A stretch of 64,000 nucleotides of DNA from Nemertoderma westbladi (Eukaryota; Animalia; Xenacoelomorpha). The notes below the pieces were generated by a model. The model saw nothing but the letters and a program-made list of their open reading frames with translations, ran no database searches and was not told the origin of the DNA. Location of the stretch: positions 10,952 through 74,951 of the forward strand of contig JAUCBJ010000225.1 of assembly GCA_032718475.1 (NCBI GenBank), in the 5' to 3' direction. Positions 1 to 64,000 of this stretch are shown here, piece after piece. Made by a program: the position numbers and the translations under genes. The stretch's first letter is position 1, and every line of letters starts with the position of its first letter.

Positions 1-1054
1 ACCTGTCACAGCTTAGCCGTGATGATTCAGATTGCGACATCTAGCAGCTGGTTGCTGGCATGGAAACAGCCATTGGACGCATGGTTCTTTGTTTGGCTTG
101 AGCCAATCAGAGCGATTTTTTCTGTCGACGTGTAGATATTCAGCCGATGATACTAGGAGTGTTCAGTCTTACTGTTTTTTGTGATACCGTTTTGTTGTTG
201 CTATCTAGGCCAGGAACACCGGCTCTAGAGTCAATTCGTTTTCATACTTTAGAAGAAACATTAGTAGGCTTAAGATTATAGAGCGTATAACTGTTATCAG
301 TTCTTAACATATCATATCACATATCGGTCTTGTCACATCTTGTCATATCATATCTTAACCTACCGTCTTAATGCTGTTTACTGTTGTGTTTTGGTTGAAT
401 ATTATTTGGAGAACATATATAAAGAACCCAAATTTCCCAATTTTCTTGATACACTACAGGTTAGAGAGACGGGTTATATATAGCGATTGCGACTTATATT
501 ATTGTGGTATGTAGTGAATTTAATGCTATTTGATAAGCCCTACATGAGTCCATTGCTGTTCGCTTTATATATGATAAAATTCATTGACGGTCGGCAAATT
601 AGTGAGCAGTATTGTGTGTTACCGGTAGTGTGCATGATTGTGACTGATAACTAAGCATTTCCTAAAGAATGCGCCTCATACGTGAATCATAAGCCTTACC
701 GACTTACCGTTGTGATTAGTATAAGTCATATCTCTGTTTACCTAGATAGAGCGCCACGTCCTGAAGGAACTGTTAATATTTCCCGAAAGTGAATAATATT
801 AGTCAGAAATTAATTATTAACTATCAATCGAATAATACAATACAGTAAGCTTACACTGCAATAATAATCTAAGCCCTCAGAATCCAGTCTCCTGGGTATA
901 TCCAGCGGGTGAATGGACGCGCACTAGGCTGGCTTCTGCTAATGTTGTGTTTATTGGTATTAAATATTTGTCATCTTCTAAAGTCTATTTATAAACCAAA
1001 AGACATATAAATTTTGGCAGGTTAAACTGCTAAAGGTCTTCAAAAGCGCGTATA
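1..1054 (+). repeat. E1 5' LTR (first ~212 nt outside window)
   Basis: Near-identical to the 3' LTR; ends ...AAAAGCGCGTATA (other copies end GTACA). CCAAT motif near 101-110. Confidence 0.95.
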
Positions 1055-1065
1055 ATAACAGTTAT
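1055..1065 (+). promoter_or_regulatory. Non-canonical primer-binding site, candidate self-priming PBS (ATAACAGTTAT)
   Basis: Directly abuts the LTR end with no TGG nearby. Exact reverse complement ATAACTGTTAT at 287-297. Same arrangement in E2 (17297-17307 vs 16547-16557). Confidence 0.6.
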
Positions 1066-1121
1066 TGACTTTATTGCAGTAAGCAATAAAGTTGAAAGTA
1101 CCGGTCGGCCGGTAAACCTGA

Positions 1122-1250
1122 ACCGGTACTTCTGTAGGTCAGTAGGCCCAACTGCCAGAACCGGTACTGCTCTAGGTCCGTAGGTCCAACTGCCAGAACC
1201 GGCACTTCTGTAAGTCCGTAGGCCCAACTGTCCTAACCGGTACTTCCAGT
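1122..1250 (+). repeat. 38-bp tandem repeat (~3.4 copies) in the E1 leader
   Basis: Unit AACCGGTACTTCTGTAGGTCAGTAGGCCCAACTGCCAG; also in E2 at ~17364-17490. Confidence 0.85.
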
Positions 1251-1429
1251 ATAAGTACATTAGTATTATTCGATTTTGATTATTGTATACCGGTAGGTCT
1301 CGATATTAAATCGGGGACGCCTGGTTTTTATTGGGATTTTACTTAGGTCTATTTCTGTCAGTTTTATTTCCTAGTAAGTTAATATTGAGCTGAAGACGTG
1401 TAAGTCTGCTCAGATTGTTCAGATAACTG

Positions 1430-2000
1430 TAGGCCGGACTGTTGTCGGATTGTTGTTGGGTTTGGAGAGATTACGGCGTGTGTAGAGTTTGTCCGATAGA
1501 GTGCCAGTTAGTAAGTTGGGGCAGCCATAGCTGTAAGGTCAATCCCCTATTAAAGAATAAGTCGTACTACCGTGTTAGAACGCATACTAACTAACCATTT
1601 TGGAATCTGCACATACTGTAGTTTATTTAGGCTTGACAGTATTCTGCCAGCGTTTTGGCCTGTGTTAGTTTGTGTGGTCTGTTCAGGTACCGTAATAGTT
1701 ATTACTCAGATATTTTGTAGGCTGGATTGTTGTCTAGCTATTATTAGGTCTGAAGAGATTGCTGCGTGTGTAGAGTTTGTCCGATAGAGTGCCAGTTAGT
1801 AAGTTGGGGCAGCCATAGCTGTAAGGTCAATCCCCTCTTAAAGAATAAGTCGTCCTACCGTGTTAGAACGCATACTAACTAACCATTTTGGAATCTGCAC
1901 ATACAGTAGTTTATTTAGGCTTGGTGGTAGTCTGCCAGCGTTTTGGTTTATATTTGTTTGAGTATTCTGTACGGGTAGCGTAATATTTATTATTCAGAGT
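1430..2000 (+). repeat. 288-bp tandem duplication in the leader
   Basis: GCGTGTGTAGAGTTTGTCCGATAGAGTGCC at 1476 and 1764; also in the E2 leader and in the inverted leader of E3. Confidence 0.85.
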
Positions 2001-3290
2001 TTATGCGATTATTCGCAACATTCATGTCCCCAAGTTTATTCCTACAGTAATTGTGCTTGTTATACATACTGTTATAGTTAAATTAACCCCGGTACTACAC
2101 GGGCTGCTTGGCGTAGGAAAAGACTGGTGACTTTGTGCTTCGGTCACTCCAGCAGATGCCGTGGTTCTTTTAACTGTTCAAGTATATTTAACTACTGATT
2201 ATTTGTTGTACCAGTACTTGTACCTAATTTAGGGTTTAGTGTACAGTGCTTTCCGAAAGTAATTAGTGTGTAGTCAGTATATTTGTGTTGTAAAGTGGTT
2301 AATAGGCACGCTGGATCTGGTAGTCCGCGGTAATTAACTTCTAGGTAGGAACACTCCGTGATACATAACGTAGTACCTATAGCGATACGGTTATAGGTCG
2401 TCAGGCGGTGGTATTTTCCTATCTGGACAGTGCAATATATTTACTACTACTTATTATTTTCAAATACCGTAGTACCCTGTCCGTTGTAACAAACCGAATT
2501 CTAACCCTTTGTTAGACTGGTTTGTAGACTTCCTGTAAAATTACCCTAAAAATTCGTACGTAATATTTTTGTTGTGTTTAATTAGAGAATTAATCTCACC
2601 CGTATCGTAAGTAATTTGTAGTATTAAGTAACTTAGGTAAATTAGAATTATCAGTTTTAGTGTCCAATAAATAGCACTTCACTGAGAGCGCACAGCTTCT
2701 GTGTAATGACTTCCCCCAGAAATAATAACATTTATTTCAAATATTGAAAAAACCCATTTTAAACGGGTATATAAATATTATAAATCAACTCAAACGATTT
2801 ATAAATAGTAGGCCTGCCATACAACAACTAGGTCTCAATATCAGTTGGACTACTGCTTAAATAACGGTAATAAAGTAAGTTAAAGTAACCAAGTAACCCT
2901 AAAATATTCAGAAATTCAATTATTCTAAAATAATTGACATACCGGTATTTACCATAGGCTTATTATATTTATTTCTATAAATTTGAGCTAAAATCATACC
3001 GGTATTCTGTAATTAATTCTAGTTCATAATTATACTTATATATACTATAAGTGTACGCTGCATACCGGTATTCACGATAGGCCTATTATATATTTATATA
3101 TATTTGTGCTAAAATTATATACCGGTACTCTGTGACAAACCTAGTTACAATACTTATATATACTATAAGTGTATACCGGTATTCTAATATACTGCAATAA
3201 ATTACCGGTACTAGGCCAACGGTCATACTGAATTACTAGACTTGCTTTAACTGTAACTATAGCAGTAAGCATTCAACTGTATAGCTAAAC

Positions 3291-6200
3291 ATGTCTGACA
3301 CTCAGCAAAACCTGTCAGACAGTCTAATCGATACAACCATCTGTGACACAGATAGGAGTGTGGAGCGATTAAGAAAGGAGTTCAGCTCACCTCCTACTGA
3401 AAGAAAGGTCATCCCTCCAGTAGTAGTATCAGACCCTAAGCTAATCCAACACCGTAGGTCTATCATCGGCACTCGGGCCCAAGTCAAACGGAACCAGGAA
3501 GCAGCTGTCCCACAGCAGCAACAGCCTAGTCAAGAAACTTGTTCCCAGCGATCTGATAGCTCCAGTAGTTCGGATACTGTCGAACTGACCCCCGAACGCA
3601 GATTGCAGATGGCGGCTAAAGCCTACTCGGACCCCCTTCTCACCCTTCCTGCCGCAGTGCTAATTACTATATTGATTGCGGTGGAGGAACATCAAGCCGA
3701 TTGGGCGAGAAATAAGCGAGCAACCCAAGATAATTATGCGGGATACGCCAGGGAAGAATTGATGTCTATTGTCGAGTCACAATGGAACTTTCCCGGACCC
3801 GGACTCCCGTTAGATCTGTCCGAGGCTACTTGGGAAGATATACACAGGATGGGAGTGGCTAAAGATACTATGGATCCAGCTGTTTGGAAGAGGTCGGCAG
3901 CAGGATATGTGCAGGGATTCTTCGGCTCCTTAGAGCGATTAGAAGAACAACTGTTTCGACAACCCCAAGGACCTCAAGAGCAGGAAGAACTGCTATATCA
4001 AGTACGCGAAAGAACCCTACGCATTCGACTAATCCTATCAGCTTTTGAGGAAACTTCCAAAAGAAGACAGGACACGTCGCTGCAGGTTGCTGTCAAAACT
4101 TGGTTCCAGCGGGTAGGTCTCAAAGTACAAGAAACAGACCAGTGGAAATCCCAGTTGTCTGAGAGACTAACCTATGACGAACCAACCGATGTCACCCTTC
4201 CTCAAGTGGAAGGCGAAGAGACCGCAGAGAGACCACGAACGAGAGACGCCATCGACATTTATCTGTCCGACTATCAGCGATTCCTAGGAGACGAAGAGTT
4301 GAGGAGACGGCTGTCTGGACTTTCCCCTAATAGTGAAGGAACCCAGCGTGTGTTAGACTCAATCGATGCTGAAATGTTAGCGGCTAACCAAGCTGAGTTT
4401 GATGAAAAACTTCGCCTCACTAGAGTCCAAGAAGAACTAGTAAAGAAAAAACGGATAGAAGACCGAAAGGCAGCTGCAGTAACAGCGGCAATGGCCGAAG
4501 TGGAAGCGGAAAGAAAAGCAGCGGCGGCAGAAGCAGAAGTAGAAAGAAAAGCAGCAGAAGCAGAAAAAAAGGCAGCAAAGGCAGTGGCAGAAGCAGAACG
4601 GAGAGCCTCTGAGGAGACTACCCAACTGGAGTTAGAAAATCTGCAAGAGATGCAAGACAACATAAATAAACAGTTAACTGCTAGTCGAATGCAGATGATG
4701 AGACGATCTACTCCAAAACGCCAGGGATACACGTCATCAGAGGAAAGCGAAACCACCGATCCTGAAGGCGGCGGAAATAGATCTCGTCTAAGCAGGCGTA
4801 GAAAAACATCTCACCGCCACAAATTGCCTGATTTGCCCCCGGCGGTTAGAAGACAACTAACTAGCACAGACTTAGGTAGTACAGAACCCACAGAACAAAT
4901 TATTCAGGTCAAAAGACTCCCTACAATAGTTGATGAGCCTGAAATAATTAGGCTTGTCGTTCCCAAAGCAACTTCTGTGCTAGAGACCCCTGTACTTCCA
5001 GAGCTTAACTCTAAATTCCCTTTACATAGTACTACACTGCCTGTACCCGGTAGAACAGTCCATGAGAATATCCCTGTCCTGGAAGCTGAGAGAGAAATCA
5101 AAGATTTGTCTCCCGTCGTCCCACGTCAGCCCGCTACAATGTTGGCGACTCCCGCTTCGGCGGTCGAGTGGGTAGAAGAGGGACGGCGGGGGATGAATCT
5201 CCTGCTCGGACAGATGCAGGAGACTGTCTACCAACTTAAGGGAACAGTAAGGGAAGGTAGGGCCGAATTGCAAGAAGTGCAGCAAAGTATCGCGCTAGAA
5301 CGCGACAAATTAGTCAATATCCAAAAGGGAATACCAATACCCCCTGTAAAATTGTGTCAACCTGTTAGGTCTGAAGTAGTACATGCGCAAGGTGTGGAGC
5401 CTACATGCATCTATACTGCTAGTGAAGTAGAAACTCCTATAGCAAACCCTATTAAGGGTGATTATAGACCTGTTATTAATGATATCCCTTATAGACCTGA
5501 CAATGATCCGAGAAATTTATATAACGATAATTCGATATTAAATAACACGATGGCACAAGAAAGCTTTACGCGTCAGATGGCTAGAACAGAAGCCCGCCAA
5601 GCGGTCAAAGTGGGAGAGATCGTTAAATTCAATGGAGATGAGATGAAATGGCTACCTTTCAATGAATATTACAAAGATAGCATACAAAACTCTGTACTAT
5701 CTAACGGAGAGAAACTTAGGTTCCTCATCAAGTGATTGGAAGGACCTCCCAGGTTAATGGCGTTAAAGTTTATTGGACATCCAGAAGGATTAAGACAAGT
5801 ATGGGATACATTAAACATCAGGTATGGTAACAAGGATAACATAGCTAAGTATTTGTATGCAAAATTAGTAGCCCCCCGACACTTCCTTAGTAGCGGGATT
5901 ATAGAGTTTTCCGATGAAATTCAGGAGATCTGTAGACAATTGGACTGGTTAGGTAAGTCTCATGAATATCAGAGTTCCATGGTTATTGGAGCAGTAGTCT
6001 CTACTTTACCAAAGGGTGGAGTATGTACACGTTGGGACAAGAAAGTGTTGTACATGAATGAACAACAACGACGAAACCCTACCATGACTGATCTCATGTC
6101 CTTCTTAGATGGTGAAGTAAAACTACAACTCATCAAGCAGTCCAGAGAGAAAACATCGGAAAATAAGGTAAGTGAGAAACCCGCTTCTAGGAGAAGAGTA

Positions 6201-9200
6201 ACACCGGTGTGTTACACTGACGACGGCGAAAGCCAAGCTTCTCAAGAAGAGGACAGCGGGAAAGACATTGAGAGATCTTACTACGTTGGAAAAACCTCAA
6301 AAGATGTAAGTAAATACAAGGCTCGAAACAATGATAGGAGAGAACAGGTTGTCAAGACCCCTCCTCAGTCTCCTAACAGAATGCACCGAAGAAAACCCGA
6401 AGAAAAAACGAGAGTGCATCAAGTTACCCAAGGTAAAGTGAGTAACATAAAACCTAACTGTGCGTTGTGCGACGGGACCCACCGTTTGAGTGCGTGTGCT
6501 GAATTTCTAAAGAAATCCCTTGTAGACAGACGTGCAGTCGTATGGGACAAGCGGTTATGCTATAATTGCCTCAGACCAGGACACCAACGGCGAACCTGTT
6601 ACTCCGATATAAAGTGTGCAAAGTGTGGCGCGAAACATCACATCTTGTTACACAGTGAGTTCGAACGAGACAAACTGAGTCAGGTAAGTGAGCCCGAACT
6701 ACATGTCCAATTCAGTGATGTAAACGACACTGATCAAGAATCTGAGATGGAAGGATTCTATACTGACGAATTCTCCGACGCCAACGAATCCTGTTATCTA
6801 ATCAATACCACAGTGTATCGAGCACTTACTTATGAAAAGGACACCAACGATGAGTTTCCCCCAACTACTTTTGCCAAACAACCATCTTGGAAAGCTCCAA
6901 CTTCCAACGTAGGAATCAGAGAATTTCCTGTAGTGCAGGTAAGAGTTCACGGTCTTAACAAAAGTTACATAGTGAACGCCCTCCTTGACTCCGGCAGCAC
7001 AGGAACATTCATCGATCAAGAACTAGCCGAAGATATCTTTGCTGGACAACCCAAGTTCCGGACTAAATTGAATATGTCAGGAATTATGCAGGTTTGGAAA
7101 TCTACCCTAACGGCAGATTACTATGTAGGTGTGTTGTCCACCCCCCAGGATAAGTTAGGAGCACAAGGTATAAGGTCGGTAAAAATGGTGGCTATAAAGA
7201 ACTTCGCTACTACTCAAGCAGACCTTTATAATTGGGACGAGGATGAGAGCATCCAACATCTTAAGATACCTCGATTCCAGACAGATTATCCTGGAGTGCA
7301 AATACTCATCGGCCAAAACGCGCATGAGGCGCTCGAAACATTGGAGAAACGGCCTGCTCAACCACAACCACTGCAAACCTATGCGGTAAGAACTAGAGTA
7401 GGTTGGTACTTTACTGGCCCTTCCCGCAGGACTCTCGCAGAGAGAATGCCACAAGAACAAACATACCAAGTAAACGATTGGGAAGTGGAGAGCAGTGAGG
7501 TGGACGAACTAACTGAGGGAATACCATACTCCTCAGATAATGACGACATCTACCAACTCTTCGATGAAGAGAACACAATCGACCTACTTACAGAAACCCA
7601 AACTTGGAAAAATCAGGTGAACCTATGTCAACTGATTCGCCCATCGGAACCCATCGCTTACAATGACGAACTCAACGATGAGATAGAGCGCTACAACGCT
7701 AGAACTCGGGACGAACTAGCCGTACGATTCTTTACTCAGGAACTGGTAGAGCCCAATTCATATGATAAGGCTCTATCGATAGAAGAAGAAAGAGCCAAGC
7801 AAATCCAGGAAACAACTACACGTTTTTTAAAGGATCAAGGTAGATATGAAATCGGCCTACCATTTCGAAAACGAGAACCTAGATTTATAAATAACAGACC
7901 CTTGGCAGAGAAAAGAATCGCTCAATTACATCGACGCCTTACAGCTAATGCTTCAGCGAAAGAAATGTACCAAATTCAGCTGAAGAAATTTGTAACAAAG
8001 GGATACGCGGAGCGAGTACCGGAAGGAACACCAGTGACTGAGAGAACGTATTACTTAACACATCATTACGTTCCCAAACCCGGTAAACCACACGAAGTAC
8101 GAGTCGTATTCGATGGCTCCGCCCTATATATGGGCGGAGACTCAATTCCGAGTTGTTACCAGGACCCAACTTACTCCAATCTTTGTTGGGAATACTTTTA
8201 AGATTAAGACAATATTCCATCGCGTTCGCCTCAGACATAGAGGGAATGTTCTTACAAGTCAAGGCGCTGGATAGAGATAGAGACAGCCTGAGATTTCTGT
8301 GGTGGCCTGAAGGAGACCTCAATCAGAAACCGGTAGAGTACTGGATGACCATCCAGGCTTTTGGAATCATATCAAGCCCTTCCAACGCCTGCTCCGTGGT
8401 GCGAACCACTGCGAATGACAACCGAGACTCCTTCTCAAAAGAAGTGATAGACAACATAAAACGCAATATATACATGGACGACAATTTAAGGTCCCTTCCA
8501 TCAGTAGAAGAAGCCATAGCTGTCGCGAAAGGAATGGTAGATTGTTTGAAAAGAGGTGGATTTCGACTGACGAAATTCACTAGCAACTCCCGTGAGTTTC
8601 TGGAAGCCATACCGGTAGAAGACCGAGGAACGAAAGACCTAGACTTAATAAAGGACGATCTTCCTGAAACCAAGACGCTTGGCTTGAAGTGGGACACTGA
8701 AAGAGACATCCTGTTTTTTCAGTTAAAACAGCGAGATAATCCAGTTCGGACCAAACGGATTTGTTTAAGTATCCTGAGCACTTATTTCGACCCATTGGGA
8801 TTTATTAGCCCAGTTATATTGATTGCTCGGAGTTTAGTACAACAAATGTGGCTTGAAAACCACTCATGGGACGATCCGCTTAAGGGTGAACTGTTAAAGA
8901 AATGGATGAAATGGGAAGATTCTCTACCTGCCATCGAGAACTTTATAATTTCCCGTACCTATTTTGGCCATGTTCTTCCTACGTATTCCTATCAACTCCA
9001 TGTGTTTGGAGACGCCAGCGACATGGGAATAGGTATAGTAGCATATCTGCGAGTCGAAACTCCGGATGGGATCAAAGTCGCCTTGGTTACCTCTAAGGCA
9101 TTGATTAACAACAAGTTAAAGGTTCCTCGAGCGGAGTTAAAGGCAGCTTTATACGCTACAGCCATCGGACGGAACGTAACAGAACAAATCGACTATCCAC

Positions 9201-11355
9201 TGGAGAAAACTGTTTATTGGACCGACGCTTTACTCGTGTTGGAGTATCTAACCAATGAAGTCTGTCAGTTCAGCGTTTTTGTTACTAACAGAGTAGCTAT
9301 TATTCTTAGTCGCACAAAGATAGATCAATGGAGACATTGCCCTGGTACGATTAATCCAGCCGATATCGCCTCCAGGGGAGCAACTCCACAGGAACTGATA
9401 GATACTCCAGATTGGTTGGGTGGACCCGACTTCCTGAGCAAGGAAGAGGATGAATGGCCTCCTCACCTTACTACGGCAGAGATTAGACAAGCCAAGGGAG
9501 CGGAGACAGTCAAACCTAAAACCCGGGCGAGTAAATCGAAGTTATTTAAACCGACTATCGATCTATCTGTATTACATGCTTCCGGGAATGATGCTTCGGA
9601 TCCACAATCCCTCAACACAAAAAAGTCTGTTGTGGAAATTAGAGATAGAGATTGGAAATCTGGAATACCAGACGTCTCGCAAGGAATCTCACCCAGGCTG
9701 CAGAGAGCAATGCATCATTACAGTTCCTGGAATCGGCTCTGTAAAGCCGTCACATATTTAAGACGATGTTTTCATCATCACACTCTAGGACGAAGACCAC
9801 TAGTGATAACGCTCCATTGACATCTGCACAAGTTCATGTTATTAAAAATTTACCCAAATATAAGACATCTGACCGTTTTCTAAAGGAGAAAATTAGTCAC
9901 CAGGAGCATGAAGAAACCAATAAGCAGATACTGAGACTCCTGCAATGCTATGAGGATTCCGAAAAGTATTTCCTGTTGTTGAGAAATCCGCAGATGCGCT
10001 TAAGGGATCGATTCTCGAGCACAATGATAGATGGGTTAATACGTGTTGGAGGAAGACTCACCAATGCGCCCTTATCCTTTGACACCAAATTCCCCATACT
10101 TATTAGAAATCTTGAAGTACAAATCAAGATGATTGTAGATGTTCACAGTAAACTTTATCATGCTGGTAGAGAACGAATTCTTAGCGAAATTCGAACTCGC
10201 TATTATTTTGATAAACCCCGTAGAGCTCTGAACCAAGTTCTTAGGAACTGCATACCCTGTAGGAAAGCATTCAGTAGGCCTTTAACACAGCGAGAGGCAG
10301 AATTACCTAGGGAACGAGTAAGCTTCTATGAACCACCTTTTACTAATACTGGTGTAGATTTATTTGGCCCTATTGAAGTATATCGTGCTAGGACTATAGT
10401 CAAGAGATGGTGTGTCATCTTCGTGTGCATGACTTGTAGAGCCATCCATCTCGATATGGTGAACGATCTATCTACCAACAGCTTCGTCTTAAGTTTACGA
10501 CGACAGATCGCTCGCTTCGGGACGAGTAATACCATGAGATCGGATAAGGGAACGAACTTCATTGGTGCCAACAACGAAATACAGGCTTACGTGAAGGACT
10601 GGAACCAAAGACAGGTGGACGACCAGCTAAGGATAACAGCGTCTAGCTGGACCTTCAACGCCGCCGACGCCCCTTGGTGGGGAGGAAGTTGGGAGAGATT
10701 AATTCGAAGTGTCAAAACCGCATTTCACTTTATAGTGCCATGCCGCGCGTATCTCACCGACGAACTTTTGCGGACGTTAATGGAGGAAATCGCTGCCTAT
10801 CTCAACGAGAGACCGCTTATGCCAGTCTCATCGAGTCCCGATTCCCTGGAAGCGCTAACACCCGCGCACTTCCTACTGAAGAAACCTGTAGCCATGCTCC
10901 CACGATCGGAGATTGCCGACGGAGACGAATACTGCCGTCGAACTAGGCAACTTATGCAGTTGCTATCCCGTCGTTTCGCTGACCATTTCGAGAAACATTA
11001 TCTGCCCACGCTACAACTTCGAACTAAGTGGTTTGCGCAGCAAGAAAACGTCAGCGCCGGAGATATGGTGCTTATTGTAGATCCAGACCTCCCACGTAAA
11101 CGGTGGCAGACAGGTCGTATCATCGAGACCCACATCTCAGATGATGGTTTAGTACGCTCGGTAGAACTCATCGTCATGCGGCGTAACTTCAAGAAGCCAG
11201 GCATAATCTTTGAGATGCAACAACTCAATCGCCCAGTTGGTCGTTTATGTTTACTGGAAAGAGACAGAGAACTCTCCGGAAACTATGGAAGGCAAGACAC
11301 TCTTCCCACGACCACCTCCCTAATTCCTCAAACATCTAGGGACTCCCCCACGTGA
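3291..11355 (+). pseudogene. gag-pol: BEL/Pao gag-pol polyprotein (Gag, 3x Cys/His knuckle, aspartic protease, RT, RNase H, integrase) with one nonsense codon and two frameshifts
   Basis: Gag KFNGDEMKWLPF...EKLRFL. BEL-type triple knuckle CALCDGTHRLSAC / CYNCLRPGHQRRTC / CAKCGAKHHILLH. Protease LLDSGST. RT RVVFDGS, DIEGMFLQV, YMDD. RNase H LHVFGDAS, PRAEL, NPADIASRG. Integrase H..H..CIPC, GVDLFGP, SDKGTNF, WWGGSWERL. TGA at 5733-5735 is TGC in E2. Frame changes near 8130 and 9766. Confidence 0.95.
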
Positions 11356-11893
11356 TACGTCTGGAGTGGGTGTATGACTATATTATTTTATCTATTTTGT
11401 TATATTTTTATATGCGAACTTTATTATGTACTTTATTATAATCGTTTTTATTCAATTTTATTTAGTAGAATGTTATTTTAGTGATTATTTAGTAGATTAG
11501 TGCCATATATTAGTGTTTATTACGTACGTAATTACTTATAATATATATTTAGTGCGACGGCGAGAAAATAATTATTTTTCTCTTTCCTTACTGTCCGTAT
11601 CATATTATAAATACGTGACTACAGTAAGATGAAATGTCCGTACTTCTTAAAGTACAATTAAAGCCACTACTATATTCAAGTATTATTGGTAGGCAGAGTA
11701 TTAGGAATGCAAAGTTCAGATCCTCGTGTCTCGGCTAAACCAAGCTCTGGGTAGACCTTGGAAACGACTTGCCTCTTCACACTGACATTGCTTCGTGCGA
11801 TATTGCTCTTCTACCTTATATTAAATAATACATATAGTAGCGTGATGTCCATATAACAGTAGCGTAAAACGCAAATAAATCTGTTAAACCTTT

Positions 11894-12175
11894 TGACCAT
11901 CTGTAATTCTAGTCGATTAAGATATCGCGGCACCCACCGATATACTTGAAAGACCAATTCTAGAATCAGTGGTTAACATCCCCAGACAAGTTCTGGAATA
12001 AATCGGTGCCCATCTTAAATATTAATTTAATATTTATTAAAATCTGTAAAATTCAGATCCGTTAACAATTCTAGTCGATTAAGATATCGTAGCACTTCCC
12101 GATACTCTTAGAAGACAAATTTCATAGAATTAAGGATCCTATGTCCCCAGACCTGCTCTGGGATCAAATTGTGTC
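11894..12175 (+). other. Two diverged ~120-nt direct repeats with a shared predicted RNA fold in the pol-ORF2 spacer
   Basis: AATTCTAGTCGATTAAGATATCG...CGATA...CTT..AAGAC...TAGAAT...CCCAGA...TCTGG at 11894-12011 and 12056-12175. Retained in E2 (~24297-24578) and E3 (~53914-54196, minus strand). Confidence 0.7.
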
Positions 12176-12984
12176 AATTATTAACATCAAATAATAAAAT
12201 TGACGGGAATAAATTCAAATTCATATTTTAAATGAATTTCATAAATTGTCATTTTGTACAATTTATAACATTCCCAAAATTCCCTTAATTAATAGATCAT
12301 GGGAGCGGAGATTCATCCTATTGAGTGTATTAGAGTGCGAGAATCTCCGACATATAGTCAATAGCCAATAAAATTAATAAAATCATGTATAAAGAGGATA
12401 TTGACAATTAAAGAATTACTATTAAATAGCATTCCAGATCTGTATGCATGAGAATTACCCTAATTCTACCGCTAGCTTTCCATAATGTCACCATAGCAAC
12501 ACCCACGCTAGAATTAGAAGCAAGTTAAAAGAACAATAGAAAGCTTGTCACATTGCATAGCATAGAGAATACATAGCACACTGTTAGTATCCAAGGATAC
12601 ACAGTAATAACGTGACATTCTGGAAGGCACTGACTAACGGACAAATGACCTGTATGTGTACAATTGGTGACAGTTGTATGGAATTTGTGCGTTTATAGGT
12701 GAATGTTACTGCTAAAGTATGTTTACAGTAGCTAGTCGCAATTGTAAAAATAGCCCAACTCTCCTATAGAAAGAACCTAAGTGGATCCAAGCCTTTGGGA
12801 CGGACAGTGGAGTGACTTGTGCCGGTTATCGTTGTCGTGCTGTTGCTACATGTTGGCGTAAACACCGCGACGACGGTACATCGGCGCTGAGAATCCCACT
12901 GTCCGGGGGCAAAGAGAAGTAGGCAGCGACGCCCGCTCGCCTAAATACAAACTTATTTGATATTAATAAACTCAGATAGCAGAT

Positions 12985-15900
12985 ATGACGGAGTTGATAG
13001 AAGATGATCTTGGTATTAGGGAGCGATATATCCTACCTTTACAAGCATTTGTGGATAGCTTAATACGCGGTGAAGCTGATCCAACCATTACGGAGGACGA
13101 TGGTCGTTATATCGAACCGCCGATGTCCCAAGAGCAACTTGCGCGTGAATTGGACTATCGAAAATTCACCACTCGCTATACGAATCGTAATGGTACGTAT
13201 ATGGACTTCTTAACGACCGGCCATCCTATCGATTTACATGATACGGACGATGTAGATACAGAGAGGGAAATGGTTCTATTTAAATATCATACCCAGCGGA
13301 GTCGTAACGATAAACCGAGAATAGATCACGAAAATTCTATTCGTAATCGACTGGAAAGAGAAAACGTTGAAGAACCGGATAAACGCATCGACTTCAACGA
13401 ATACCTAGAATTTTTGAGAGAAACCTATCTCAACATCGCTAGTCAGCAGAACTTAGAGACTCGATATCCTCAAGGTATACATCACGACCCTGTGGTAGAA
13501 CTCAAACGGCTCTATTTCACTATGATGTATCTTACCGCCGATCGTCCACTACCTGTTATCCCGGATAGTTTTGAACAAATGGAAGAATACTGCAAAACTG
13601 GAGAACGATCACCCGCGTTTCCTCTACAGGACGTACGTCTTTGATATTATTGTGACGAATGCCCTAGACCCAACCAACAAACTGAAAGACATAAACATCC
13701 GCGGAGACGTTGCGCTAAACATAGTTTTACGCGTTACACTTACGGGAGTTTCGAGCGAAACCTGTTCGACATACCACCCACGATCGCTCGTCTTAAACGA
13801 TCACTGAATAAACCCATGATCAGAGTTCCGGAATACTCGGTCAGGCCTCCTCATTCCCTAGTGAGACCTCAAACTCTTGATCCTAACAGTATCACTGATC
13901 CTCCCGAGCTATATTCCCTGTTCAAAGACTTAGTGTTACCCGAACAATTAATCGGTGGTACTCCGGTAGTGGGTTCGTTAGACATCTGCCCATCCTACTT
14001 AGCCAGATTGGGACGCGGGCAGCTAATATCGCCCTTTGATCCTTACAATCGTCCAGGATTAAACCCGATGCAACCTGCCACGGAAGTCGAGGAGAGCGTT
14101 ATAAGAAACGCTTTAGACGCCATTCGACAGAAAATCGGAAAGGGAACACAAGATTGTTTAGAGAAACGTAAATTACAACAACAAGTCCAATCGGTGAAGG
14201 AGTTAGCATTGCCACAATTCGATAGAGAAATCCATACCCTCGAGGAAGACATCGAGCTTGGACGCACGTATTCTCTACAAGAATTTTTAGATGAACGCTT
14301 ACAGAGACAAGCAGAAGAAATTCTACTCGAGGAGAAACACACGAAACTGGAAGAGAGAGAAGACGCCGCTTTAGCCCAACCGGAAGCTCAAATCCTCATG
14401 ACGGATCTCTACTCTAAAACCGTTCGTCATCCCTCGATGATTCCACATTTCGGGGACAAGCTCTTCGCGACGATACAACCTCAACCGGTTGATATCAGTA
14501 CAGGATCGCAAAATCTTATCGCTGACGCCCCTATGTTACAGCGTCCACCGATCGAGGCCGCTCGTGTTGACGGTATACTTGTTGAACCTCCGGACAATCG
14601 AGCGGATCTTGTCCGTCGCATGGTACACGATGTCAACATACGCGCTAGACCTTTACAGAACTCGTTTTATGGGATTAAAGACCACCCTTATTACGTTAAT
14701 CTGACTCAATATTATATGGTAAAACCAGAAGACCCGACGCATAATTTAAAGTTTCTACCACTAATAAATCCTCTAGACATTGTCGAACTCGAACAATTGC
14801 AGAAACATCTGGATCAGTTAGTAAAGGTAAACTCATTTAGAAAACCGTATAACATTTCTCGAATCGAGAAAGATATAGAACCTCCTTATAATCTCGATGG
14901 ATTTATTAAAACTCGATTAGTCCATTGGAATCTAGATGTATTATTTGAAGAAGAGAAAATACAAAGATATGGAAATGTGGAGACGTATACCACTCGGCAT
15001 ATGAAGTATAGTGATCTCCATGACGCTAACCAATGCGCCACCTTGTGGCATCCAGTAGGGATGACCCTAGAGAACGCCACCAAGGAGTGGAATGAAACTC
15101 TTAATGTTATTGAGATGTATGGAGTTGTCACCTACGATAATGAAGGTAGCGTTCCGGTCGGAGAGCTAGGAACTACGCGCATGATCCACATACGCGGATT
15201 AGCTGGTTCTACCCACGTGTTTACGCGAGCGTGTTCCGACGTGATTGATTATTCTTTTGAAACTCTCACCGAAACACAAAAGAATCTCCGACATGGACAA
15301 TTCGAACTCGCGCAGCGTTACGTCATTGACACCGAACGCAAACCGGCCATGGGCATCGATGGATCGATGTTACCCCAGCCCGTACTCGAAATGTTGTTCA
15401 ACGAAAGAATCCTTAAAATCGGCTCAGCTGTTTATGGAGATCTCCAAAACGACTTTCGGAATATGGAGGACATTCCATACCCTTTCGTTGATACTCAGCT
15501 GATTGCTCCCTGGGCAGAAGGTCGAGGTTTCTTCCGCACCATGTATGCTAATACGTCTAGCAACATTACAAAGGTGCAACGAACTTCCATCGGACATCTT
15601 GCCTTTCAGGAATACGGATGGAATTTCAAAGTCGGAAATCCCATTAACTATCAACAAGTATACGGAGACCATTATTCTCGATTATACTTTGATGGACCAT
15701 TGACCGCACCTGGCGCCATGTATAGCTTCATGAGTGTTCCACTCCGTCCCTCCTTAGCTATATACACGATCTTTGAAAACACCGCACTTGCCGGTTGGCT
15801 AGCCGATGTGTGCAGTCGTACTATACGCGCCCATCCATTAATACTTGGGACCAAACTCGCTAAGCTAGATGAACATAATAAATTCATCCGTTTCGAATGT

Positions 15901-16046
15901 TTCCGGCGATTTTTAACCCCGTTCCGCAACGTGGATAGCCAATTTAAAGACCGCGCTTTGACCAAGCTCAGCCTAAGAGACTCAGCTGCAGAGAAGTTGG
16001 ATAGCGCTGGATTCGCCATTTTCCAAGAGATTTGTATATCGAACTT
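12985..16046 (+). pseudogene. E1 extra ORF2, 5' part: large protein with a DnaQ-like (DEDDy; RNase D/WRN/EXD/Mut-7 type) 3'-5' exonuclease domain
   Basis: ORFs 12985..13644 and 13816.. are in the same frame with a single TGA (13642-13644) and no other stop between them. Exo motifs VVTYDNEG (D 15136, E 15142), LPQPVLEMLFNERILKIGSAVYGD (D 15439), FVDTQ, SIGHLA...GWNFK, PLRPSLAIYTIFE (Y 15763, E 15775). Confidence 0.75.
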
Positions 16047-17296
16047 TGTAAAAGCTTCTGTGGGATATAACTGGCCCCTTTGCTTCGCAATCCAGTTTCC
16101 CCCCAGGCGCTGGAATACTCTAAAAAGGTTCTCTAACTGTATATATATTCCCCTCGCCCGCAAGGTACCATTACAGGTGTTTTGACGGACATAAAAGTCA
16201 TTCTGCTATATACGTGTTTTGGCGGACATGGTAAGGCAAAAAACCTGCAATGCACCAACTACCTTTCACAGCTTAGCCGTGATGATTCATATTACGACAT
16301 CTAACAGCTGGTTGCTGACATGGAAACAGCCATTGGACGCATGGTTCTTTGTTTGGCTTGAGCCAATCAGAGCGATTTTTCCTGTCGACGTGTAGCTTTT
16401 CGGCCGATCATAAGGAGAGTGTTCAGTCTTACTGTTTTTACTTGATACTTTGTTGTTATTGCTGTCTAAGCCAGAAACACCGGCTCTAGAGTTAGTTCTT
16501 TTCATACTTTGGAAGAAACATTAGTAGGCTTAAGATTATAGAGCGTATAACTGTTATCGGTCCATATCAGTGCATATCACTGTACATATCGGTTCATATC
16601 ATATCTTAACCTACCGTCTTAATAGTTTGCTGTTGTTTGGTTGAATATTATTTGGAGAACATTTATAAAGAACCCAAATTTCCCAATTTTCTTGATACAC
16701 TACAGGTTAGAGAGGCGGGTTATATATATAGCGATTGCGACTTATATTATTGTGGTGTGTATTGAATTTAATGCTATTTGATAAGCCCTACATGAGTCCG
16801 TGGCTATTCTCTTTATATATGATAAAATTCATTGACGGTAGGCAAATTAGTGAGCAGTGTTGTGTGTTACCGGTAGTGTGCATGATTGTGGCTGATAACT
16901 AAGCATTTCCTAAAGAATGCACCTCATACGTGAATCATAAGCCTTACCGACTTACCGTTGTGATTAGTATAAGTCATATCTCTGTTTACTTAGATAGAGC
17001 GCCACGTCCTAAAGGAACTGTTAATATTTCCCGAAAGTGAATAATATTAGTCAGAAATTATTTATTAACGATCAATCGAATAATACAGTAGGCTTCACTG
17101 CAATAATAATCTAAGACCTCAGAATCCAGTCTCCCGGGAATATCCAGCGGGTGAATGGACGCGCACTAGGCTGGCTTCTGCTAATGTTGTGTTTATTGGT
17201 ATTAAATATTTGTCATCTTCTAAAGTATATTGATAAACCAAAAGACATATAAATTTTGGCAGGTTAAACTGCTAAAGGTCTTCAAAAGCGCGTACA
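16047..17296 (+). repeat. E2 5' LTR (1250 bp)
   Basis: TGTAAAAGC...GCGCGTACA; ~4 differences from 26916-28165. Confidence 0.97.
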
Positions 17297-19561
17297 ATAA
17301 CAGTTATTGACTTTATTGCAGTAAGCAATAAAGTTGAAAGTACCGATCGACCGGTAAACCTGAACCGGTACTTCTGTAGGTCAGTAGGCCCAACTGCCAG
17401 AACCGGTACTGCTGTAGGTCCGTAGGTCCAACTGCCAGAACCGGCACTTCTGTAGGTCAGTAGGCCCAACTGTCCTAACCGGTACTTCCAGTATAAGTAC
17501 ATTAGTATTATTCGATTTTGATTATAGTATACCGGTAGGTCTTAGTATTTAATCAGGGAACGGCCGCCCTGGTTTTTACTGAGATTTTACTTATTTCTGT
17601 CGGTTTTATTTCCTAGTAAGTAAATATTGAGCTGGAGACGTGTAAGTCTGCTCAGATTGTTCAGATAACTGTAGGCCAGACTGTTGTCGGATTGTTGTTG
17701 GGTTTGGAGAGATTACGGCGTGTGTGGAGTTTGTCCGATAGAGTGCCAGTTAGTAAGTTGGGGCAACTTGAGTGTAAGGTCAACCCCCTCTTAAAGAATA
17801 AGTCGTACTACCGTGTTAGAACGCATACTAACTAACAATTTTGGAATCTGCACATACTGTAGTTTATTTAGGCTTGACAGTATTCTGCCAGCGTTTTGGC
17901 TTGTGTTTGTTTGTGTGGTCTGTCCAGGTACCGTAATAGTTATTACTCAGATATTTTGTAGGCTGGATTGTTGTCTAGCTATTATTAGGTCTGAAGAGAT
18001 TACTGCGTGTGTAGAGTTTGTCTGATAAAGTGCCAGTTAGTAAGTTGGGGCAGTCATAACTGTAAGGTCAATCCCCTCTTAAAGAATAAGTCGTACTACC
18101 GTGTTAGAACGCATACTAACTAACCGTTTTGGAATCTGCACATACAGTGGTTTATTTAGGCTTGGTGGTAGTCTGCCAGCGTTTGGTTTGTATTTTGTTT
18201 GAGTATTCTGTACGGGTAGCGTAATATTTATTATTCAGAGTTTATGCGATTATTCGCAACATTCATGTCCCCAAGTTTATTCCTACAGTAATTGTGTTTG
18301 TTATACATACCGTTATAGTTAAATTAACCCCGGTACTACACGGGCTGCTTGGCGTAGGTAAAGACTGGTGACTTTGTGCTTCGGTCACTCCAGCAGATGC
18401 CGTGGTTCTTTTAACTGTTCAAGTATATTTAACTGCTGATTATTTGTTATACCAGTACTTGTACCTAATTTAGGGTTTAGTGTACAGTGCTTTCCGAAGT
18501 AATTAGTGTGTAGGCAGTATATTTGTGTTGTAAAGTGGTTAATAGGCACGCTGGATCTGGTAGTCCGCGGTAATTAACTTCTAGGTAGGAACAATCCGTG
18601 ATACATAACATAGTACCTATAGCGATACGGTTATAGGTCGTCAGGCGGTGGTATTTTCCTATCTGGACAACGCAGTGTATTTACTACTACTTATTATTTT
18701 CAAATACCGTAGTACCCTGTCCGTTGTAATAACCAGGATTCTAACCCTTTGTTAGGCTGGTTTGTAGACTTCCTGTAAAATTACCCTAAAAATTTCGTAC
18801 GTAATATTTTTGTTGTGTTTAATTAGAGATTTAATCTCACCCGTATCGTAAGTAATTTGTAGTATTAAGTAACTTAGGTAAATTAGAATTATCTGTTTTA
18901 GTGTCCAATAAATAGCACTTCACTGAGAGCGCACAGCTTCTGTGTAGTGACTCCCCCAGAAATAATAACATTTATTTCAAATATTGACAAAAACCCTTTT
19001 TAAACGGGTATATATATATTATAAATCAACTCAAACGATTTATAAATAGTAGGCCTGTCATACAACAACTAGGTCTCCATATCAGTTGGACTACTGCTTA
19101 AATAACGGTAATAAAGTAAGTTAAAGTAACCAAGTAACCCTAAAATATTCAGAAATTCAATTATTCTAAAATAATTGACATACCGGTATTTACCATAGGC
19201 TTATTAGATTTATTTCTATAAATTTGAGCTGAAATCATACCGGTACTCTGTAATTAATTCTAGTCCAAAATTATACTGATATACTATAAGTGTAAGCTGC
19301 ATACCGGTATTCACGATAGGCCTATTATATATTTATATATATTTGTGCTAAAATTATATACCGGTACTCTGTGACAAATCTAGTCTGTAATAATACTTAT
19401 ATATATATTATAAGCATACCGGTATTCTAATATATTATATATATATCACGCTACACTGAGTAGCAGTATCGGTAATTAATTATTAGGCTAACAGTGATAC
19501 TGAATTACTAGACTTGCTTTAACTGTAATATAGCAGTAGACATTCAACTGTACAATCAAAC

Positions 19562-22500
19562 ATGGCTGACACAAGGCAAACTCTGTCAGATAGTCTCCTA
19601 GAAACAACAGCCTGTTTCTCAGATCAAAGTGTAGAGAATCCCAGACCGAGGTCTGAAACCCCTCATACTGTAAGAAGGGCAACCCCTGCAGTGGTTGTGT
19701 CAGAACCTAGGTTGGTAGAAAAGTTTTCGCAATTTGCGAAGTTAGTGAAGCGCCGTTGGTCTGTCATAGGCACTCGGGCCCAAGTCAAGCGGGATCAAGA
19801 AGAAGCTATAAAACAGCAGCAACCTCCTAGCCAAGAACCTGGTTCTCAGCGGCCCGATAGCTCCAGTAGTTCGGATACTGTTGAGCGGACGCCAGAACGC
19901 GGAGCGAAGATGGCGGATACGGTTTATGATGAGCGGCCAACCTATGAAGAATCAACCGACGCCACTTCTTCTCAAGTGGAAAGTGAGGTGGAAAGCGAAG
20001 TGGAAAGTGAGGTGGAAAGCGAAGTGGAAAGTGAGGTGGAAAGCGAAGTGGAAAGCGAGGTGGAAAGCGAAGTGGAAAGCGAATTAACAGCAGCAGAGAA
20101 GCCGCGAACTAGAGACGCCATTGACATCTATCTGTCAGACTATCAGCGATTCATAGGAGACGAAGAGTTGAGGAGACGACTGTCTGGACTTCGCCCTAAT
20201 AGTGAAGGAACCAAGCTTGTGTTGGACGCAATCGATGCGGAAATGTTAGCTGCAAACCAAGCTGAATTTGATGAAAAACTCCGCCTCGTTAGAGTCCAAG
20301 AAGAACAAGTAAAGAAAAAACTGATAGAGGACCGAAAGGCAGCAGCAGTAGCAGCGGCTACGGCAGAAGCCGAAGCAGAAATACAAAGAAAGGCAGCGGC
20401 GGCAGAAGCAAAGGCGGCCATGGCAGAAGCAGAAGCAAGGGCGAAAAAGGCAGTAGCAGAAGCAGAACGAAGAGCGTCTGAGCAGACTACCCAACTGGAG
20501 TTGGAGAAGCTGCAAGAGACGCAAGACAACATAAATAAACAGTTAACTGCTAGTCACATGCAAATGATGAGAAAATCTACTCCCAAACGCCAGGGCTATA
20601 CTTCATCGGAGGAAAGCGAAACCACCGATCCTGAAGGCGGAGGAAATAGATCTCGTCTAAGCAGGCATAGAAAAACATCTTACCGTCACAAATTGCCTGA
20701 TTTGCCCCCAGCTGTTAAAAGACAACTAACTAGCACAGACTTAGGTAGTGCAGAACCCATAGAACAATTTATCCAGGTCAAAAGACTCCCTACTATAGTC
20801 GATGAACCTGAAATAATTAGGCCTGTCGTTCCCAAAGTCACTCCTGTGCTAGAGACCCCTGCACTTCCAGAGCTTAACTCTAAATTCCCTTTACATAGTA
20901 CTACACTGCCTGTACCCGGTGGAACAGTCCATGCAAATACCCCTGTCCTGAGCATTGAGAGAGGAATCAAAGATTTGTCTCCCGTCGTCCCGCGTCAACC
21001 CGCTACAATGTTGGCGACTCCCGCTTCGGCGGTTGAGTGGGTAGAAGAGGGACGGCGGGGGATGAATCTCCTGCTAGGACAGATGCAGGAGACTGTCCAC
21101 CAACTTAAGGGAACAGTGAGGGAAGGTAGAGCAGAGTTGCAAGAAGTGCAGCAAAGTATCGCACTAGAACGCGACAAATTAGTCAATATCCAAAAGGGCA
21201 TACCAATACCCCCTGTAACATTGTGTCAACCTGCTAGGTCTGAAGTATTACATGCGCAAGGTGTGGAGCCTACACGCATCTATACTGCTAGTGAAGTAGA
21301 AACTCCTATAGCAAACCCTATTAAGGGTGATTATAGACCTGTTATTAATGATATTCCCTATAGACCTGATAATGATCCGAGAAATTTATATACCGATAAT
21401 TCGATATTAAATAACACGATGGCCCAAGAAAGCTTTACGCGTCAGATGGCTAGAACAGAAGCCCGCCAAGCGGTCAAAGTGGGAGAGATCGTCAAATTCA
21501 ATGGAGATGAGATGAAATGGTTACCTTTCAACGAATATTACAAAGATAGCATACAGAACTCTGTACTATCTAACGGAGAGAAACTTAGATTCCTCATCAA
21601 GTGCTTGGAAGGACCTCCCAAGTTAATGGCGTTAAAGTTTATTGGACATCCAGATGGATTAAGACAAGTTTGGGATACATTAAACATCAGGTATGGTAAC
21701 AAGGATAACATAGCTAAGTATTTGTATGCAAAATTAGTAGCCCCCCGACACTTCCTTAGTAGCGGGATTATAGAGTTTTCCGATGAAATTCAAGAGATCT
21801 GTAGACAATTGGACTGGTTAGGTAAGTCTCATGAATATCAGAGTTCCATGGTTATTGCAGCAGTAGTATCTACTTTACCTAAGGGTGGAGTATGTACACG
21901 CTGGGACAAGAAAGTGTTGTACATGAATGAACAACAACGACGAAGCCCTACCATGACTGATCTCATGTCCTTCTTAGATAGCGAAGTAAAATTACAACTT
22001 ATAAAGCAGTCCAGAGAGAAAACATCGGAAAATAAGGTAAGTGAGAAACCCGTTTCTAGGAGAAGGATAATACCAGTGTGTTATACTGACGACGGCGAAA
22101 GCCAAGCTTCTCAAGAAGAGGACAGCGGGAAAGACACAGCAAAATCTTACTATGACAACAAGACCTATAAAGACGTAAGTAAATACAAGTCTCGAACCAG
22201 TGACAGGAGAGAACAGATAACAATAACTCCTCCTACGTCTCCTAAGAGAATTCACGGAAGAAAGCCCGAAGAAAGAACGAGGGTGCATAATGTTACCCAA
22301 GGTAAGGTGAGTAACATCAAAACAAAATGTGCGCTGTGCGACGGGCCCCACCGTTTGAGTGCGTGTGCTGAATTTCTAAAGAAATCCCTTGTAGACAGAC
22401 GTACAGTCCTGTGGAATAAGCGGTTATGCTATAATTGCCTCAGATCAGGACACCAACGGCGAACCTGTTACTCCGACGTAAAGTGTGCAAAGTGTGGCGC

Positions 22501-23761
22501 GAAACATCACATCTTGTTACACAGTGAGTTCGAACGAAACAACCAGAGTCAGGTAAGTGAGCCCGAACTACATGTCCAATTCAGTGATGTAAATGACACT
22601 GATCAAGAATCTGAGATGGAAGGATTCTATACTGACGAATTCTCCGACGTCAACGAATCCTGTTACCTAATCAATACCGCGGTGTATCGAGCACTTACGC
22701 ATGAAAAGGACACCGACAATGAGTTCCCCCCAACTACCTTTGACAGACAACCATCTTGGAAACCTCCAACTTCCAACGTAGGAATCAGAGAATTTCCTGT
22801 AGTGCAGGTAAGAGTTCACGGTCCCAACAAAAGTTACATAGTGAACGCCCTCCTTGACTCCGGCAGCACAGGAACATTCATCGATCAAGAACTAGCCGAA
22901 GATATCTTTGCTGGACAACCCAAATTCCAAACTAAGTTGAATATGTCCGGAATTATACAGGTTTGGAAATCTACCATAACGGCAGATTACTATGTAGGTG
23001 CGTTGTCCACCCCCCAGGATAAATTAGGAGCACAAAGTATAAGGTCAGTAAAAATGGTGGCTATAAAGAACTTCGCTACTACCCAAGCAGACCTTTATAA
23101 TTGGGACGAGGATGAGAGCATCCAACATCTTAAGATACCTCGATTCCAGACAGATTATCCTGGAGTGCAAATACTCATCGGCCAAAACGCGCATGAGGCG
23201 CTCGAGACATTGGAGAAACGACCTGCTCAACCGCAGCCACTACAAACCTATGCGGTAAGAACTAGAGTAGGTTGGTACTTCACTGGCCCTTCCCGTAGAA
23301 CTCTCAAAGAGAGACTACCTCAACAACAGGTATACCAAGTAAAGGAATGGGAAGTGGAGAGCAGTGATGTGGACGATCCAACTGAGGGAACACCATACTC
23401 CTCAGCTAATGACGATATTAACTCCAATGTAGATCAATGGAGACATTGCCTTGGGACGATTAATCCAGCCGACATCGCTTCCAGAGGAGCAACTCCTCAA
23501 GAACTAATAGATACTCCAGGCTGGTTAGGTGGATCCGACTTCTTAAGTAAAGAAGAAGAAGAATGGCCTCCTCATCTTACCACGGCGGAGTTTAGACAGG
23601 CCAAGGGAGCGGAGAAAGTAACACAACAACTCAATCGCCCAGCTAGTCGTTTATGTTTACTGGAAAGAGACCGAAAACTGTCCGGAAACTATGGAAGGCA
23701 AGATACTCTTCCTACGACCACTTCCCTAATCCGACAAATATCTAGGGACTCCATAACGTAA
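19562..23761 (+). CDS. gag: E2 Gag-protease ORF (1399 aa) fused in frame to short RNase H and integrase C-terminal remnants
   Basis: Uninterrupted ORF. After LLDSGST it jumps from ...ANDDINSN to VDQWRHCLGTINPADIASRG, then from QAKGAEKVT to QQLNRPASRLCLLE. Confidence 0.92.
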   Translation: MADTRQTLSDSLLETTACFSDQSVENPRPRSETPHTVRRATPAVVVSEPRLVEKFSQFAKLVKRRWSVIGTRAQVKRDQEEAIKQQQPPSQEPGSQRPDSSSSSDTVERTPERGAKMADTVYDERPTYEESTDATSSQVESEVESEVESEVESEVESEVESEVESEVESEVESELTAAEKPRTRDAIDIYLSDYQRFIGDEELRRRLSGLRPNSEGTKLVLDAIDAEMLAANQAEFDEKLRLVRVQEEQVKKKLIEDRKAAAVAAATAEAEAEIQRKAAAAEAKAAMAEAEARAKKAVAEAERRASEQTTQLELEKLQETQDNINKQLTASHMQMMRKSTPKRQGYTSSEESETTDPEGGGNRSRLSRHRKTSYRHKLPDLPPAVKRQLTSTDLGSAEPIEQFIQVKRLPTIVDEPEIIRPVVPKVTPVLETPALPELNSKFPLHSTTLPVPGGTVHANTPVLSIERGIKDLSPVVPRQPATMLATPASAVEWVEEGRRGMNLLLGQMQETVHQLKGTVREGRAELQEVQQSIALERDKLVNIQKGIPIPPVTLCQPARSEVLHAQGVEPTRIYTASEVETPIANPIKGDYRPVINDIPYRPDNDPRNLYTDNSILNNTMAQESFTRQMARTEARQAVKVGEIVKFNGDEMKWLPFNEYYKDSIQNSVLSNGEKLRFLIKCLEGPPKLMALKFIGHPDGLRQVWDTLNIRYGNKDNIAKYLYAKLVAPRHFLSSGIIEFSDEIQEICRQLDWLGKSHEYQSSMVIAAVVSTLPKGGVCTRWDKKVLYMNEQQRRSPTMTDLMSFLDSEVKLQLIKQSREKTSENKVSEKPVSRRRIIPVCYTDDGESQASQEEDSGKDTAKSYYDNKTYKDVSKYKSRTSDRREQITITPPTSPKRIHGRKPEERTRVHNVTQGKVSNIKTKCALCDGPHRLSACAEFLKKSLVDRRTVLWNKRLCYNCLRSGHQRRTCYSDVKCAKCGAKHHILLHSEFERNNQSQVSEPELHVQFSDVNDTDQESEMEGFYTDEFSDVNESCYLINTAVYRALTHEKDTDNEFPPTTFDRQPSWKPPTSNVGIREFPVVQVRVHGPNKSYIVNALLDSGSTGTFIDQELAEDIFAGQPKFQTKLNMSGIIQVWKSTITADYYVGALSTPQDKLGAQSIRSVKMVAIKNFATTQADLYNWDEDESIQHLKIPRFQTDYPGVQILIGQNAHEALETLEKRPAQPQPLQTYAVRTRVGWYFTGPSRRTLKERLPQQQVYQVKEWEVESSDVDDPTEGTPYSSANDDINSNVDQWRHCLGTINPADIASRGATPQELIDTPGWLGGSDFLSKEEEEWPPHLTTAEFRQAKGAEKVTQQLNRPASRLCLLERDRKLSGNYGRQDTLPTTTSLIRQISRDSIT
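19976..20083 (+). repeat. 12-bp coding tandem repeat, (VESE)x9, in E2 Gag
   Basis: GTGGAAAG(T/C)GA(G/A) repeated nine times; a single VEGE at the equivalent position in E1. Confidence 0.9.
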
Positions 23762-25388
23762 TACATATGGAGTGGGCGTGTGACTATATCATTTTATATT
23801 TGTTTTATTTTATATTTATGTATGTATTATTATGTAATTTTATTATAATCGTTTTCTTTAATTTTATTTAGTAGAATGTTCTTTTAGTGATTATTTAGTA
23901 GATTAGTGCAATATATTAGTGTTTATTACGTACGTAATTACTTATAATATATATTTAGTGCGATGGCGAGAAATAATTATTTTTTCTCTTTCCTTACTGT
24001 CCGTATCATATTATAAATACGTGACTACAGTAAGATGAAATGTCCGTACTTATTAAAGTACAATAAAGCCACTGCTATATTCAAGTATTATTGGTAGGCA
24101 GAGTATTAGGAATGCAAAGTTCAGATCCTCGTGTCTCGGCTAAACCAAGCTCTGGGTAGACCTTGGAAACGACTTGCCTCTTCACACTGACATTGCTTCG
24201 TGCGATATTGCTCTCATACCATATATAATAATACATATAGTAGCGTGATGTCCCTCTAACAGTAGCGTAAAACGCAAATAAATCTGTTAAACCTTTTGAC
24301 CATCTGTAATTCTAGTCGATTAAGATATCGCGGCACCCACCGATATACTTGAAAGACAAATTCTAGAATCAGTGGTTAACGTCCCCAGACAAGTTCTGGA
24401 ATAAATCGGTGCCCATCTTAAATATTAATTTAATATTTATTAAAATCTGTAAAATTCAGATCCGTTAACAATTCTAGTCGATTAAGATATCGTAGCACTT
24501 ACCGATACTCTTAAAAGACAAATTTCATAGAATTAAGGATCCTATGTCCCCAGACCTGCTCTGGAATCAAATTGTGTCAATTTTAACATCAAATAATAAA
24601 ATTCATGGGAATAAATTTAAATTCATATTTTAAATGAATTTCATAAATTGTCGTTTTATGCAATTTATAACATCCCCAAAATTCCATTAATTAATAGATC
24701 ATGGGAGCGGAGATTCATCCTATTGAGTGCATTAGAGTGCGAGAATCTCCAACATATAGTCAATAGCCGATAAAATTAATAAAATCATATATAAAGAGGA
24801 TATTGACAATTAAAGAATTATTATTAAATAGCATCCCAGATCTGTATGCATGAGAATTACTCTAATTCTACCGCTAGCTTTCCATAATGTCACCATAGCA
24901 ACACCCACGCTAGAATTAGAAGCAAGTTAAGAGAACAATAGAAAGCTTGTCACATTGCATAGCATAGAGAATACATAGCACACTGTTAGTATCCAAGGAT
25001 ACACAGTAATAACGTGACATTCTGGAAGGCACTGACTAACGGACAAATGGCCTGTATGTGTACAATTGGTGACAGTTGTGTGGAATTTGTGCGTTTATAG
25101 GTGAATGTTACTGCTAAGGTGTGTTTACAGTAGCTAGTCGCAATTGTGAAAGTAGCCCAACTCTCCTATAGAAAGAACCTAAAGTGGATTCAAGCCTTTG
25201 GGACGGACAGTGGAGTGACTTGTGTCGGTTATCGTTGTCGTACTGTTGCTACATGTTGGCGTAAACACCGCGACAACGGTACATCGGCGCTGAGGATCCC
25301 ACTGTCCGTGGGCAAAGAGAGGTAGGCAGCGACGTCCGCTCGCCTAAACATAAACTCATTTCGATATTAACAAACTCAGATAGCAGAT

Positions 25389-25787
25389 ATGACGGAGTTG
25401 ATAGAAGATGATCTTGGTATCAGGGAGCGATATACTCTACCTTTACAAGCATTTGTGAATAGCTTGATACGCGGTGAAACCGATCCAACCATTACGGAGG
25501 ACGATGGTCGTTATATCGAACCGCCGACGTCCCAAGAGCAACTTACGCGTGAATTGGACTATCGAAAATTCACCGCTCGCTATACGCATTGTAATAATAC
25601 GTATATGGACCTCCTAACTACTGGCCATCCTATCGATTTACATGATACGGACGATGTAGACACCAAAAGGGAAATGGTTCTATTTAAATATCATACCCAG
25701 CGGCGTCGTAACGATAAACCGAGAATAGATCACGAAAATTCTATTCGTAACAGACTGGGAAGACGAACCAATATGCCTAGAATCTGA
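25389..25787 (+). CDS. E2 internally deleted ORF2 (N-terminal 123 aa plus the last 9 aa)
   Basis: Matches E1 12985-13353, then jumps to E1 ~28277 (GRRTNMxRI*). Confidence 0.75.
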   Translation: MTELIEDDLGIRERYTLPLQAFVNSLIRGETDPTITEDDGRYIEPPTSQEQLTRELDYRKFTARYTHCNNTYMDLLTTGHPIDLHDTDDVDTKREMVLFKYHTQRRRNDKPRIDHENSIRNRLGRRTNMPRI

Positions 25788-25943
25788 GGAGATTCAGCCT
25801 ATCGCGCTCGGAACAGCGACAACGATTACATCCTAGAATGGTATCAAGGTCCACAGTGTCTCACTGCGTACGATTATCGCCATGCCAACTATGTTTCTCG
25901 GCAACGTTGTCGGTTATGCGCATCGAGAGACCATGTTACGCCC

Positions 25944-26837
25944 ATGGACACAAACGTCCGCTGTTCCTATTTCCACGAACAACCGGCGATGGAAATTTAT
26001 TGCGCGTATTGCAGATTTAATAATTTGCACGTTTTTGCGGTTTGCCCTCAATTTATGACTCAATGTCACCATTGTCAACTAAAGGGACACGCCAGTTTCG
26101 ATTGCCCTTTTAATCACGATTTGGAAAGCGTAGATGAAATGATCACACTACGTTACATCAGAGCTTGGGAAGCGAACGCTGATTTACATTGTGATTCGCG
26201 CCATCGTTATTATCCCGGACGCGCTTACGAAGGAGTTTATGCGTTCCATCCTTATCTATTCGCTTCGGTTGAACAGAAATCACGCATATCAAGTTACGAG
26301 CTACTGAAGCGCGTCGGAGAATGTATTTCAACCAAATTCGTACCCAAATTTCTCAGGAGTGTTAATCCTAGCGACCTTCATTCCTATAACTTAATCAATC
26401 ATATCCGTCAGGATCCGGACTATAGAGAATTGTTTGTTAACTCACACCCTGAGTTACAGGAAGTATATCGACAGCCTTACGAATACCGAGCCCGCGAACG
26501 CGAGTTGGAAGGGACCATTAAACCCCGGAGGTTTCTAACTGCCTATGGTCCACCCACGGCCCTCGTTCAGACCACTCGTAAAGGACCCGTAAGAGCGGCT
26601 GTCTTGAAACGAGCTCTCAAAGCCGTTAGACCCCTCTCCCCCAACGTTGATGTCAATCAACCCGGTACTTCGACTGGCGGATACACCGACCATAATCCTA
26701 CACCCTCTGATGCAATCATATTGCACCCTTCACCCAGGAGTTATAGCCCTCCTTGTAAAGTGGCTCGCCCCAAAGAGAAAAGGACTCTGGCTAGCTTTAA
26801 AAAACTGCGTAAATGCCGTCCGCGCAAGAAAGACTAA
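25944..26837 (+). CDS. E2 ORF3 zinc-knuckle protein (N-terminally shortened)
   Basis: CAYCRFNNLHVFAVC, CHHCQLKGHASFDC, basic C-terminus; homologous to 28269..29357. Confidence 0.8.
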   Translation: MDTNVRCSYFHEQPAMEIYCAYCRFNNLHVFAVCPQFMTQCHHCQLKGHASFDCPFNHDLESVDEMITLRYIRAWEANADLHCDSRHRYYPGRAYEGVYAFHPYLFASVEQKSRISSYELLKRVGECISTKFVPKFLRSVNPSDLHSYNLINHIRQDPDYRELFVNSHPELQEVYRQPYEYRARERELEGTIKPRRFLTAYGPPTALVQTTRKGPVRAAVLKRALKAVRPLSPNVDVNQPGTSTGGYTDHNPTPSDAIILHPSPRSYSPPCKVARPKEKRTLASFKKLRKCRPRKKD

Positions 26838-26915
26838 CTGTTTAGAGTATTTACGTATATTAGAAACTGTGATTTTTGTATATTTATAGACTCAAATCCC
26901 ATTTTCTGGGAGCGG

Positions 26916-28165
26916 TGTAAAAGATTCTGTGGGATATAACTGGCCCCTTTGCTTCGCAATCCAGTTTCCCCCCAGGCGCTGGAATACTCTAAAAAGGTTC
27001 TCTAACTGTATATATATTCCCCTCGCCCGCAAGGTACCGTTACAGGTGTTTTGACGGACATAAAAGTCATTCTGCTATATACGTGTTTTGGTGGACATGG
27101 TAAGGCAAAAAACCTGCAATGCACCAACTACCTTTCACAGCTTAGCCGTGATGATTCATATTACGACATCTAACAGCTGGTTGCTGACATGGAAACAGCC
27201 ATTGGACGCATGGTTCTTTGTTTGGCTTGAGCCAATCAGAGCGATTTTTCCTGTCGACGTGTAGCTTTTCGGCCGATCATAAGGAGAGTGTTCAGTCTTA
27301 CTGTTTTTACTTGATACTTTGTTGTTATTGCTGTCTAAGCCAGAAACACCGGCTCTAGAGTTAGTTCTTTTCATACTTTGGAAGAAACATTAGTAGGCTT
27401 AAGATTATAGAGCGTATAACTGTTATCGGTCCATATCAGTGCATATCACTGTACATATCGGTTCATATCATATCTTAACCTACCGTCTTAATAGTTTGCT
27501 GTTGTTTGGTTGAATATTATTTGGAGAACATTTATAAAGAACCCAAATTTCCCAATTTTCTTGATACACTACAGGTTAGAGAGGCGGGTTATATATATAG
27601 CGATTGCGACTTATATTATTGTGGTGTGTATTGAATTTAATGCTATTTGATAAGCCCTACATGAGTCCGTGGCTATTCTCTTTATATATGATAAAATTCA
27701 TTGACGGTAGGCAAATTAGTGAGCAGTGTTGTGTGTTACCGGTAGTGTGCATGATTGTGGCTGATAACTAAGCATTTCCTAAAGAATGCACCTCATACGT
27801 GAATCATAAGCCTTACCGACTTACCGTTGTGATTAGTATAAGTCATATCTCTGTTTACTTAGATAGAGCGCCACGTCCTAAAGGAACTGTTAATATTTCC
27901 CGAAAGTGAATAATATTAGTCAGAAATTATTTATTAACAATCAATCGAATAATACAGTAGGCTTCACTGCAATAATAATCTAAGACCTCAGAATCCAGTC
28001 TCCCGGGAATATCCAGCGGGTGAATGGACGCGCACTAGGCTGGCTTCTGCTAATGTTGTGTTTATTGGTATTAAATATTTGTCATCTTCTAAAGTATATT
28101 GATAAACCAAAAGACATATAAATTTTGGCAGGTTAAACTGCTAAAGGTCTTCAAAAGCGCGTACA
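26916..28165 (+). repeat. E2 3' LTR, preceded by PPT GGGAGCGG (26908-26915)
   Basis: TGT...ACA followed by TSD AACTT. Confidence 0.97.
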
Positions 28166-28170
28166 AACTT

Positions 28171-28306
28171 GCACTCCTCAGTTATACAAAGACCTCGAAT
28201 CCCCACCGGTTATTCTGTCGTGGAAATTCAGACAATAGGTCCACCTGAAGAGACAGCCCACCTCAGCTATGCATTTGGAAGACGAACCAATATGTCTAGA
28301 ATCTGA
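28171..28306 (+). pseudogene. E1 extra ORF2, 3' remainder after the E2 insertion
   Basis: Joining 16046 to 28171 reads ...ICISN-LHSSVIQRPRIPTGYSVVEIQTIGPPEETAHLSYAFGRRTNMSRI*. Confidence 0.8.
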
Positions 28307-29357
28307 GGAGATTCAGCCTATCGCGCCCCGGAACAGTGACAATGATTACATCATAGAATGGTATCAAGGTCCACAGTGTCTCACTGCGTACGATTATCGA
28401 CACGCCAACTATGTTTCTAGGCAACGTTGTCGGTTATGCGCATCGAGAGACCACGATACGCCCATGGACACCAACGCCCGCTGTTCCTATTTCCAAGAAC
28501 AACCGACTATGGAAATTTATTGCGCATATTGCAGACTCAATAACTTGCATATCTTTGCGGTTTGCCCTCAATTTATGACTCAATGTCACCATTGTCAACT
28601 AAAGGGACATGCCAGTTTCGATTGCCCTTTTAATCACGATTTGGAAAGCGTAGATGAAATGATCACACTACGTTACATCAGAGCTTGGGAAGCGAACGCT
28701 GATTTACATTGTGATTCGCGCCATCGATATTATCCCGGACGCGCTTACGAAGGAGTTTATGCGTTCCATCCTTATCTATTCGCTTCGGTTGAACAGAAAT
28801 CACGCATATCAAGTTACGAGCTACTGAAGCGCGTCGGAGAATGTATTTCAACCAAATTCGTACGCAAATTTCTCAGGAGTGTTAATCCTAGCGACCTTCA
28901 TTCCTATAACTTAATCAATTATATCCGTCAGGATCCGGACTATGGAGACTTGTTTGTTAACTCACACCCCGAGTTACAGGAAGTATATCGACGGCCTTAC
29001 AAATACCGAGCCCGCGAACGCGAGTTGGAAAGAACCATTAAACGCCGGAGGTTTCTAACTGCCTATGGTCCACCCACGGCTCTCGTTCAGACCACTCGTA
29101 AAGGACCCGTAAGAGTGGCTGTCTTAAAACGAGCTCACAAAGCCATTAGACCCCTCTCCCCCGACGTTGATGTCAATCAACCCGGTACTTCGACTGGCGG
29201 ATACACCGACCATAATCCTACACCCTCTGATGCAATCATATTGCACCTTTCACCCAGGAGTTATAGCCCTCCTTGTAAAGTGGCTCGCCCCAAAGAGAAA
29301 AAGACTCTGGCTAGCTTTAAAAAACTGCGTAAACGCCGTCCGCGCAAGAAAGACTAA
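28269..29357 (+). CDS. E1 extra ORF3: 362-aa Cys/His zinc-knuckle protein with basic NLS-like tail
   Basis: CRLCASRDH..C, CAYCRLNNLHIFAVC, CHHCQLKGHASFDC (canonical CX2CX4HX4C); tail KKLRKRRPRKKD; open in all three copies. Confidence 0.85.
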   Translation: MHLEDEPICLESEEIQPIAPRNSDNDYIIEWYQGPQCLTAYDYRHANYVSRQRCRLCASRDHDTPMDTNARCSYFQEQPTMEIYCAYCRLNNLHIFAVCPQFMTQCHHCQLKGHASFDCPFNHDLESVDEMITLRYIRAWEANADLHCDSRHRYYPGRAYEGVYAFHPYLFASVEQKSRISSYELLKRVGECISTKFVRKFLRSVNPSDLHSYNLINYIRQDPDYGDLFVNSHPELQEVYRRPYKYRARERELERTIKRRRFLTAYGPPTALVQTTRKGPVRVAVLKRAHKAIRPLSPDVDVNQPGTSTGGYTDHNPTPSDAIILHLSPRSYSPPCKVARPKEKKTLASFKKLRKRRPRKKD

Positions 29358-29427
29358 CTGTTTAGAGTATTTACGTATATTAGAAACTGTGATTTTGTAT
29401 ATTTTATAGACTCAAATCCCATTTTCT

Positions 29428-29435
29428 GGGAGCGG
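29428..29435 (+). promoter_or_regulatory. Polypurine tract GGGAGCGG
   Basis: Immediately 5' of the 3' LTR in E1, E2 and E3. Confidence 0.85.
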
Positions 29436-30701
29436 TGTAAAAGCTTCTGTGGGATATAACTGGCCCTTTTGCTTCGCAATCCAGTTTCCCCCCTAGGCGC
29501 TGGAATACTCTAAAAGGCTCTATAACTATATATATTCCCCTCGCCCGCAAGGTACCGTTATAGGTGTTTTAACGGACATAAAAGTCATTCTGCTATATAC
29601 GTGTTTTGGCGGACATGGTAAGGCAAAAAACCTGCAATGCACCAAATACCTTTCACAGCTTAGCCATGATGATTCAGATTGCGACATCTAGCAGCTGGTT
29701 GCTGGCATGGAAACAGCCATTGGACGCATGGTTCTTTGTTTGGCTTGAGCCAATCAGAGCGATTTTTTCTGTCGACGTGTAGATATTCAGCCGATGATAC
29801 TAGGAGTGTTCAGTCTTACTGTTTTTTGTGATACCGTTTTGTTGTTGCTATCTAGGCCAGGAACACCGGCTCTAGAGTCAATTCGTTTTCATACTTTAGA
29901 AGAAACATTAGTAGGCTTAAGATTATAGAGCGTATAACTGTTATCAGTTCTTAACATATCATATCACATATCGGTCTTGTCACATCTTGTCATATCATAT
30001 CTTAACCTACCGTCTTAATGCTGTTTACTGTTGTGTTTTGGTTGAATATTATTTGGAGAACATATATAAAGAACCCAAATTTCCCAATTTTCTTGATACA
30101 CTACAGGTTAGAGAGACGGGTTATATATAGCGATTGCGACTTATATTATTGTGGTTTGTAGTGAATTTAATGCTATTTGATAAGCCCTACATGAGTCCGT
30201 TGCTGTTCGCTTTATATATGATAAAATTCATTGACGGTCGGCAAATTAGTGAGCAGTATTGTGTGTTACCGGTAGTGTGCATGATTGTGACTGATAACTA
30301 AGCATTTCCTAAAGAATGCGCCTCATACGTGAATCATAAGCCTTACCGACTTACCGTTGTGATTAGTATAAGTCATATCTCTGTTTACCTAGATAGAGCG
30401 CCACGTCCTGAAGGAACTGTTAATATTTCCCGAAAGTGAATAATATTAGTCAGAAATTAATTATTAACTATCAATCGAATAATACAATACAGTAAGCTTA
30501 CACTGCAATAATAATCTAAGCCCTCAGAATCCAGTCTCCCGGGTATATCCAGCGGGTGAATGGACGCGCACTAGGCTGGCTTCTGCTAATGTTGTGTTTA
30601 TTGGTATTAAATATTTGTCATCTTCTAAAGTCTATTTATAAACCAAAAGACATATAAATTTTGGCAGGTTAAACTGCTAAAGGTCTTCAAAAGCGCGTAC
30701 A
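29436..30701 (+). repeat. E1 3' LTR (1266 bp)
   Basis: TGTAAAAGC...GCGCGTACA; followed by CAGCT (presumed TSD, partner outside window). Confidence 0.96.
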
Positions 30702-31112
30702 CAGCTTTATTCATACCACTCATTGCTTAGAAATTTTACAGGATAATATTGTTATTCTGACTTAAGTTGTTTAGGTTGAACAAAGTCTACATAGTAAACA
30801 ACAGGTCCTCCAAAGAATGTGCCTTTGGTATTTTATATTAAGAAGGGGGAAGTTAGAATCACTGCATAAATGCAGTTTATCTAACTTCCCCCAAATATCC
30901 ACTGTTGAATAAAATTGAAGCGATAAGTCCGAAAAGGTGCGAGTTTTTTTAATAAATTGTGTGGTCCATTTGTTATCTGATTTCTATTTATTGTTTAAAA
31001 TTCATTTAAGATCACACTGTTTTTTTAGAATATTACAACCTTATGTTTCATTAATTTACCCAATCGAAGCCTTATAAGGACCGGTTATTTGTACATATAC
31101 TCCTAATGCGCT

Positions 31113-33140
31113 CAGTAAGGTTCAAACAACATATTAATAAGAAAATAAACTATCTGCAACGAAAAGAACCCAATAATACACAATTTGACCTTATTTAAAA
31201 AATTGCACATTTGCACACATATTTGCACTAGTGCACTTTAGCGGATCCTAAAGGTGGTTCTTATTTAAATCACTTATGTCTATCCTCTACCGATCTACGA
31301 TGGTGCATGATCAAGTGTCAGTTGCTAAAAGTGTAAAAAATCCAATTTAATAAATCGCGACATTTGCGATTTTGGACCATATTCATGGACATTTTAAGTC
31401 ACTTTATAGACATAAAAAGATAAACAAATGTTAAGATTATAGTTAGAAATAATTCCAAAGTACATTTTAATCCAAAAAAAATGAAATTAAAATGAAAAAA
31501 AATTGAAATATCGAAAAAATGTTCACCATTTAAGTGCATTTTTCACTAAGTGCACATAAGTCTTTCCCCAAGTTTTATCCTATTTCACACACTACAATCT
31601 ATCCTCTATCCAATGAAAAAAATTTCAGATCAAACGGCCCAGTAGAACCGAAGTTATTGATGTTTTAAAATAGTCACTCGAAAATTTCAAATTCACTTGG
31701 TCACATAGTCTAGTGGTTATCAATCACGTTAATGAAACCTAAGTTCGCGGGTACGAAATCCGATATTGACCATTCTTAATTTTTTGTAAAAATTTTTTTT
31801 TTATATTTTCACTAAAATCGCTCTAACTTCGGTTCTGGTGGTCCAAATTCAATAAAATTGGTATATTCTTTGCCGTAATGTTTTTTTCTATCTTTTGAGA
31901 TGGGGTCATTTTTGGCCCAAAAAAAATGAAAAAAAAGGGCCAAAATTACGTGATATTTTTCGACCTTTAAAATTCGTAATTTTAATTATAAATGTTAAGA
32001 AAAAAGATAGCGGAGGTAATTTGCTAAATTTTAAATGTACTTTTGGCGCAATACGCTAAATTATCATAGAGTAGCGATTTATTAAAAAAAAAAATTTTTT
32101 CGTCCCTTTTTTTAAATATTTTATTTCACACGATCTTCTGCCGCACCAGTTGTATTAATTTAGTATAATTTAACGCACTATAAGTCTGTGTAAACAAATC
32201 TCCCGTAAGTTAAGTAGTTTTCGAGCTGGACGAGTTCCCGCGCAGCGAGTTTGAAACGCGAAATTTTAATAATGGCCCTCATTTTTTTATATCATTTGCG
32301 CAGCAAAACCAATCGAATATTTGAATTCCCCGTATCGATATTGACCGTATAAAATGTACCTTAACCAACTAAAGTGAAAAATAAAAAATTATTCGATAAA
32401 AACTATTTTTCATATTCTGGCCCTCTTTGGCCCCTATTGTCGACATATTTGTTGTACCCCCACTCGATAGGAACGTAGCCCCAATGGTCTTCTACGAGTT
32501 TCAAAAAAGAATTAGTGGAATCCTACCCGCATTGTCAAATTAAACATTTCGGAAATAAAATTTCGAAAAAAGACGGACAAAAACGTACAAATATACGGCC
32601 CCTTTTTCCATCCGAAATTTTATTAAATCTCTTACCCCCATTCGATACGACGGTAGACCCACTCGTCATCGTTGCAACCGCGTTACTTTCGTTCCCGTAC
32701 GATAAATAGTAGCCGAGTTATTACGGATCCCGCAAAGTCATTATGTCCGTTTTTTCAACTTTGACGGACAATAGACGGAAAACAAGCCCGGAGGCGGGGT
32801 ATTCCAAGAAGTGGAAACGTCTAATTTGTACCCCCTCTTTCGATTCTCGGTGTCTCTGGATGCGTCAAATAGAGGTTTTTTAAGAGTCCTTGTGAAAAAA
32901 AGACAAAAAAACCAGACAATTGTCCGTCATGTCCGTCAAAACGATAGATTCGCTAAAAGCTCTGAAGAATCTTATTTTTTTGGCATTACGCGTCCCCCCT
33001 CGAAAAATCAAGAAAATCGTACCTCTGGAAATAGGTCGAATGGGGGGGAACACCGTTTTCGCAGTAACTACGCGTCCAGTATGTAGACTGCGTCCTTTAG
33101 AGGGGCGCCGAATTCACCTCACTCAACGCCGCCCTTACTG
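31113..33140. mobile_element. Unclassified non-coding repeat, possibly a non-autonomous DNA transposon
   Basis: CpG-retaining, A/T-tract-rich sequence with short internal inverted repeats (AGAACCGAAGTTA / TAACTTCGGTTCT). Only an 8-bp terminal match CAGTAAGG/CCTTACTG and no clean TSD. Confidence 0.3.
31699..31772 (+). pseudogene. Degenerate tRNA-like sequence
   Basis: GGTCA...TGACCA acceptor-like ends, A-box TAGTCTAGTGG, degenerate B-box GGTACGAAATCC; anticodon arm does not pair. Confidence 0.4.
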
Positions 33141-33169
33141 AATGTTTTTAAAAAATGTTTCTTCCCATC

Positions 33170-34853
33170 GAGTAATCAACAATCAACTACTATCCTACTT
33201 AAACAAAAATTCAATACTATCAGACAGCCAGTACGGTTTTAGAACACACTCCACTACGACAGACGCCATACTCACGGTAACTGAGAGACTACTACAGATA
33301 CTAGACTCACAGGAATATGCTTGTCTAGTATCTATCGACCTTAAGAAAGCATTTGATACACTACAACACCAAATACTATTGGACAAACTAGACTGCTATG
33401 GCATACGAGGCATCCCACACAAACTGCTGACTAGCTACTTACACAAGAGAACACATACCGTTGCTATAGGCAACTCTACTTCAGAATCAATACATGCTTC
33501 CTGCGGTACCCCACAGGGAGCAATACTGAGCGCAACACTGTTCCTACTGTACATAAATGACCTACCAAATTGTACTTCACTACTAACAACACTATTTGCG
33601 GACGACACGAATCTACTTTATTATCACTCAAACCCTGACACACTACAAGACACTATCACTACTGAACTTAGTAAACTTGACCAGTGGCTCACTGACAACC
33701 AACTATCACTAAGCCTTAAAAAAACAGAACACTTAATTATCACAAATAAAAAACACGCCAACATTGCAAATATAAAAATACGACAAACTCCTATTAAAAA
33801 AGTAATTCACACAAAATTTCTTGGAATATGGATAGACAATGAACTAACATGGAAAAACCACTGTGCCTACGTGCTTAAAAAAATTTCAAAATCTATAGGT
33901 ATTTTCTTTAAACTTCGCTACATTCTACCACTACACATACTTAAACTACTTTACCACTCCCTTATACAACCATACATTACATACGGGATAGTGATCTGGG
34001 GAAATGCTCAACCTGCACACATTAACCCAATTAAAATTAAAGTTAACAAACTTATCAGAGCAGTTACTTTCAGTCACTACCAAAAACACGCACCACCACT
34101 TTACAAACAACTTAACATACTTCCGATCGAACAACTACACCGACTCGAAACCGCAAAATTAATGTGGGAAATCAACCACGGAAAGAAACAACCTTTTATT
34201 ACCTCACTGTTTAAACAAATATCCACTATACATACATATAACACACGGTCAGCCTCAAGTAAAAACTGTTTTATTCCACGTGTACGTTTACAACACGCAC
34301 AAAAATCACTAAAATATCACGGTGCTATTGTCTGGAACTCGTTAGACAACAGTCTAAAACAATGCAAATCTAAAATATCACTCGCACACAAATTAAAAAT
34401 TCAATTAATTTCTGAACTAAACTAAATAAAACATCAATACTGAACATAAGGGTACTTTAGTAAGTAAACTAAATTAAATAACATAAATAAATAAATAAAA
34501 TAAAATTTAACAGTAAAACAATAATCACTTGAATAACTAACTTTTTTATAAACACAAACAAATACTATACACACATACTTTAATAACGTAGGGAAAGCAA
34601 AAACCGTATTATTTCTACCAAGGGTGACAGCCCAGCCCCCCCCCCCCTCCGAAAAGACCGCTGACGGAAGCCAACTACACTAGCTTAGGCTACAGTTGGC
34701 TTCTATCAGTGCATTGCATCATAACTCTAAAAGACGCCCCCTAACCCTAACCAAATTCATCAATACCTTTCTAAATATTACCAAAGTGGTGGCGGTTATA
34801 TTATCGGTACAATAATGTGCGGTCTATTCGAGAAAGGAAATAATAATAATAAT
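33170..34853 (+). mobile_element. 5'-truncated CR1/L2-group (Crack/Daphne-like) LINE; RT frame open to 34425
   Basis: SQYGFR, IDLKKAFDTL, PQGAILSATLFLLYINDL, LFADDT, KFLGIWIDNELTW, HTYNTRS; 3' (AAT)n tail at ~34839-34853. Confidence 0.9.
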
Positions 34854-34917
34854 CAGTTAATCAGTTAATCTGTATCTTGAACCTGCACAGTCCAACGGTG
34901 GACAGCAGTGAACGTTA

Positions 34918-36330
34918 ATGGCTGCCCCTGCCATGGGTCGTAATGACTGTGATGGGAAACGCTGCATGCATTTGTCTAGCGACGTTTTATCTTATATATG
35001 GTGTGCCCACGTGCGTATGGGAATGCCACGTGCATTGATCTACACAACGATTGAGGCCTGGCCAAGATTCACAAATGACATGCTGCGATCCGCTAAAGAT
35101 CGATTGTTCGATACCATTCCCGGACAAGGTAAGAATGCTGAGAACTTCTCTAAGAAGAGAAAAACAGGAGAATATATGCGAAAGTCTATAGTTGAGGACA
35201 TCATAGACATGATTGAGTTCAACGGGTTTCTGGAACTACCGGACTGCGATAAACCAATATTTATATGTGACAACTTGGCGAATACTCCGCCGTTTTCATT
35301 GAGTAGTGCTGAAATAACGGTTCTTTTTATGAAGTTGGGTGAGCTCCAAGATAGGGTAGCTGTCCTGGAATCCAGACGTGAGTTACCGGTAGCGGTAGGC
35401 CTACCTGCCAGTGCCAGGTATGCCTCTGATGTTAATCGCGACGACATTGGACTAGGGCCTACTGGTACCGGCTGTAGAGGCAATACGAATGATGTTGATA
35501 GTGATGTTTCCGAAATACCAATTAATGGAGACTCTGGTACCCGTAGCAGTAGGTCACATAATACTAGGCCCCCCTCTGGCACTGAGGCTGAGCCCTGGCC
35601 ACAAAAGCAAAAACCGTTAAATCCACGAGCTGAAGTGTATCGCAATCGCGATTCTGGACGTAAAGAGTCGTTGTACCGTGAAGCGTTGATTGGTAATACT
35701 GGTTTGCATGACGATAACCGGTATCGTCTCCTCTCAGAGTTATCTGACATGTCGGAGCGGGAAGAAGGCGATTGGTCTGAGCCAGTCGATCGGTATGGTC
35801 GACCGGGTCCGGCTGCAGGACGTCTCCCGCAAGGTCGACCCGATCGCGGCGAAGAAGTTGGTCGTCGTCCGCCTAGTGGGCCTCGACGCAACAGGCAGTC
35901 TGGTAAAAGTAAGTTTGTTAAAGGTTCGTCAACATCGCAGGCGTTTGCTACGATTGCACCGACAAAGCGATTATTCCTATCTGGATGTGGCCCGGAAGTT
36001 ACCGCGGAAGAGATCTCTACTTACATCAAAGTGAATGTTAAGATAGACTTGAACTGCAGGAAGATTTCACCTGATGACGCATCATACTCCTCGTTTCGAC
36101 TTGAGTGTAAGGAACCAGACGACGAGAAGTTACTGGTACCTGAGGCGTGGCCCCAATTCTGTCGTATCAGACCGTTTATTTCCTATGCAAACGGTACGTC
36201 CAACCGCAACCGAGCTAGCTTCCCAAAGGCGGCTGCAGATGAACTGACCCAGGCGAGGAGAGTTGAAGCAGACCAGCTGCAACGTGTATCATTAGCGTCT
36301 CAGCCTGACACCGGGGGGGGGGAGGGGTGA
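34918..36330 (+). CDS. LINE ORF1 (470 aa)
   Basis: Located before ORF2; short coiled coil LGELQDRVAVLE, disordered middle, C-terminal RLFLSGC...YSSFRL...PEAWP..CRIRPF typical of LINE ORF1 RRM-like ends. Confidence 0.8.
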   Translation: MAAPAMGRNDCDGKRCMHLSSDVLSYIWCAHVRMGMPRALIYTTIEAWPRFTNDMLRSAKDRLFDTIPGQGKNAENFSKKRKTGEYMRKSIVEDIIDMIEFNGFLELPDCDKPIFICDNLANTPPFSLSSAEITVLFMKLGELQDRVAVLESRRELPVAVGLPASARYASDVNRDDIGLGPTGTGCRGNTNDVDSDVSEIPINGDSGTRSSRSHNTRPPSGTEAEPWPQKQKPLNPRAEVYRNRDSGRKESLYREALIGNTGLHDDNRYRLLSELSDMSEREEGDWSEPVDRYGRPGPAAGRLPQGRPDRGEEVGRRPPSGPRRNRQSGKSKFVKGSSTSQAFATIAPTKRLFLSGCGPEVTAEEISTYIKVNVKIDLNCRKISPDDASYSSFRLECKEPDDEKLLVPEAWPQFCRIRPFISYANGTSNRNRASFPKAAADELTQARRVEADQLQRVSLASQPDTGGGEG

Positions 36331-36482
36331 GCGCAGGCAATGACCAATAACTGAAAGTTATTATAATTTTGATTCTGTCCAATACGCTATATATATTATA
36401 TATATACCAAGATTTTATTTTTGTAACCTATTTTGAACTTTTAAACTATACCTCTTTTTTCATACAACTTTAAAATATTAAA

Positions 36483-39362
36483 ATGGCTTTTTAAAACATT
36501 AGGATATCTTCATATAATGCGAATTCAATTAAGTCACTTGAATCTATGACTGTAGTCAGGGAACTTTGCAAAGAATCGGATATAGTTATATTGCAAGAAC
36601 ATTTCCTCCCACAACAAGAATTGGGATTTCTTGCATCAATTAACAAAGATTTTACACCGTATGGTACTTCGCCTGTTGATTTATCAGATGGTTTTCAATT
36701 AGGGCGCCCTTACGGTGGATTGGCTGTGTTATCCAATCAGAAAATTAGTAATGCGATTAGTTTTGAACCAACCGAATTGTTGTCTGATAAAGAGTTTCGC
36801 ATTTTGCCTTTTTATATTAATCTTACAGATGGTAGTAAACTTTTAATGCTAAATGTTTACCTACCATACGAGTCACCAGATAATCATGATATTTTTGTCG
36901 AATATTTAGGAAAATTGCAGTCCATAATAGAGTCATCCCCATCAACAGCGTGTTGTATATTTGGCGATTTTAATGCGTCCCCTGGGCGACCTTTTTATAC
37001 TGAACTAAATGATTGGTGCAATAATTTTGGCCTCACTGTCTTAGATGTAGAAACCCTACCCAGTAATAGTTTCTCCTTTGTAAGTGCAGCTCATGGCACA
37101 ACATCATGGCTGGACCACGTTGTTGTTTCATCGAGTTTCAAATCTATTGTTAATGATACTCGTATTGATTATGATAAGACGGTTACTGACCATATGCCAG
37201 TTAACATTGTGCTAAACATTGATGTGCATAAAATAGATATTGATAATGATAATGCTAATGCTAATGCTACCAATGCAAATACGCAAAGCTCTAATGCGAG
37301 AAACGGCCCCGAAATATGTTGGTCGAAAACAAATGCTAACAATTTGAAAGATTATAGTACGTTACTTAATGATCGACTTGATCACTTGGTAATACCCGAT
37401 GGTATTAAATGTCAAAACCCACGCTGTAAAGAGCATGCGGATTGCATTTCTGATTTTTGGGACAGTATTTCAGACACTATTTCTAAAGCGGCTCGCGATT
37501 CATTGCCCACTAAACAGGGCAATGATTCGTCACGTAATTATAACATTCCCGGTTGGAATGACGTAGTCAAATTTAAGTACGAGGAATCCCGCAATTGGTT
37601 TAGGTTATGGCGTGAGGCTGGGTCACCTAGAAACGGCGAGATACATAGAAAATATATGGCTACAAAGGCCAATTTTAAACGTGCTCTACGACAATGTCGT
37701 AGAGAAGTAACAACGCGAAAAGCCGATAAAATGGCTGCATCGCAACTCGGCAATGACTATCGGTCGTTTTGGCGCGATGTCAAAAAAGAAAGTACCACAT
37801 CTGTGCCACTACCGAAAACAGTTAGCGGAGCCTCAGGTGAAGCTGAAGTTTGTGATTTATTTAGAAATGAATACCATTCTTTATTTAATATTGTAGATAA
37901 TGCTACTGGTGCTGTCAATTACACACTTAATAATTTGGATGATGTTGAATTTTCTAATGATTTCATTGTGAGTGCAGGTGAAATTAGTTGTGCAATATCA
38001 AACTTAAAGAAGGATAAGTGTGCTGGCCCCGATGGTATTGCTGCTGAGCATTATATCTATAGCAATAGCCCCCGGCTCAACACACTATTGGCCTTATTAG
38101 TTACCGCTATGAATATTCACGGTGTAATACCAACTAGCGCAATCCATTGTTTATTAATTCCGATTATAAAAGATAAAAATGGACCAATAGAGGATAAGGG
38201 TAATTATCGACCTATAGCTATAGCCTCAATATTTAGTAAATTATTTGAGTATATTATCCTATCTCGTATTGAATCACAGTTAATTGTAAGCGATTATCAG
38301 TACTCGTTTAAACGCCGTAGTGGTACAGAATTGTGCATTTTTACCCTCAAGGAGATAATTGATTATTATTTATATAACGGTTCTTCAGTATATGTGTGCT
38401 TTGTGGACTCTAGCAAAGCATTTGATAGAATACTACATGATAAACTTTTTGAGAAACTTCTCCTCAAGGGTATACCCAAGTATATTGTTAGGGTATTAGC
38501 TTATTGGTACAGAAAGCAAACATTGCAGGTCAAATGGGGTGAATCTTTTTCTAGTCCTTTTACTGTATCAAATGGGGTTAAGCAGGGGGGTATTTTGAGT
38601 GGATACTTATTTAACGTATACATGGATCAACTCAGTTACGATTTAGTGGATACCAATGTGGGGTGCTTATTAGACGGTTGTAGATTAAATCATATAATGT
38701 ATGCAGACGATATATGTCTCATCTCTAATTCCGCTATTGGTTTGCAGTCTCTTATCAATTGTTGCTTTAGTTATGCTGTAAATCACAATATTATTTTCAA
38801 TCTAAAGAAAACCAAGGTCATGTATTTTTTGTCTAGTAGTTATAGTAATAATGGTGTTATTCCTTTCTTTTTATATGGTAAACAGATTTCCAGAGCTCAC
38901 AAATGGGTATATTTAGGGCACTTATTTCATGAGAGTAGGGATGATGATTATGACATCAAGAAAGCTAATAGAGGGTTATACGCAAAGGCAAATACGTTAG
39001 TTCGAAAATTTAAATGCTGTTCTATATCAGCTAAAGTTACTTTGTTTCGTGCATTTTTAACTACGGTATATTGTAATTCATTGTGGTCACGTAGCAATTA
39101 CTCTTCTGTAGTGTATAATCGTTTAAAGGTGGCGTATAATAGGGCGGCTAGGTTGTTATTCTCCATACAAAGTGGTTACAGTATGTCCCTCTTTTTTGGA
39201 AATAACAATCTACCATGTTTCATACATATCCGTCATAAATCGATTAGGAGTTTATTTACCAGAGTAGATGCGAGTAATAATAAACTTATCCAAGCGGTCA
39301 CCAGGGTAACGTCCGCTACGTCGCGGATACGGGCCATGCTGGACTCTAGCCTACTGTACTAA
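36483..39362 (+). CDS. LINE ORF2: APE endonuclease plus reverse transcriptase (in-frame TAA at codon 4)
   Basis: SYNANS, LQEH, GDFNA, WLDHV, TDHMPV; AGPDGI, NYRPI, DSSKAFD, YADD, YLG. Open from 36495 to 39362. Confidence 0.92.
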
Positions 39363-39567
39363 GGGCATTTTTATTATATTACCTAATATGCAATATATTT
39401 TTTTACTCGATGCTTACATAGTAAGCCTACCCTATACCCTACCATACATTACATACGTTGATTTAATTATAATAATACAATTTATTGTTTTACTGTGCTA
39501 TATGGACGTCTGTATTATGTATTTAATTTTACTGATGTCTGGAATAAATAAATAAATAAAAAAAAAA

Positions 39568-40144
39568 ACTAATCACAACTAGTGACAATAAGATAACGCA
39601 AATGGTGCATTCTTTAGGAATGCTTTATTAACCTTCACACTAACTTCTCTCAGTATTCTCCAAATATAACATTCATTAATATAAACAGCAATTAACAATA
39701 GTATAAAACAGTATATCAGAAAGCAGTGCGGTGAAATGAGTATGTGATCCGTACGTTATGATAGTTCGATGTGTGATGTAATGCAATGCGTTTAGTATGA
39801 AATATGTTAATAGATTTGCGTTCCTATGAGTCTAGGCCACTGATGTTAGGGCAAAGTCAGAAAGTCAGAATGTCCGAATGAATGAATTCTGAATGAATGA
39901 ATTCTCAGAATTTGCCGCATTGCGTTATCTCTCGTAGGCCACTGATAACAGAGGAAGGGAGATCGCTCTGATTGGCTGAAATATATGTAAACAAAGCACA
40001 TTCCTCACACAAAGGAACAGCTGGTAGATTTTGTCATTCCAACTATGGGTTTTTTGACAGACACGTAGTTGTACAATTATAAGCCTTTTAGAGTATTTAG
40101 CGCATTGCGTAAAATGACTTATTTTGTCCGCAAAAGCTTTTACA
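39568..40144 (-). repeat. Old, diverged partial LTR of the same BEL family
   Basis: Contains GCATTCTTTAGGAATGCTT, TTCTCCAAATA and ATCGCTCTGATTGGCT, and ends CAAAAGCTTTTACA (reverse complement of the LTR start); cut on the left by the LINE tail. Confidence 0.8.
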
Positions 40145-40166
40145 GTCCATTTAAATGTTGTTTGTT

Positions 40167-41037
40167 ACATTTATTGTCTCTAGGTTTAAGCGATCCCTTT
40201 ACATTTTATTGTCTCTAGGTTTAAGCGATCCCTTTACATTTTATTGTCTCTAGGTTTAAGCGATCCCTTTACATTTTATTATCTCTAGGTTTAAGCGATC
40301 CCTTTACATTTTATTGTCTCTAGGTTTAAGCGATCCCTTTACATTTTATTGTCTCTAGGTTTAAGCGATCCCTTTACATTTATTGTCTCTAGGTTTAAGC
40401 GATCCCTTTACATTTTATTGTCTCTAGCTTTAAGCGATCCCTTTACATTTTATTGTCTTAGCTTTAAGCGATCCCTTTACATTTTATTGTCTCTAGCTTT
40501 AAGCGATCCCTTTACATTTTATTGTCTCTAGGTTTAAGCGATCCCTTTACATTTTATTGTCTCTAGGTTTAAGCGATCCCTTTACATTTTATTGTCTCTA
40601 GGTTTAAGCGATCCCTTTACATTTTATTGTCTCTAGGTTTAAGCGATCCCTTTACATTTTATTGTCTTAGCTTTAAGCGATCCCTTTACATTTTATTGTC
40701 TCTAGGTTTAAGCGATCCCTTTACATTTTATTGTCTCTAGGTTTAAGCGATCCCTTTACATTTTATTGTCTCTAGGTTTAAGCGATCCCTTTACATTTTA
40801 TTGTCTCTAGGTTTAAGCGATCCCTTTACATTTTATTGTCTCTAGGTTTAAGCGATCCCTTTAAATTTTATTGTATCTAGGTTTAAGCGATCCCTTTACA
40901 TTTTATTGTCTCTAGGTTTAAGCGATCCCTTTACATTTTATTGTCTCTAGCTTTAAGCGATCCCTTTACATTTTATTGTCTCTAGCTTTAAGCGATCCCT
41001 TTACATTTTATTGTCTCTAGGTTTAAGCGATCCCTTT
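40167..41037 (+). repeat. 35-bp minisatellite (~25 copies) made of a splice acceptor plus the first 17 nt of the host exon
   Basis: Unit ACATTTTATTGTCTCTAG|GTTTAAGCGATCCCTTT; the last unit runs into the coding exon. Confidence 0.95.
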
Positions 41038-41144
41038 GTGGAAGTTCATCTTTGCCCTTCGAATTTGTTTCCAAAATGCGAATCGATGAAGACGAAAGTT
41101 CAGAAGAACACGTTAAATCCCACCTACAACGAATCCTTCGATTA
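41021..41144 (+). CDS. Host UNC13D/BAIAP3-like gene, C2B-domain exon
   Basis: ag|...|gttagt; (G)LSDPFVEVHLCPSNLFPKCESMKTKVQKNTLNPTYNESFD, the C2 SDPF...T.NP.YNE.F pattern with the Munc13-4/BAP3-type P..LFP insert. Confidence 0.88.
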
Positions 41145-41608
41145 GTTAGTTAAACACTACGGGGGGGGGGGGGGGGGGGGGGTGGACGCAAATCACATCT
41201 CGTCGAATTAATATCTCGTCTCAATGTTAAGTTACCAATAAAGGGAACGGAGCAGGTTACAGTTGTATCAAGTTATTCTAAATAAAACTATAAATGAAAG
41301 TCAATAGAACAGGATATAATTTTATTTGTTGGAGTAATCATCTGTTATTTGCGTTGGTTGAGCCTTGGGGAGAGATGAAATTTCCCCATCCCTTATCCTA
41401 TCCGGATAACTCATATCAGTCTATTGTTATTTGGAACTGCCGTCTGAATAAATCGAAAAATTTACTTATTGAAACATTAATATGGTTTAGTTCTACACAC
41501 AAATTTACTATTGGGGGAATCATATATTTATACCCGTTAATAAATATATTATTGCCACTATACAAGTTAAATATGGTGTCCTTATCACTGTATTTGTATT
41601 ACCTTTAG

Positions 41609-41703
41609 CAACATATCTGCAGACAATTGTCGTGAGGATTTTGCTGTTATTGCCTTCTACGTGTTCGACTACGATTTCTTTGCTTGGCGTAACGATTTTG
41701 CGG
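41609..41703 (+). CDS. Host UNC13D/BAIAP3-like gene, C2B exon
   Basis: tttag|...|gtacgt, phase-compatible; (Y)NISADNCREDFAVIAFYVFDYDFFAWRNDFA(G) with the Ca-binding D-x-D...ND motif. Confidence 0.88.
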
Positions 41704-42189
41704 GTACGTTGTTATGGTAATAATTTACTAAAGTAAACTTGAAGTAACACCATCTATCAATCTCTCTATGTCTACCTACAAACTTACTGTATAATAAAGC
41801 TATATATATCTTTGACTCTCTGTATTAAAATATGTATCGATTTAGGCTAAACAATACATAATATAAAATTATATTATATAATAAAAATATATTTAACTAA
41901 AAAAACACACAATCCAACAGAATATTATATAAATATTTTATATGACTATCAAACATCTACCGAATCTAATAACCTCTATATTATATCAAAATATAACAAT
42001 AATAACTCTTCGAATTCTAACAATGATGTTATACTGTATTTGTCAGTTTTAAATTTAAGTTGTTTAGCATCACAATTACATAACCATTTAACCTATTATG
42101 TAACTATATCTATGTTATGTTACTAATCTATGTTACTATATTATGTAATTATATCTTGGATTATTTTTCTGGGACATGTTCCATTGCAG

Positions 42190-42306
42190 GCGAGGCCTAC
42201 CTACCATTGAGGGACGTTTTGGGTCTCAGTGATTCGGCTTCTAACAAAGGCAGCTACGAAATTATGGCCCCAACTTCTCTCAACTTTATGCGACCGACTG
42301 CCGAAG
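42190..42306 (+). CDS. Host UNC13D/BAIAP3-like gene, penultimate exon
   Basis: tgcag|...|gttaat; (G)EAYLPLRDVLGLSDSASNKGSYEIMAPTSLNFMRPTAE. Confidence 0.85.
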
Positions 42307-42528
42307 GTTAATATGTCAAATAGTTACGGTATGAATGTAAAACCCAGGAGTTATGAAAAATAAAGAGAATAGTGTGAATTTTATCCAACTCGTACGTAAC
42401 TAAGTAATAATTACTTGACAAAATTAAACACGAAAAATTACTTATTATGTTGTCTATCCTATGTAGCCATGGCCGATCGTGTTGCTATAATATACTCTTA
42501 TTAATATTACGATAATTTTGATTTGCAG

Positions 42529-42626
42529 ATAATGTTGTTTACCAAGCCTTGACGAGAAGGACTGGCGACAAACTGGCCTTGGAATTGGTTAAAAAACGCC
42601 AACCAATATTGTCGGGGTGCAAATGA
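42529..42626 (+). CDS. Host UNC13D/BAIAP3-like gene, terminal exon
   Basis: tgcag|; (D)NVVYQALTRRTGDKLALELVKKRQPILSGCK*, matching the L..R.GD..A..V..R C-terminus of this family; AATAAA at 42636 and 42671. Confidence 0.85.
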
Positions 42627-42726
42627 TGATGTGTCAATAAAACTATATATAAATACATTTATCGTTAACAAATAAATCAATTATCATAAGAGTTTAGAGA
42701 CAAAGAAATGGTTGGGTGGGTGGGTA

Positions 42727-43241
42727 GGGTAGGTCGTAGAAGGTGATCAATGATTTGAATGTAGGCCATGAATGGATGGGTAGGTCGTAGAAGGTGATCA
42801 ATGATTTGAATGTAGGTCATGAATGGGTGGGTAGGTCGTAGAAGGTGATCAATGATTTGAATGTAGGCCATGAATGGATGGGTAGGTCGTAGAAGGTGAT
42901 CAATGATTTGAATGTAGGTCATGAATGGGTGGGTAGGTCGTAGAAGGTGATCAATGATTTGAATGTAGGTCATGAATGGGTGGGTAGGTCGTAGAAGGTG
43001 ATCAATGATTTGAATGTAGGCCATGAATGGATGGGTAGGTCGTAGAAGGTGATCAATGATTTGAATGTAGGTCATGAATGGGTGGGTAGGTCGTAGAAGG
43101 TGATCAATGATTTGAATGTAGGCCATGAATGGATGGGTAGGTCGTAGAAGGTGATCAATGATTTGAATGTAGGTCATGAATGGGTGGGTAGGTCGTAGAA
43201 GGTGATCAATGATTTGAATGTAGGTCATGAATGGGTGGGTA
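42727..43241 (+). repeat. 51-bp minisatellite, 10 copies, two linked variants
   Basis: GGGTAGGTCGTAGAAGGTGATCAATGATTTGAATGTAGG(C/T)CATGAATGG(A/G)T. Confidence 0.95.
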
Positions 43242-44469
43242 AGTTACCTAAGACAAATTTGGTACATTTCGGTTTGGTGCAATTTAGGAAATAGATAGAA
43301 AGTTAATTATTGAGTGGATGTCTGAGGAAGGAAAGCTTTTATCCAGCCATCCATTATAACTGTTTACATAGAATCTATTGTTAATTTGACATTGTTATCC
43401 TACCACTAATAATCAATTCTATTTTCTCTTTAATATTCCTGTGCGAATCTGTGTAGTACAGTAGAATAATTAATTACATTTGGGATATTGAGCTATGGAG
43501 TATTTAATTTATATTACTCATTTCCAATTTGTATAATATTAAAAAACATTTCATAAAAAAAAACACTATAAATATGTAGAATTTGGTGTTAAGAGGGGGG
43601 TAGTCCAACCATAAAGTGTACACTCCAGTAAAATACTTTTATCTTCGCTTGTAATTAACATATAATCTCGTCCATTGGTTGTTTGTGTACCTAAGAAGAT
43701 AGAGAAATTTGTAAAAACCTTTAAAATATTTGTTGTGCCTGTTAGTAAGATATTAAAACGAAAAGTAAAAAAATGTTACCCGCTTAGCAATTTCTATTGA
43801 ATGTTAAACCTTGAAGTTTGGGCTAAATGTTTGTATCATATGAGTGCACATAGTTACCATTTATTAAGAAAATAGATTTTTTTTTTTAATTACTTAATTT
43901 GAAAAACTTCCCAATAGAGTATTTATCAATACCGCTTAATATATCAAAATTAACTGCTGATTTGGAATCAGCGTTAAATACAACAGTAATTCAGATGGAC
44001 ATATTTCAAAATTTCGAATTTTTGACCCAAATTCAACTACCCCCCCCCCCCCCCATAAAATAAACAATCACCCAATGTATATACTATATACTATACTATA
44101 CTATATACTATATTGTGTTTCATTGACTACCTAACTTGTTTATTTAACTGCCTATAATTTTACATTGTAGTTTTTGCCATTTATTTGGTGTCTACGTTGT
44201 ATCATTTTCTAATATTAGTACCTATTGATTTCGTCTCCCCTTTTCTACGGTATTTATGTCCTGTAGGGCGGGTCATTCTATGTGTGTTTAGAAGGATCAT
44301 AATTCACAATATTATACTTTATAATAGAAAATTTCAAGAAAATTATAAATGTTATTATTTAAATAAACGGACGTCATATCCAGGCCGATTGATTCACAAC
44401 TGGATATTTTAATGATCCTGGTATGACGATGTTATCAAGATAAGTGAGAAGCAGGTCAATGTTATGTGA

Positions 44470-46608
44470 ATCCAATATTGTGTACCATCTCAATACTTTG
44501 TACCATCTCAATACTTTGTACCATCTCAATACTTTGTACCATCTCAATACTTTGTACCATCTCAATACTTTGTACCATCAATACTCACTTACTTGCATGG
44601 CGCATCCAATATTGTGAACCATCTCAATACTTTGTACCATCTCAATACTTTGTACCATCTCAATACTTTGTACCATCTCAATAGTTTGTACCATCTCAAT
44701 ACTTTGTACCATCTCAATACTTATTGTGTACCATCTCAATACTTTGTACCATCTCAATACTTTGCACCATCTCAATACTTTGTACCATCTCAATACTTTG
44801 TACCATCTCAATACTTTGTACAATCACAATACTTACTTGCGTGACACATCCAATATTGTGTACCATCTCAATACTTTGTACCATCTCAATACTTTGTACC
44901 ATCTCAATAGTTTGTACCATCTCAATACTTTGTACCATCTCAATACTTACTTGCGTGGCACATCCAATATTGTGTACCATCTCAATACTTTGTACCATCT
45001 CAATACTTTGTACCATCTCAATACTTTGTACCATCTCAAAACTTTGTACCATCTCAATACTTACTTGCGTGGCACATCCAATATTGTGTACCATCTCAAT
45101 ACTTTGTACCATCTCAATACTTTGTACCATCTCAATACGTTGTACCATCTCAATACTTTGTACCATCTCAATAGTTTGTACCATCTCAATACTTTGTACC
45201 ATCTCAATACTTAGTTGTGTGGCACATCCAATATTGTGTACCATCTCAATACTTTGTACCATCTCAATACTTTGTACCATCTCAATACTTACTTGCGTGG
45301 CACATCCAATATTGTGTACAATCTCAATACTTTGTACCATCTCAATACTTTGTACAATCTCAATACTTACTTGCGTGGCACTTCCAATATTGTGTACCAT
45401 CTCAATACTTTGTACCATCTCAATACTTTGTACCATCTCAATACTTTGTACCATCTCAATACTTACTTGCGTGGCACATCCAATATTGTGTACCATCTCA
45501 ATACTTTGTACCATCTCAATAATTTGTACCATCTCAATACTTTGTATCATCTCAATACTTTGTACCATCTCAATACTTTGTACCATCTCAATACTTTGTA
45601 CAATCTCAATACTTTGTACCATCTCAATACATTGTACCATCTCAATACTTTGTACCATCTCAATACTTTGTACCATCTCAATACTTTGTACCATCTCAAT
45701 ACTTTGTACCATCTCAATACTTTGTACAATCTCAATACTTTGTACCATCTCAATATTTTGTATCATCTCAATACTTTGTACCATCTCAATACTTTGTATC
45801 ATCTCAATACTTTGTACCATCTCAATACTTTGTACAATCTCAATACTTTGTACCATCTCAATACATTGTACCATCTCAATACTTTGTACCATCTCAATAC
45901 TTTGTACCATCTCAATACTTTGTACCATATCAATACTCATTGTGTACCATCTCAATACTTTGTACCATCTCAATACATTGTACCATCTCAATACTTTGTA
46001 CCATCTCAATACTTTGTACCATCTCAATACTTTGTACCATCTCAATACTTTGTACAATCTCAATACTTTGTACCATCTCAATACATTGTACCATCTCAAT
46101 ACTTTGTACCATCTCAATACTTTGTACCATCTCAATACTTTGTACCATATCAATACTTATTGTGTACCATCTCAATACTTTGTACCATCTCAATACATTG
46201 TACCATCTCAATATTTTGTATCATCTCAATACTTTGTACCATCTCAATACTTTGTATCATCTCAATACTTTGTACCATCTCAATACTTTGTACCATATCA
46301 ATACTTATTGTGTACCATATCTCAATACTTTGTACCATCTCAATACTTTGTACCATCTCAATACTTTGTACCATGTCAATACTTTGTACCATCTCAATAC
46401 TTACTTGCGTGGCACATCCAATATTGTGTACCATCTCAATACTTTGTACCATCTCAATACTTTGTACCATCTCAATACTTACTTGCGTGGCACATCCAAT
46501 ATTGTGTACCATCTCAAAACTTTGTACCATCTCAATACTTTGTACCATCTCAATACTTTGTACCATCTCAATACTTACTTGCGTGGCATATCCAATATTG
46601 TGTACCAT
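44470..46608 (+). repeat. 18-bp minisatellite with interspersed spacer (higher-order structure)
   Basis: (GTACCATCTCAATACTTT)n punctuated by ACTTGCGTGGCACATCCAATATTGT. Confidence 0.95.
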
Positions 46609-46989
46609 TCATATTATTCTGCTCAACTGTTAAGATTTACAGATCCCGGGCAGCTAATTAATGTCAGACCAAGTTATCCCTGACATACACGTTCGTGGGG
46701 CTTTCGCGCAGGACAATGCTCAGTTACGAGATACAGATTAATATTGAGCGATTCTACTGTATCAAAAACTCGGTATCTAAGAAATTTAACCAAACACCAG
46801 TAAGTCAAAGAGAGGGAAAAGCCCTCTTTCCCTTTATTTTTAATATAACACAAAATACAACTGGGAGAGATTCACAAATATACAAACAGCACAAATTTCT
46901 AGCAAAAATAATTAATGTTAGCATATTATTTAATTTATTTACTTAACCAACAGAGAAATCAATGGTAACAAGTTATTGGTAACTTTTCG

Positions 46990-47336
46990 AAAGATATCTA
47001 CTTCTCAGGTCATTTAACTAAACAACGCGTAAAAACCTTCTGACCAAGCTTCGTAGCTTGAAATCTGCTAAACTAATATACTCTGCGTCCACGTTTAATG
47101 GCAATGTCATCGCGCGTATCTCAGACCACGGCAAACGCCTCACCATTCGATCTTTATCTGACTACGAACGTCTCAAGTCGAAGGTTTCCGGTGCAGAAAT
47201 CCCTCCTCTTGGCAATGTCGTGAAAATAGACCAACCACGAGCGAGTGATACCACCCAACCCAACGCTACGCAGCCACGGCGCACTGGCACCCGTAAATCC
47301 AACCGTACCGACTCCCTAACGGAGGGCATCGAGTGA
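46990..47336 (+). pseudogene. Relic of a CR1/L2-type LINE ORF1 C-terminus
   Basis: KDIYFSGHLTKQRVK / LTKLRSLKSAKLIYSASTFNGNVIAR...IRSLSD resembles the IYINEHLT...WT.NG.I..R...I.S..DL pattern; frameshifted. Confidence 0.5.
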
Positions 47337-48469
47337 TTCTATTAGCTAACATTGTTAGCAACAGCCATGCCCGTTATCCACCTTACCGCCGCTCTAGAGT
47401 TTTTTTTTATTCTGTAATAATAGCGAGATCTCCTCACTGGTGTAGAGTTTATTTTGTTTTTACTGTTACTTTGTTCTTTGTACTTGTAACTTTGTTCTCT
47501 AAGAAAAGAGCTTTCGAATGAGCCTAAAACGAACTTCGTACGACCACTAGAACTGGAGATTATACATTTTGAAGATCTCCGATGACCGATAAGTCTATTC
47601 CGTGTAATCCCGCAAATACCGCAGAGTCGCTTATTCGAGTCCCGTCTTCATTCCGGAGACTTGAAGTTGTCTTATAAACTGACAAGTAGGTCCAATAATC
47701 ATAAAAAAATACCTTCGCAATTAAAATTTTGTGCTCTTTCTCGTGTAGACATCCAATTGGCACCACTGGGCACAGAAATTTGCAGAAATTGAATGCAAAC
47801 CCCAAACTTCATCTCCTTTACCAATATCGCGATATATCGGAGCCAGTATCTTCTATCCCAGATATCTCGAAAAGTAAGCAAGATATGGGAAAACGGTTTC
47901 CATATTTGGATTCAGCATGAAATTCTGCATCAGATAGGATATGTTTCAAAAATTCGTGTTTTTGGTCAGAAAATGCGCTACTCCCCCCCCCTTAACCTCG
48001 ACCGTTCATAACCACGCAACCCGGAGACAGTAACAGTCAAGTAAAAGCTTTTTGTTCTGTCTGATAATCAATTAGTGTGAGGGTAGTCCCGGTGGTGTAC
48101 GAAAAAATTTCTAGACAACTTCAAACTATAAATATTATGTTGTAATCATCTAATGAATTATAAAAGCAGTTGTGATGATAGAAGATAGAGAGCAGTTAGC
48201 GAAATGATTATTTTGTTCTATCGGAATGAGTAGTCGGAGTCTCAGGGAGGAGTCGAGGTGTCTATTGATTAATAATAATAAGAGCAGTTGTCATGAATTC
48301 AATACAATCGCGCACAAGAAGTGATAAGATAAATTCGTTCTTATTTTTGTAATAAATAAAACAAGTTGAGATGTTTCAAAGTAAACCGCGATTAACAATT
48401 TACACTGTCCAATGTAAACCACGATATTAATTAAATACAACAATTATATTATTATTATAACAGATTTTT

Positions 48470-49525
48470 ATATTTCAAGCTATAATGTTAGCCTTATGGA
48501 GAATCATTATGAGGCTGAGTAAACATTCAGCCTTATAAGCATACAGCCTCCACATTATTAATGTTGGTACAAAGATTTCAAAATAAAACAATAATGCGAT
48601 GAGAGCATATGTAGTACAATACACTGTGTAGCCAACAAATGTGTAACTAACAGTCATTTAGCTTGCACTGGCTACTGGCTACTGGCTACTGGCTACTGGC
48701 TACTGGCTACTGGCTACTGTCACTGGCTACTGGCTACTGGCTACTGGCTACTGGCTACTGGCTACTGGCTACTGGCTACTGGCTACTGGCTACTGGCTAC
48801 TGACTACTGGCTACTGGCTACTGGCTACTGGCTACTGGCTACTGGCTACTGGCTACTGGCTACTGGCTACTGGCTACTGGCTACTGGCTACTGGCTACTG
48901 GCTACTGGCTACTGGCTACTGGCTACTGGCTACTGGCTACTGACCTAGAGCGAAAACGGCTCTAACGATTTTGATGAAATTTTGCATGAACCATGAAAAT
49001 AGATTTCTAAGGGTACTTGTGAAATCGCGGTGTAAATTGAAACATCTCAACGTGTTTTATTTCGAAAAATAGACCCAAAACACGAAAATTACCATAGGCG
49101 CAATGATAAAACACCAGCTGGCACTCATGAAGAATGTACAGAGATGGCCTAGTAATGCTATTCAATAGAGGAAAGGCCAACTAATTTCAACTCAACTCGA
49201 GTGAGATTAGCTCGCATTGTTTGTACAGGACAAACAAACCTCGTCTGTCATAGACAGAGTGTAAGTCATAGAACAATTACACCATCTGGTTTGGTAACTA
49301 AATTCCTTTGTCCTACCTACCGCGTAGGTCAGCATTAGTTGAATGGACAGAACTTTTCACACCATCTGGTTTGTCTCAACTAAAATACATTGCGTGTAAT
49401 TGTTTTATTTATAAATCTTTTGGCCCACATTAATACTATAGGCCTAGAGACTGTATGTTTAAAAGGCTGTATGTTTACTCAGCTTCATGATTCTCCATAG
49501 GCTAACATTATAGTTTGAAATGTAA
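48470..49525. mobile_element. MITE-like relic with ~100-bp imperfect inverted ends; contains a reverse copy of part of the 60.2-kb MITE
   Basis: TTTCAAGCTATAATGTTAGCC..TGAGTAAACAT versus ATGTTTACTCAGC..GGCTAACATTATAGTTTGAAA. 48940-49180 is the reverse complement of ~60475-60720; 48032-48128 is the reverse complement of ~60297-60395. Confidence 0.6.
48667..48942 (+). repeat. (CTACTGG)n heptamer microsatellite, ~39 copies
   Basis: Direct reading of the sequence. Confidence 0.97.
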
Positions 49526-50307
49526 AAATCACTGCTTATTATCTATATCAGGTTACTCACTGTTGATTGCAAAATATTTTATTGATGGATTACTCTGTCA
49601 GACAGAGACTTCAGAACATTGTAGAGGGAATTTACTTTAGTTTACTCTATTGAGCGTTGCCAAGTTACAGAGTGGTATCTGTTCGCGCTTTTAGACCTTT
49701 AGCAGTTTAACCTGCCAATTTTAGTTGTTTAGTTGTTTAGTTTAGTTGTTTTAGAAGCCAGTCTGTGCGCGATCATTCACCCACAGTTAAGGGAGACTGG
49801 ATTCGGATGCTTTGATAGTGATTGCAGTGTAGACCTACTGTATTATTCGATTGATCGTTAATATATAATCTCTGACAATATATTTACTTTCGGGGAAATA
49901 TTAACAGTTCCTTTAGGACGTGGCGCTTTAAGTATAAAAACAGAGTTATGACTTATACTAATCACAACTAGATGGCTACTGAGTTTCGTAAATAGCGCAT
50001 TCTTTAGGAGATGCTTTATTAACCTTCACACTACTTCACACGACTTCACACTATTTCGCACTGATCTGCCGACCGTCACTGAATTTGATCATATATAAGG
50101 AGGATCGCAACTGACACATGTAGGGATTATGAAATAGCATTTAATTCACACAAAAAACCACTATAATGTAAGTCGCAGTTGCTACCGGTAAACCTGTTCC
50201 TCTCACCTTCAGTAATCAAGAAGATTGGGGGTTTTATGATTATTTATCGGTATTCTCCAAATATAACAGCAATATCCATTAACATAACACCAATTAATAA
50301 CAGAAGT

Positions 50308-51577
50308 TGTACGCGCTTTTGAAGACCTTTAGCAGTTTAACCTGCCAAAATTTATATGTCTTTTGGTTTACAAATATACTTTAGAAGACGACAAATATTT
50401 AATACCAATAAACACAACATTAGCAGAAGCCAGCCTAGTGCGCGTCCATTCACCCGCTGGATAATCCCGGGAGACTGGATTCTGTCGGCTTAGATTATTA
50501 TTGCAGTGAAGCTTACGGTATTGTATTATTCGATTGATCATTAATAATTAATTTCTGACTAATATTATTCACTTTCGGGAAATATTAACAGTTCCTTTTG
50601 GACGTGGCGCTCTATCTAAGTAAACAGAGATATGACTTATACTAATCACAACGGTAAGTCGGTAAGGCTTATGATTCACGTATGAGGCGCATTCTTTAGG
50701 AAATGCTTAGTTATCAGCCACAATCATGCACACTACCGGTAACGCACAATACTGCTCACTAATTTGCCGACCGTCAATGAATTTTATCATATATAAAGAG
50801 AATAGCAACGGACTCATGTAGGGCTTATCAAATAGCATTAAATTCAATACACACCACAATAATATAAGTCGCAATCGCTATATATATAACCCGCCTCTCT
50901 AACCTGTAGTGTATCAAGAAAATTGGGAAATTTGGGTTCTTTATAAATGTTCTCCAAATAATATTCAATCCACTGATATAAGATATGACAACAGTAAAAC
51001 ATTAAGACGGTAGGTTAAGATATGATATGAACAGATATGTACAGCGATATGCACTGATATGGACCGATATGTGAGTTGTTATGAACCGATAACAGTCATA
51101 CGCTCTATAATCTTAAGCCTACTAATGTTTCTTTCTAGAGCCGTTGTTTCTGGCTTAGACAGCAATAACAACAAAGTATCAGTAAAAAACTGTAAGACTG
51201 AACAATCCCAGTATGATCGGCTCAAAGCTCCACATCGACAGAGAGAATCGCTCTGATTGGCTGAAGCCAAACAAAGAACCATGCGTCCAATGGCTGTTTC
51301 CATTTAAGCAACCAGCTGCTAGATGTCGTAATCTGAATCATCACGGCTAAGCTGTGTAAAAGTATTTGCCGTATTGCGGGTTTTTTGCCTTACCATGTCC
51401 GCTAAAACACGTATATAGCAGAATGACTTTTATGCCCGTTAAAACACCTGTAACGGTACCTTGCGGGCGAGGGGAATATATATACAGTTAGAGAACCTTT
51501 TAGAGTATTCCAGCGCCTGGGGGGGAAACTGGATTGCGAAGCAAAGGGGCCAGTTATATCCCACAGAAGCTTTTATA
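50308..51577 (-). repeat. E3 3' LTR (1270 bp), PPT at 51578-51585
   Basis: Reverse complement of the family LTR; 50664-51577 is nearly identical to 57880-58793. Confidence 0.95.
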
Positions 51578-51655
51578 CCGCTCCCAGAAAATGGGATTTG
51601 AGTCTATAAAATATACAAAATCACAGTTTCTAATATACGTAAATACTCTAAACAG

Positions 51656-52549
51656 TTAGTCTTTCTTGCGCGGACGGCGTTTACGCAGTTTTTTAAAGCT
51701 AGCCAGAGTCCTTTTCTCTTTGGGGCGAGCCACTTTACAAGGAGGGCTATAACTCCTGGGTGAAGGGTGCAATATGATTGCATCAGAGGGTGTAGAATTA
51801 TGGTCGGTGTATCCGTCAGTCGAAGTACCGGGTTGATTGACATCAACGTCAGGTGAGAGGGGTCTAACGGCTTTGAGAGCTCGTTTCAAGACAGCCGCTC
51901 TTACGGGTCCTTTACGAGTGGTCTGAACGAGGGCCGTGGGTGGACCATAGGCAGTTAGAAACTTCCGGGGTTTAATGGTCCTTTCCAACTCGCGTTCGCG
52001 GGCTCGGTATTCGTAAGGCCGTCGATATACTTCCTGTAACTCGGGGTGTGAGTTTACAAACAAGTCTCCATAGTCCGGATCCTGACGGATATAATTGATT
52101 AAGTTATAGGAATGAAGGTCGCTAGGATTAACACTCCTGAGAAATTTGCGTACGAATTTGGTTGAAATACATTCTCCGACGCGCTTCAGTAGCTCGTAAC
52201 TTGATATGCGTGATTTCTGTTCAACCGAAGCGAATAGATAAGGATGGAACGCATAAACTCCTTCGTAAGCGCGTCCGGGATAATAGCGATGGCGCGAATC
52301 ACAATGTAAATCAACGTTCGCTTCCCAAGCTCTGATGTAACGCAGTGTGATCATTTCATCTACGCTTTCCAAATCGTGATTAAAAGGGCAGTCGAAACTA
52401 GCATGTCCCTTTAGTTGACAATGGTGACATTGAGTCATAAATTGAGGGCAAACCGCAAAGATATGCAGGTTATTGAGTCTGCAATATGCGCAATAAATTT
52501 CCATAGTCGGTTGTTCTTTGAAATAGGAACAGCGGACGTTGGTGTCCAT
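51656..52549 (-). CDS. E3 ORF3 zinc-knuckle protein
   Basis: 297 aa, homologous to E1 and E2 ORF3. Confidence 0.8.
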   Translation of the reverse strand: MDTNVRCSYFKEQPTMEIYCAYCRLNNLHIFAVCPQFMTQCHHCQLKGHASFDCPFNHDLESVDEMITLRYIRAWEANVDLHCDSRHRYYPGRAYEGVYAFHPYLFASVEQKSRISSYELLKRVGECISTKFVRKFLRSVNPSDLHSYNLINYIRQDPDYGDLFVNSHPELQEVYRRPYEYRARERELERTIKPRKFLTAYGPPTALVQTTRKGPVRAAVLKRALKAVRPLSPDVDVNQPGTSTDGYTDHNSTPSDAIILHPSPRSYSPPCKVARPKEKRTLASFKKLRKRRPRKKD

Positions 52550-52705
52550 GGGCGTATCGTGGTCTCTCGATGCGCATAACCGACAACGTTGCCTAGAAAC
52601 ATAGTTGGCATGTCGATAATCGTACGCAGTGAGACACTGTGGACCTTGATACCATTCTAGGATGTAATCGTTGTCGCTGTTCTGGGCGCGATAGGCTGAA
52701 TCTCC

Positions 52706-53104
52706 TCAGATTCTAGGCATATTGGTTCGTCTTCCCAGTCTGTTACGAATAGAATTTTCGTGATCTATTCTCGGTTTATCGTTCCGACTCCGCTGGGTAT
52801 GATATTTAAATAGAACCATTTCCCTTTCGGTGTCTACATCGTCCGTATCATGTAAATCGATAGGATGGCCGGTAGTTAGGAAGTCCATATACGTACTATT
52901 ACGATGCGTATAGCGCGCGGTGGATTTTCGATAGTCCAATTCACGCGCAAGTTGCTCTTGGGACATCGGCGGTTCGATATAACGACCATCGTCCTCCGTA
53001 ATGGTTGGATCGGCTTCACCGCGTATTAAGCTATCCACAAATGCTTGCAAAGGTAGAGTATATCGCTCCTTGATACCAAGATCATCTTCTATCAACTCCG
53101 TCAT
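52706..53104 (-). CDS. E3 internally deleted ORF2
   Basis: Same RNRL/GRRTNMPRI junction as E2. Confidence 0.75.
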   Translation of the reverse strand: MTELIEDDLGIKERYTLPLQAFVDSLIRGEADPTITEDDGRYIEPPMSQEQLARELDYRKSTARYTHRNSTYMDFLTTGHPIDLHDTDDVDTEREMVLFKYHTQRSRNDKPRIDHENSIRNRLGRRTNMPRI

Positions 53105-54736
53105 ATCTGCTATCTGAGTTTGTTAATATCGAAATGAGTTTATGTTTAGGCGAGCGGACGTCGCTGCCTACCTCTCTTTGCCCCCGGACAGTGGGATCCT
53201 CAGCGCCGATGTACCGTTGTCGCGGTGTTTACGCCAACATGTAGCAACAGTACGACAACGATAACCGGCACAAGTCACTCCACTGTCCGTCCCAAAGGCT
53301 TGAATCCACTTTAGGTTCTTTCTATAGGAGAGTTGGGTTACTTTCACAATTGCGACTAGCTACTGTAAACACACCTTAGCAGTAACATTCACCTACAAAC
53401 GCACAAATTCCACACAACTGTCACCAATTGTACACATACAGGCCATTTGTCCGTTAGTCAGTGCCTTCCAGAATGTCACGTTATTACTGTGTATCCTTGG
53501 ATACTAACGGTGTGCTATGATTCTCTATGCTATGCAATGGGACAAGCTTTCTATTGTTCTTTTAACTTGCTTCTAATTCTAGCGTGGGTGTTGCTATGGT
53601 GACATTATGGAATGCTAGCGGTAGAATTAGGGTAATTCTCATGCATACAGATCTGGGATGCTATTTAATAATAATTCTTTAATTGTCAATATCCTCTTTA
53701 TGCATGATTTTATTAATTTTTATCGGCTATTGACTATATGTTGGAGATTCTCGCACTCTAATACACTCAACAGGATGAATCTCCGCTCCCATGATCTATT
53801 AATTAATGGAATTTTGGGAATGTTATAAATTGCACAAAATGACAATTTATGAAATTCATTTAAAATATGAATTTAAATTTATTCCCGTGAATTTTATTAT
53901 TTGATGTTAAAATTGACACAATTTTTATTCCAGAGCATGTCTGGGGACTGAGGATCTTTAATTCTATAAAATTGTCTTTTAAGAGTATCGGTAAGTGCTG
54001 CGATATCTTAATTGACTAGAAATTTTAAAGGATCCGAATTTTACAGATTTTAATAAATATTAATTAATATTTAAGATGGGCACCGATTTATTCCAGAACT
54101 TGTCTGGGGACGTTAACCACTGGTTCTAGAATTTTGTCTTTCAAGTATATCGGTGGGTGCCGCGATATCTTAATCGACTAGAATTACAGATGGTCAAAAG
54201 GTTTAACAGATTTATTTGCGTTTTACGCTACTGTTAGAGGGACATCACGCTACTATATGTATTATTTAATATAAGGTAGAAGAGCAATATCGCACGAAGC
54301 AATGTCAGTGTGAAGAGGCAAGTCGTTTCCAAGGTCTACCCAGAGCTTGGTTTAGCCGAGACACGAGGATCTGAACTTTGCATTCCTAATACTCTGCCTA
54401 CCAATAATACTTGAAGTATAGTAGGAGCTTTATTGTACTTTAATAAGTACGGACATTTCATCTTACTGTAGTCACGTATTTATAATATGATACGGACAGT
54501 AAGGAAAGAGAAAAAATAATTATTTCTCGCCGTCGCACTAAATATATATTATAAGTAATTACGTACGTAATAAACACTAATATATTGCACTAATCTACTA
54601 AATAATCACTAAAATAACATTCTACTAAATAAAATTAAAGAAAACGATTATAATAAAATTACATAATAATACATACATAAATATAAAATAAAAACAAATA
54701 TAAAATGATATAGTCACACGCCCACTCCATATGTTA

Positions 54737-56780
54737 TTACGTTATAGAGTCCCTAGATATTTGTCGGATTAGGGAAGTGGTCGTAGGAAGAGTATCTTGC
54801 CTTCCATAGTTTCCGGACAGTTTTCGGTCTCTTTCCAGTAAACATAAACGACCAGCTGGGCGATTGAGTGGTTGTGTTAGTTTCTCCGCTCCCTTGGCCT
54901 GTCTACTCTCCGCCGTGGTAAGATGAGGAGGCCATTCTTCTTCTTCTTTACTTAAGAAGTCGGATCCACCTAACCAGCCTGGAGTATCTATCAGTTCTTG
55001 AGGAGTTGCTCCTCTGGAAGCGATGTCGGCTGGATTAATCGTCCCAAGGCAATGTCTCCATTGATCTACATTGGAGTTAATATCGTCATTATCTGAGGAG
55101 TATGGTGTTCCCTCAGTTGGGTCGTCCACCTCACTGCTCTCCACTTCCCATTCCTTTACTTGGTATACCTGTTGTTGAGGTAATCTCTCTTTGAGAGTTC
55201 TACGGGAAGGGCCAGTGAAGTACCAACCTACTCTAGTTCTTACCGCATAAGTTTGTAATGGCTGCGGTTGAGCAGGCCGTTTCTCCAATGTCTCGAGCGC
55301 CTCATGCGCGTTTTGGCCGATGAGGATTTGCACTCCAGGATAATCGGTTTGGAATCGAGGTATCTCAAGATGTTGGATGCACTCGTCCTCGTCCCAGTTA
55401 TAAGGTTCTGCTTGAGTAGTAGCAAAGTTCTTTATAGCCACCATTTTTACTGACCTTATACCTTGTGTTCCTAACTTATCCTGGGGGGTGGACAACACAC
55501 CTACATAGTAATCTGCCGTTAGGGTAGATTTCCAAACCTGCATAATTCCTGACATATTCAATTTAGTCCGGAACTTGGGTTGTCCAGCAAAGATATCTTC
55601 GGCTAGTTCTTGATCGATGAATGTTCCTGTGCTGCCGGAGTCAAGGAGGGCGTTCACTATGTAGCTTTTGTTAAGACCGTGAACTCTTACTTGAACTACA
55701 GGAAATTCTCTGATTCCTACGTTGGAAGCTGGAGCTTTCCAAGATGGTTGTTTGGCGAAAGTAGTTGGGGGAAACTCATCGTTGATGTCCTTTTCGTAAG
55801 TAAGTGCTCGATACACTGCGGTATTGATTAGATAACAGGATTCGTTGGCGTCGGAGAATTCGTCAGTATAGAATCCTTCCATCTCAGATTCTTGATCAGT
55901 GTCGTTTACATCACTGAATTGGACATGTAGTTCGGGCTCACTTACCTGACTCAGTTTGTCTCGTTCGAACTCACTGTGTAACAAGATGTGATGTTTCGCG
56001 CCACACTTTGTACACTTTATGTCGGAGTAACAGGTTCGCCGTTGGTGTCCTGATCTGAGGCAATTATAGCATAACCGCTTATTCCACAGGACTGTACGTC
56101 TGTCTACAAGGGATTTCTTTAGAAATTCAGCACACGCACTCAAACGGTGGGGCCCGTCGCACAGTGCACATTTTGGTTTGATGTTACTCACCTTAACTTG
56201 GTTAACGTTATGCACTCTCGTTCTTTCTTCGGGCTTTCTTCCGTGAATTCTCTTAGGAGACGTAGGAGGAGTTGTTGTTACCTGTTCTCTCCTGTCACTG
56301 GTTCGAGACTTGTATTTACTTACGTCTTTATAGGTCTTGTTGTCATAGTAAGATTTTGCTGTGTCTTTCCCGCTGTCCTCTTCTTGAGAAGCTTGGCTTT
56401 CGCCGTCGTCAGTATAACACACTGGTATTATCCTTCTCCTAGAAACGGGTTTCTCACTTACCTTATTTTCCGATGTTTTCTCTCTGGACTGCCTTATGAG
56501 TTGTAATTTCACTTCACTATCTAAGAAGGACATGAGATCAGCCATGGTAGGACTTCGTCGTTGTTGTTCATTCATGTACAACACTTTCTTGTCCCAGCGC
56601 GTACATACTCCACCCTTTGGTAAAGTAGAGACTACGGCTCCAATGACCATGGAACTCTGATATTCATGCGACTTACCTAACCAGTCCAGTTGTCTACAGA
56701 TCTCTTGAATTTCATCGGAAAACTCTATAATCCCGCTACTAAGGAAGTGTCGGGGGGCTACTAATTTTGCATACAAATAC
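54737..56780 (-). pseudogene. gag: E3 Gag-protease ORF, 5' half lost by rearrangement
   Basis: Open 679-aa frame with knuckles, LLDSGST and E2-type pol junctions; cut at 56780. Confidence 0.9.
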
Positions 56781-57618
56781 CGACTGTCCTAACCGGTACT
56801 TCCAGTACAAGTACATTAGTATTATTTCGATTGTGATCTATAGTATATTGTAGGCTACCAGAGGAATAGGGATTGATCACCCCTCATTCTTTTGTATAGT
56901 TTACTTATTTCTGTCAGTTTTATTTCCTAGTAAGTTAATATTGAGCTGAAGACGTGTAAGTCTGCTCAGATTGTTCAGATAATTGTAGGCCAGACTGTTG
57001 TCGGATTGTTGTTGAGTTTGGAGAGATTACGGCGTGTGTAGAGTTTGTCTGATAGAGTGCCGTTAGTAAGTTGGGGCAGCCATATGCTGCAAGGTCAATC
57101 CCCTCTTAAAGAATAAGTCGTACTACCGTGTTAGAACGCATACTAACTAACTATTTCAGAATCTGCATATACTGTAGTTTATTTAGGCTTGATCGTAGTC
57201 TGCCAGCGTTTTGGCTTGTGTTTGTTTGTGTGGTCTGTTCAGGTACCGTAATAGTTATTACTCAGATATTTTGTAGGCTGGATTGTTGTCTAGCTATTAT
57301 TAGGTCTGAAGAGATTGCTGCGTGTGTAGAGTTTGTCTGATAAAGTGCCAGTTAGTAAGTTGGGGCAGCCATAGCTGTAAGGTCAATCCCCTCTTAAAGA
57401 ATAAGTCGTACTACCGTGTTAGAACGCATACTAACTAACCGTTTTGGAATCTGCACATACAGTAGTTTATTTAGGCTTGGTGGTAGTCTGCCAGCGTTTT
57501 GGTTTGTATTTGTTTGAGTATTCTGTACGGGTAGCGTAATATTTATTATTCAGAGTTTATGCGATTATTCGCAACATTCATGTCCCCAAGTTTATTCCTA
57601 CAGTAATTGTGTTTGTTA
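56781..57618 (+). other. Inverted segment of the element's 5' leader inside E3
   Basis: Matches E1 ~1226-2060 in + orientation while the flanking E3 sequence is on the minus strand. Confidence 0.9.
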
Positions 57619-57620
57619 CA

Positions 57621-57878
57621 AAAAGTAAAAGTAAAGTAAATTTTCTTCGGCCGCTAGGCCAGGGATTACGCACAAAGTCTGACGACTTATTTCCAGTGCG
57701 GTCCCCCCAGAACTTTACTCCCCAGAGGAAACTCCAGTACTCATTTAGCTACCACTTAAGGATGCAAGGCAGAGATGCGCCCTGGCTGGTCCCTTTAAAG
57801 CATTCGTGCCGAAACGAAAACTGCCCTGGCCCGTGTGAGGATCGAACCCACGACCTACGGGAGATGTTAATTCAATGC
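57621..57878 (-). mobile_element. tRNA-derived SINE, 5'-truncated
   Basis: Minus strand GTCGTGGGTTCGATCCTCAC (B-box) at the head; (TTTAC)n-type tail; A-box missing at the LTR junction. Confidence 0.7.
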
Positions 57879-57879
57879 A

Positions 57880-58793
57880 AAGGCTTATGATTCACGTATG
57901 AGGCGCATTCTTTAGGAAATGCTTAGTTATCAGCCACAATCATGCACACTACCGGTAACGCACAATACTGCTCACTAATTTGCCGACCGTCAATGAATTT
58001 TATCATATATAAAGAGAATAGCAACGGACTCATGTAGGGCTTATCAAATAGCATTAAATTCAATACACACCACAATAATATAAGTCGCAATCGCTATATA
58101 TATAACCCGCCTCTCTAACCTGTAGTGTATCAAGAAAATTGGGAAATTTGGGTTCTTTATAAATGTTCTCCAAATAATATTCAATCCACTGATATAAGAT
58201 ATGACAACAGTAAAACATTAAGACGGTAGGTTAAGATATGATATGAACAGATATGTACAGCGATATGCACTGATATGGACCGATATGTGAGTTGTTATGA
58301 ACCGATAACAGTCATACGCTCTATAATCTTAAGCCTACTAATGTTTCTTTCTAGAGCCGTTGTTTCTGGCTTAGACAGCAATAACAACAAAGTATCAGTA
58401 AAAAACTGTAAGACTGAACAATCCCAGTATGATCGGCTCAAAGCTCCACATCGACAGAGAGAATCGCTCTGATTGGCTGAAGCCAAACAAAGAACCATGC
58501 GTCCAATGGCTGTTTCCATTTAAGCAACCAGCTGCTAGATGTCGTAATCTGAATCATCACGGCTAAGCTGTGTAAAAGTATTTGCCGTATTGCGGGTTTT
58601 TTGCCTTACCATGTCCGCTAAAACACGTATATAGCAGAATGACTTTTATGCCCGTTAAAACACCTGTAACGGTACCTTGCGGGCGAGGGGAATATATATA
58701 CAGTTAGAGAACCTTTTAGAGTATTCCAGCGCCTGGGGGGGAAACTGGATTGCGAAGCAAAGGGGCCAGTTATATCCCACAAAAGCTTTTACA
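57880..58793 (-). repeat. E3 5' LTR lacking its last ~356 nt
   Basis: Ends ...AAGCTTTTACA followed by TSD GAAGT. Confidence 0.93.
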
Positions 58794-58854
58794 GAAGTAA
58801 AATAATGCGGTGAACAGTCAGTATGTGTTACTTATGCAGTGTTCCATGTGCAGC

Positions 58855-59242
58855 CTGGACATTGACTAAATCACTTGAACAACGAATTGATGGTTGCTAC
58901 ACAAGACTACTAAGGGCAGCCCTAAACATCAGCTGGAGACAACACATGACAAACGCCGAGCTTTATGTACAATACCACCTGTATCAACCACCCTCCGTGA
59001 CCGCAGATTAAGATTCAGTGGGCACTGCTGGCGAAGTAAAGACGAGGTCATACCAGATCTACTTCTCTGGCAACCAACTCATGGAAAGCGTAGTCTTGGA
59101 CGACCTGCCATAACATATATAGATCAACTTGAAAGGGATACTGAACTTGGGAGAAACGAAATTGCGACAACTATGGAGAATCGGGAAGCCTGGAAGGATC
59201 TCATTTCCACTGTCCGAGTTCGCTCGACCTAGTAGTAGTAGT
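58855..59242 (+). mobile_element. 5'-truncated RTE-clade LINE 3' end
   Basis: WTLTKSLEQRIDGCYTRLLRAALNISW / RRLRFSGHCWR..LLLWQPTHGKRSLGRP..MENREAW; (TAG)n tail; TSD ATGTGCAGC at 58846-58854 and 59243-59251. Confidence 0.9.
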
Positions 59243-59659
59243 ATGTGCAGCAATGTTCAATGTGTTAATAGTTTTACGTTCTTGTAATCAAAGCCATCAG
59301 ATGTTTAGGCCAAAGTCTGAAACTTCCACAACAGAAGTACAGAAGAATTCCAAGCATGCATTGCGCGGTTTTCCATAGGCCTCTGTCCAACATAAAGTGA
59401 AAATCGCTCTGATTGGCTGAATAGGCAGAACAAAGAGGTTCCACGTCTACAGGAAATCAGCTGACAGATTTCGTCATCTGAGCTCCAATCTTTTAGAGTA
59501 TTATGCGCATTGCGGCAAAAATGACTTGTTATGTCCGCAAAAGCACCTACACTGCGCATTGCGGGAAAAATGACTTGTTATGTCCGCAAAAGCTATTACA
59601 GTATCACTCTCTGGCCATAGGCAAAGACATCAAATCTTTTTAAAAAAAATTTTTCGTAT

Positions 59660-60180
59660 CCAGTAGTTGCGCCCTTCGAGCAGCACGTGAGTTACATCAA
59701 ATAATAGACACACTGTTTGACTTTGTCCCTTCGAGCAGCACGTGTGTTTGGCTTTGACCCTTCGATATATGATGTTGTGCCCTTCGAGCAGCACGTGAGT
59801 TACATCAAATAATAGACACACTGTTTGACTTTGTCCCTTCGAGCAGCACGTGAGTTTGGCTTTGACCCTTCGATATATGTAGTTGCGCCCTTCGAGCACC
59901 ACATGAGTTACGTCAAATACAGTAATATACACACTGTTTGACTTTGTCTCTTCGAGCAGCACGTGAGTTTTGCTTCGACCCTTCGATATATGTAGTTGCG
60001 CCCTTCGAGCAGCACGTGTGTTATATCAAATAATAGACACACTGTTTGACTTTGTCTCTTCGAGCAGCACGTGAGTTTTGCTTCGACCCTTCGATATATG
60101 TAGTTGCGCCCTTCGAGCAGCACGTGAGTTACATCAAATAATAGACACACTGTTTGACTTCGTCCCTTCGAGCAGCACGT
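59660..60180 (+). repeat. 122-bp tandem repeat (~4.3 copies) of two related subunits, each carrying CTTCGAGCAGCACGTG
   Basis: Direct reading of the sequence. Confidence 0.9.
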
Positions 60181-60234
60181 AATTAGTAATTAGCACATAA
60201 TTACATAATTAGTTCTATATAGGCCTACTATATC

Positions 60235-60823
60235 TCGTTGTCTCTTTTATTTGAAATAAAAAGTCGGTTCCTTATTTGGCCGCAGGCCCGTCACTAGTAG
60301 TTTGAAGTTGTCTAGAAAATTTCTCGTACACCACCGGGACTACCCTCACACTAATTTATTATCAGACAGAACAAAAAGCTTTTACTTGACTCGTACTGTT
60401 TCCTACGACTTGCTTCACGGGCCGCTAGGCCCGTCTCTAGTAAAACTTGGCAGAGAAAGTACTTCTTTGTTAGTTGCCCTTCCTATTGAATGCATTACCA
60501 GGCCATCTCTATACATTTTTCATGAGTGCCAGCTGGTGTTTTATCATTGCGCCTATGGCAATTTTCGTGTTTTGGGGCTATTTTTCGAAATAAAACAAGT
60601 TGAGATGTTTCAATTTAAACAGCGATTTCACAAGTACCCTTGGAAATCCATTTTCATGGTCCATGCAAAATTTTATCAAAATCGTTAGAGCCGTTTTTGC
60701 TCTAGGTCAGTAGCCAGTAGCCAGCTCAGCCAGTAGCTTTTCTTTTCTCATCTTATACACTAGTGACGGGCCTAGCGGCCCGATAAGGAACCGACTTTTT
60801 ATTTCAAATAAAAGAGACAACGA
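60235..60823. mobile_element. MITE, ~590 bp with ~63-bp terminal inverted repeats
   Basis: TCGTTGTCTCTTTTATTTGAAATAAAAAGTCGGTTCCTTAT...GGCCCGTCACTAGT and its reverse complement at ~60759-60823. Confidence 0.85.
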
Positions 60824-61205
60824 TTGGCTCGGTTCGGCTCGATTGGTCTCGACCATGGCCTACTTAAATATAATATTTAAGTAGGCCATGGCTCGACTCG
60901 ATTGGGATCGACTCGGCTCGGTCCGACTCGATTCGGTTAAATAGGCTCGATTCGGCTTGAATCGGCTCGGTCTGGCTCAATTGGGCTCGACTCGGCTGAA
61001 TCTGCTCGACTTGGCTTGACTCGGCTCGATTGGGCGCGACTCTGATCGATTGGGCTCAACTCGGCTCGGTCCGGTTCAATTGGGCTCGACAAGGCTTGAT
61101 TGGACTCGACTCGACTCATTGGGCTATTCGGCTCGGTCTGGCTCGATTGGGCTCATCCGGCTTGATTGGGCTCGACTCGGCTTGATAAGTTCTATTCGGC
61201 TCGAT
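60824..61205 (+). repeat. Degenerate pentamer repeat (GGCTC/GACTC/GATTG) containing a 39-bp perfect palindrome
   Basis: Direct reading; palindrome at 60853-60891. Confidence 0.8.
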
Positions 61206-61221
61206 CAATATGATTCAGTAT

Positions 61222-61960
61222 GTCGTTTCCAGGATCTAAGTTCGTGCTTAGGATCTAAGTTCGTTTCCAGGATCTAAGTTCGCATCTACGATTTAAGTTC
61301 GTGTATAGGATCTATGTTCACATCTACAGTAGTATCCGAGATCGTGTTGCTTCCAAGATCTAAGTTCGCTTCCAGAATCTAAGATCATATCTAGGATATA
61401 AGTTTGCTTCCAGGATCTAAGTTCATATCTAGGATCTAAGTTCGCTTTCAGGATCTAAGTTCATATCTAGGATCTAAGTTCCCTTCCAGGATCTAAGTTC
61501 ACATCTAAGATCTGTTAGCTTTCAGAATCTAATCTAGTTTTAAGTTCGCTTCCAGGATCTATGTTCACATCTAGGATCTATGTTCACGTTGCTTTCGGAT
61601 CTAAGTTCGTATCTAGGATCTAAGTTCGCTTCCAGGATCTAAGTTCGCTTCCAGGATCTAAGTTCGCTTCCAAGATCTAAGTTAATATCTAGGATCTAAG
61701 TTCGCTTTCAGGATCTAAGGTCATATCTAGGATCTAAGTTCGCTTCCAGGATCTAAGTTCACATCTAAGATCTGTTAGCTTTCAGGATCTAATCTAGTTT
61801 TAAGTTCGCTTCCAGGATCTATGTTCACATCTAGGATCTATGTTCACGTTGCTTTCGGATCTAAGTTCGTATCTAGGATGCTCGCTTCCAGGATCTAAGT
61901 TTGGATCTAGGATCTAATTTCACACACTTCCAGGGTCTAAGTTCGTGTCTAGGATCTAAA
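61222..61960 (+). repeat. 19-bp minisatellite (AGGATCTAAGTTCGCTTCC / AGGATCTAAGTTCATATCT) with a duplicated higher-order block
   Basis: Alternating variants; block ~61400-61620 recurs at ~61660-61880. Confidence 0.9.
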
Positions 61961-64000
61961 TTAATGTGTAGTTCGGGATAACTCTGTATTGCATAGGTCG
62001 GTATAGTACTGTATTTCATTGTTATAGCTTACTATAGGTCGGTGTTGTTAGTATTGGTGAACAATATTTAGACTTGAAAAATATCGCGAGTAAAAATATC
62101 GAGAGTAAAAATATCGCAAGATGAAAAATATCGAAAATATCGCGAGTAAAATACATTTTTATGGTAGCTAGTGTACGATTATAAAATTTTTTATTTTTTA
62201 AATAAGGGGGATTGATAATTCCAATTGATGTATTATTATAGTAGACAGATATATGTTCATGAGACAGGGAGGGGGTGGGGGGGGGGGGGGGGGAAATTTT
62301 CATGAATACCAGCTGCTATTTTATCATGGCGTCTATGGGACATTTAGTATATGTATATATTTCTCGATACCAGGGGCTTAAGGTGAGCTGAGACTGACAG
62401 ACAGAAACAAGGTTTCAATAGTGCATCTCTTATCTAAGCTTGATAACTTCGTGGTTCGCCCCACTCCAATACTGTCCTTGCTTGGATCCACAGAATTAAT
62501 GTACAAATCATCTCCAATTGCATTAATTGCAATATAATTCAATTAACCGCAATTTATCGCCGGATTTATTAAAGTAGAGGTCCAGTAATCCAGTAAAATA
62601 ATATCATAATAATATACACAAATAATTATTACACGCACAAACCAATATTATTATTATTATCATATAAAAATAAATATATAGAAAATAAATACACACAATT
62701 AATTATGCACAATATACAGGGATAAATAGCCGTACTCATGTTTTGAAAGCTGAGTGGCTTTGTTCACTGTGAGAGACCGAAGGTGGCCCAATCGACCAAT
62801 AGGAGCCAATTCAATAGGCCTCACCTCCCCACCACCTATCGAACTGGGTCCGCATCGAGCGATGATGCGAAAGTATCCTAAAGGGTCAATTTAGGCCAGA
62901 GCTTTAGGGTTAACATCAACAACCCATGTGAACCCAGCAGGGGTTCACGGGTCAACACTCTCTTCGATCACAATCGGGGCAAAGCATTAACAACTCGAAC
63001 CAAAGGCGTGGTTCGAAATTAAGCTTAGGCCAACCAATAACAATACAAGTCATGCAACGGAAAATTTTGACCACTATATTATGTGGTGTTAAATCTCTTA
63101 AAAAAAATATTTATAAAAAGGGTTCCGCTGCAAAACCTGCATGCTACAGATTAGAGTAACCAACCTCTCCGCCACAGTGAAATCAGGGCACACAGTACTA
63201 CACAAGGGTCGCCAATGGCCGGTGAGGTAAAGGCTTTTCCCAACAGAGCTGTTATAATTTCATTACCCTTGGATATTCCCGTGTACGCCAAACACACATT
63301 GAAACGATAATAAATTATATCAAATATAATCAGAATCGTTTCAAACTCACTTAACATGAATGAAGGTATCCACATGTAAATGAAAGATTACTATCTGAAA
63401 TGGTAATATTTCTGGAAAACAATTGGTTGGTGGTTGGATGCCTTACACTTGATCAACATTATATCTTAGACCCCTCTTGTATTTCTGCTGACAATCTTTG
63501 TAAAATATAACTAATTTTTGTTAAACTAAATTGAAAATCCACATAAAATTATAAATTTCAATATTATTTACATTTAATTTTAGAAAATTAATCATAACCT
63601 TCAAAAGTTCTGGTTATTTTATTGCCTGCAGTTGCCGGTACCGGTCTCTGTAAATACTACAATTTAAATTATAATTAGTTTTTCTTAAACGGTGACTGGT
63701 AAAACATGTTGTTGTCCGGTAACAAAATAAACAGACATACTTTATCAAATGCCGCGATGTAAAACTTTGTTGTTTTTATTCACAAGAAGCTGTAAAAGAA
63801 TTACCCCCCCCCCCCCCCCCCCCCGCCCATTACCGTCAAATAAATATTCTGTAATTCAGCTTTAAATAAGCCGTAACTCAACTCAGCTTTAAATGTAATT
63901 AATGTTACTGTCGTGTATAACAATTGTTGTATAAATTTCGGAAAGAAATACGGTATCTTCAATTAGGCAAAGCCAATAATAAGTTAAGTTCAAGTGTAGA

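Follow-up and report, generated by a model that had tools for sequence, protein, structure and literature searches.

How a retrotransposon of the BEL/Pao type may start its reverse transcription where no tRNA-binding site follows its 5' long terminal repeat (LTR) is the question raised by a stretch of 64,000 nucleotides from Nemertoderma westbladi (GenBank assembly GCA_032718475.1, contig JAUCBJ010000225.1, positions 10,952 to 74,951 of the forward strand), referred to here as the window. A preliminary description of this stretch had proposed independent self-priming in a BEL/Pao lineage, after the manner of the Schizosaccharomyces element Tf1, with the transcript's 11 initial bases serving as the primer.

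Self-comparison of the window reveals four related insertions of the BEL/Pao type, designated E1 to E4. E1 reaches from beyond the left edge of the window to position 30701, its 5' LTR (1..1054, plus strand, the first ~212 bases lying outside the window) and 3' LTR (29436..30701, plus strand) being 99.4% identical. E2, an internally deleted copy (16047..28165, plus strand) flanked by the target-site duplication (TSD) AACTT, is nested in E1, and a rearranged copy, E3 (50308..58793, minus strand), with the TSD ACTTC, lies within E4 (49680..59600, minus strand, TSD GATAC), which is a solo LTR from a subfamily ~75% identical and is split by E3 and by a second insertion; the copies have thus been inserted into their own kin at both places (16047-30701 and 49680-59600). 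The 5' LTR of E3 is broken by an insertion of ~260 bases (57620-57880, minus strand), next to which the leader is inverted; it carries what we take to be a B-box-like motif and is perhaps a tRNA-derived SINE. Inside E4, an insertion at 58860-59250, which has a tail of short repeats and a TSD of 9 bases, is probably a LINE fragment. Elsewhere, the window contains two frames for non-LTR reverse transcriptases (33142-34425 and 36495-39362), one of them with an AP-type endonuclease, as well as tandem repeat arrays of assorted unit lengths (40165-41037, 42721-43241, 44469-46611, 48667-48944, 59663-60180 and 61221-61959).

Concerning the proteins, the gag-pol region of E1 (3285..11355, plus strand) is broken into four open frames, which cover DUF1759, three zinc knuckles, protease, reverse transcriptase, the Pao RNase H (Peptidase_A17), integrase and DUF5641. 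Since these frames match DUF1759, Peptidase_A17, Integrase_H2C2 and DUF5641 in the domain search, E1 is assigned to BEL/Pao, in agreement with a gag bearing the triple Cys-His box, the order PR-RT-RH-IN, LTRs of the TG...CA form, a polypurine tract and TSDs of five bases (those of E2, E3 and E4, the left end of E1 being outside the window). The spacing of the protease and integrase motifs, ALLDSGS-X102-LIG and D(61)D(49)E, fits the Sinbad/Sailor lineage, the corresponding motifs given for Sinbad in the accessible part of its description being ALLDSGS-X98-LIG and D(62)D(49)E (PMC554778); the third zinc finger is not of the Suzu type. The closest proteins are 35-46% identical to those of E1 and, where named, come mostly from cnidarians, echinoderms, fish, molluscs and other marine animals, no named Sinbad reference being among the matches. 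E1 thus shares with the Belpaoviridae and with Sinbad/Sailor the domain set, the protease and integrase spacing and the marine-animal relatives. In a quick tree it forms a long branch of unsure placement, with no starred group and at most 44% identity, and its relatives are therefore not close.

As the preliminary description had stated, BEL/Pao elements are normally described with tRNA primer sites, and the ICTV profile of the Belpaoviridae specifies tRNA priming at an 18-base site (PMC8742986). E1 and its relatives differ from that profile in having no such site, and E1 differs also in its long LTR, its 2.2-kb leader and an extra open reading frame. E1 has no TGG and thus no site that would pair with the 3' end of a tRNA; this trait is, nevertheless, treated here as a descriptive one, membership of the family resting on the proteins. 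The leader contains internal duplications at 1117-1246, 1419-1998 and 2938-3173, with units of 38, ~290 and ~120 bases, respectively. The extra frame is large and precedes the 3' LTR; its first part (12970..16046, plus strand) is interrupted by E2 and it continues from 28172 to 29357. One part of it is similar to clusters of 3'-5' exonucleases (Atlas score 0.90, to be taken as a lead only) and has one distant homologue (E 2.3e-06), and its final part shows zinc-knuckle-like motifs. An envelope gene is ruled out, as the frame has no membrane span and its highest hydropathy is 1.14.

The position of a primer-binding site, directly 3' of the E1 5' LTR (1055..1065, plus strand), is occupied by ATAACAGTTAT, which recurs at 17297 (17297-17307), so that it immediately follows both 5' LTR ends of the window, those of E1 and E2. 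The LTR end is indeed fixed, as had been stated, by the TSDs of E2 (AACTT) and E3 (ACTTC), and no TGG for a tRNA CCA end occurs in the first 40 bases past it. The predicted self-primer ATAACTGTTAT is found at 287 (287..297, plus strand), 16547, 27416 and 29934 (29934-29944 in the E1 3' LTR), i.e. in the four LTRs of E1 and E2, and bases 1055-1065 are its exact reverse complement. Among 20,000 LTRs simulated with a first-order Markov model, an exact complement occurred at offset 0 in 29 and at any offset from 0 to 5 in 76, or in 158 when direct matches were counted too. The caveat that the word is AT-rich and quasi-palindromic also holds: it is an interrupted palindrome, hence a 10-of-11 direct repeat as well, and for this reason the match, which exceeds chance, is yet thin evidence when taken alone. 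For the post-LTR site, 287-297 is the best partner across the entire LTR. Its distance to the LTR end is 757 bases, compared with 30-365 in 26 relatives. The match agrees with the rule by which self-priming is predicted, namely a complement to the LTR of the same element that is at least 10 bases long and begins 0-5 bases past the LTR, and the site fits the helix length and offset seen in the clade of relatives. No tRNA gene was found by ARAGORN within the 64-kb window, and an Rfam search of positions 1-3300 gave six matches, all far below threshold and none covering the post-LTR site. Among the 40 variant rows in a listing that does not extend to 100 others, none falls within 287-297 or 1054-1106; no weight is given to this. 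A CATATC-rich tract of variable length (296-351) starts directly 3' of the 11-mer, and five listed joints begin at 296-299.

Folding is of little help. The duplex 287-297/1055-1065 is weak (-10.1 kcal/mol), with a probability of 0-0.29 in whole-RNA folding. The perfect 10-bp leader hairpin described earlier (1068..1092, plus strand) is present (-12.3 kcal/mol), and a predicted 7-bp hairpin of U5 (1014..1033, plus strand) is conserved in sequence in E4; the pairing between U5 and the leader that had also been suggested (-10.5) is disfavoured, losing to these two local hairpins (-9.0 and -12.3). In the predicted fold the post-LTR site is single-stranded between them. A possible 8-bp extension of the pairing (278..285, plus strand, with 1066-1074 and two single bulges) is no better than at the sites of other families, 12 of 25 being equal or better. 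A second 10-base complement between LTR and leader joins 856-865 with the hairpin arm 1071-1080 (-12.6 kcal/mol), 9 of its 10 bases being kept in E4. An intron at 602-1020, which would raise the predicted pairing to 0.99, was rejected as evidence, arbitrary deletions having a like effect (0.77-0.92 for 5 of 10 starts, and up to 0.98 when slid), and so was a spliced primer in the window family, no consensus donor giving a good match.

The E3 variant, with G at position 3, is found at 51089 and 58305 on the minus strand and keeps the pairing through a G-U, as had been noted; it does not amount to covariation, because foreign DNA interrupts the E3 5' LTR at 57880, its own post-LTR site is lost and a comparison is possible with the site of E1/E2 only. 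In E4 the orthologous motif (59265-59275) has 3 of the 11 bases changed and fails to pair with the site of E1/E2 (-2.2), a difference that could reflect either covariation or drift.

The strong evidence comes from relatives of E1. An alignment of 28 reverse transcriptase proteins yielded 80 loci from metagenomes, the best ones among 505 confirmed and coming from 19 of the 64 parts of the collection, to which 18 loci from genome contigs were added, 98 in total; in the metagenome contigs, a search with the U5 end as a DNA pattern matched nothing, and two scans of viral contigs found no relatives. A wide table was compiled from 39 of the 98 loci and one control, the other 58 being redundant or without a recognisable LTR end. 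The elements L082-L095 lie inside records that carry the titles of bacterial genomes, in all likelihood owing to host contamination, and L073 and L074 represent one element in head-to-tail tandem copies that share single LTRs.

In the eight loci that were the first to show both ends of the LTR, no TGG follows the LTR, and each contains a partial complement of its own post-LTR site, often starting right after a splice-acceptor-like AG. When one GT-AG intron was allowed, these eight and the window paired over 10-15 bases with their own LTR, compared with 9.5 for the best of 72 cross-pairings (permutation, 1 in 362,880), the list of donors having been drawn up after the partial complements were seen. 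With LTR ends fixed independently by the two LTRs of an element, all 13 rows (12 loci and the window) pair over 10-15 bases with their own LTR, and only 3 of 156 cross-pairings reach 10 bases, all between close kin; it should be noted that these rows correspond to approximately ten families besides the window, L005/L090 and L085/L087 being close and the end of L090 approximate. Nine of the 13 are predicted to be spliced, three loci and the window being unsplit, so that for 9 of the 12 loci the match exists only after a GT-AG intron is removed from the LTR. In the whole table, no TGG is seen in any of the 40 rows (39 loci and the window), and own pairing of at least 10 bases occurs in 29 of them, the window included, although 27 of the 39 LTR ends were picked by eye after the pattern had been seen and are not independent (16 pass, 11 fall short of 10 bases). 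The control L095, a BEL element of 29% identity, has a TGG four bases past its LTR and no self-match. A blind scan, run on the 48 loci whose 5' region was usable, gave at least 11 bases in 17 of them, compared with 0/48 pol stretches and 2/48 reverse complements, most of the misses being without part of the LTR or having a mis-set region.

The two partners also change together. Two double-sided changes separate L085 from L087, which are 86% alike, and one separates L059 from L043; the covariation of the two 11-mers, named beforehand as a test, is seen as compensatory changes between related families and not as a within-host comparison. The helix has a length of 11 in 17 of 26 rows (the 29 passing rows less L075, L089 and L090), with offsets of 0-5, in agreement with the published screen for self-primers (PMC6317226). 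In the same 26 rows, pairing of the flank upstream of the helix is stronger with the row's own leader (mean -9.4 kcal/mol) than with those of others (-6.6 kcal/mol), a result reached in 0 of 100,000 permutations, kinship being ignored; the window's own upstream flank is unremarkable in this respect. Since the pairing of the relatives continues upstream of the main helix, the primer is suggested to be longer than the 11-mer. The pairing pattern at the level of the clade is strong, the priming mechanism being what we infer from it.

Concerning the spliced relatives, moving one splice site by one base reduces the match from 11-15 to 5-9 bases in all eight cases tested; a shift of both sites preserves it only if the sequence of the junction stays the same. 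Both LTRs contain the donor in 5/5 relatives checked, and a poly(A) signal lies 3' of the primer inside the LTR in 21/26. In the quick tree the unsplit families occur at dispersed places, L036 being sister to the spliced L022 with a support of 98, which would suit repeated loss of the intron; the window family would most simply be an intron-less form that has lost its LTR intron. On balance, the clade, a large one of BEL/Pao elements from aquatic animals, seems rather likely to have a primer that is split by an LTR intron and assembled by the host spliceosome, only the spliced 5' end priming and the unspliced 3' LTR transmitting the intron, with window-like families arising by intron loss in the course of copying.

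Among the signals for transcription, a CCAAT box (103..107, plus strand) is conserved in E1-E4, and ATTAAA (959..964, plus strand) is the sole poly(A) signal of the AATAAA/ATTAAA type in the LTRs of E1-E3. TTAGTA (261..266, plus strand), presumably initiator-like, is one candidate start, located 24 bases before the 11-mer and not kept in E4; initiator-like motifs precede the helix in 10 of the 26 relatives' rows, the background being 24%. A start exactly at 287, as in Tf1, is unsupported, nothing placing it there, and the TATA-like motifs at ~415 and ~475 stand as possible signals for a downstream start, albeit ones absent from the solo LTR E4.

From these sequence comparisons, it is probable that the element primes reverse transcription with its own LTR RNA, 287-297 annealing to 1055-1065, and not with a tRNA. 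Transcription would start in the 5' LTR upstream of 287, and the 11-mer would anneal to the site left exposed by the two hairpins, both sequences being present and the pairing predicted. By analogy with Tf1, RNase H would then cut on the 3' side of the duplex; from the 3' OH so freed, located at the LTR end or close to it, reverse transcriptase would copy U5-R and jump to the 3' LTR. In most relatives splicing would have to come first, the primer of the window family being ready-made. In retroviral replication the primer site is re-copied from the primer in every cycle, which here would keep both partners matched; for the same reason, an antisense exon-exon junction at the LTR boundary would be expected if the spliced RNA is the primer. 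The self-priming put forward for this lineage is well supported by the own-LTR pairing of related families, and its Tf1-style details are not. The assignment of 287-297 as the primer of the window family is less sure than the result for the clade, because of its distance from the LTR end, the uninformative folding and the long branch of E1.

In line with this, it might be supposed that the clade self-primes and that 287-297 is a chance palindrome, for example the DNA site of a dimeric factor, the real primer being elsewhere or imperfectly paired. Besides being AT-rich and palindromic, the segment is at an unusually large distance from the LTR end and is changed in E4, and GTTA, which would pair with four bases of the site, comes directly after two acceptor-like sites, before 459 and 1021. 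Such a chance match has, however, a probability of only 0.4-0.8%, the length and offset of the 11-mer match the clade, and junctions with consensus-like donors reach at best -7.6 (E1), -8.4 (E2) and -11.3 (E3) against -15.2 unspliced, so that this reading appears unlikely.

Distinctly unlikely is a primer made by the element and acting in trans, i.e. a short LTR transcript, running from the start to the poly(A) signal and spliced in the relatives, which would be packaged, cut and used on a separate genomic RNA. The donor kept in both LTRs (5/5) and the poly(A) signal after the primer (21/26) make short RNAs possible, and these would explain the survival of the intron through copying; efficient cap-proximal but not 3'-end splicing would, in our view, keep the intron too, and Tf1, the tested model, primes in cis according to the accessible part of PMC7175516. 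The family being described as tRNA-primed (PMC8742986), and half-tRNA primers being reported for Copia lineages in the available text of PMC6317226, a host RNA (tRNA fragment or snRNA) or a protein could also be invoked, with the LTR pairing serving as a structural switch for packaging or translation. This must be considered very unlikely, given that the site varies from family to family, tracking each family's own LTR, at the same 0-5 offset as the control's TGG, and that no Rfam match above threshold exists in 1-3300, nor any over the site. Priming by the element's own LTR RNA is accordingly retained here as the probable reading.

Unusual primers as such have precedents. A nematode BEL element is reported to encode its own tRNA-like primer, and some Gypsy elements to be primed by U2 snRNA, both of which differ from the case of E1. 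A close likeness is that to Tf1, Tf2, Tj1 and the Tf1/sushi group, which have, in the accessible parts of the reports, no tRNA site and ~11 LTR-adjacent bases complementary to their own LTR transcript (PMC7175516, PMC4600332, PMC5341516); their Pol is, however, of the Ty3/gypsy (chromovirus) type, whereas the E1 domains are those of BEL/Pao and most relatives of E1 need a splice, and the cleavage of the primer has been demonstrated for Tf1, that of E1 being drawn from the analogy. Self-priming has also been predicted for the plant Ty1/copia TAR lineage (Houba, Osr-1) where a complement of 10 bases or more begins 0-5 bases past the LTR, a rule that applies equally to E1; TAR elements belong to Copia, and the available text mentions no intron-split primer (PMC6317226). 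A screen of that type, as far as described there, would miss spliced primers. The 'conserved hairpin site' of the GalEa Copia elements and biv-TRIM resemble E1 in lacking a conventional site and in the hairpin after the LTR, no LTR-derived partner being proposed in the part of the source consulted (PMC6934838). The BEL/Pao clade surveys PMC3118150 and PMC6238403 contain neither 'primer' nor 'PBS' in the main text available, and the accessible parts of PMC3601003 and PMC4558846 hold nothing bearing on BEL/Pao self-priming. Neither self-priming in BEL/Pao nor a spliced primer is reported among the papers listed in a search that covered sources other than subscription journals, Repbase and GyDB, and as far as it reaches, the self-pairing pattern of the BEL/Pao clade is unpublished.

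If true, BEL/Pao would become the third LTR superfamily with self-priming, and the description of the Belpaoviridae would need correcting. It would also be explained why scans for tRNA sites and for plain complements fail to find a primer site in such elements. A primer built by splicing would make their replication dependent on the splicing of the host, and would pose the puzzle of how an intron within a terminal repeat survives reverse transcription.

Follow-up and report, generated by a model that had tools for sequence, protein, structure and literature searches.

When a retrotransposon carries a further open reading frame downstream of pol, at the position where env would be expected, the question arises of what is encoded there and what the element gains from it. 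This question is raised by E1, an LTR element within a 64,000-nucleotide stretch of DNA from Nemertoderma westbladi (referred to as the window), whose third open reading frame, ORF3, was originally predicted to encode a captured DEDDy-like 3'-5' exonuclease in place of env.

BEL/Pao Backbone and Anatomy of ORF3

The element and the copy nested within it comprise the following features.

1..1054, + strand: 5' LTR of E1, cut by the window start; 1047/1052 aligned bases are the same as in the 3' LTR
3291..11355, + strand: E1 gag-PR-RT-RH-IN of BEL/Pao type, from Pfam matches, motifs and reading frames
12985..13644, + strand: first piece of ORF3, 219 aa, acidic, from the ATG at 12985 to an in-frame stop
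13645..16046, + strand: second piece of ORF3, 800 aa, ending where E2 is inserted
16042..16046, + strand: 5-bp target-site duplication of E2, repeated at 28166-28170
16047..28165, + strand: E2, nested non-autonomous copy of E1's family; LTRs identical at 1246/1250 positions
28171..28306, + strand: last piece of ORF3, after E2, with the stop codon at 28304-28306
29436..30701, + strand: 3' LTR of E1, 1266 nt, with TG...CA ends

As originally predicted, E1 is classified by its sequence as a BEL/Pao element (Belpaoviridae), with a Pao-type pol (Peptidase_A17, E 1e-36; DUF5641, E 1e-18), further Pfam matches to Integrase_H2C2 and DUF1759, and the order gag-PR-RT-RH-IN. A search with its RT returned 81 matches, nearly all of which contain PF05380, the named ones being mostly from invertebrate animals. 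The TG...CA LTR ends and short target-site duplication that mark BEL/Pao elements are both present, the duplication being the 5 bp on either side of E2, and the left flank of E1 lies outside the window. The gag-pol of E1 is interrupted by one stop (5733-5735) and two frame changes (near 8087-8201 and 9745-9820), and the element is at least 18.5 kb long once E2 is subtracted. Its family is abundant, as judged from the thousands of variant contigs in each of three public DNA runs (11224, 14961 and 4837).

ORF3 is an extra reading frame after pol, in a frame of its own and 1.6 kb downstream. With E2 removed and one stop read through, its three pieces add up to 1020 codons, one codon split by E2 and 44 further codons, i.e. 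to the 1065 codons originally claimed, the internal stop at 13642-13644 included. That this stop arose from a CGA codon had also been proposed, and the public runs show otherwise, with the stop almost absent from other copies: the depth differing from the window at these positions is 497,046/497,371 in run X1 and 180,705/180,764 in X3, the latter being from a study separate from that of X1 (X1 and X2 are from one sample, which may be the window's own source). The in-frame stop is thus nearly private to the E1 copy; contigs from the public runs cover the whole ORF3 stretch (30/30 bins in 4/4 runs).

The motifs named in the original prediction are all present, i.e. TYDNEG at 15130, the LP block at 15370, ILKIGS at 15409, GD at 15436, VDTQ at 15487 and Y-x3-E at 15763-15777. 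A C-x2-C..H..C cluster was likewise described, and one such pattern does follow the stop, with atypical spacing and no family match. The third genes of BEL/Pao elements are described as fusion glycoproteins in the portions consulted of PMC9094657 and PMC535339. E1 resembles the Atlas, Cer13 and Tas elements of the Belpaoviridae in having a captured gene after pol on the same backbone. ORF3 differs from these membrane fusion proteins, as they are presented in the same portion of PMC9094657, in having no transmembrane segment (the best 19-residue Kyte-Doolittle mean is 1.14, compared with 0.83 in ORF4, the reading frame that follows it). A retroelement Env is ruled out on this ground, in agreement with the original reading.

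Probable Exonuclease Domain of ORF3

15076..15840, + strand: predicted DEDDy-like 3'-5' exonuclease domain of ORF3, from profile, homolog and HHalign matches

Pfam returns no match to this domain, and the RNase D family TIGR01388 matches its ExoII block with an E of 0.0032. A HMMER search of 1.84 billion representatives found a sole homolog, the metagenomic protein P0083 (E 2.3e-6, about 30% identity over 171 residues); the match spans ExoII to ExoIII, and P0083 has a clear ExoI D-x-E and shares with ORF3 both the K-x7-D and DTQ block and the Y-x3-E. A reference profile was made from 12 bacterial RNase D/PolA exonuclease domains, namely 10 of the 30 listed plasmid matches, picked for spread, together with E. 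coli RNase D and PolI. In a blind scan of 207 frames of the window against this reference, ORF3 ranked first (E 0.045; next 1.1), and HHalign placed the pair of the ORF3 domain and P0083 on it at 91% with a score of 48, which none of 100 column shuffles reached (mean 13.4, maximum 20.8); P0083 alone gave 91% and the window domain alone 20%. The region is very probably of DEDDy-like fold, an estimate that draws in part on P0083, and it is best filed as DEDDy-like and not as a proven family member. Of the original assignment, the ExoII block accordingly stands beyond chance, and it is ExoI that has no unique placement.

The domain had further been grouped with EXD1, EXD2, Mut-7 and WRN, with their small-RNA connections, and the matches do not establish this grouping. 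The Atlas leads for the ORF3 domain and P0083, all 3'-5' exonucleases and all with scores below 0.9, are giant-virus 3'-5' exonuclease clusters in the case of ORF3 (0.89, a lead only) and trypanosome RNase D-like proteins, and the sole homolog is metagenomic. A word-index search gave nothing new with the ORF3 domain and only P0083 itself when that was the query; no new homologs were found in viral contigs, prokaryote genome contigs, phages, plasmids, PDB sequences or PHROGs, and rotifer sequences were returned by none of the homolog searches. One PDB search yielded knuckle proteins only, including Air2 and a TbRND-type entry (E 0.24 and 2.8). A metagenome scan of 264 stretches gave two loci, one of which (L002) encodes a PF01612 exonuclease with the ExoII block and counts for little, because the search pattern was itself taken from ExoII. 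AlphaFold2 modeled the ORF3 domain with a pLDDT of 30.7 from the single sequence and 30.4 from a two-sequence alignment, and a wide fold search with the latter model, which is too poor for the purpose, gave a best Z of 3.1 with no exonuclease among the matches listed. All single-sequence matches are weak and lie mainly over ExoII, as they would if ORF3 were a conserved protein of some other fold with a short chance likeness to exonucleases; however, independent methods agree on one family and on the same residues, and P0083 is recognizably DEDDy-like, which makes this explanation most improbable.

Three candidates for ExoI are found (residues numbered from the ATG at 12985): D718/E720 (15136, 15142), D757 (15253) and D782/E784 (15328). 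The first, within TYDNEG, has the right pattern and is preferred; it lies 101 residues before ExoII, compared with 68 in P0083 and 65 in Trypanosoma brucei TbRND (excerpted text of PMC7797062), and would require an insertion of about 35 residues. D757 lies at the usual spacing and is the placement picked by MAFFT and HHalign, without the glutamate, while D782/E784 scores best as an ExoI core, yet is only 37 residues from ExoII. A profile of ExoI alone placed no ExoI in the window. For ExoII, D819 (15439) aligns on the aspartate of the profile in the K-x7-D ... DTQ block, which is also found in P0083 and L002; for ExoIII, the candidates Y927/E931 (15763, 15775) lie in a Y-x3-E that P0083 has as well, and the alignment of the reference profile stops short of it. 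The fourth acidic residue of the domain is a glutamate, not an aspartate.

The latter substitution would fit a catalytically dead exonuclease fold that, like those of EXD1 and Maelstrom, binds RNA or serves as a decoy, as would the missing glutamate if D757 were the ExoI residue, and inactive derivatives in piRNA biogenesis are mentioned in the part of PMC5408684 that was available. Such a dead fold is nevertheless unlikely: downstream of D718-x-E720 lie two hydrophobic, strand-like segments, which align with the ExoI region of P0083 (by a weak margin, with a score of 22 against 21 for the other stretch compared), and all of the acidic residues are kept in P0083. Variation at the TYDNE codons, among the variants listed, consists of three common synonymous changes with no replacement, which likewise speaks against loss of activity.

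Purifying Selection

The ORF3 exonuclease region is under purifying selection. Among the best-supported 40 of 150 variants in the domain (15100-15830), 34 are synonymous, where 12.5 would be expected from changes of these kinds, an excess reached in 0/20000 draws; the corresponding crude omega of 0.08 is rough, because the listed variants favor common, synonymous changes. None of the six non-synonymous ones in this set falls at D718, E720, D819, Y927 or E931. Over the whole of ORF3, 28 of 38 variants are at third positions (40 of 674 were listed, and 2 upstream of the ATG were left out). Comparison of E1 with the two non-autonomous copies in the window, E2 and E3, gives dN/dS values of 0.30 and 0.13, respectively, over the 124 codons at the start of ORF3, of 0.30 and 0.28 for ORF4 (0.09-0.13 in its knuckle half), and of 0.29 and 0.24 for gag-PR. 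The dN/dS below 1 that had been asked for as a check is thus observed, and ORF3 does not evolve neutrally.

Relation to Known Captured Exonucleases

Capture of a DEDDy ORF3 is already known from the LTR elements of rotifers, and what is likely new here is the BEL/Pao setting. No report of an exonuclease ORF in BEL/Pao was found in our literature search, which missed the early BEL papers; papers from 2000-2002 may already mention an exonuclease domain in some elements of the BEL clade. The known cases are the Juno/Vesta LTR retrotransposons and the Athena/Terminon elements of bdelloid rotifers (PMC5408684, PMC6431247 and PMC5718144, each in excerpt), and this literature agrees with the original statement that DEDDy ORFs are reported in rotifer LTR elements, with none found for BEL/Pao. 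What could be seen of PMC2774666, PMC11662393 and PMC11599104 holds nothing further on BEL/Pao third genes or an exonuclease.

As described in the text available of PMC5408684, the rotifer ORF3 is an RNase D-like frame downstream of pol that replaces env, has no transmembrane segment and shows an altered DEDD motif, in all of which it resembles the ORF3 of E1. The likeness is by description only, and the two differ in that the present element is BEL/Pao and reads D-E-D-E where the rotifer motif is DEED (same source), and in that a frame of about 1065 codons, a separate knuckle ORF4 and purifying selection are seen here. What captured exonucleases do for retroelements has been a standing question since they were described in rotifers, where activity was not shown in the accessible part of the report (PMC5408684). 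Unlike the rotifer case, the present family offers abundant copies, clear purifying selection, deletion derivatives that arose naturally, a protein that probably binds RNA as partner, and a concrete candidate substrate.

ORF4 and the Deleted Copies

28239..29357, + strand: ORF4, 372 codons between stops, with its first ATG at 28269
50296..56780, - strand: E3, another non-autonomous copy, represented by its 3' part and having the ORF3 deletion of E2

ORF4 contains three CCHC-type knuckles and a basic tail and is read in a different frame from ORF3, whose end it overlaps. In P0083 an exonuclease and three CCHC knuckles are found in a single chain, while in E1 they are separate ORFs. The knuckles of P0083 match those of ORF4 (BLASTP E 0.002; score 62, 0/500 shuffles), and this link is partly generic, since P0083 matches the gag knuckles of the element almost equally (score 54, 0/500 shuffles). 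ORF4 compared with the gag knuckles of E1 itself gives a weaker score of 41 (12/500 shuffles), and its origin as a plain copy of them was rejected on that basis. The top Atlas lead of P0083 is a euglenozoan exonuclease-CCHC cluster (0.86, below 0.9). The arrangement of a DEDD exonuclease followed by CCHC fingers recalls TbRND, the solved example of this type, in which the Exo domain trims and the fingers bind RNA and select uridines (excerpt of PMC7797062); P0083 has it in one chain and E1 as ORF3 followed by ORF4. TbRND, as presented in the same excerpt, is otherwise a cellular mitochondrial protein of one chain, with four fingers and a canonical DEDD motif, unlike the two ORFs of E1, and the likeness is at the superfamily level.

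E2 and E3 have a common in-frame deletion that removes the exonuclease, and most of ORF4 is kept in both. Splicing was rejected as the source of the deletion, a short microhomology being found at the junction instead. RT and most of RH/IN are missing from E2 as well, its gag-PR frame being open over a long stretch (19529-23761), and the loss of the exonuclease together with these functions fits an enzyme supplied in trans. ORF4 may act alone, because it is kept where the exonuclease is lost. A one-base difference after the ORF3 stop between E1 and E2/E3 alters the frame relation of ORF3 and ORF4 from copy to copy, so that the normal state may be either a single frame or two.

In the model that we tentatively prefer, and hold with well under even confidence, the ORF3 exonuclease and the ORF4 knuckles would form a split RNA 3'-trimming module that acts on the element's own RNA. 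ORF3 would provide a likely active DEDDy-like 3'-5' exonuclease, working by two-metal catalysis as in the DEDD family, and the knuckles a predicted grip that holds the RNA for it; the substrate would be RNA and not DNA, as the knuckles and the analogy to trypanosome RNase D suggest, and the enzyme would be available in trans, like RT and IN. Host-added tails on the element's RNA, which the module would remove, are the second candidate substrate, after the self-primer considered below.

The same domain evidence is consistent with a different, host-directed model, in which an active exonuclease, aimed by the knuckles, would degrade or over-trim host piRNAs or siRNAs and so free the family from silencing. 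The abundance of the family would fit, as would the depletion of small guide RNAs upon overexpression of TbRND (reported in the portion seen of PMC7797062), and trans action would shelter the deleted copies too. On the other hand, the rotifer DEDDy families are described in what was accessible of PMC5408684 as both high- and low-copy and as still covered by small RNAs. We consider this model possible and rather unlikely; if true, it would mean that an LTR element of animals encodes a nuclease of its own against small RNAs.

An enzyme directed to DNA, in cDNA proofreading or end-polishing, could be favored by the length of the element, and single-stranded DNA is a substrate of DEDDy members. 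The Dada DNA transposons provide a further example of a transposon-borne DEDDy exonuclease, which lies inside the DDE transposase and is proposed to act on DNA ends (PMC3706591, in excerpt). The ORF3 domain is, unlike that of Dada, unfused to pol, standing in its own ORF 1.6 kb downstream, and its knuckle partner points to RNA, so that a DNA-directed role is very unlikely.

Primer Position and Possible Self-Priming

1055..1065, + strand: primer-binding position of E1, complementary to the LTR site (E2 equivalent 17297-17307)
287..297, + strand: 11-nt site in the LTR, exactly complementary to the first 11 nt downstream of it

The original prediction included neither ORF4, nor the exonuclease deletion common to the non-autonomous copies, nor the non-tRNA primer site. 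The ORF4 knuckle gene beside the exonuclease and the non-TGG, LTR-complementary primer position are new features. The 120 nt downstream of the 5' LTRs of E1 and E2 contain no TGG primer site, and the window contains no tRNA genes. All four LTRs of E1 and E2 include an exact complement of the 11 nt found immediately downstream of the 5' LTR, at 287-297, 16547-16557, 27416 and 29934. A complement of this kind arose in 5/5000 LTR shuffles, or 11/5000 allowing six offsets, in a test run after the missing TGG had been noticed, and 10/9608 control internal 11-mers have an LTR complement; the duplex is predicted at -10.1 kcal/mol.

The length and position of the complement recall, and may point to, tRNA-independent self-priming as in Tf1, where the primer is said to be the first 11 nt of the transcript, cut by RNase H alone. 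Here, as in Tf1, a tRNA-type TGG is absent and the first 11 nt downstream of the 5' LTR can pair with a site in the LTR; the two differ in that Tf1 is a Ty3/gypsy element that reportedly relies on RNase H alone, and the present one is BEL/Pao, with exonuclease trimming proposed. A self-primer would be the most specific candidate substrate of the split module: RNA bearing the LTR site would anneal immediately after U5, its 3' end pointing towards the LTR, and its unpaired 3' overhang would be trimmed to the duplex to create the priming end. The primer may, as an alternative, be a tRNA fragment.

ORF4, the deletion of the exonuclease in the copies and the primer site together move weight from counter-silencing, which leaves the odd primer site unexplained, to processing of the element's own RNA. 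In its full form, the own-RNA model would have a BEL/Pao element that abandoned tRNA priming for an 11-nt primer of its own RNA, the 3' end of which is trimmed by a captured, split exonuclease-knuckle module, convergent on trypanosome RNase D and supplied in trans to the deleted copies; this whole chain is distinctly unlikely to hold in every part. If the own-RNA model is right, exonuclease captures would extend to BEL/Pao, and tRNA-independent priming would be indicated outside Ty3/gypsy.

Where transcription starts bears on this scheme, as the predicted pairing probability of the 11-nt site is only 0.09-0.14 if the RNA starts there and 0 if the start is upstream. The TATA-like boxes at 16140, 16721, 16814 and 17248 misfit a start at 16547, that at 16721 being downstream of the site. 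The 11-mer is also a near-palindrome, preceded by bases that resemble the LTR end, and for these reasons it may represent an old duplicate, or else a site of binding or dimerization. A one-mismatch, G-U-compatible form of it is found in two other LTRs (minus strand, 51089 and 58305).

Coding arrangement of ORF3 and ORF4

Two non-autonomous derivatives of the BEL/Pao LTR retrotransposon E1 are present in the window, one (E2) nested in ORF3 of E1, which encodes the candidate DEDDy-like exonuclease, and the other (E3) represented by its 3' part. Both retain gag-PR and most of ORF4, the frame encoding three CCHC-type knuckles, and have lost RT, IN and the exonuclease:

16047-28165, E2
50296-56780, minus strand, E3

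Comparison of these copies revealed a single-base difference directly 3' of the ORF3 stop, between E1 (28300-28330) on the one hand and E2 (25785-25810) and E3 (52685-52710, minus strand) on the other. In E1, ORF4 has its own ATG and lies in a frame different from that of ORF3, which it overlaps, whereas E2 and E3 have both ORFs in a common frame with one stop between them. Such a common frame would permit readthrough, giving an exonuclease-knuckle fusion resembling P0083, a metagenomic homolog that carries both parts in one chain.

A loose end at the identical ORF3 junction was found in X5, a public sequencing run (a putative RNA run), and the ORF3-deleted derivative is therefore not confined to the window.

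The middle of ORF3 (13645-15075, ~480 aa) contains a cluster of Cys and His residues, a stretch rich in proline and an acidic stretch that resembles a coiled coil; no protein family match was found for it.

Leader and spacer

1055-3290 and 17297-19560, long leader (~2.2 kb) with repeat units of 38 nt (3.3 copies) and 288 nt (1.9 copies)
11356-12984, AT-rich spacer (1.6 kb, GC 0.35) from pol to ORF3

The spacer is retained in E2 and E3 at ~94% identity, and may be a site of signals for ORF3 expression.

Other repeats

33142-34425, non-LTR (LINE) fragment, RT
36495-39362, non-LTR (LINE) fragment, endonuclease and RT
40000-49000 and 59500-61900, tandem arrays, units of 35, 51, 18, 14, 108 and 19 nt
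49753-50263, 56780-57618 and 57880-58798, both orientations, additional E1-family fragments from LTR and leader

An upstream ORF in the LINE region (34912-36330), which is without any match, may represent an ORF1. Among the LTR and leader fragments, one older LTR piece is 75% identical.
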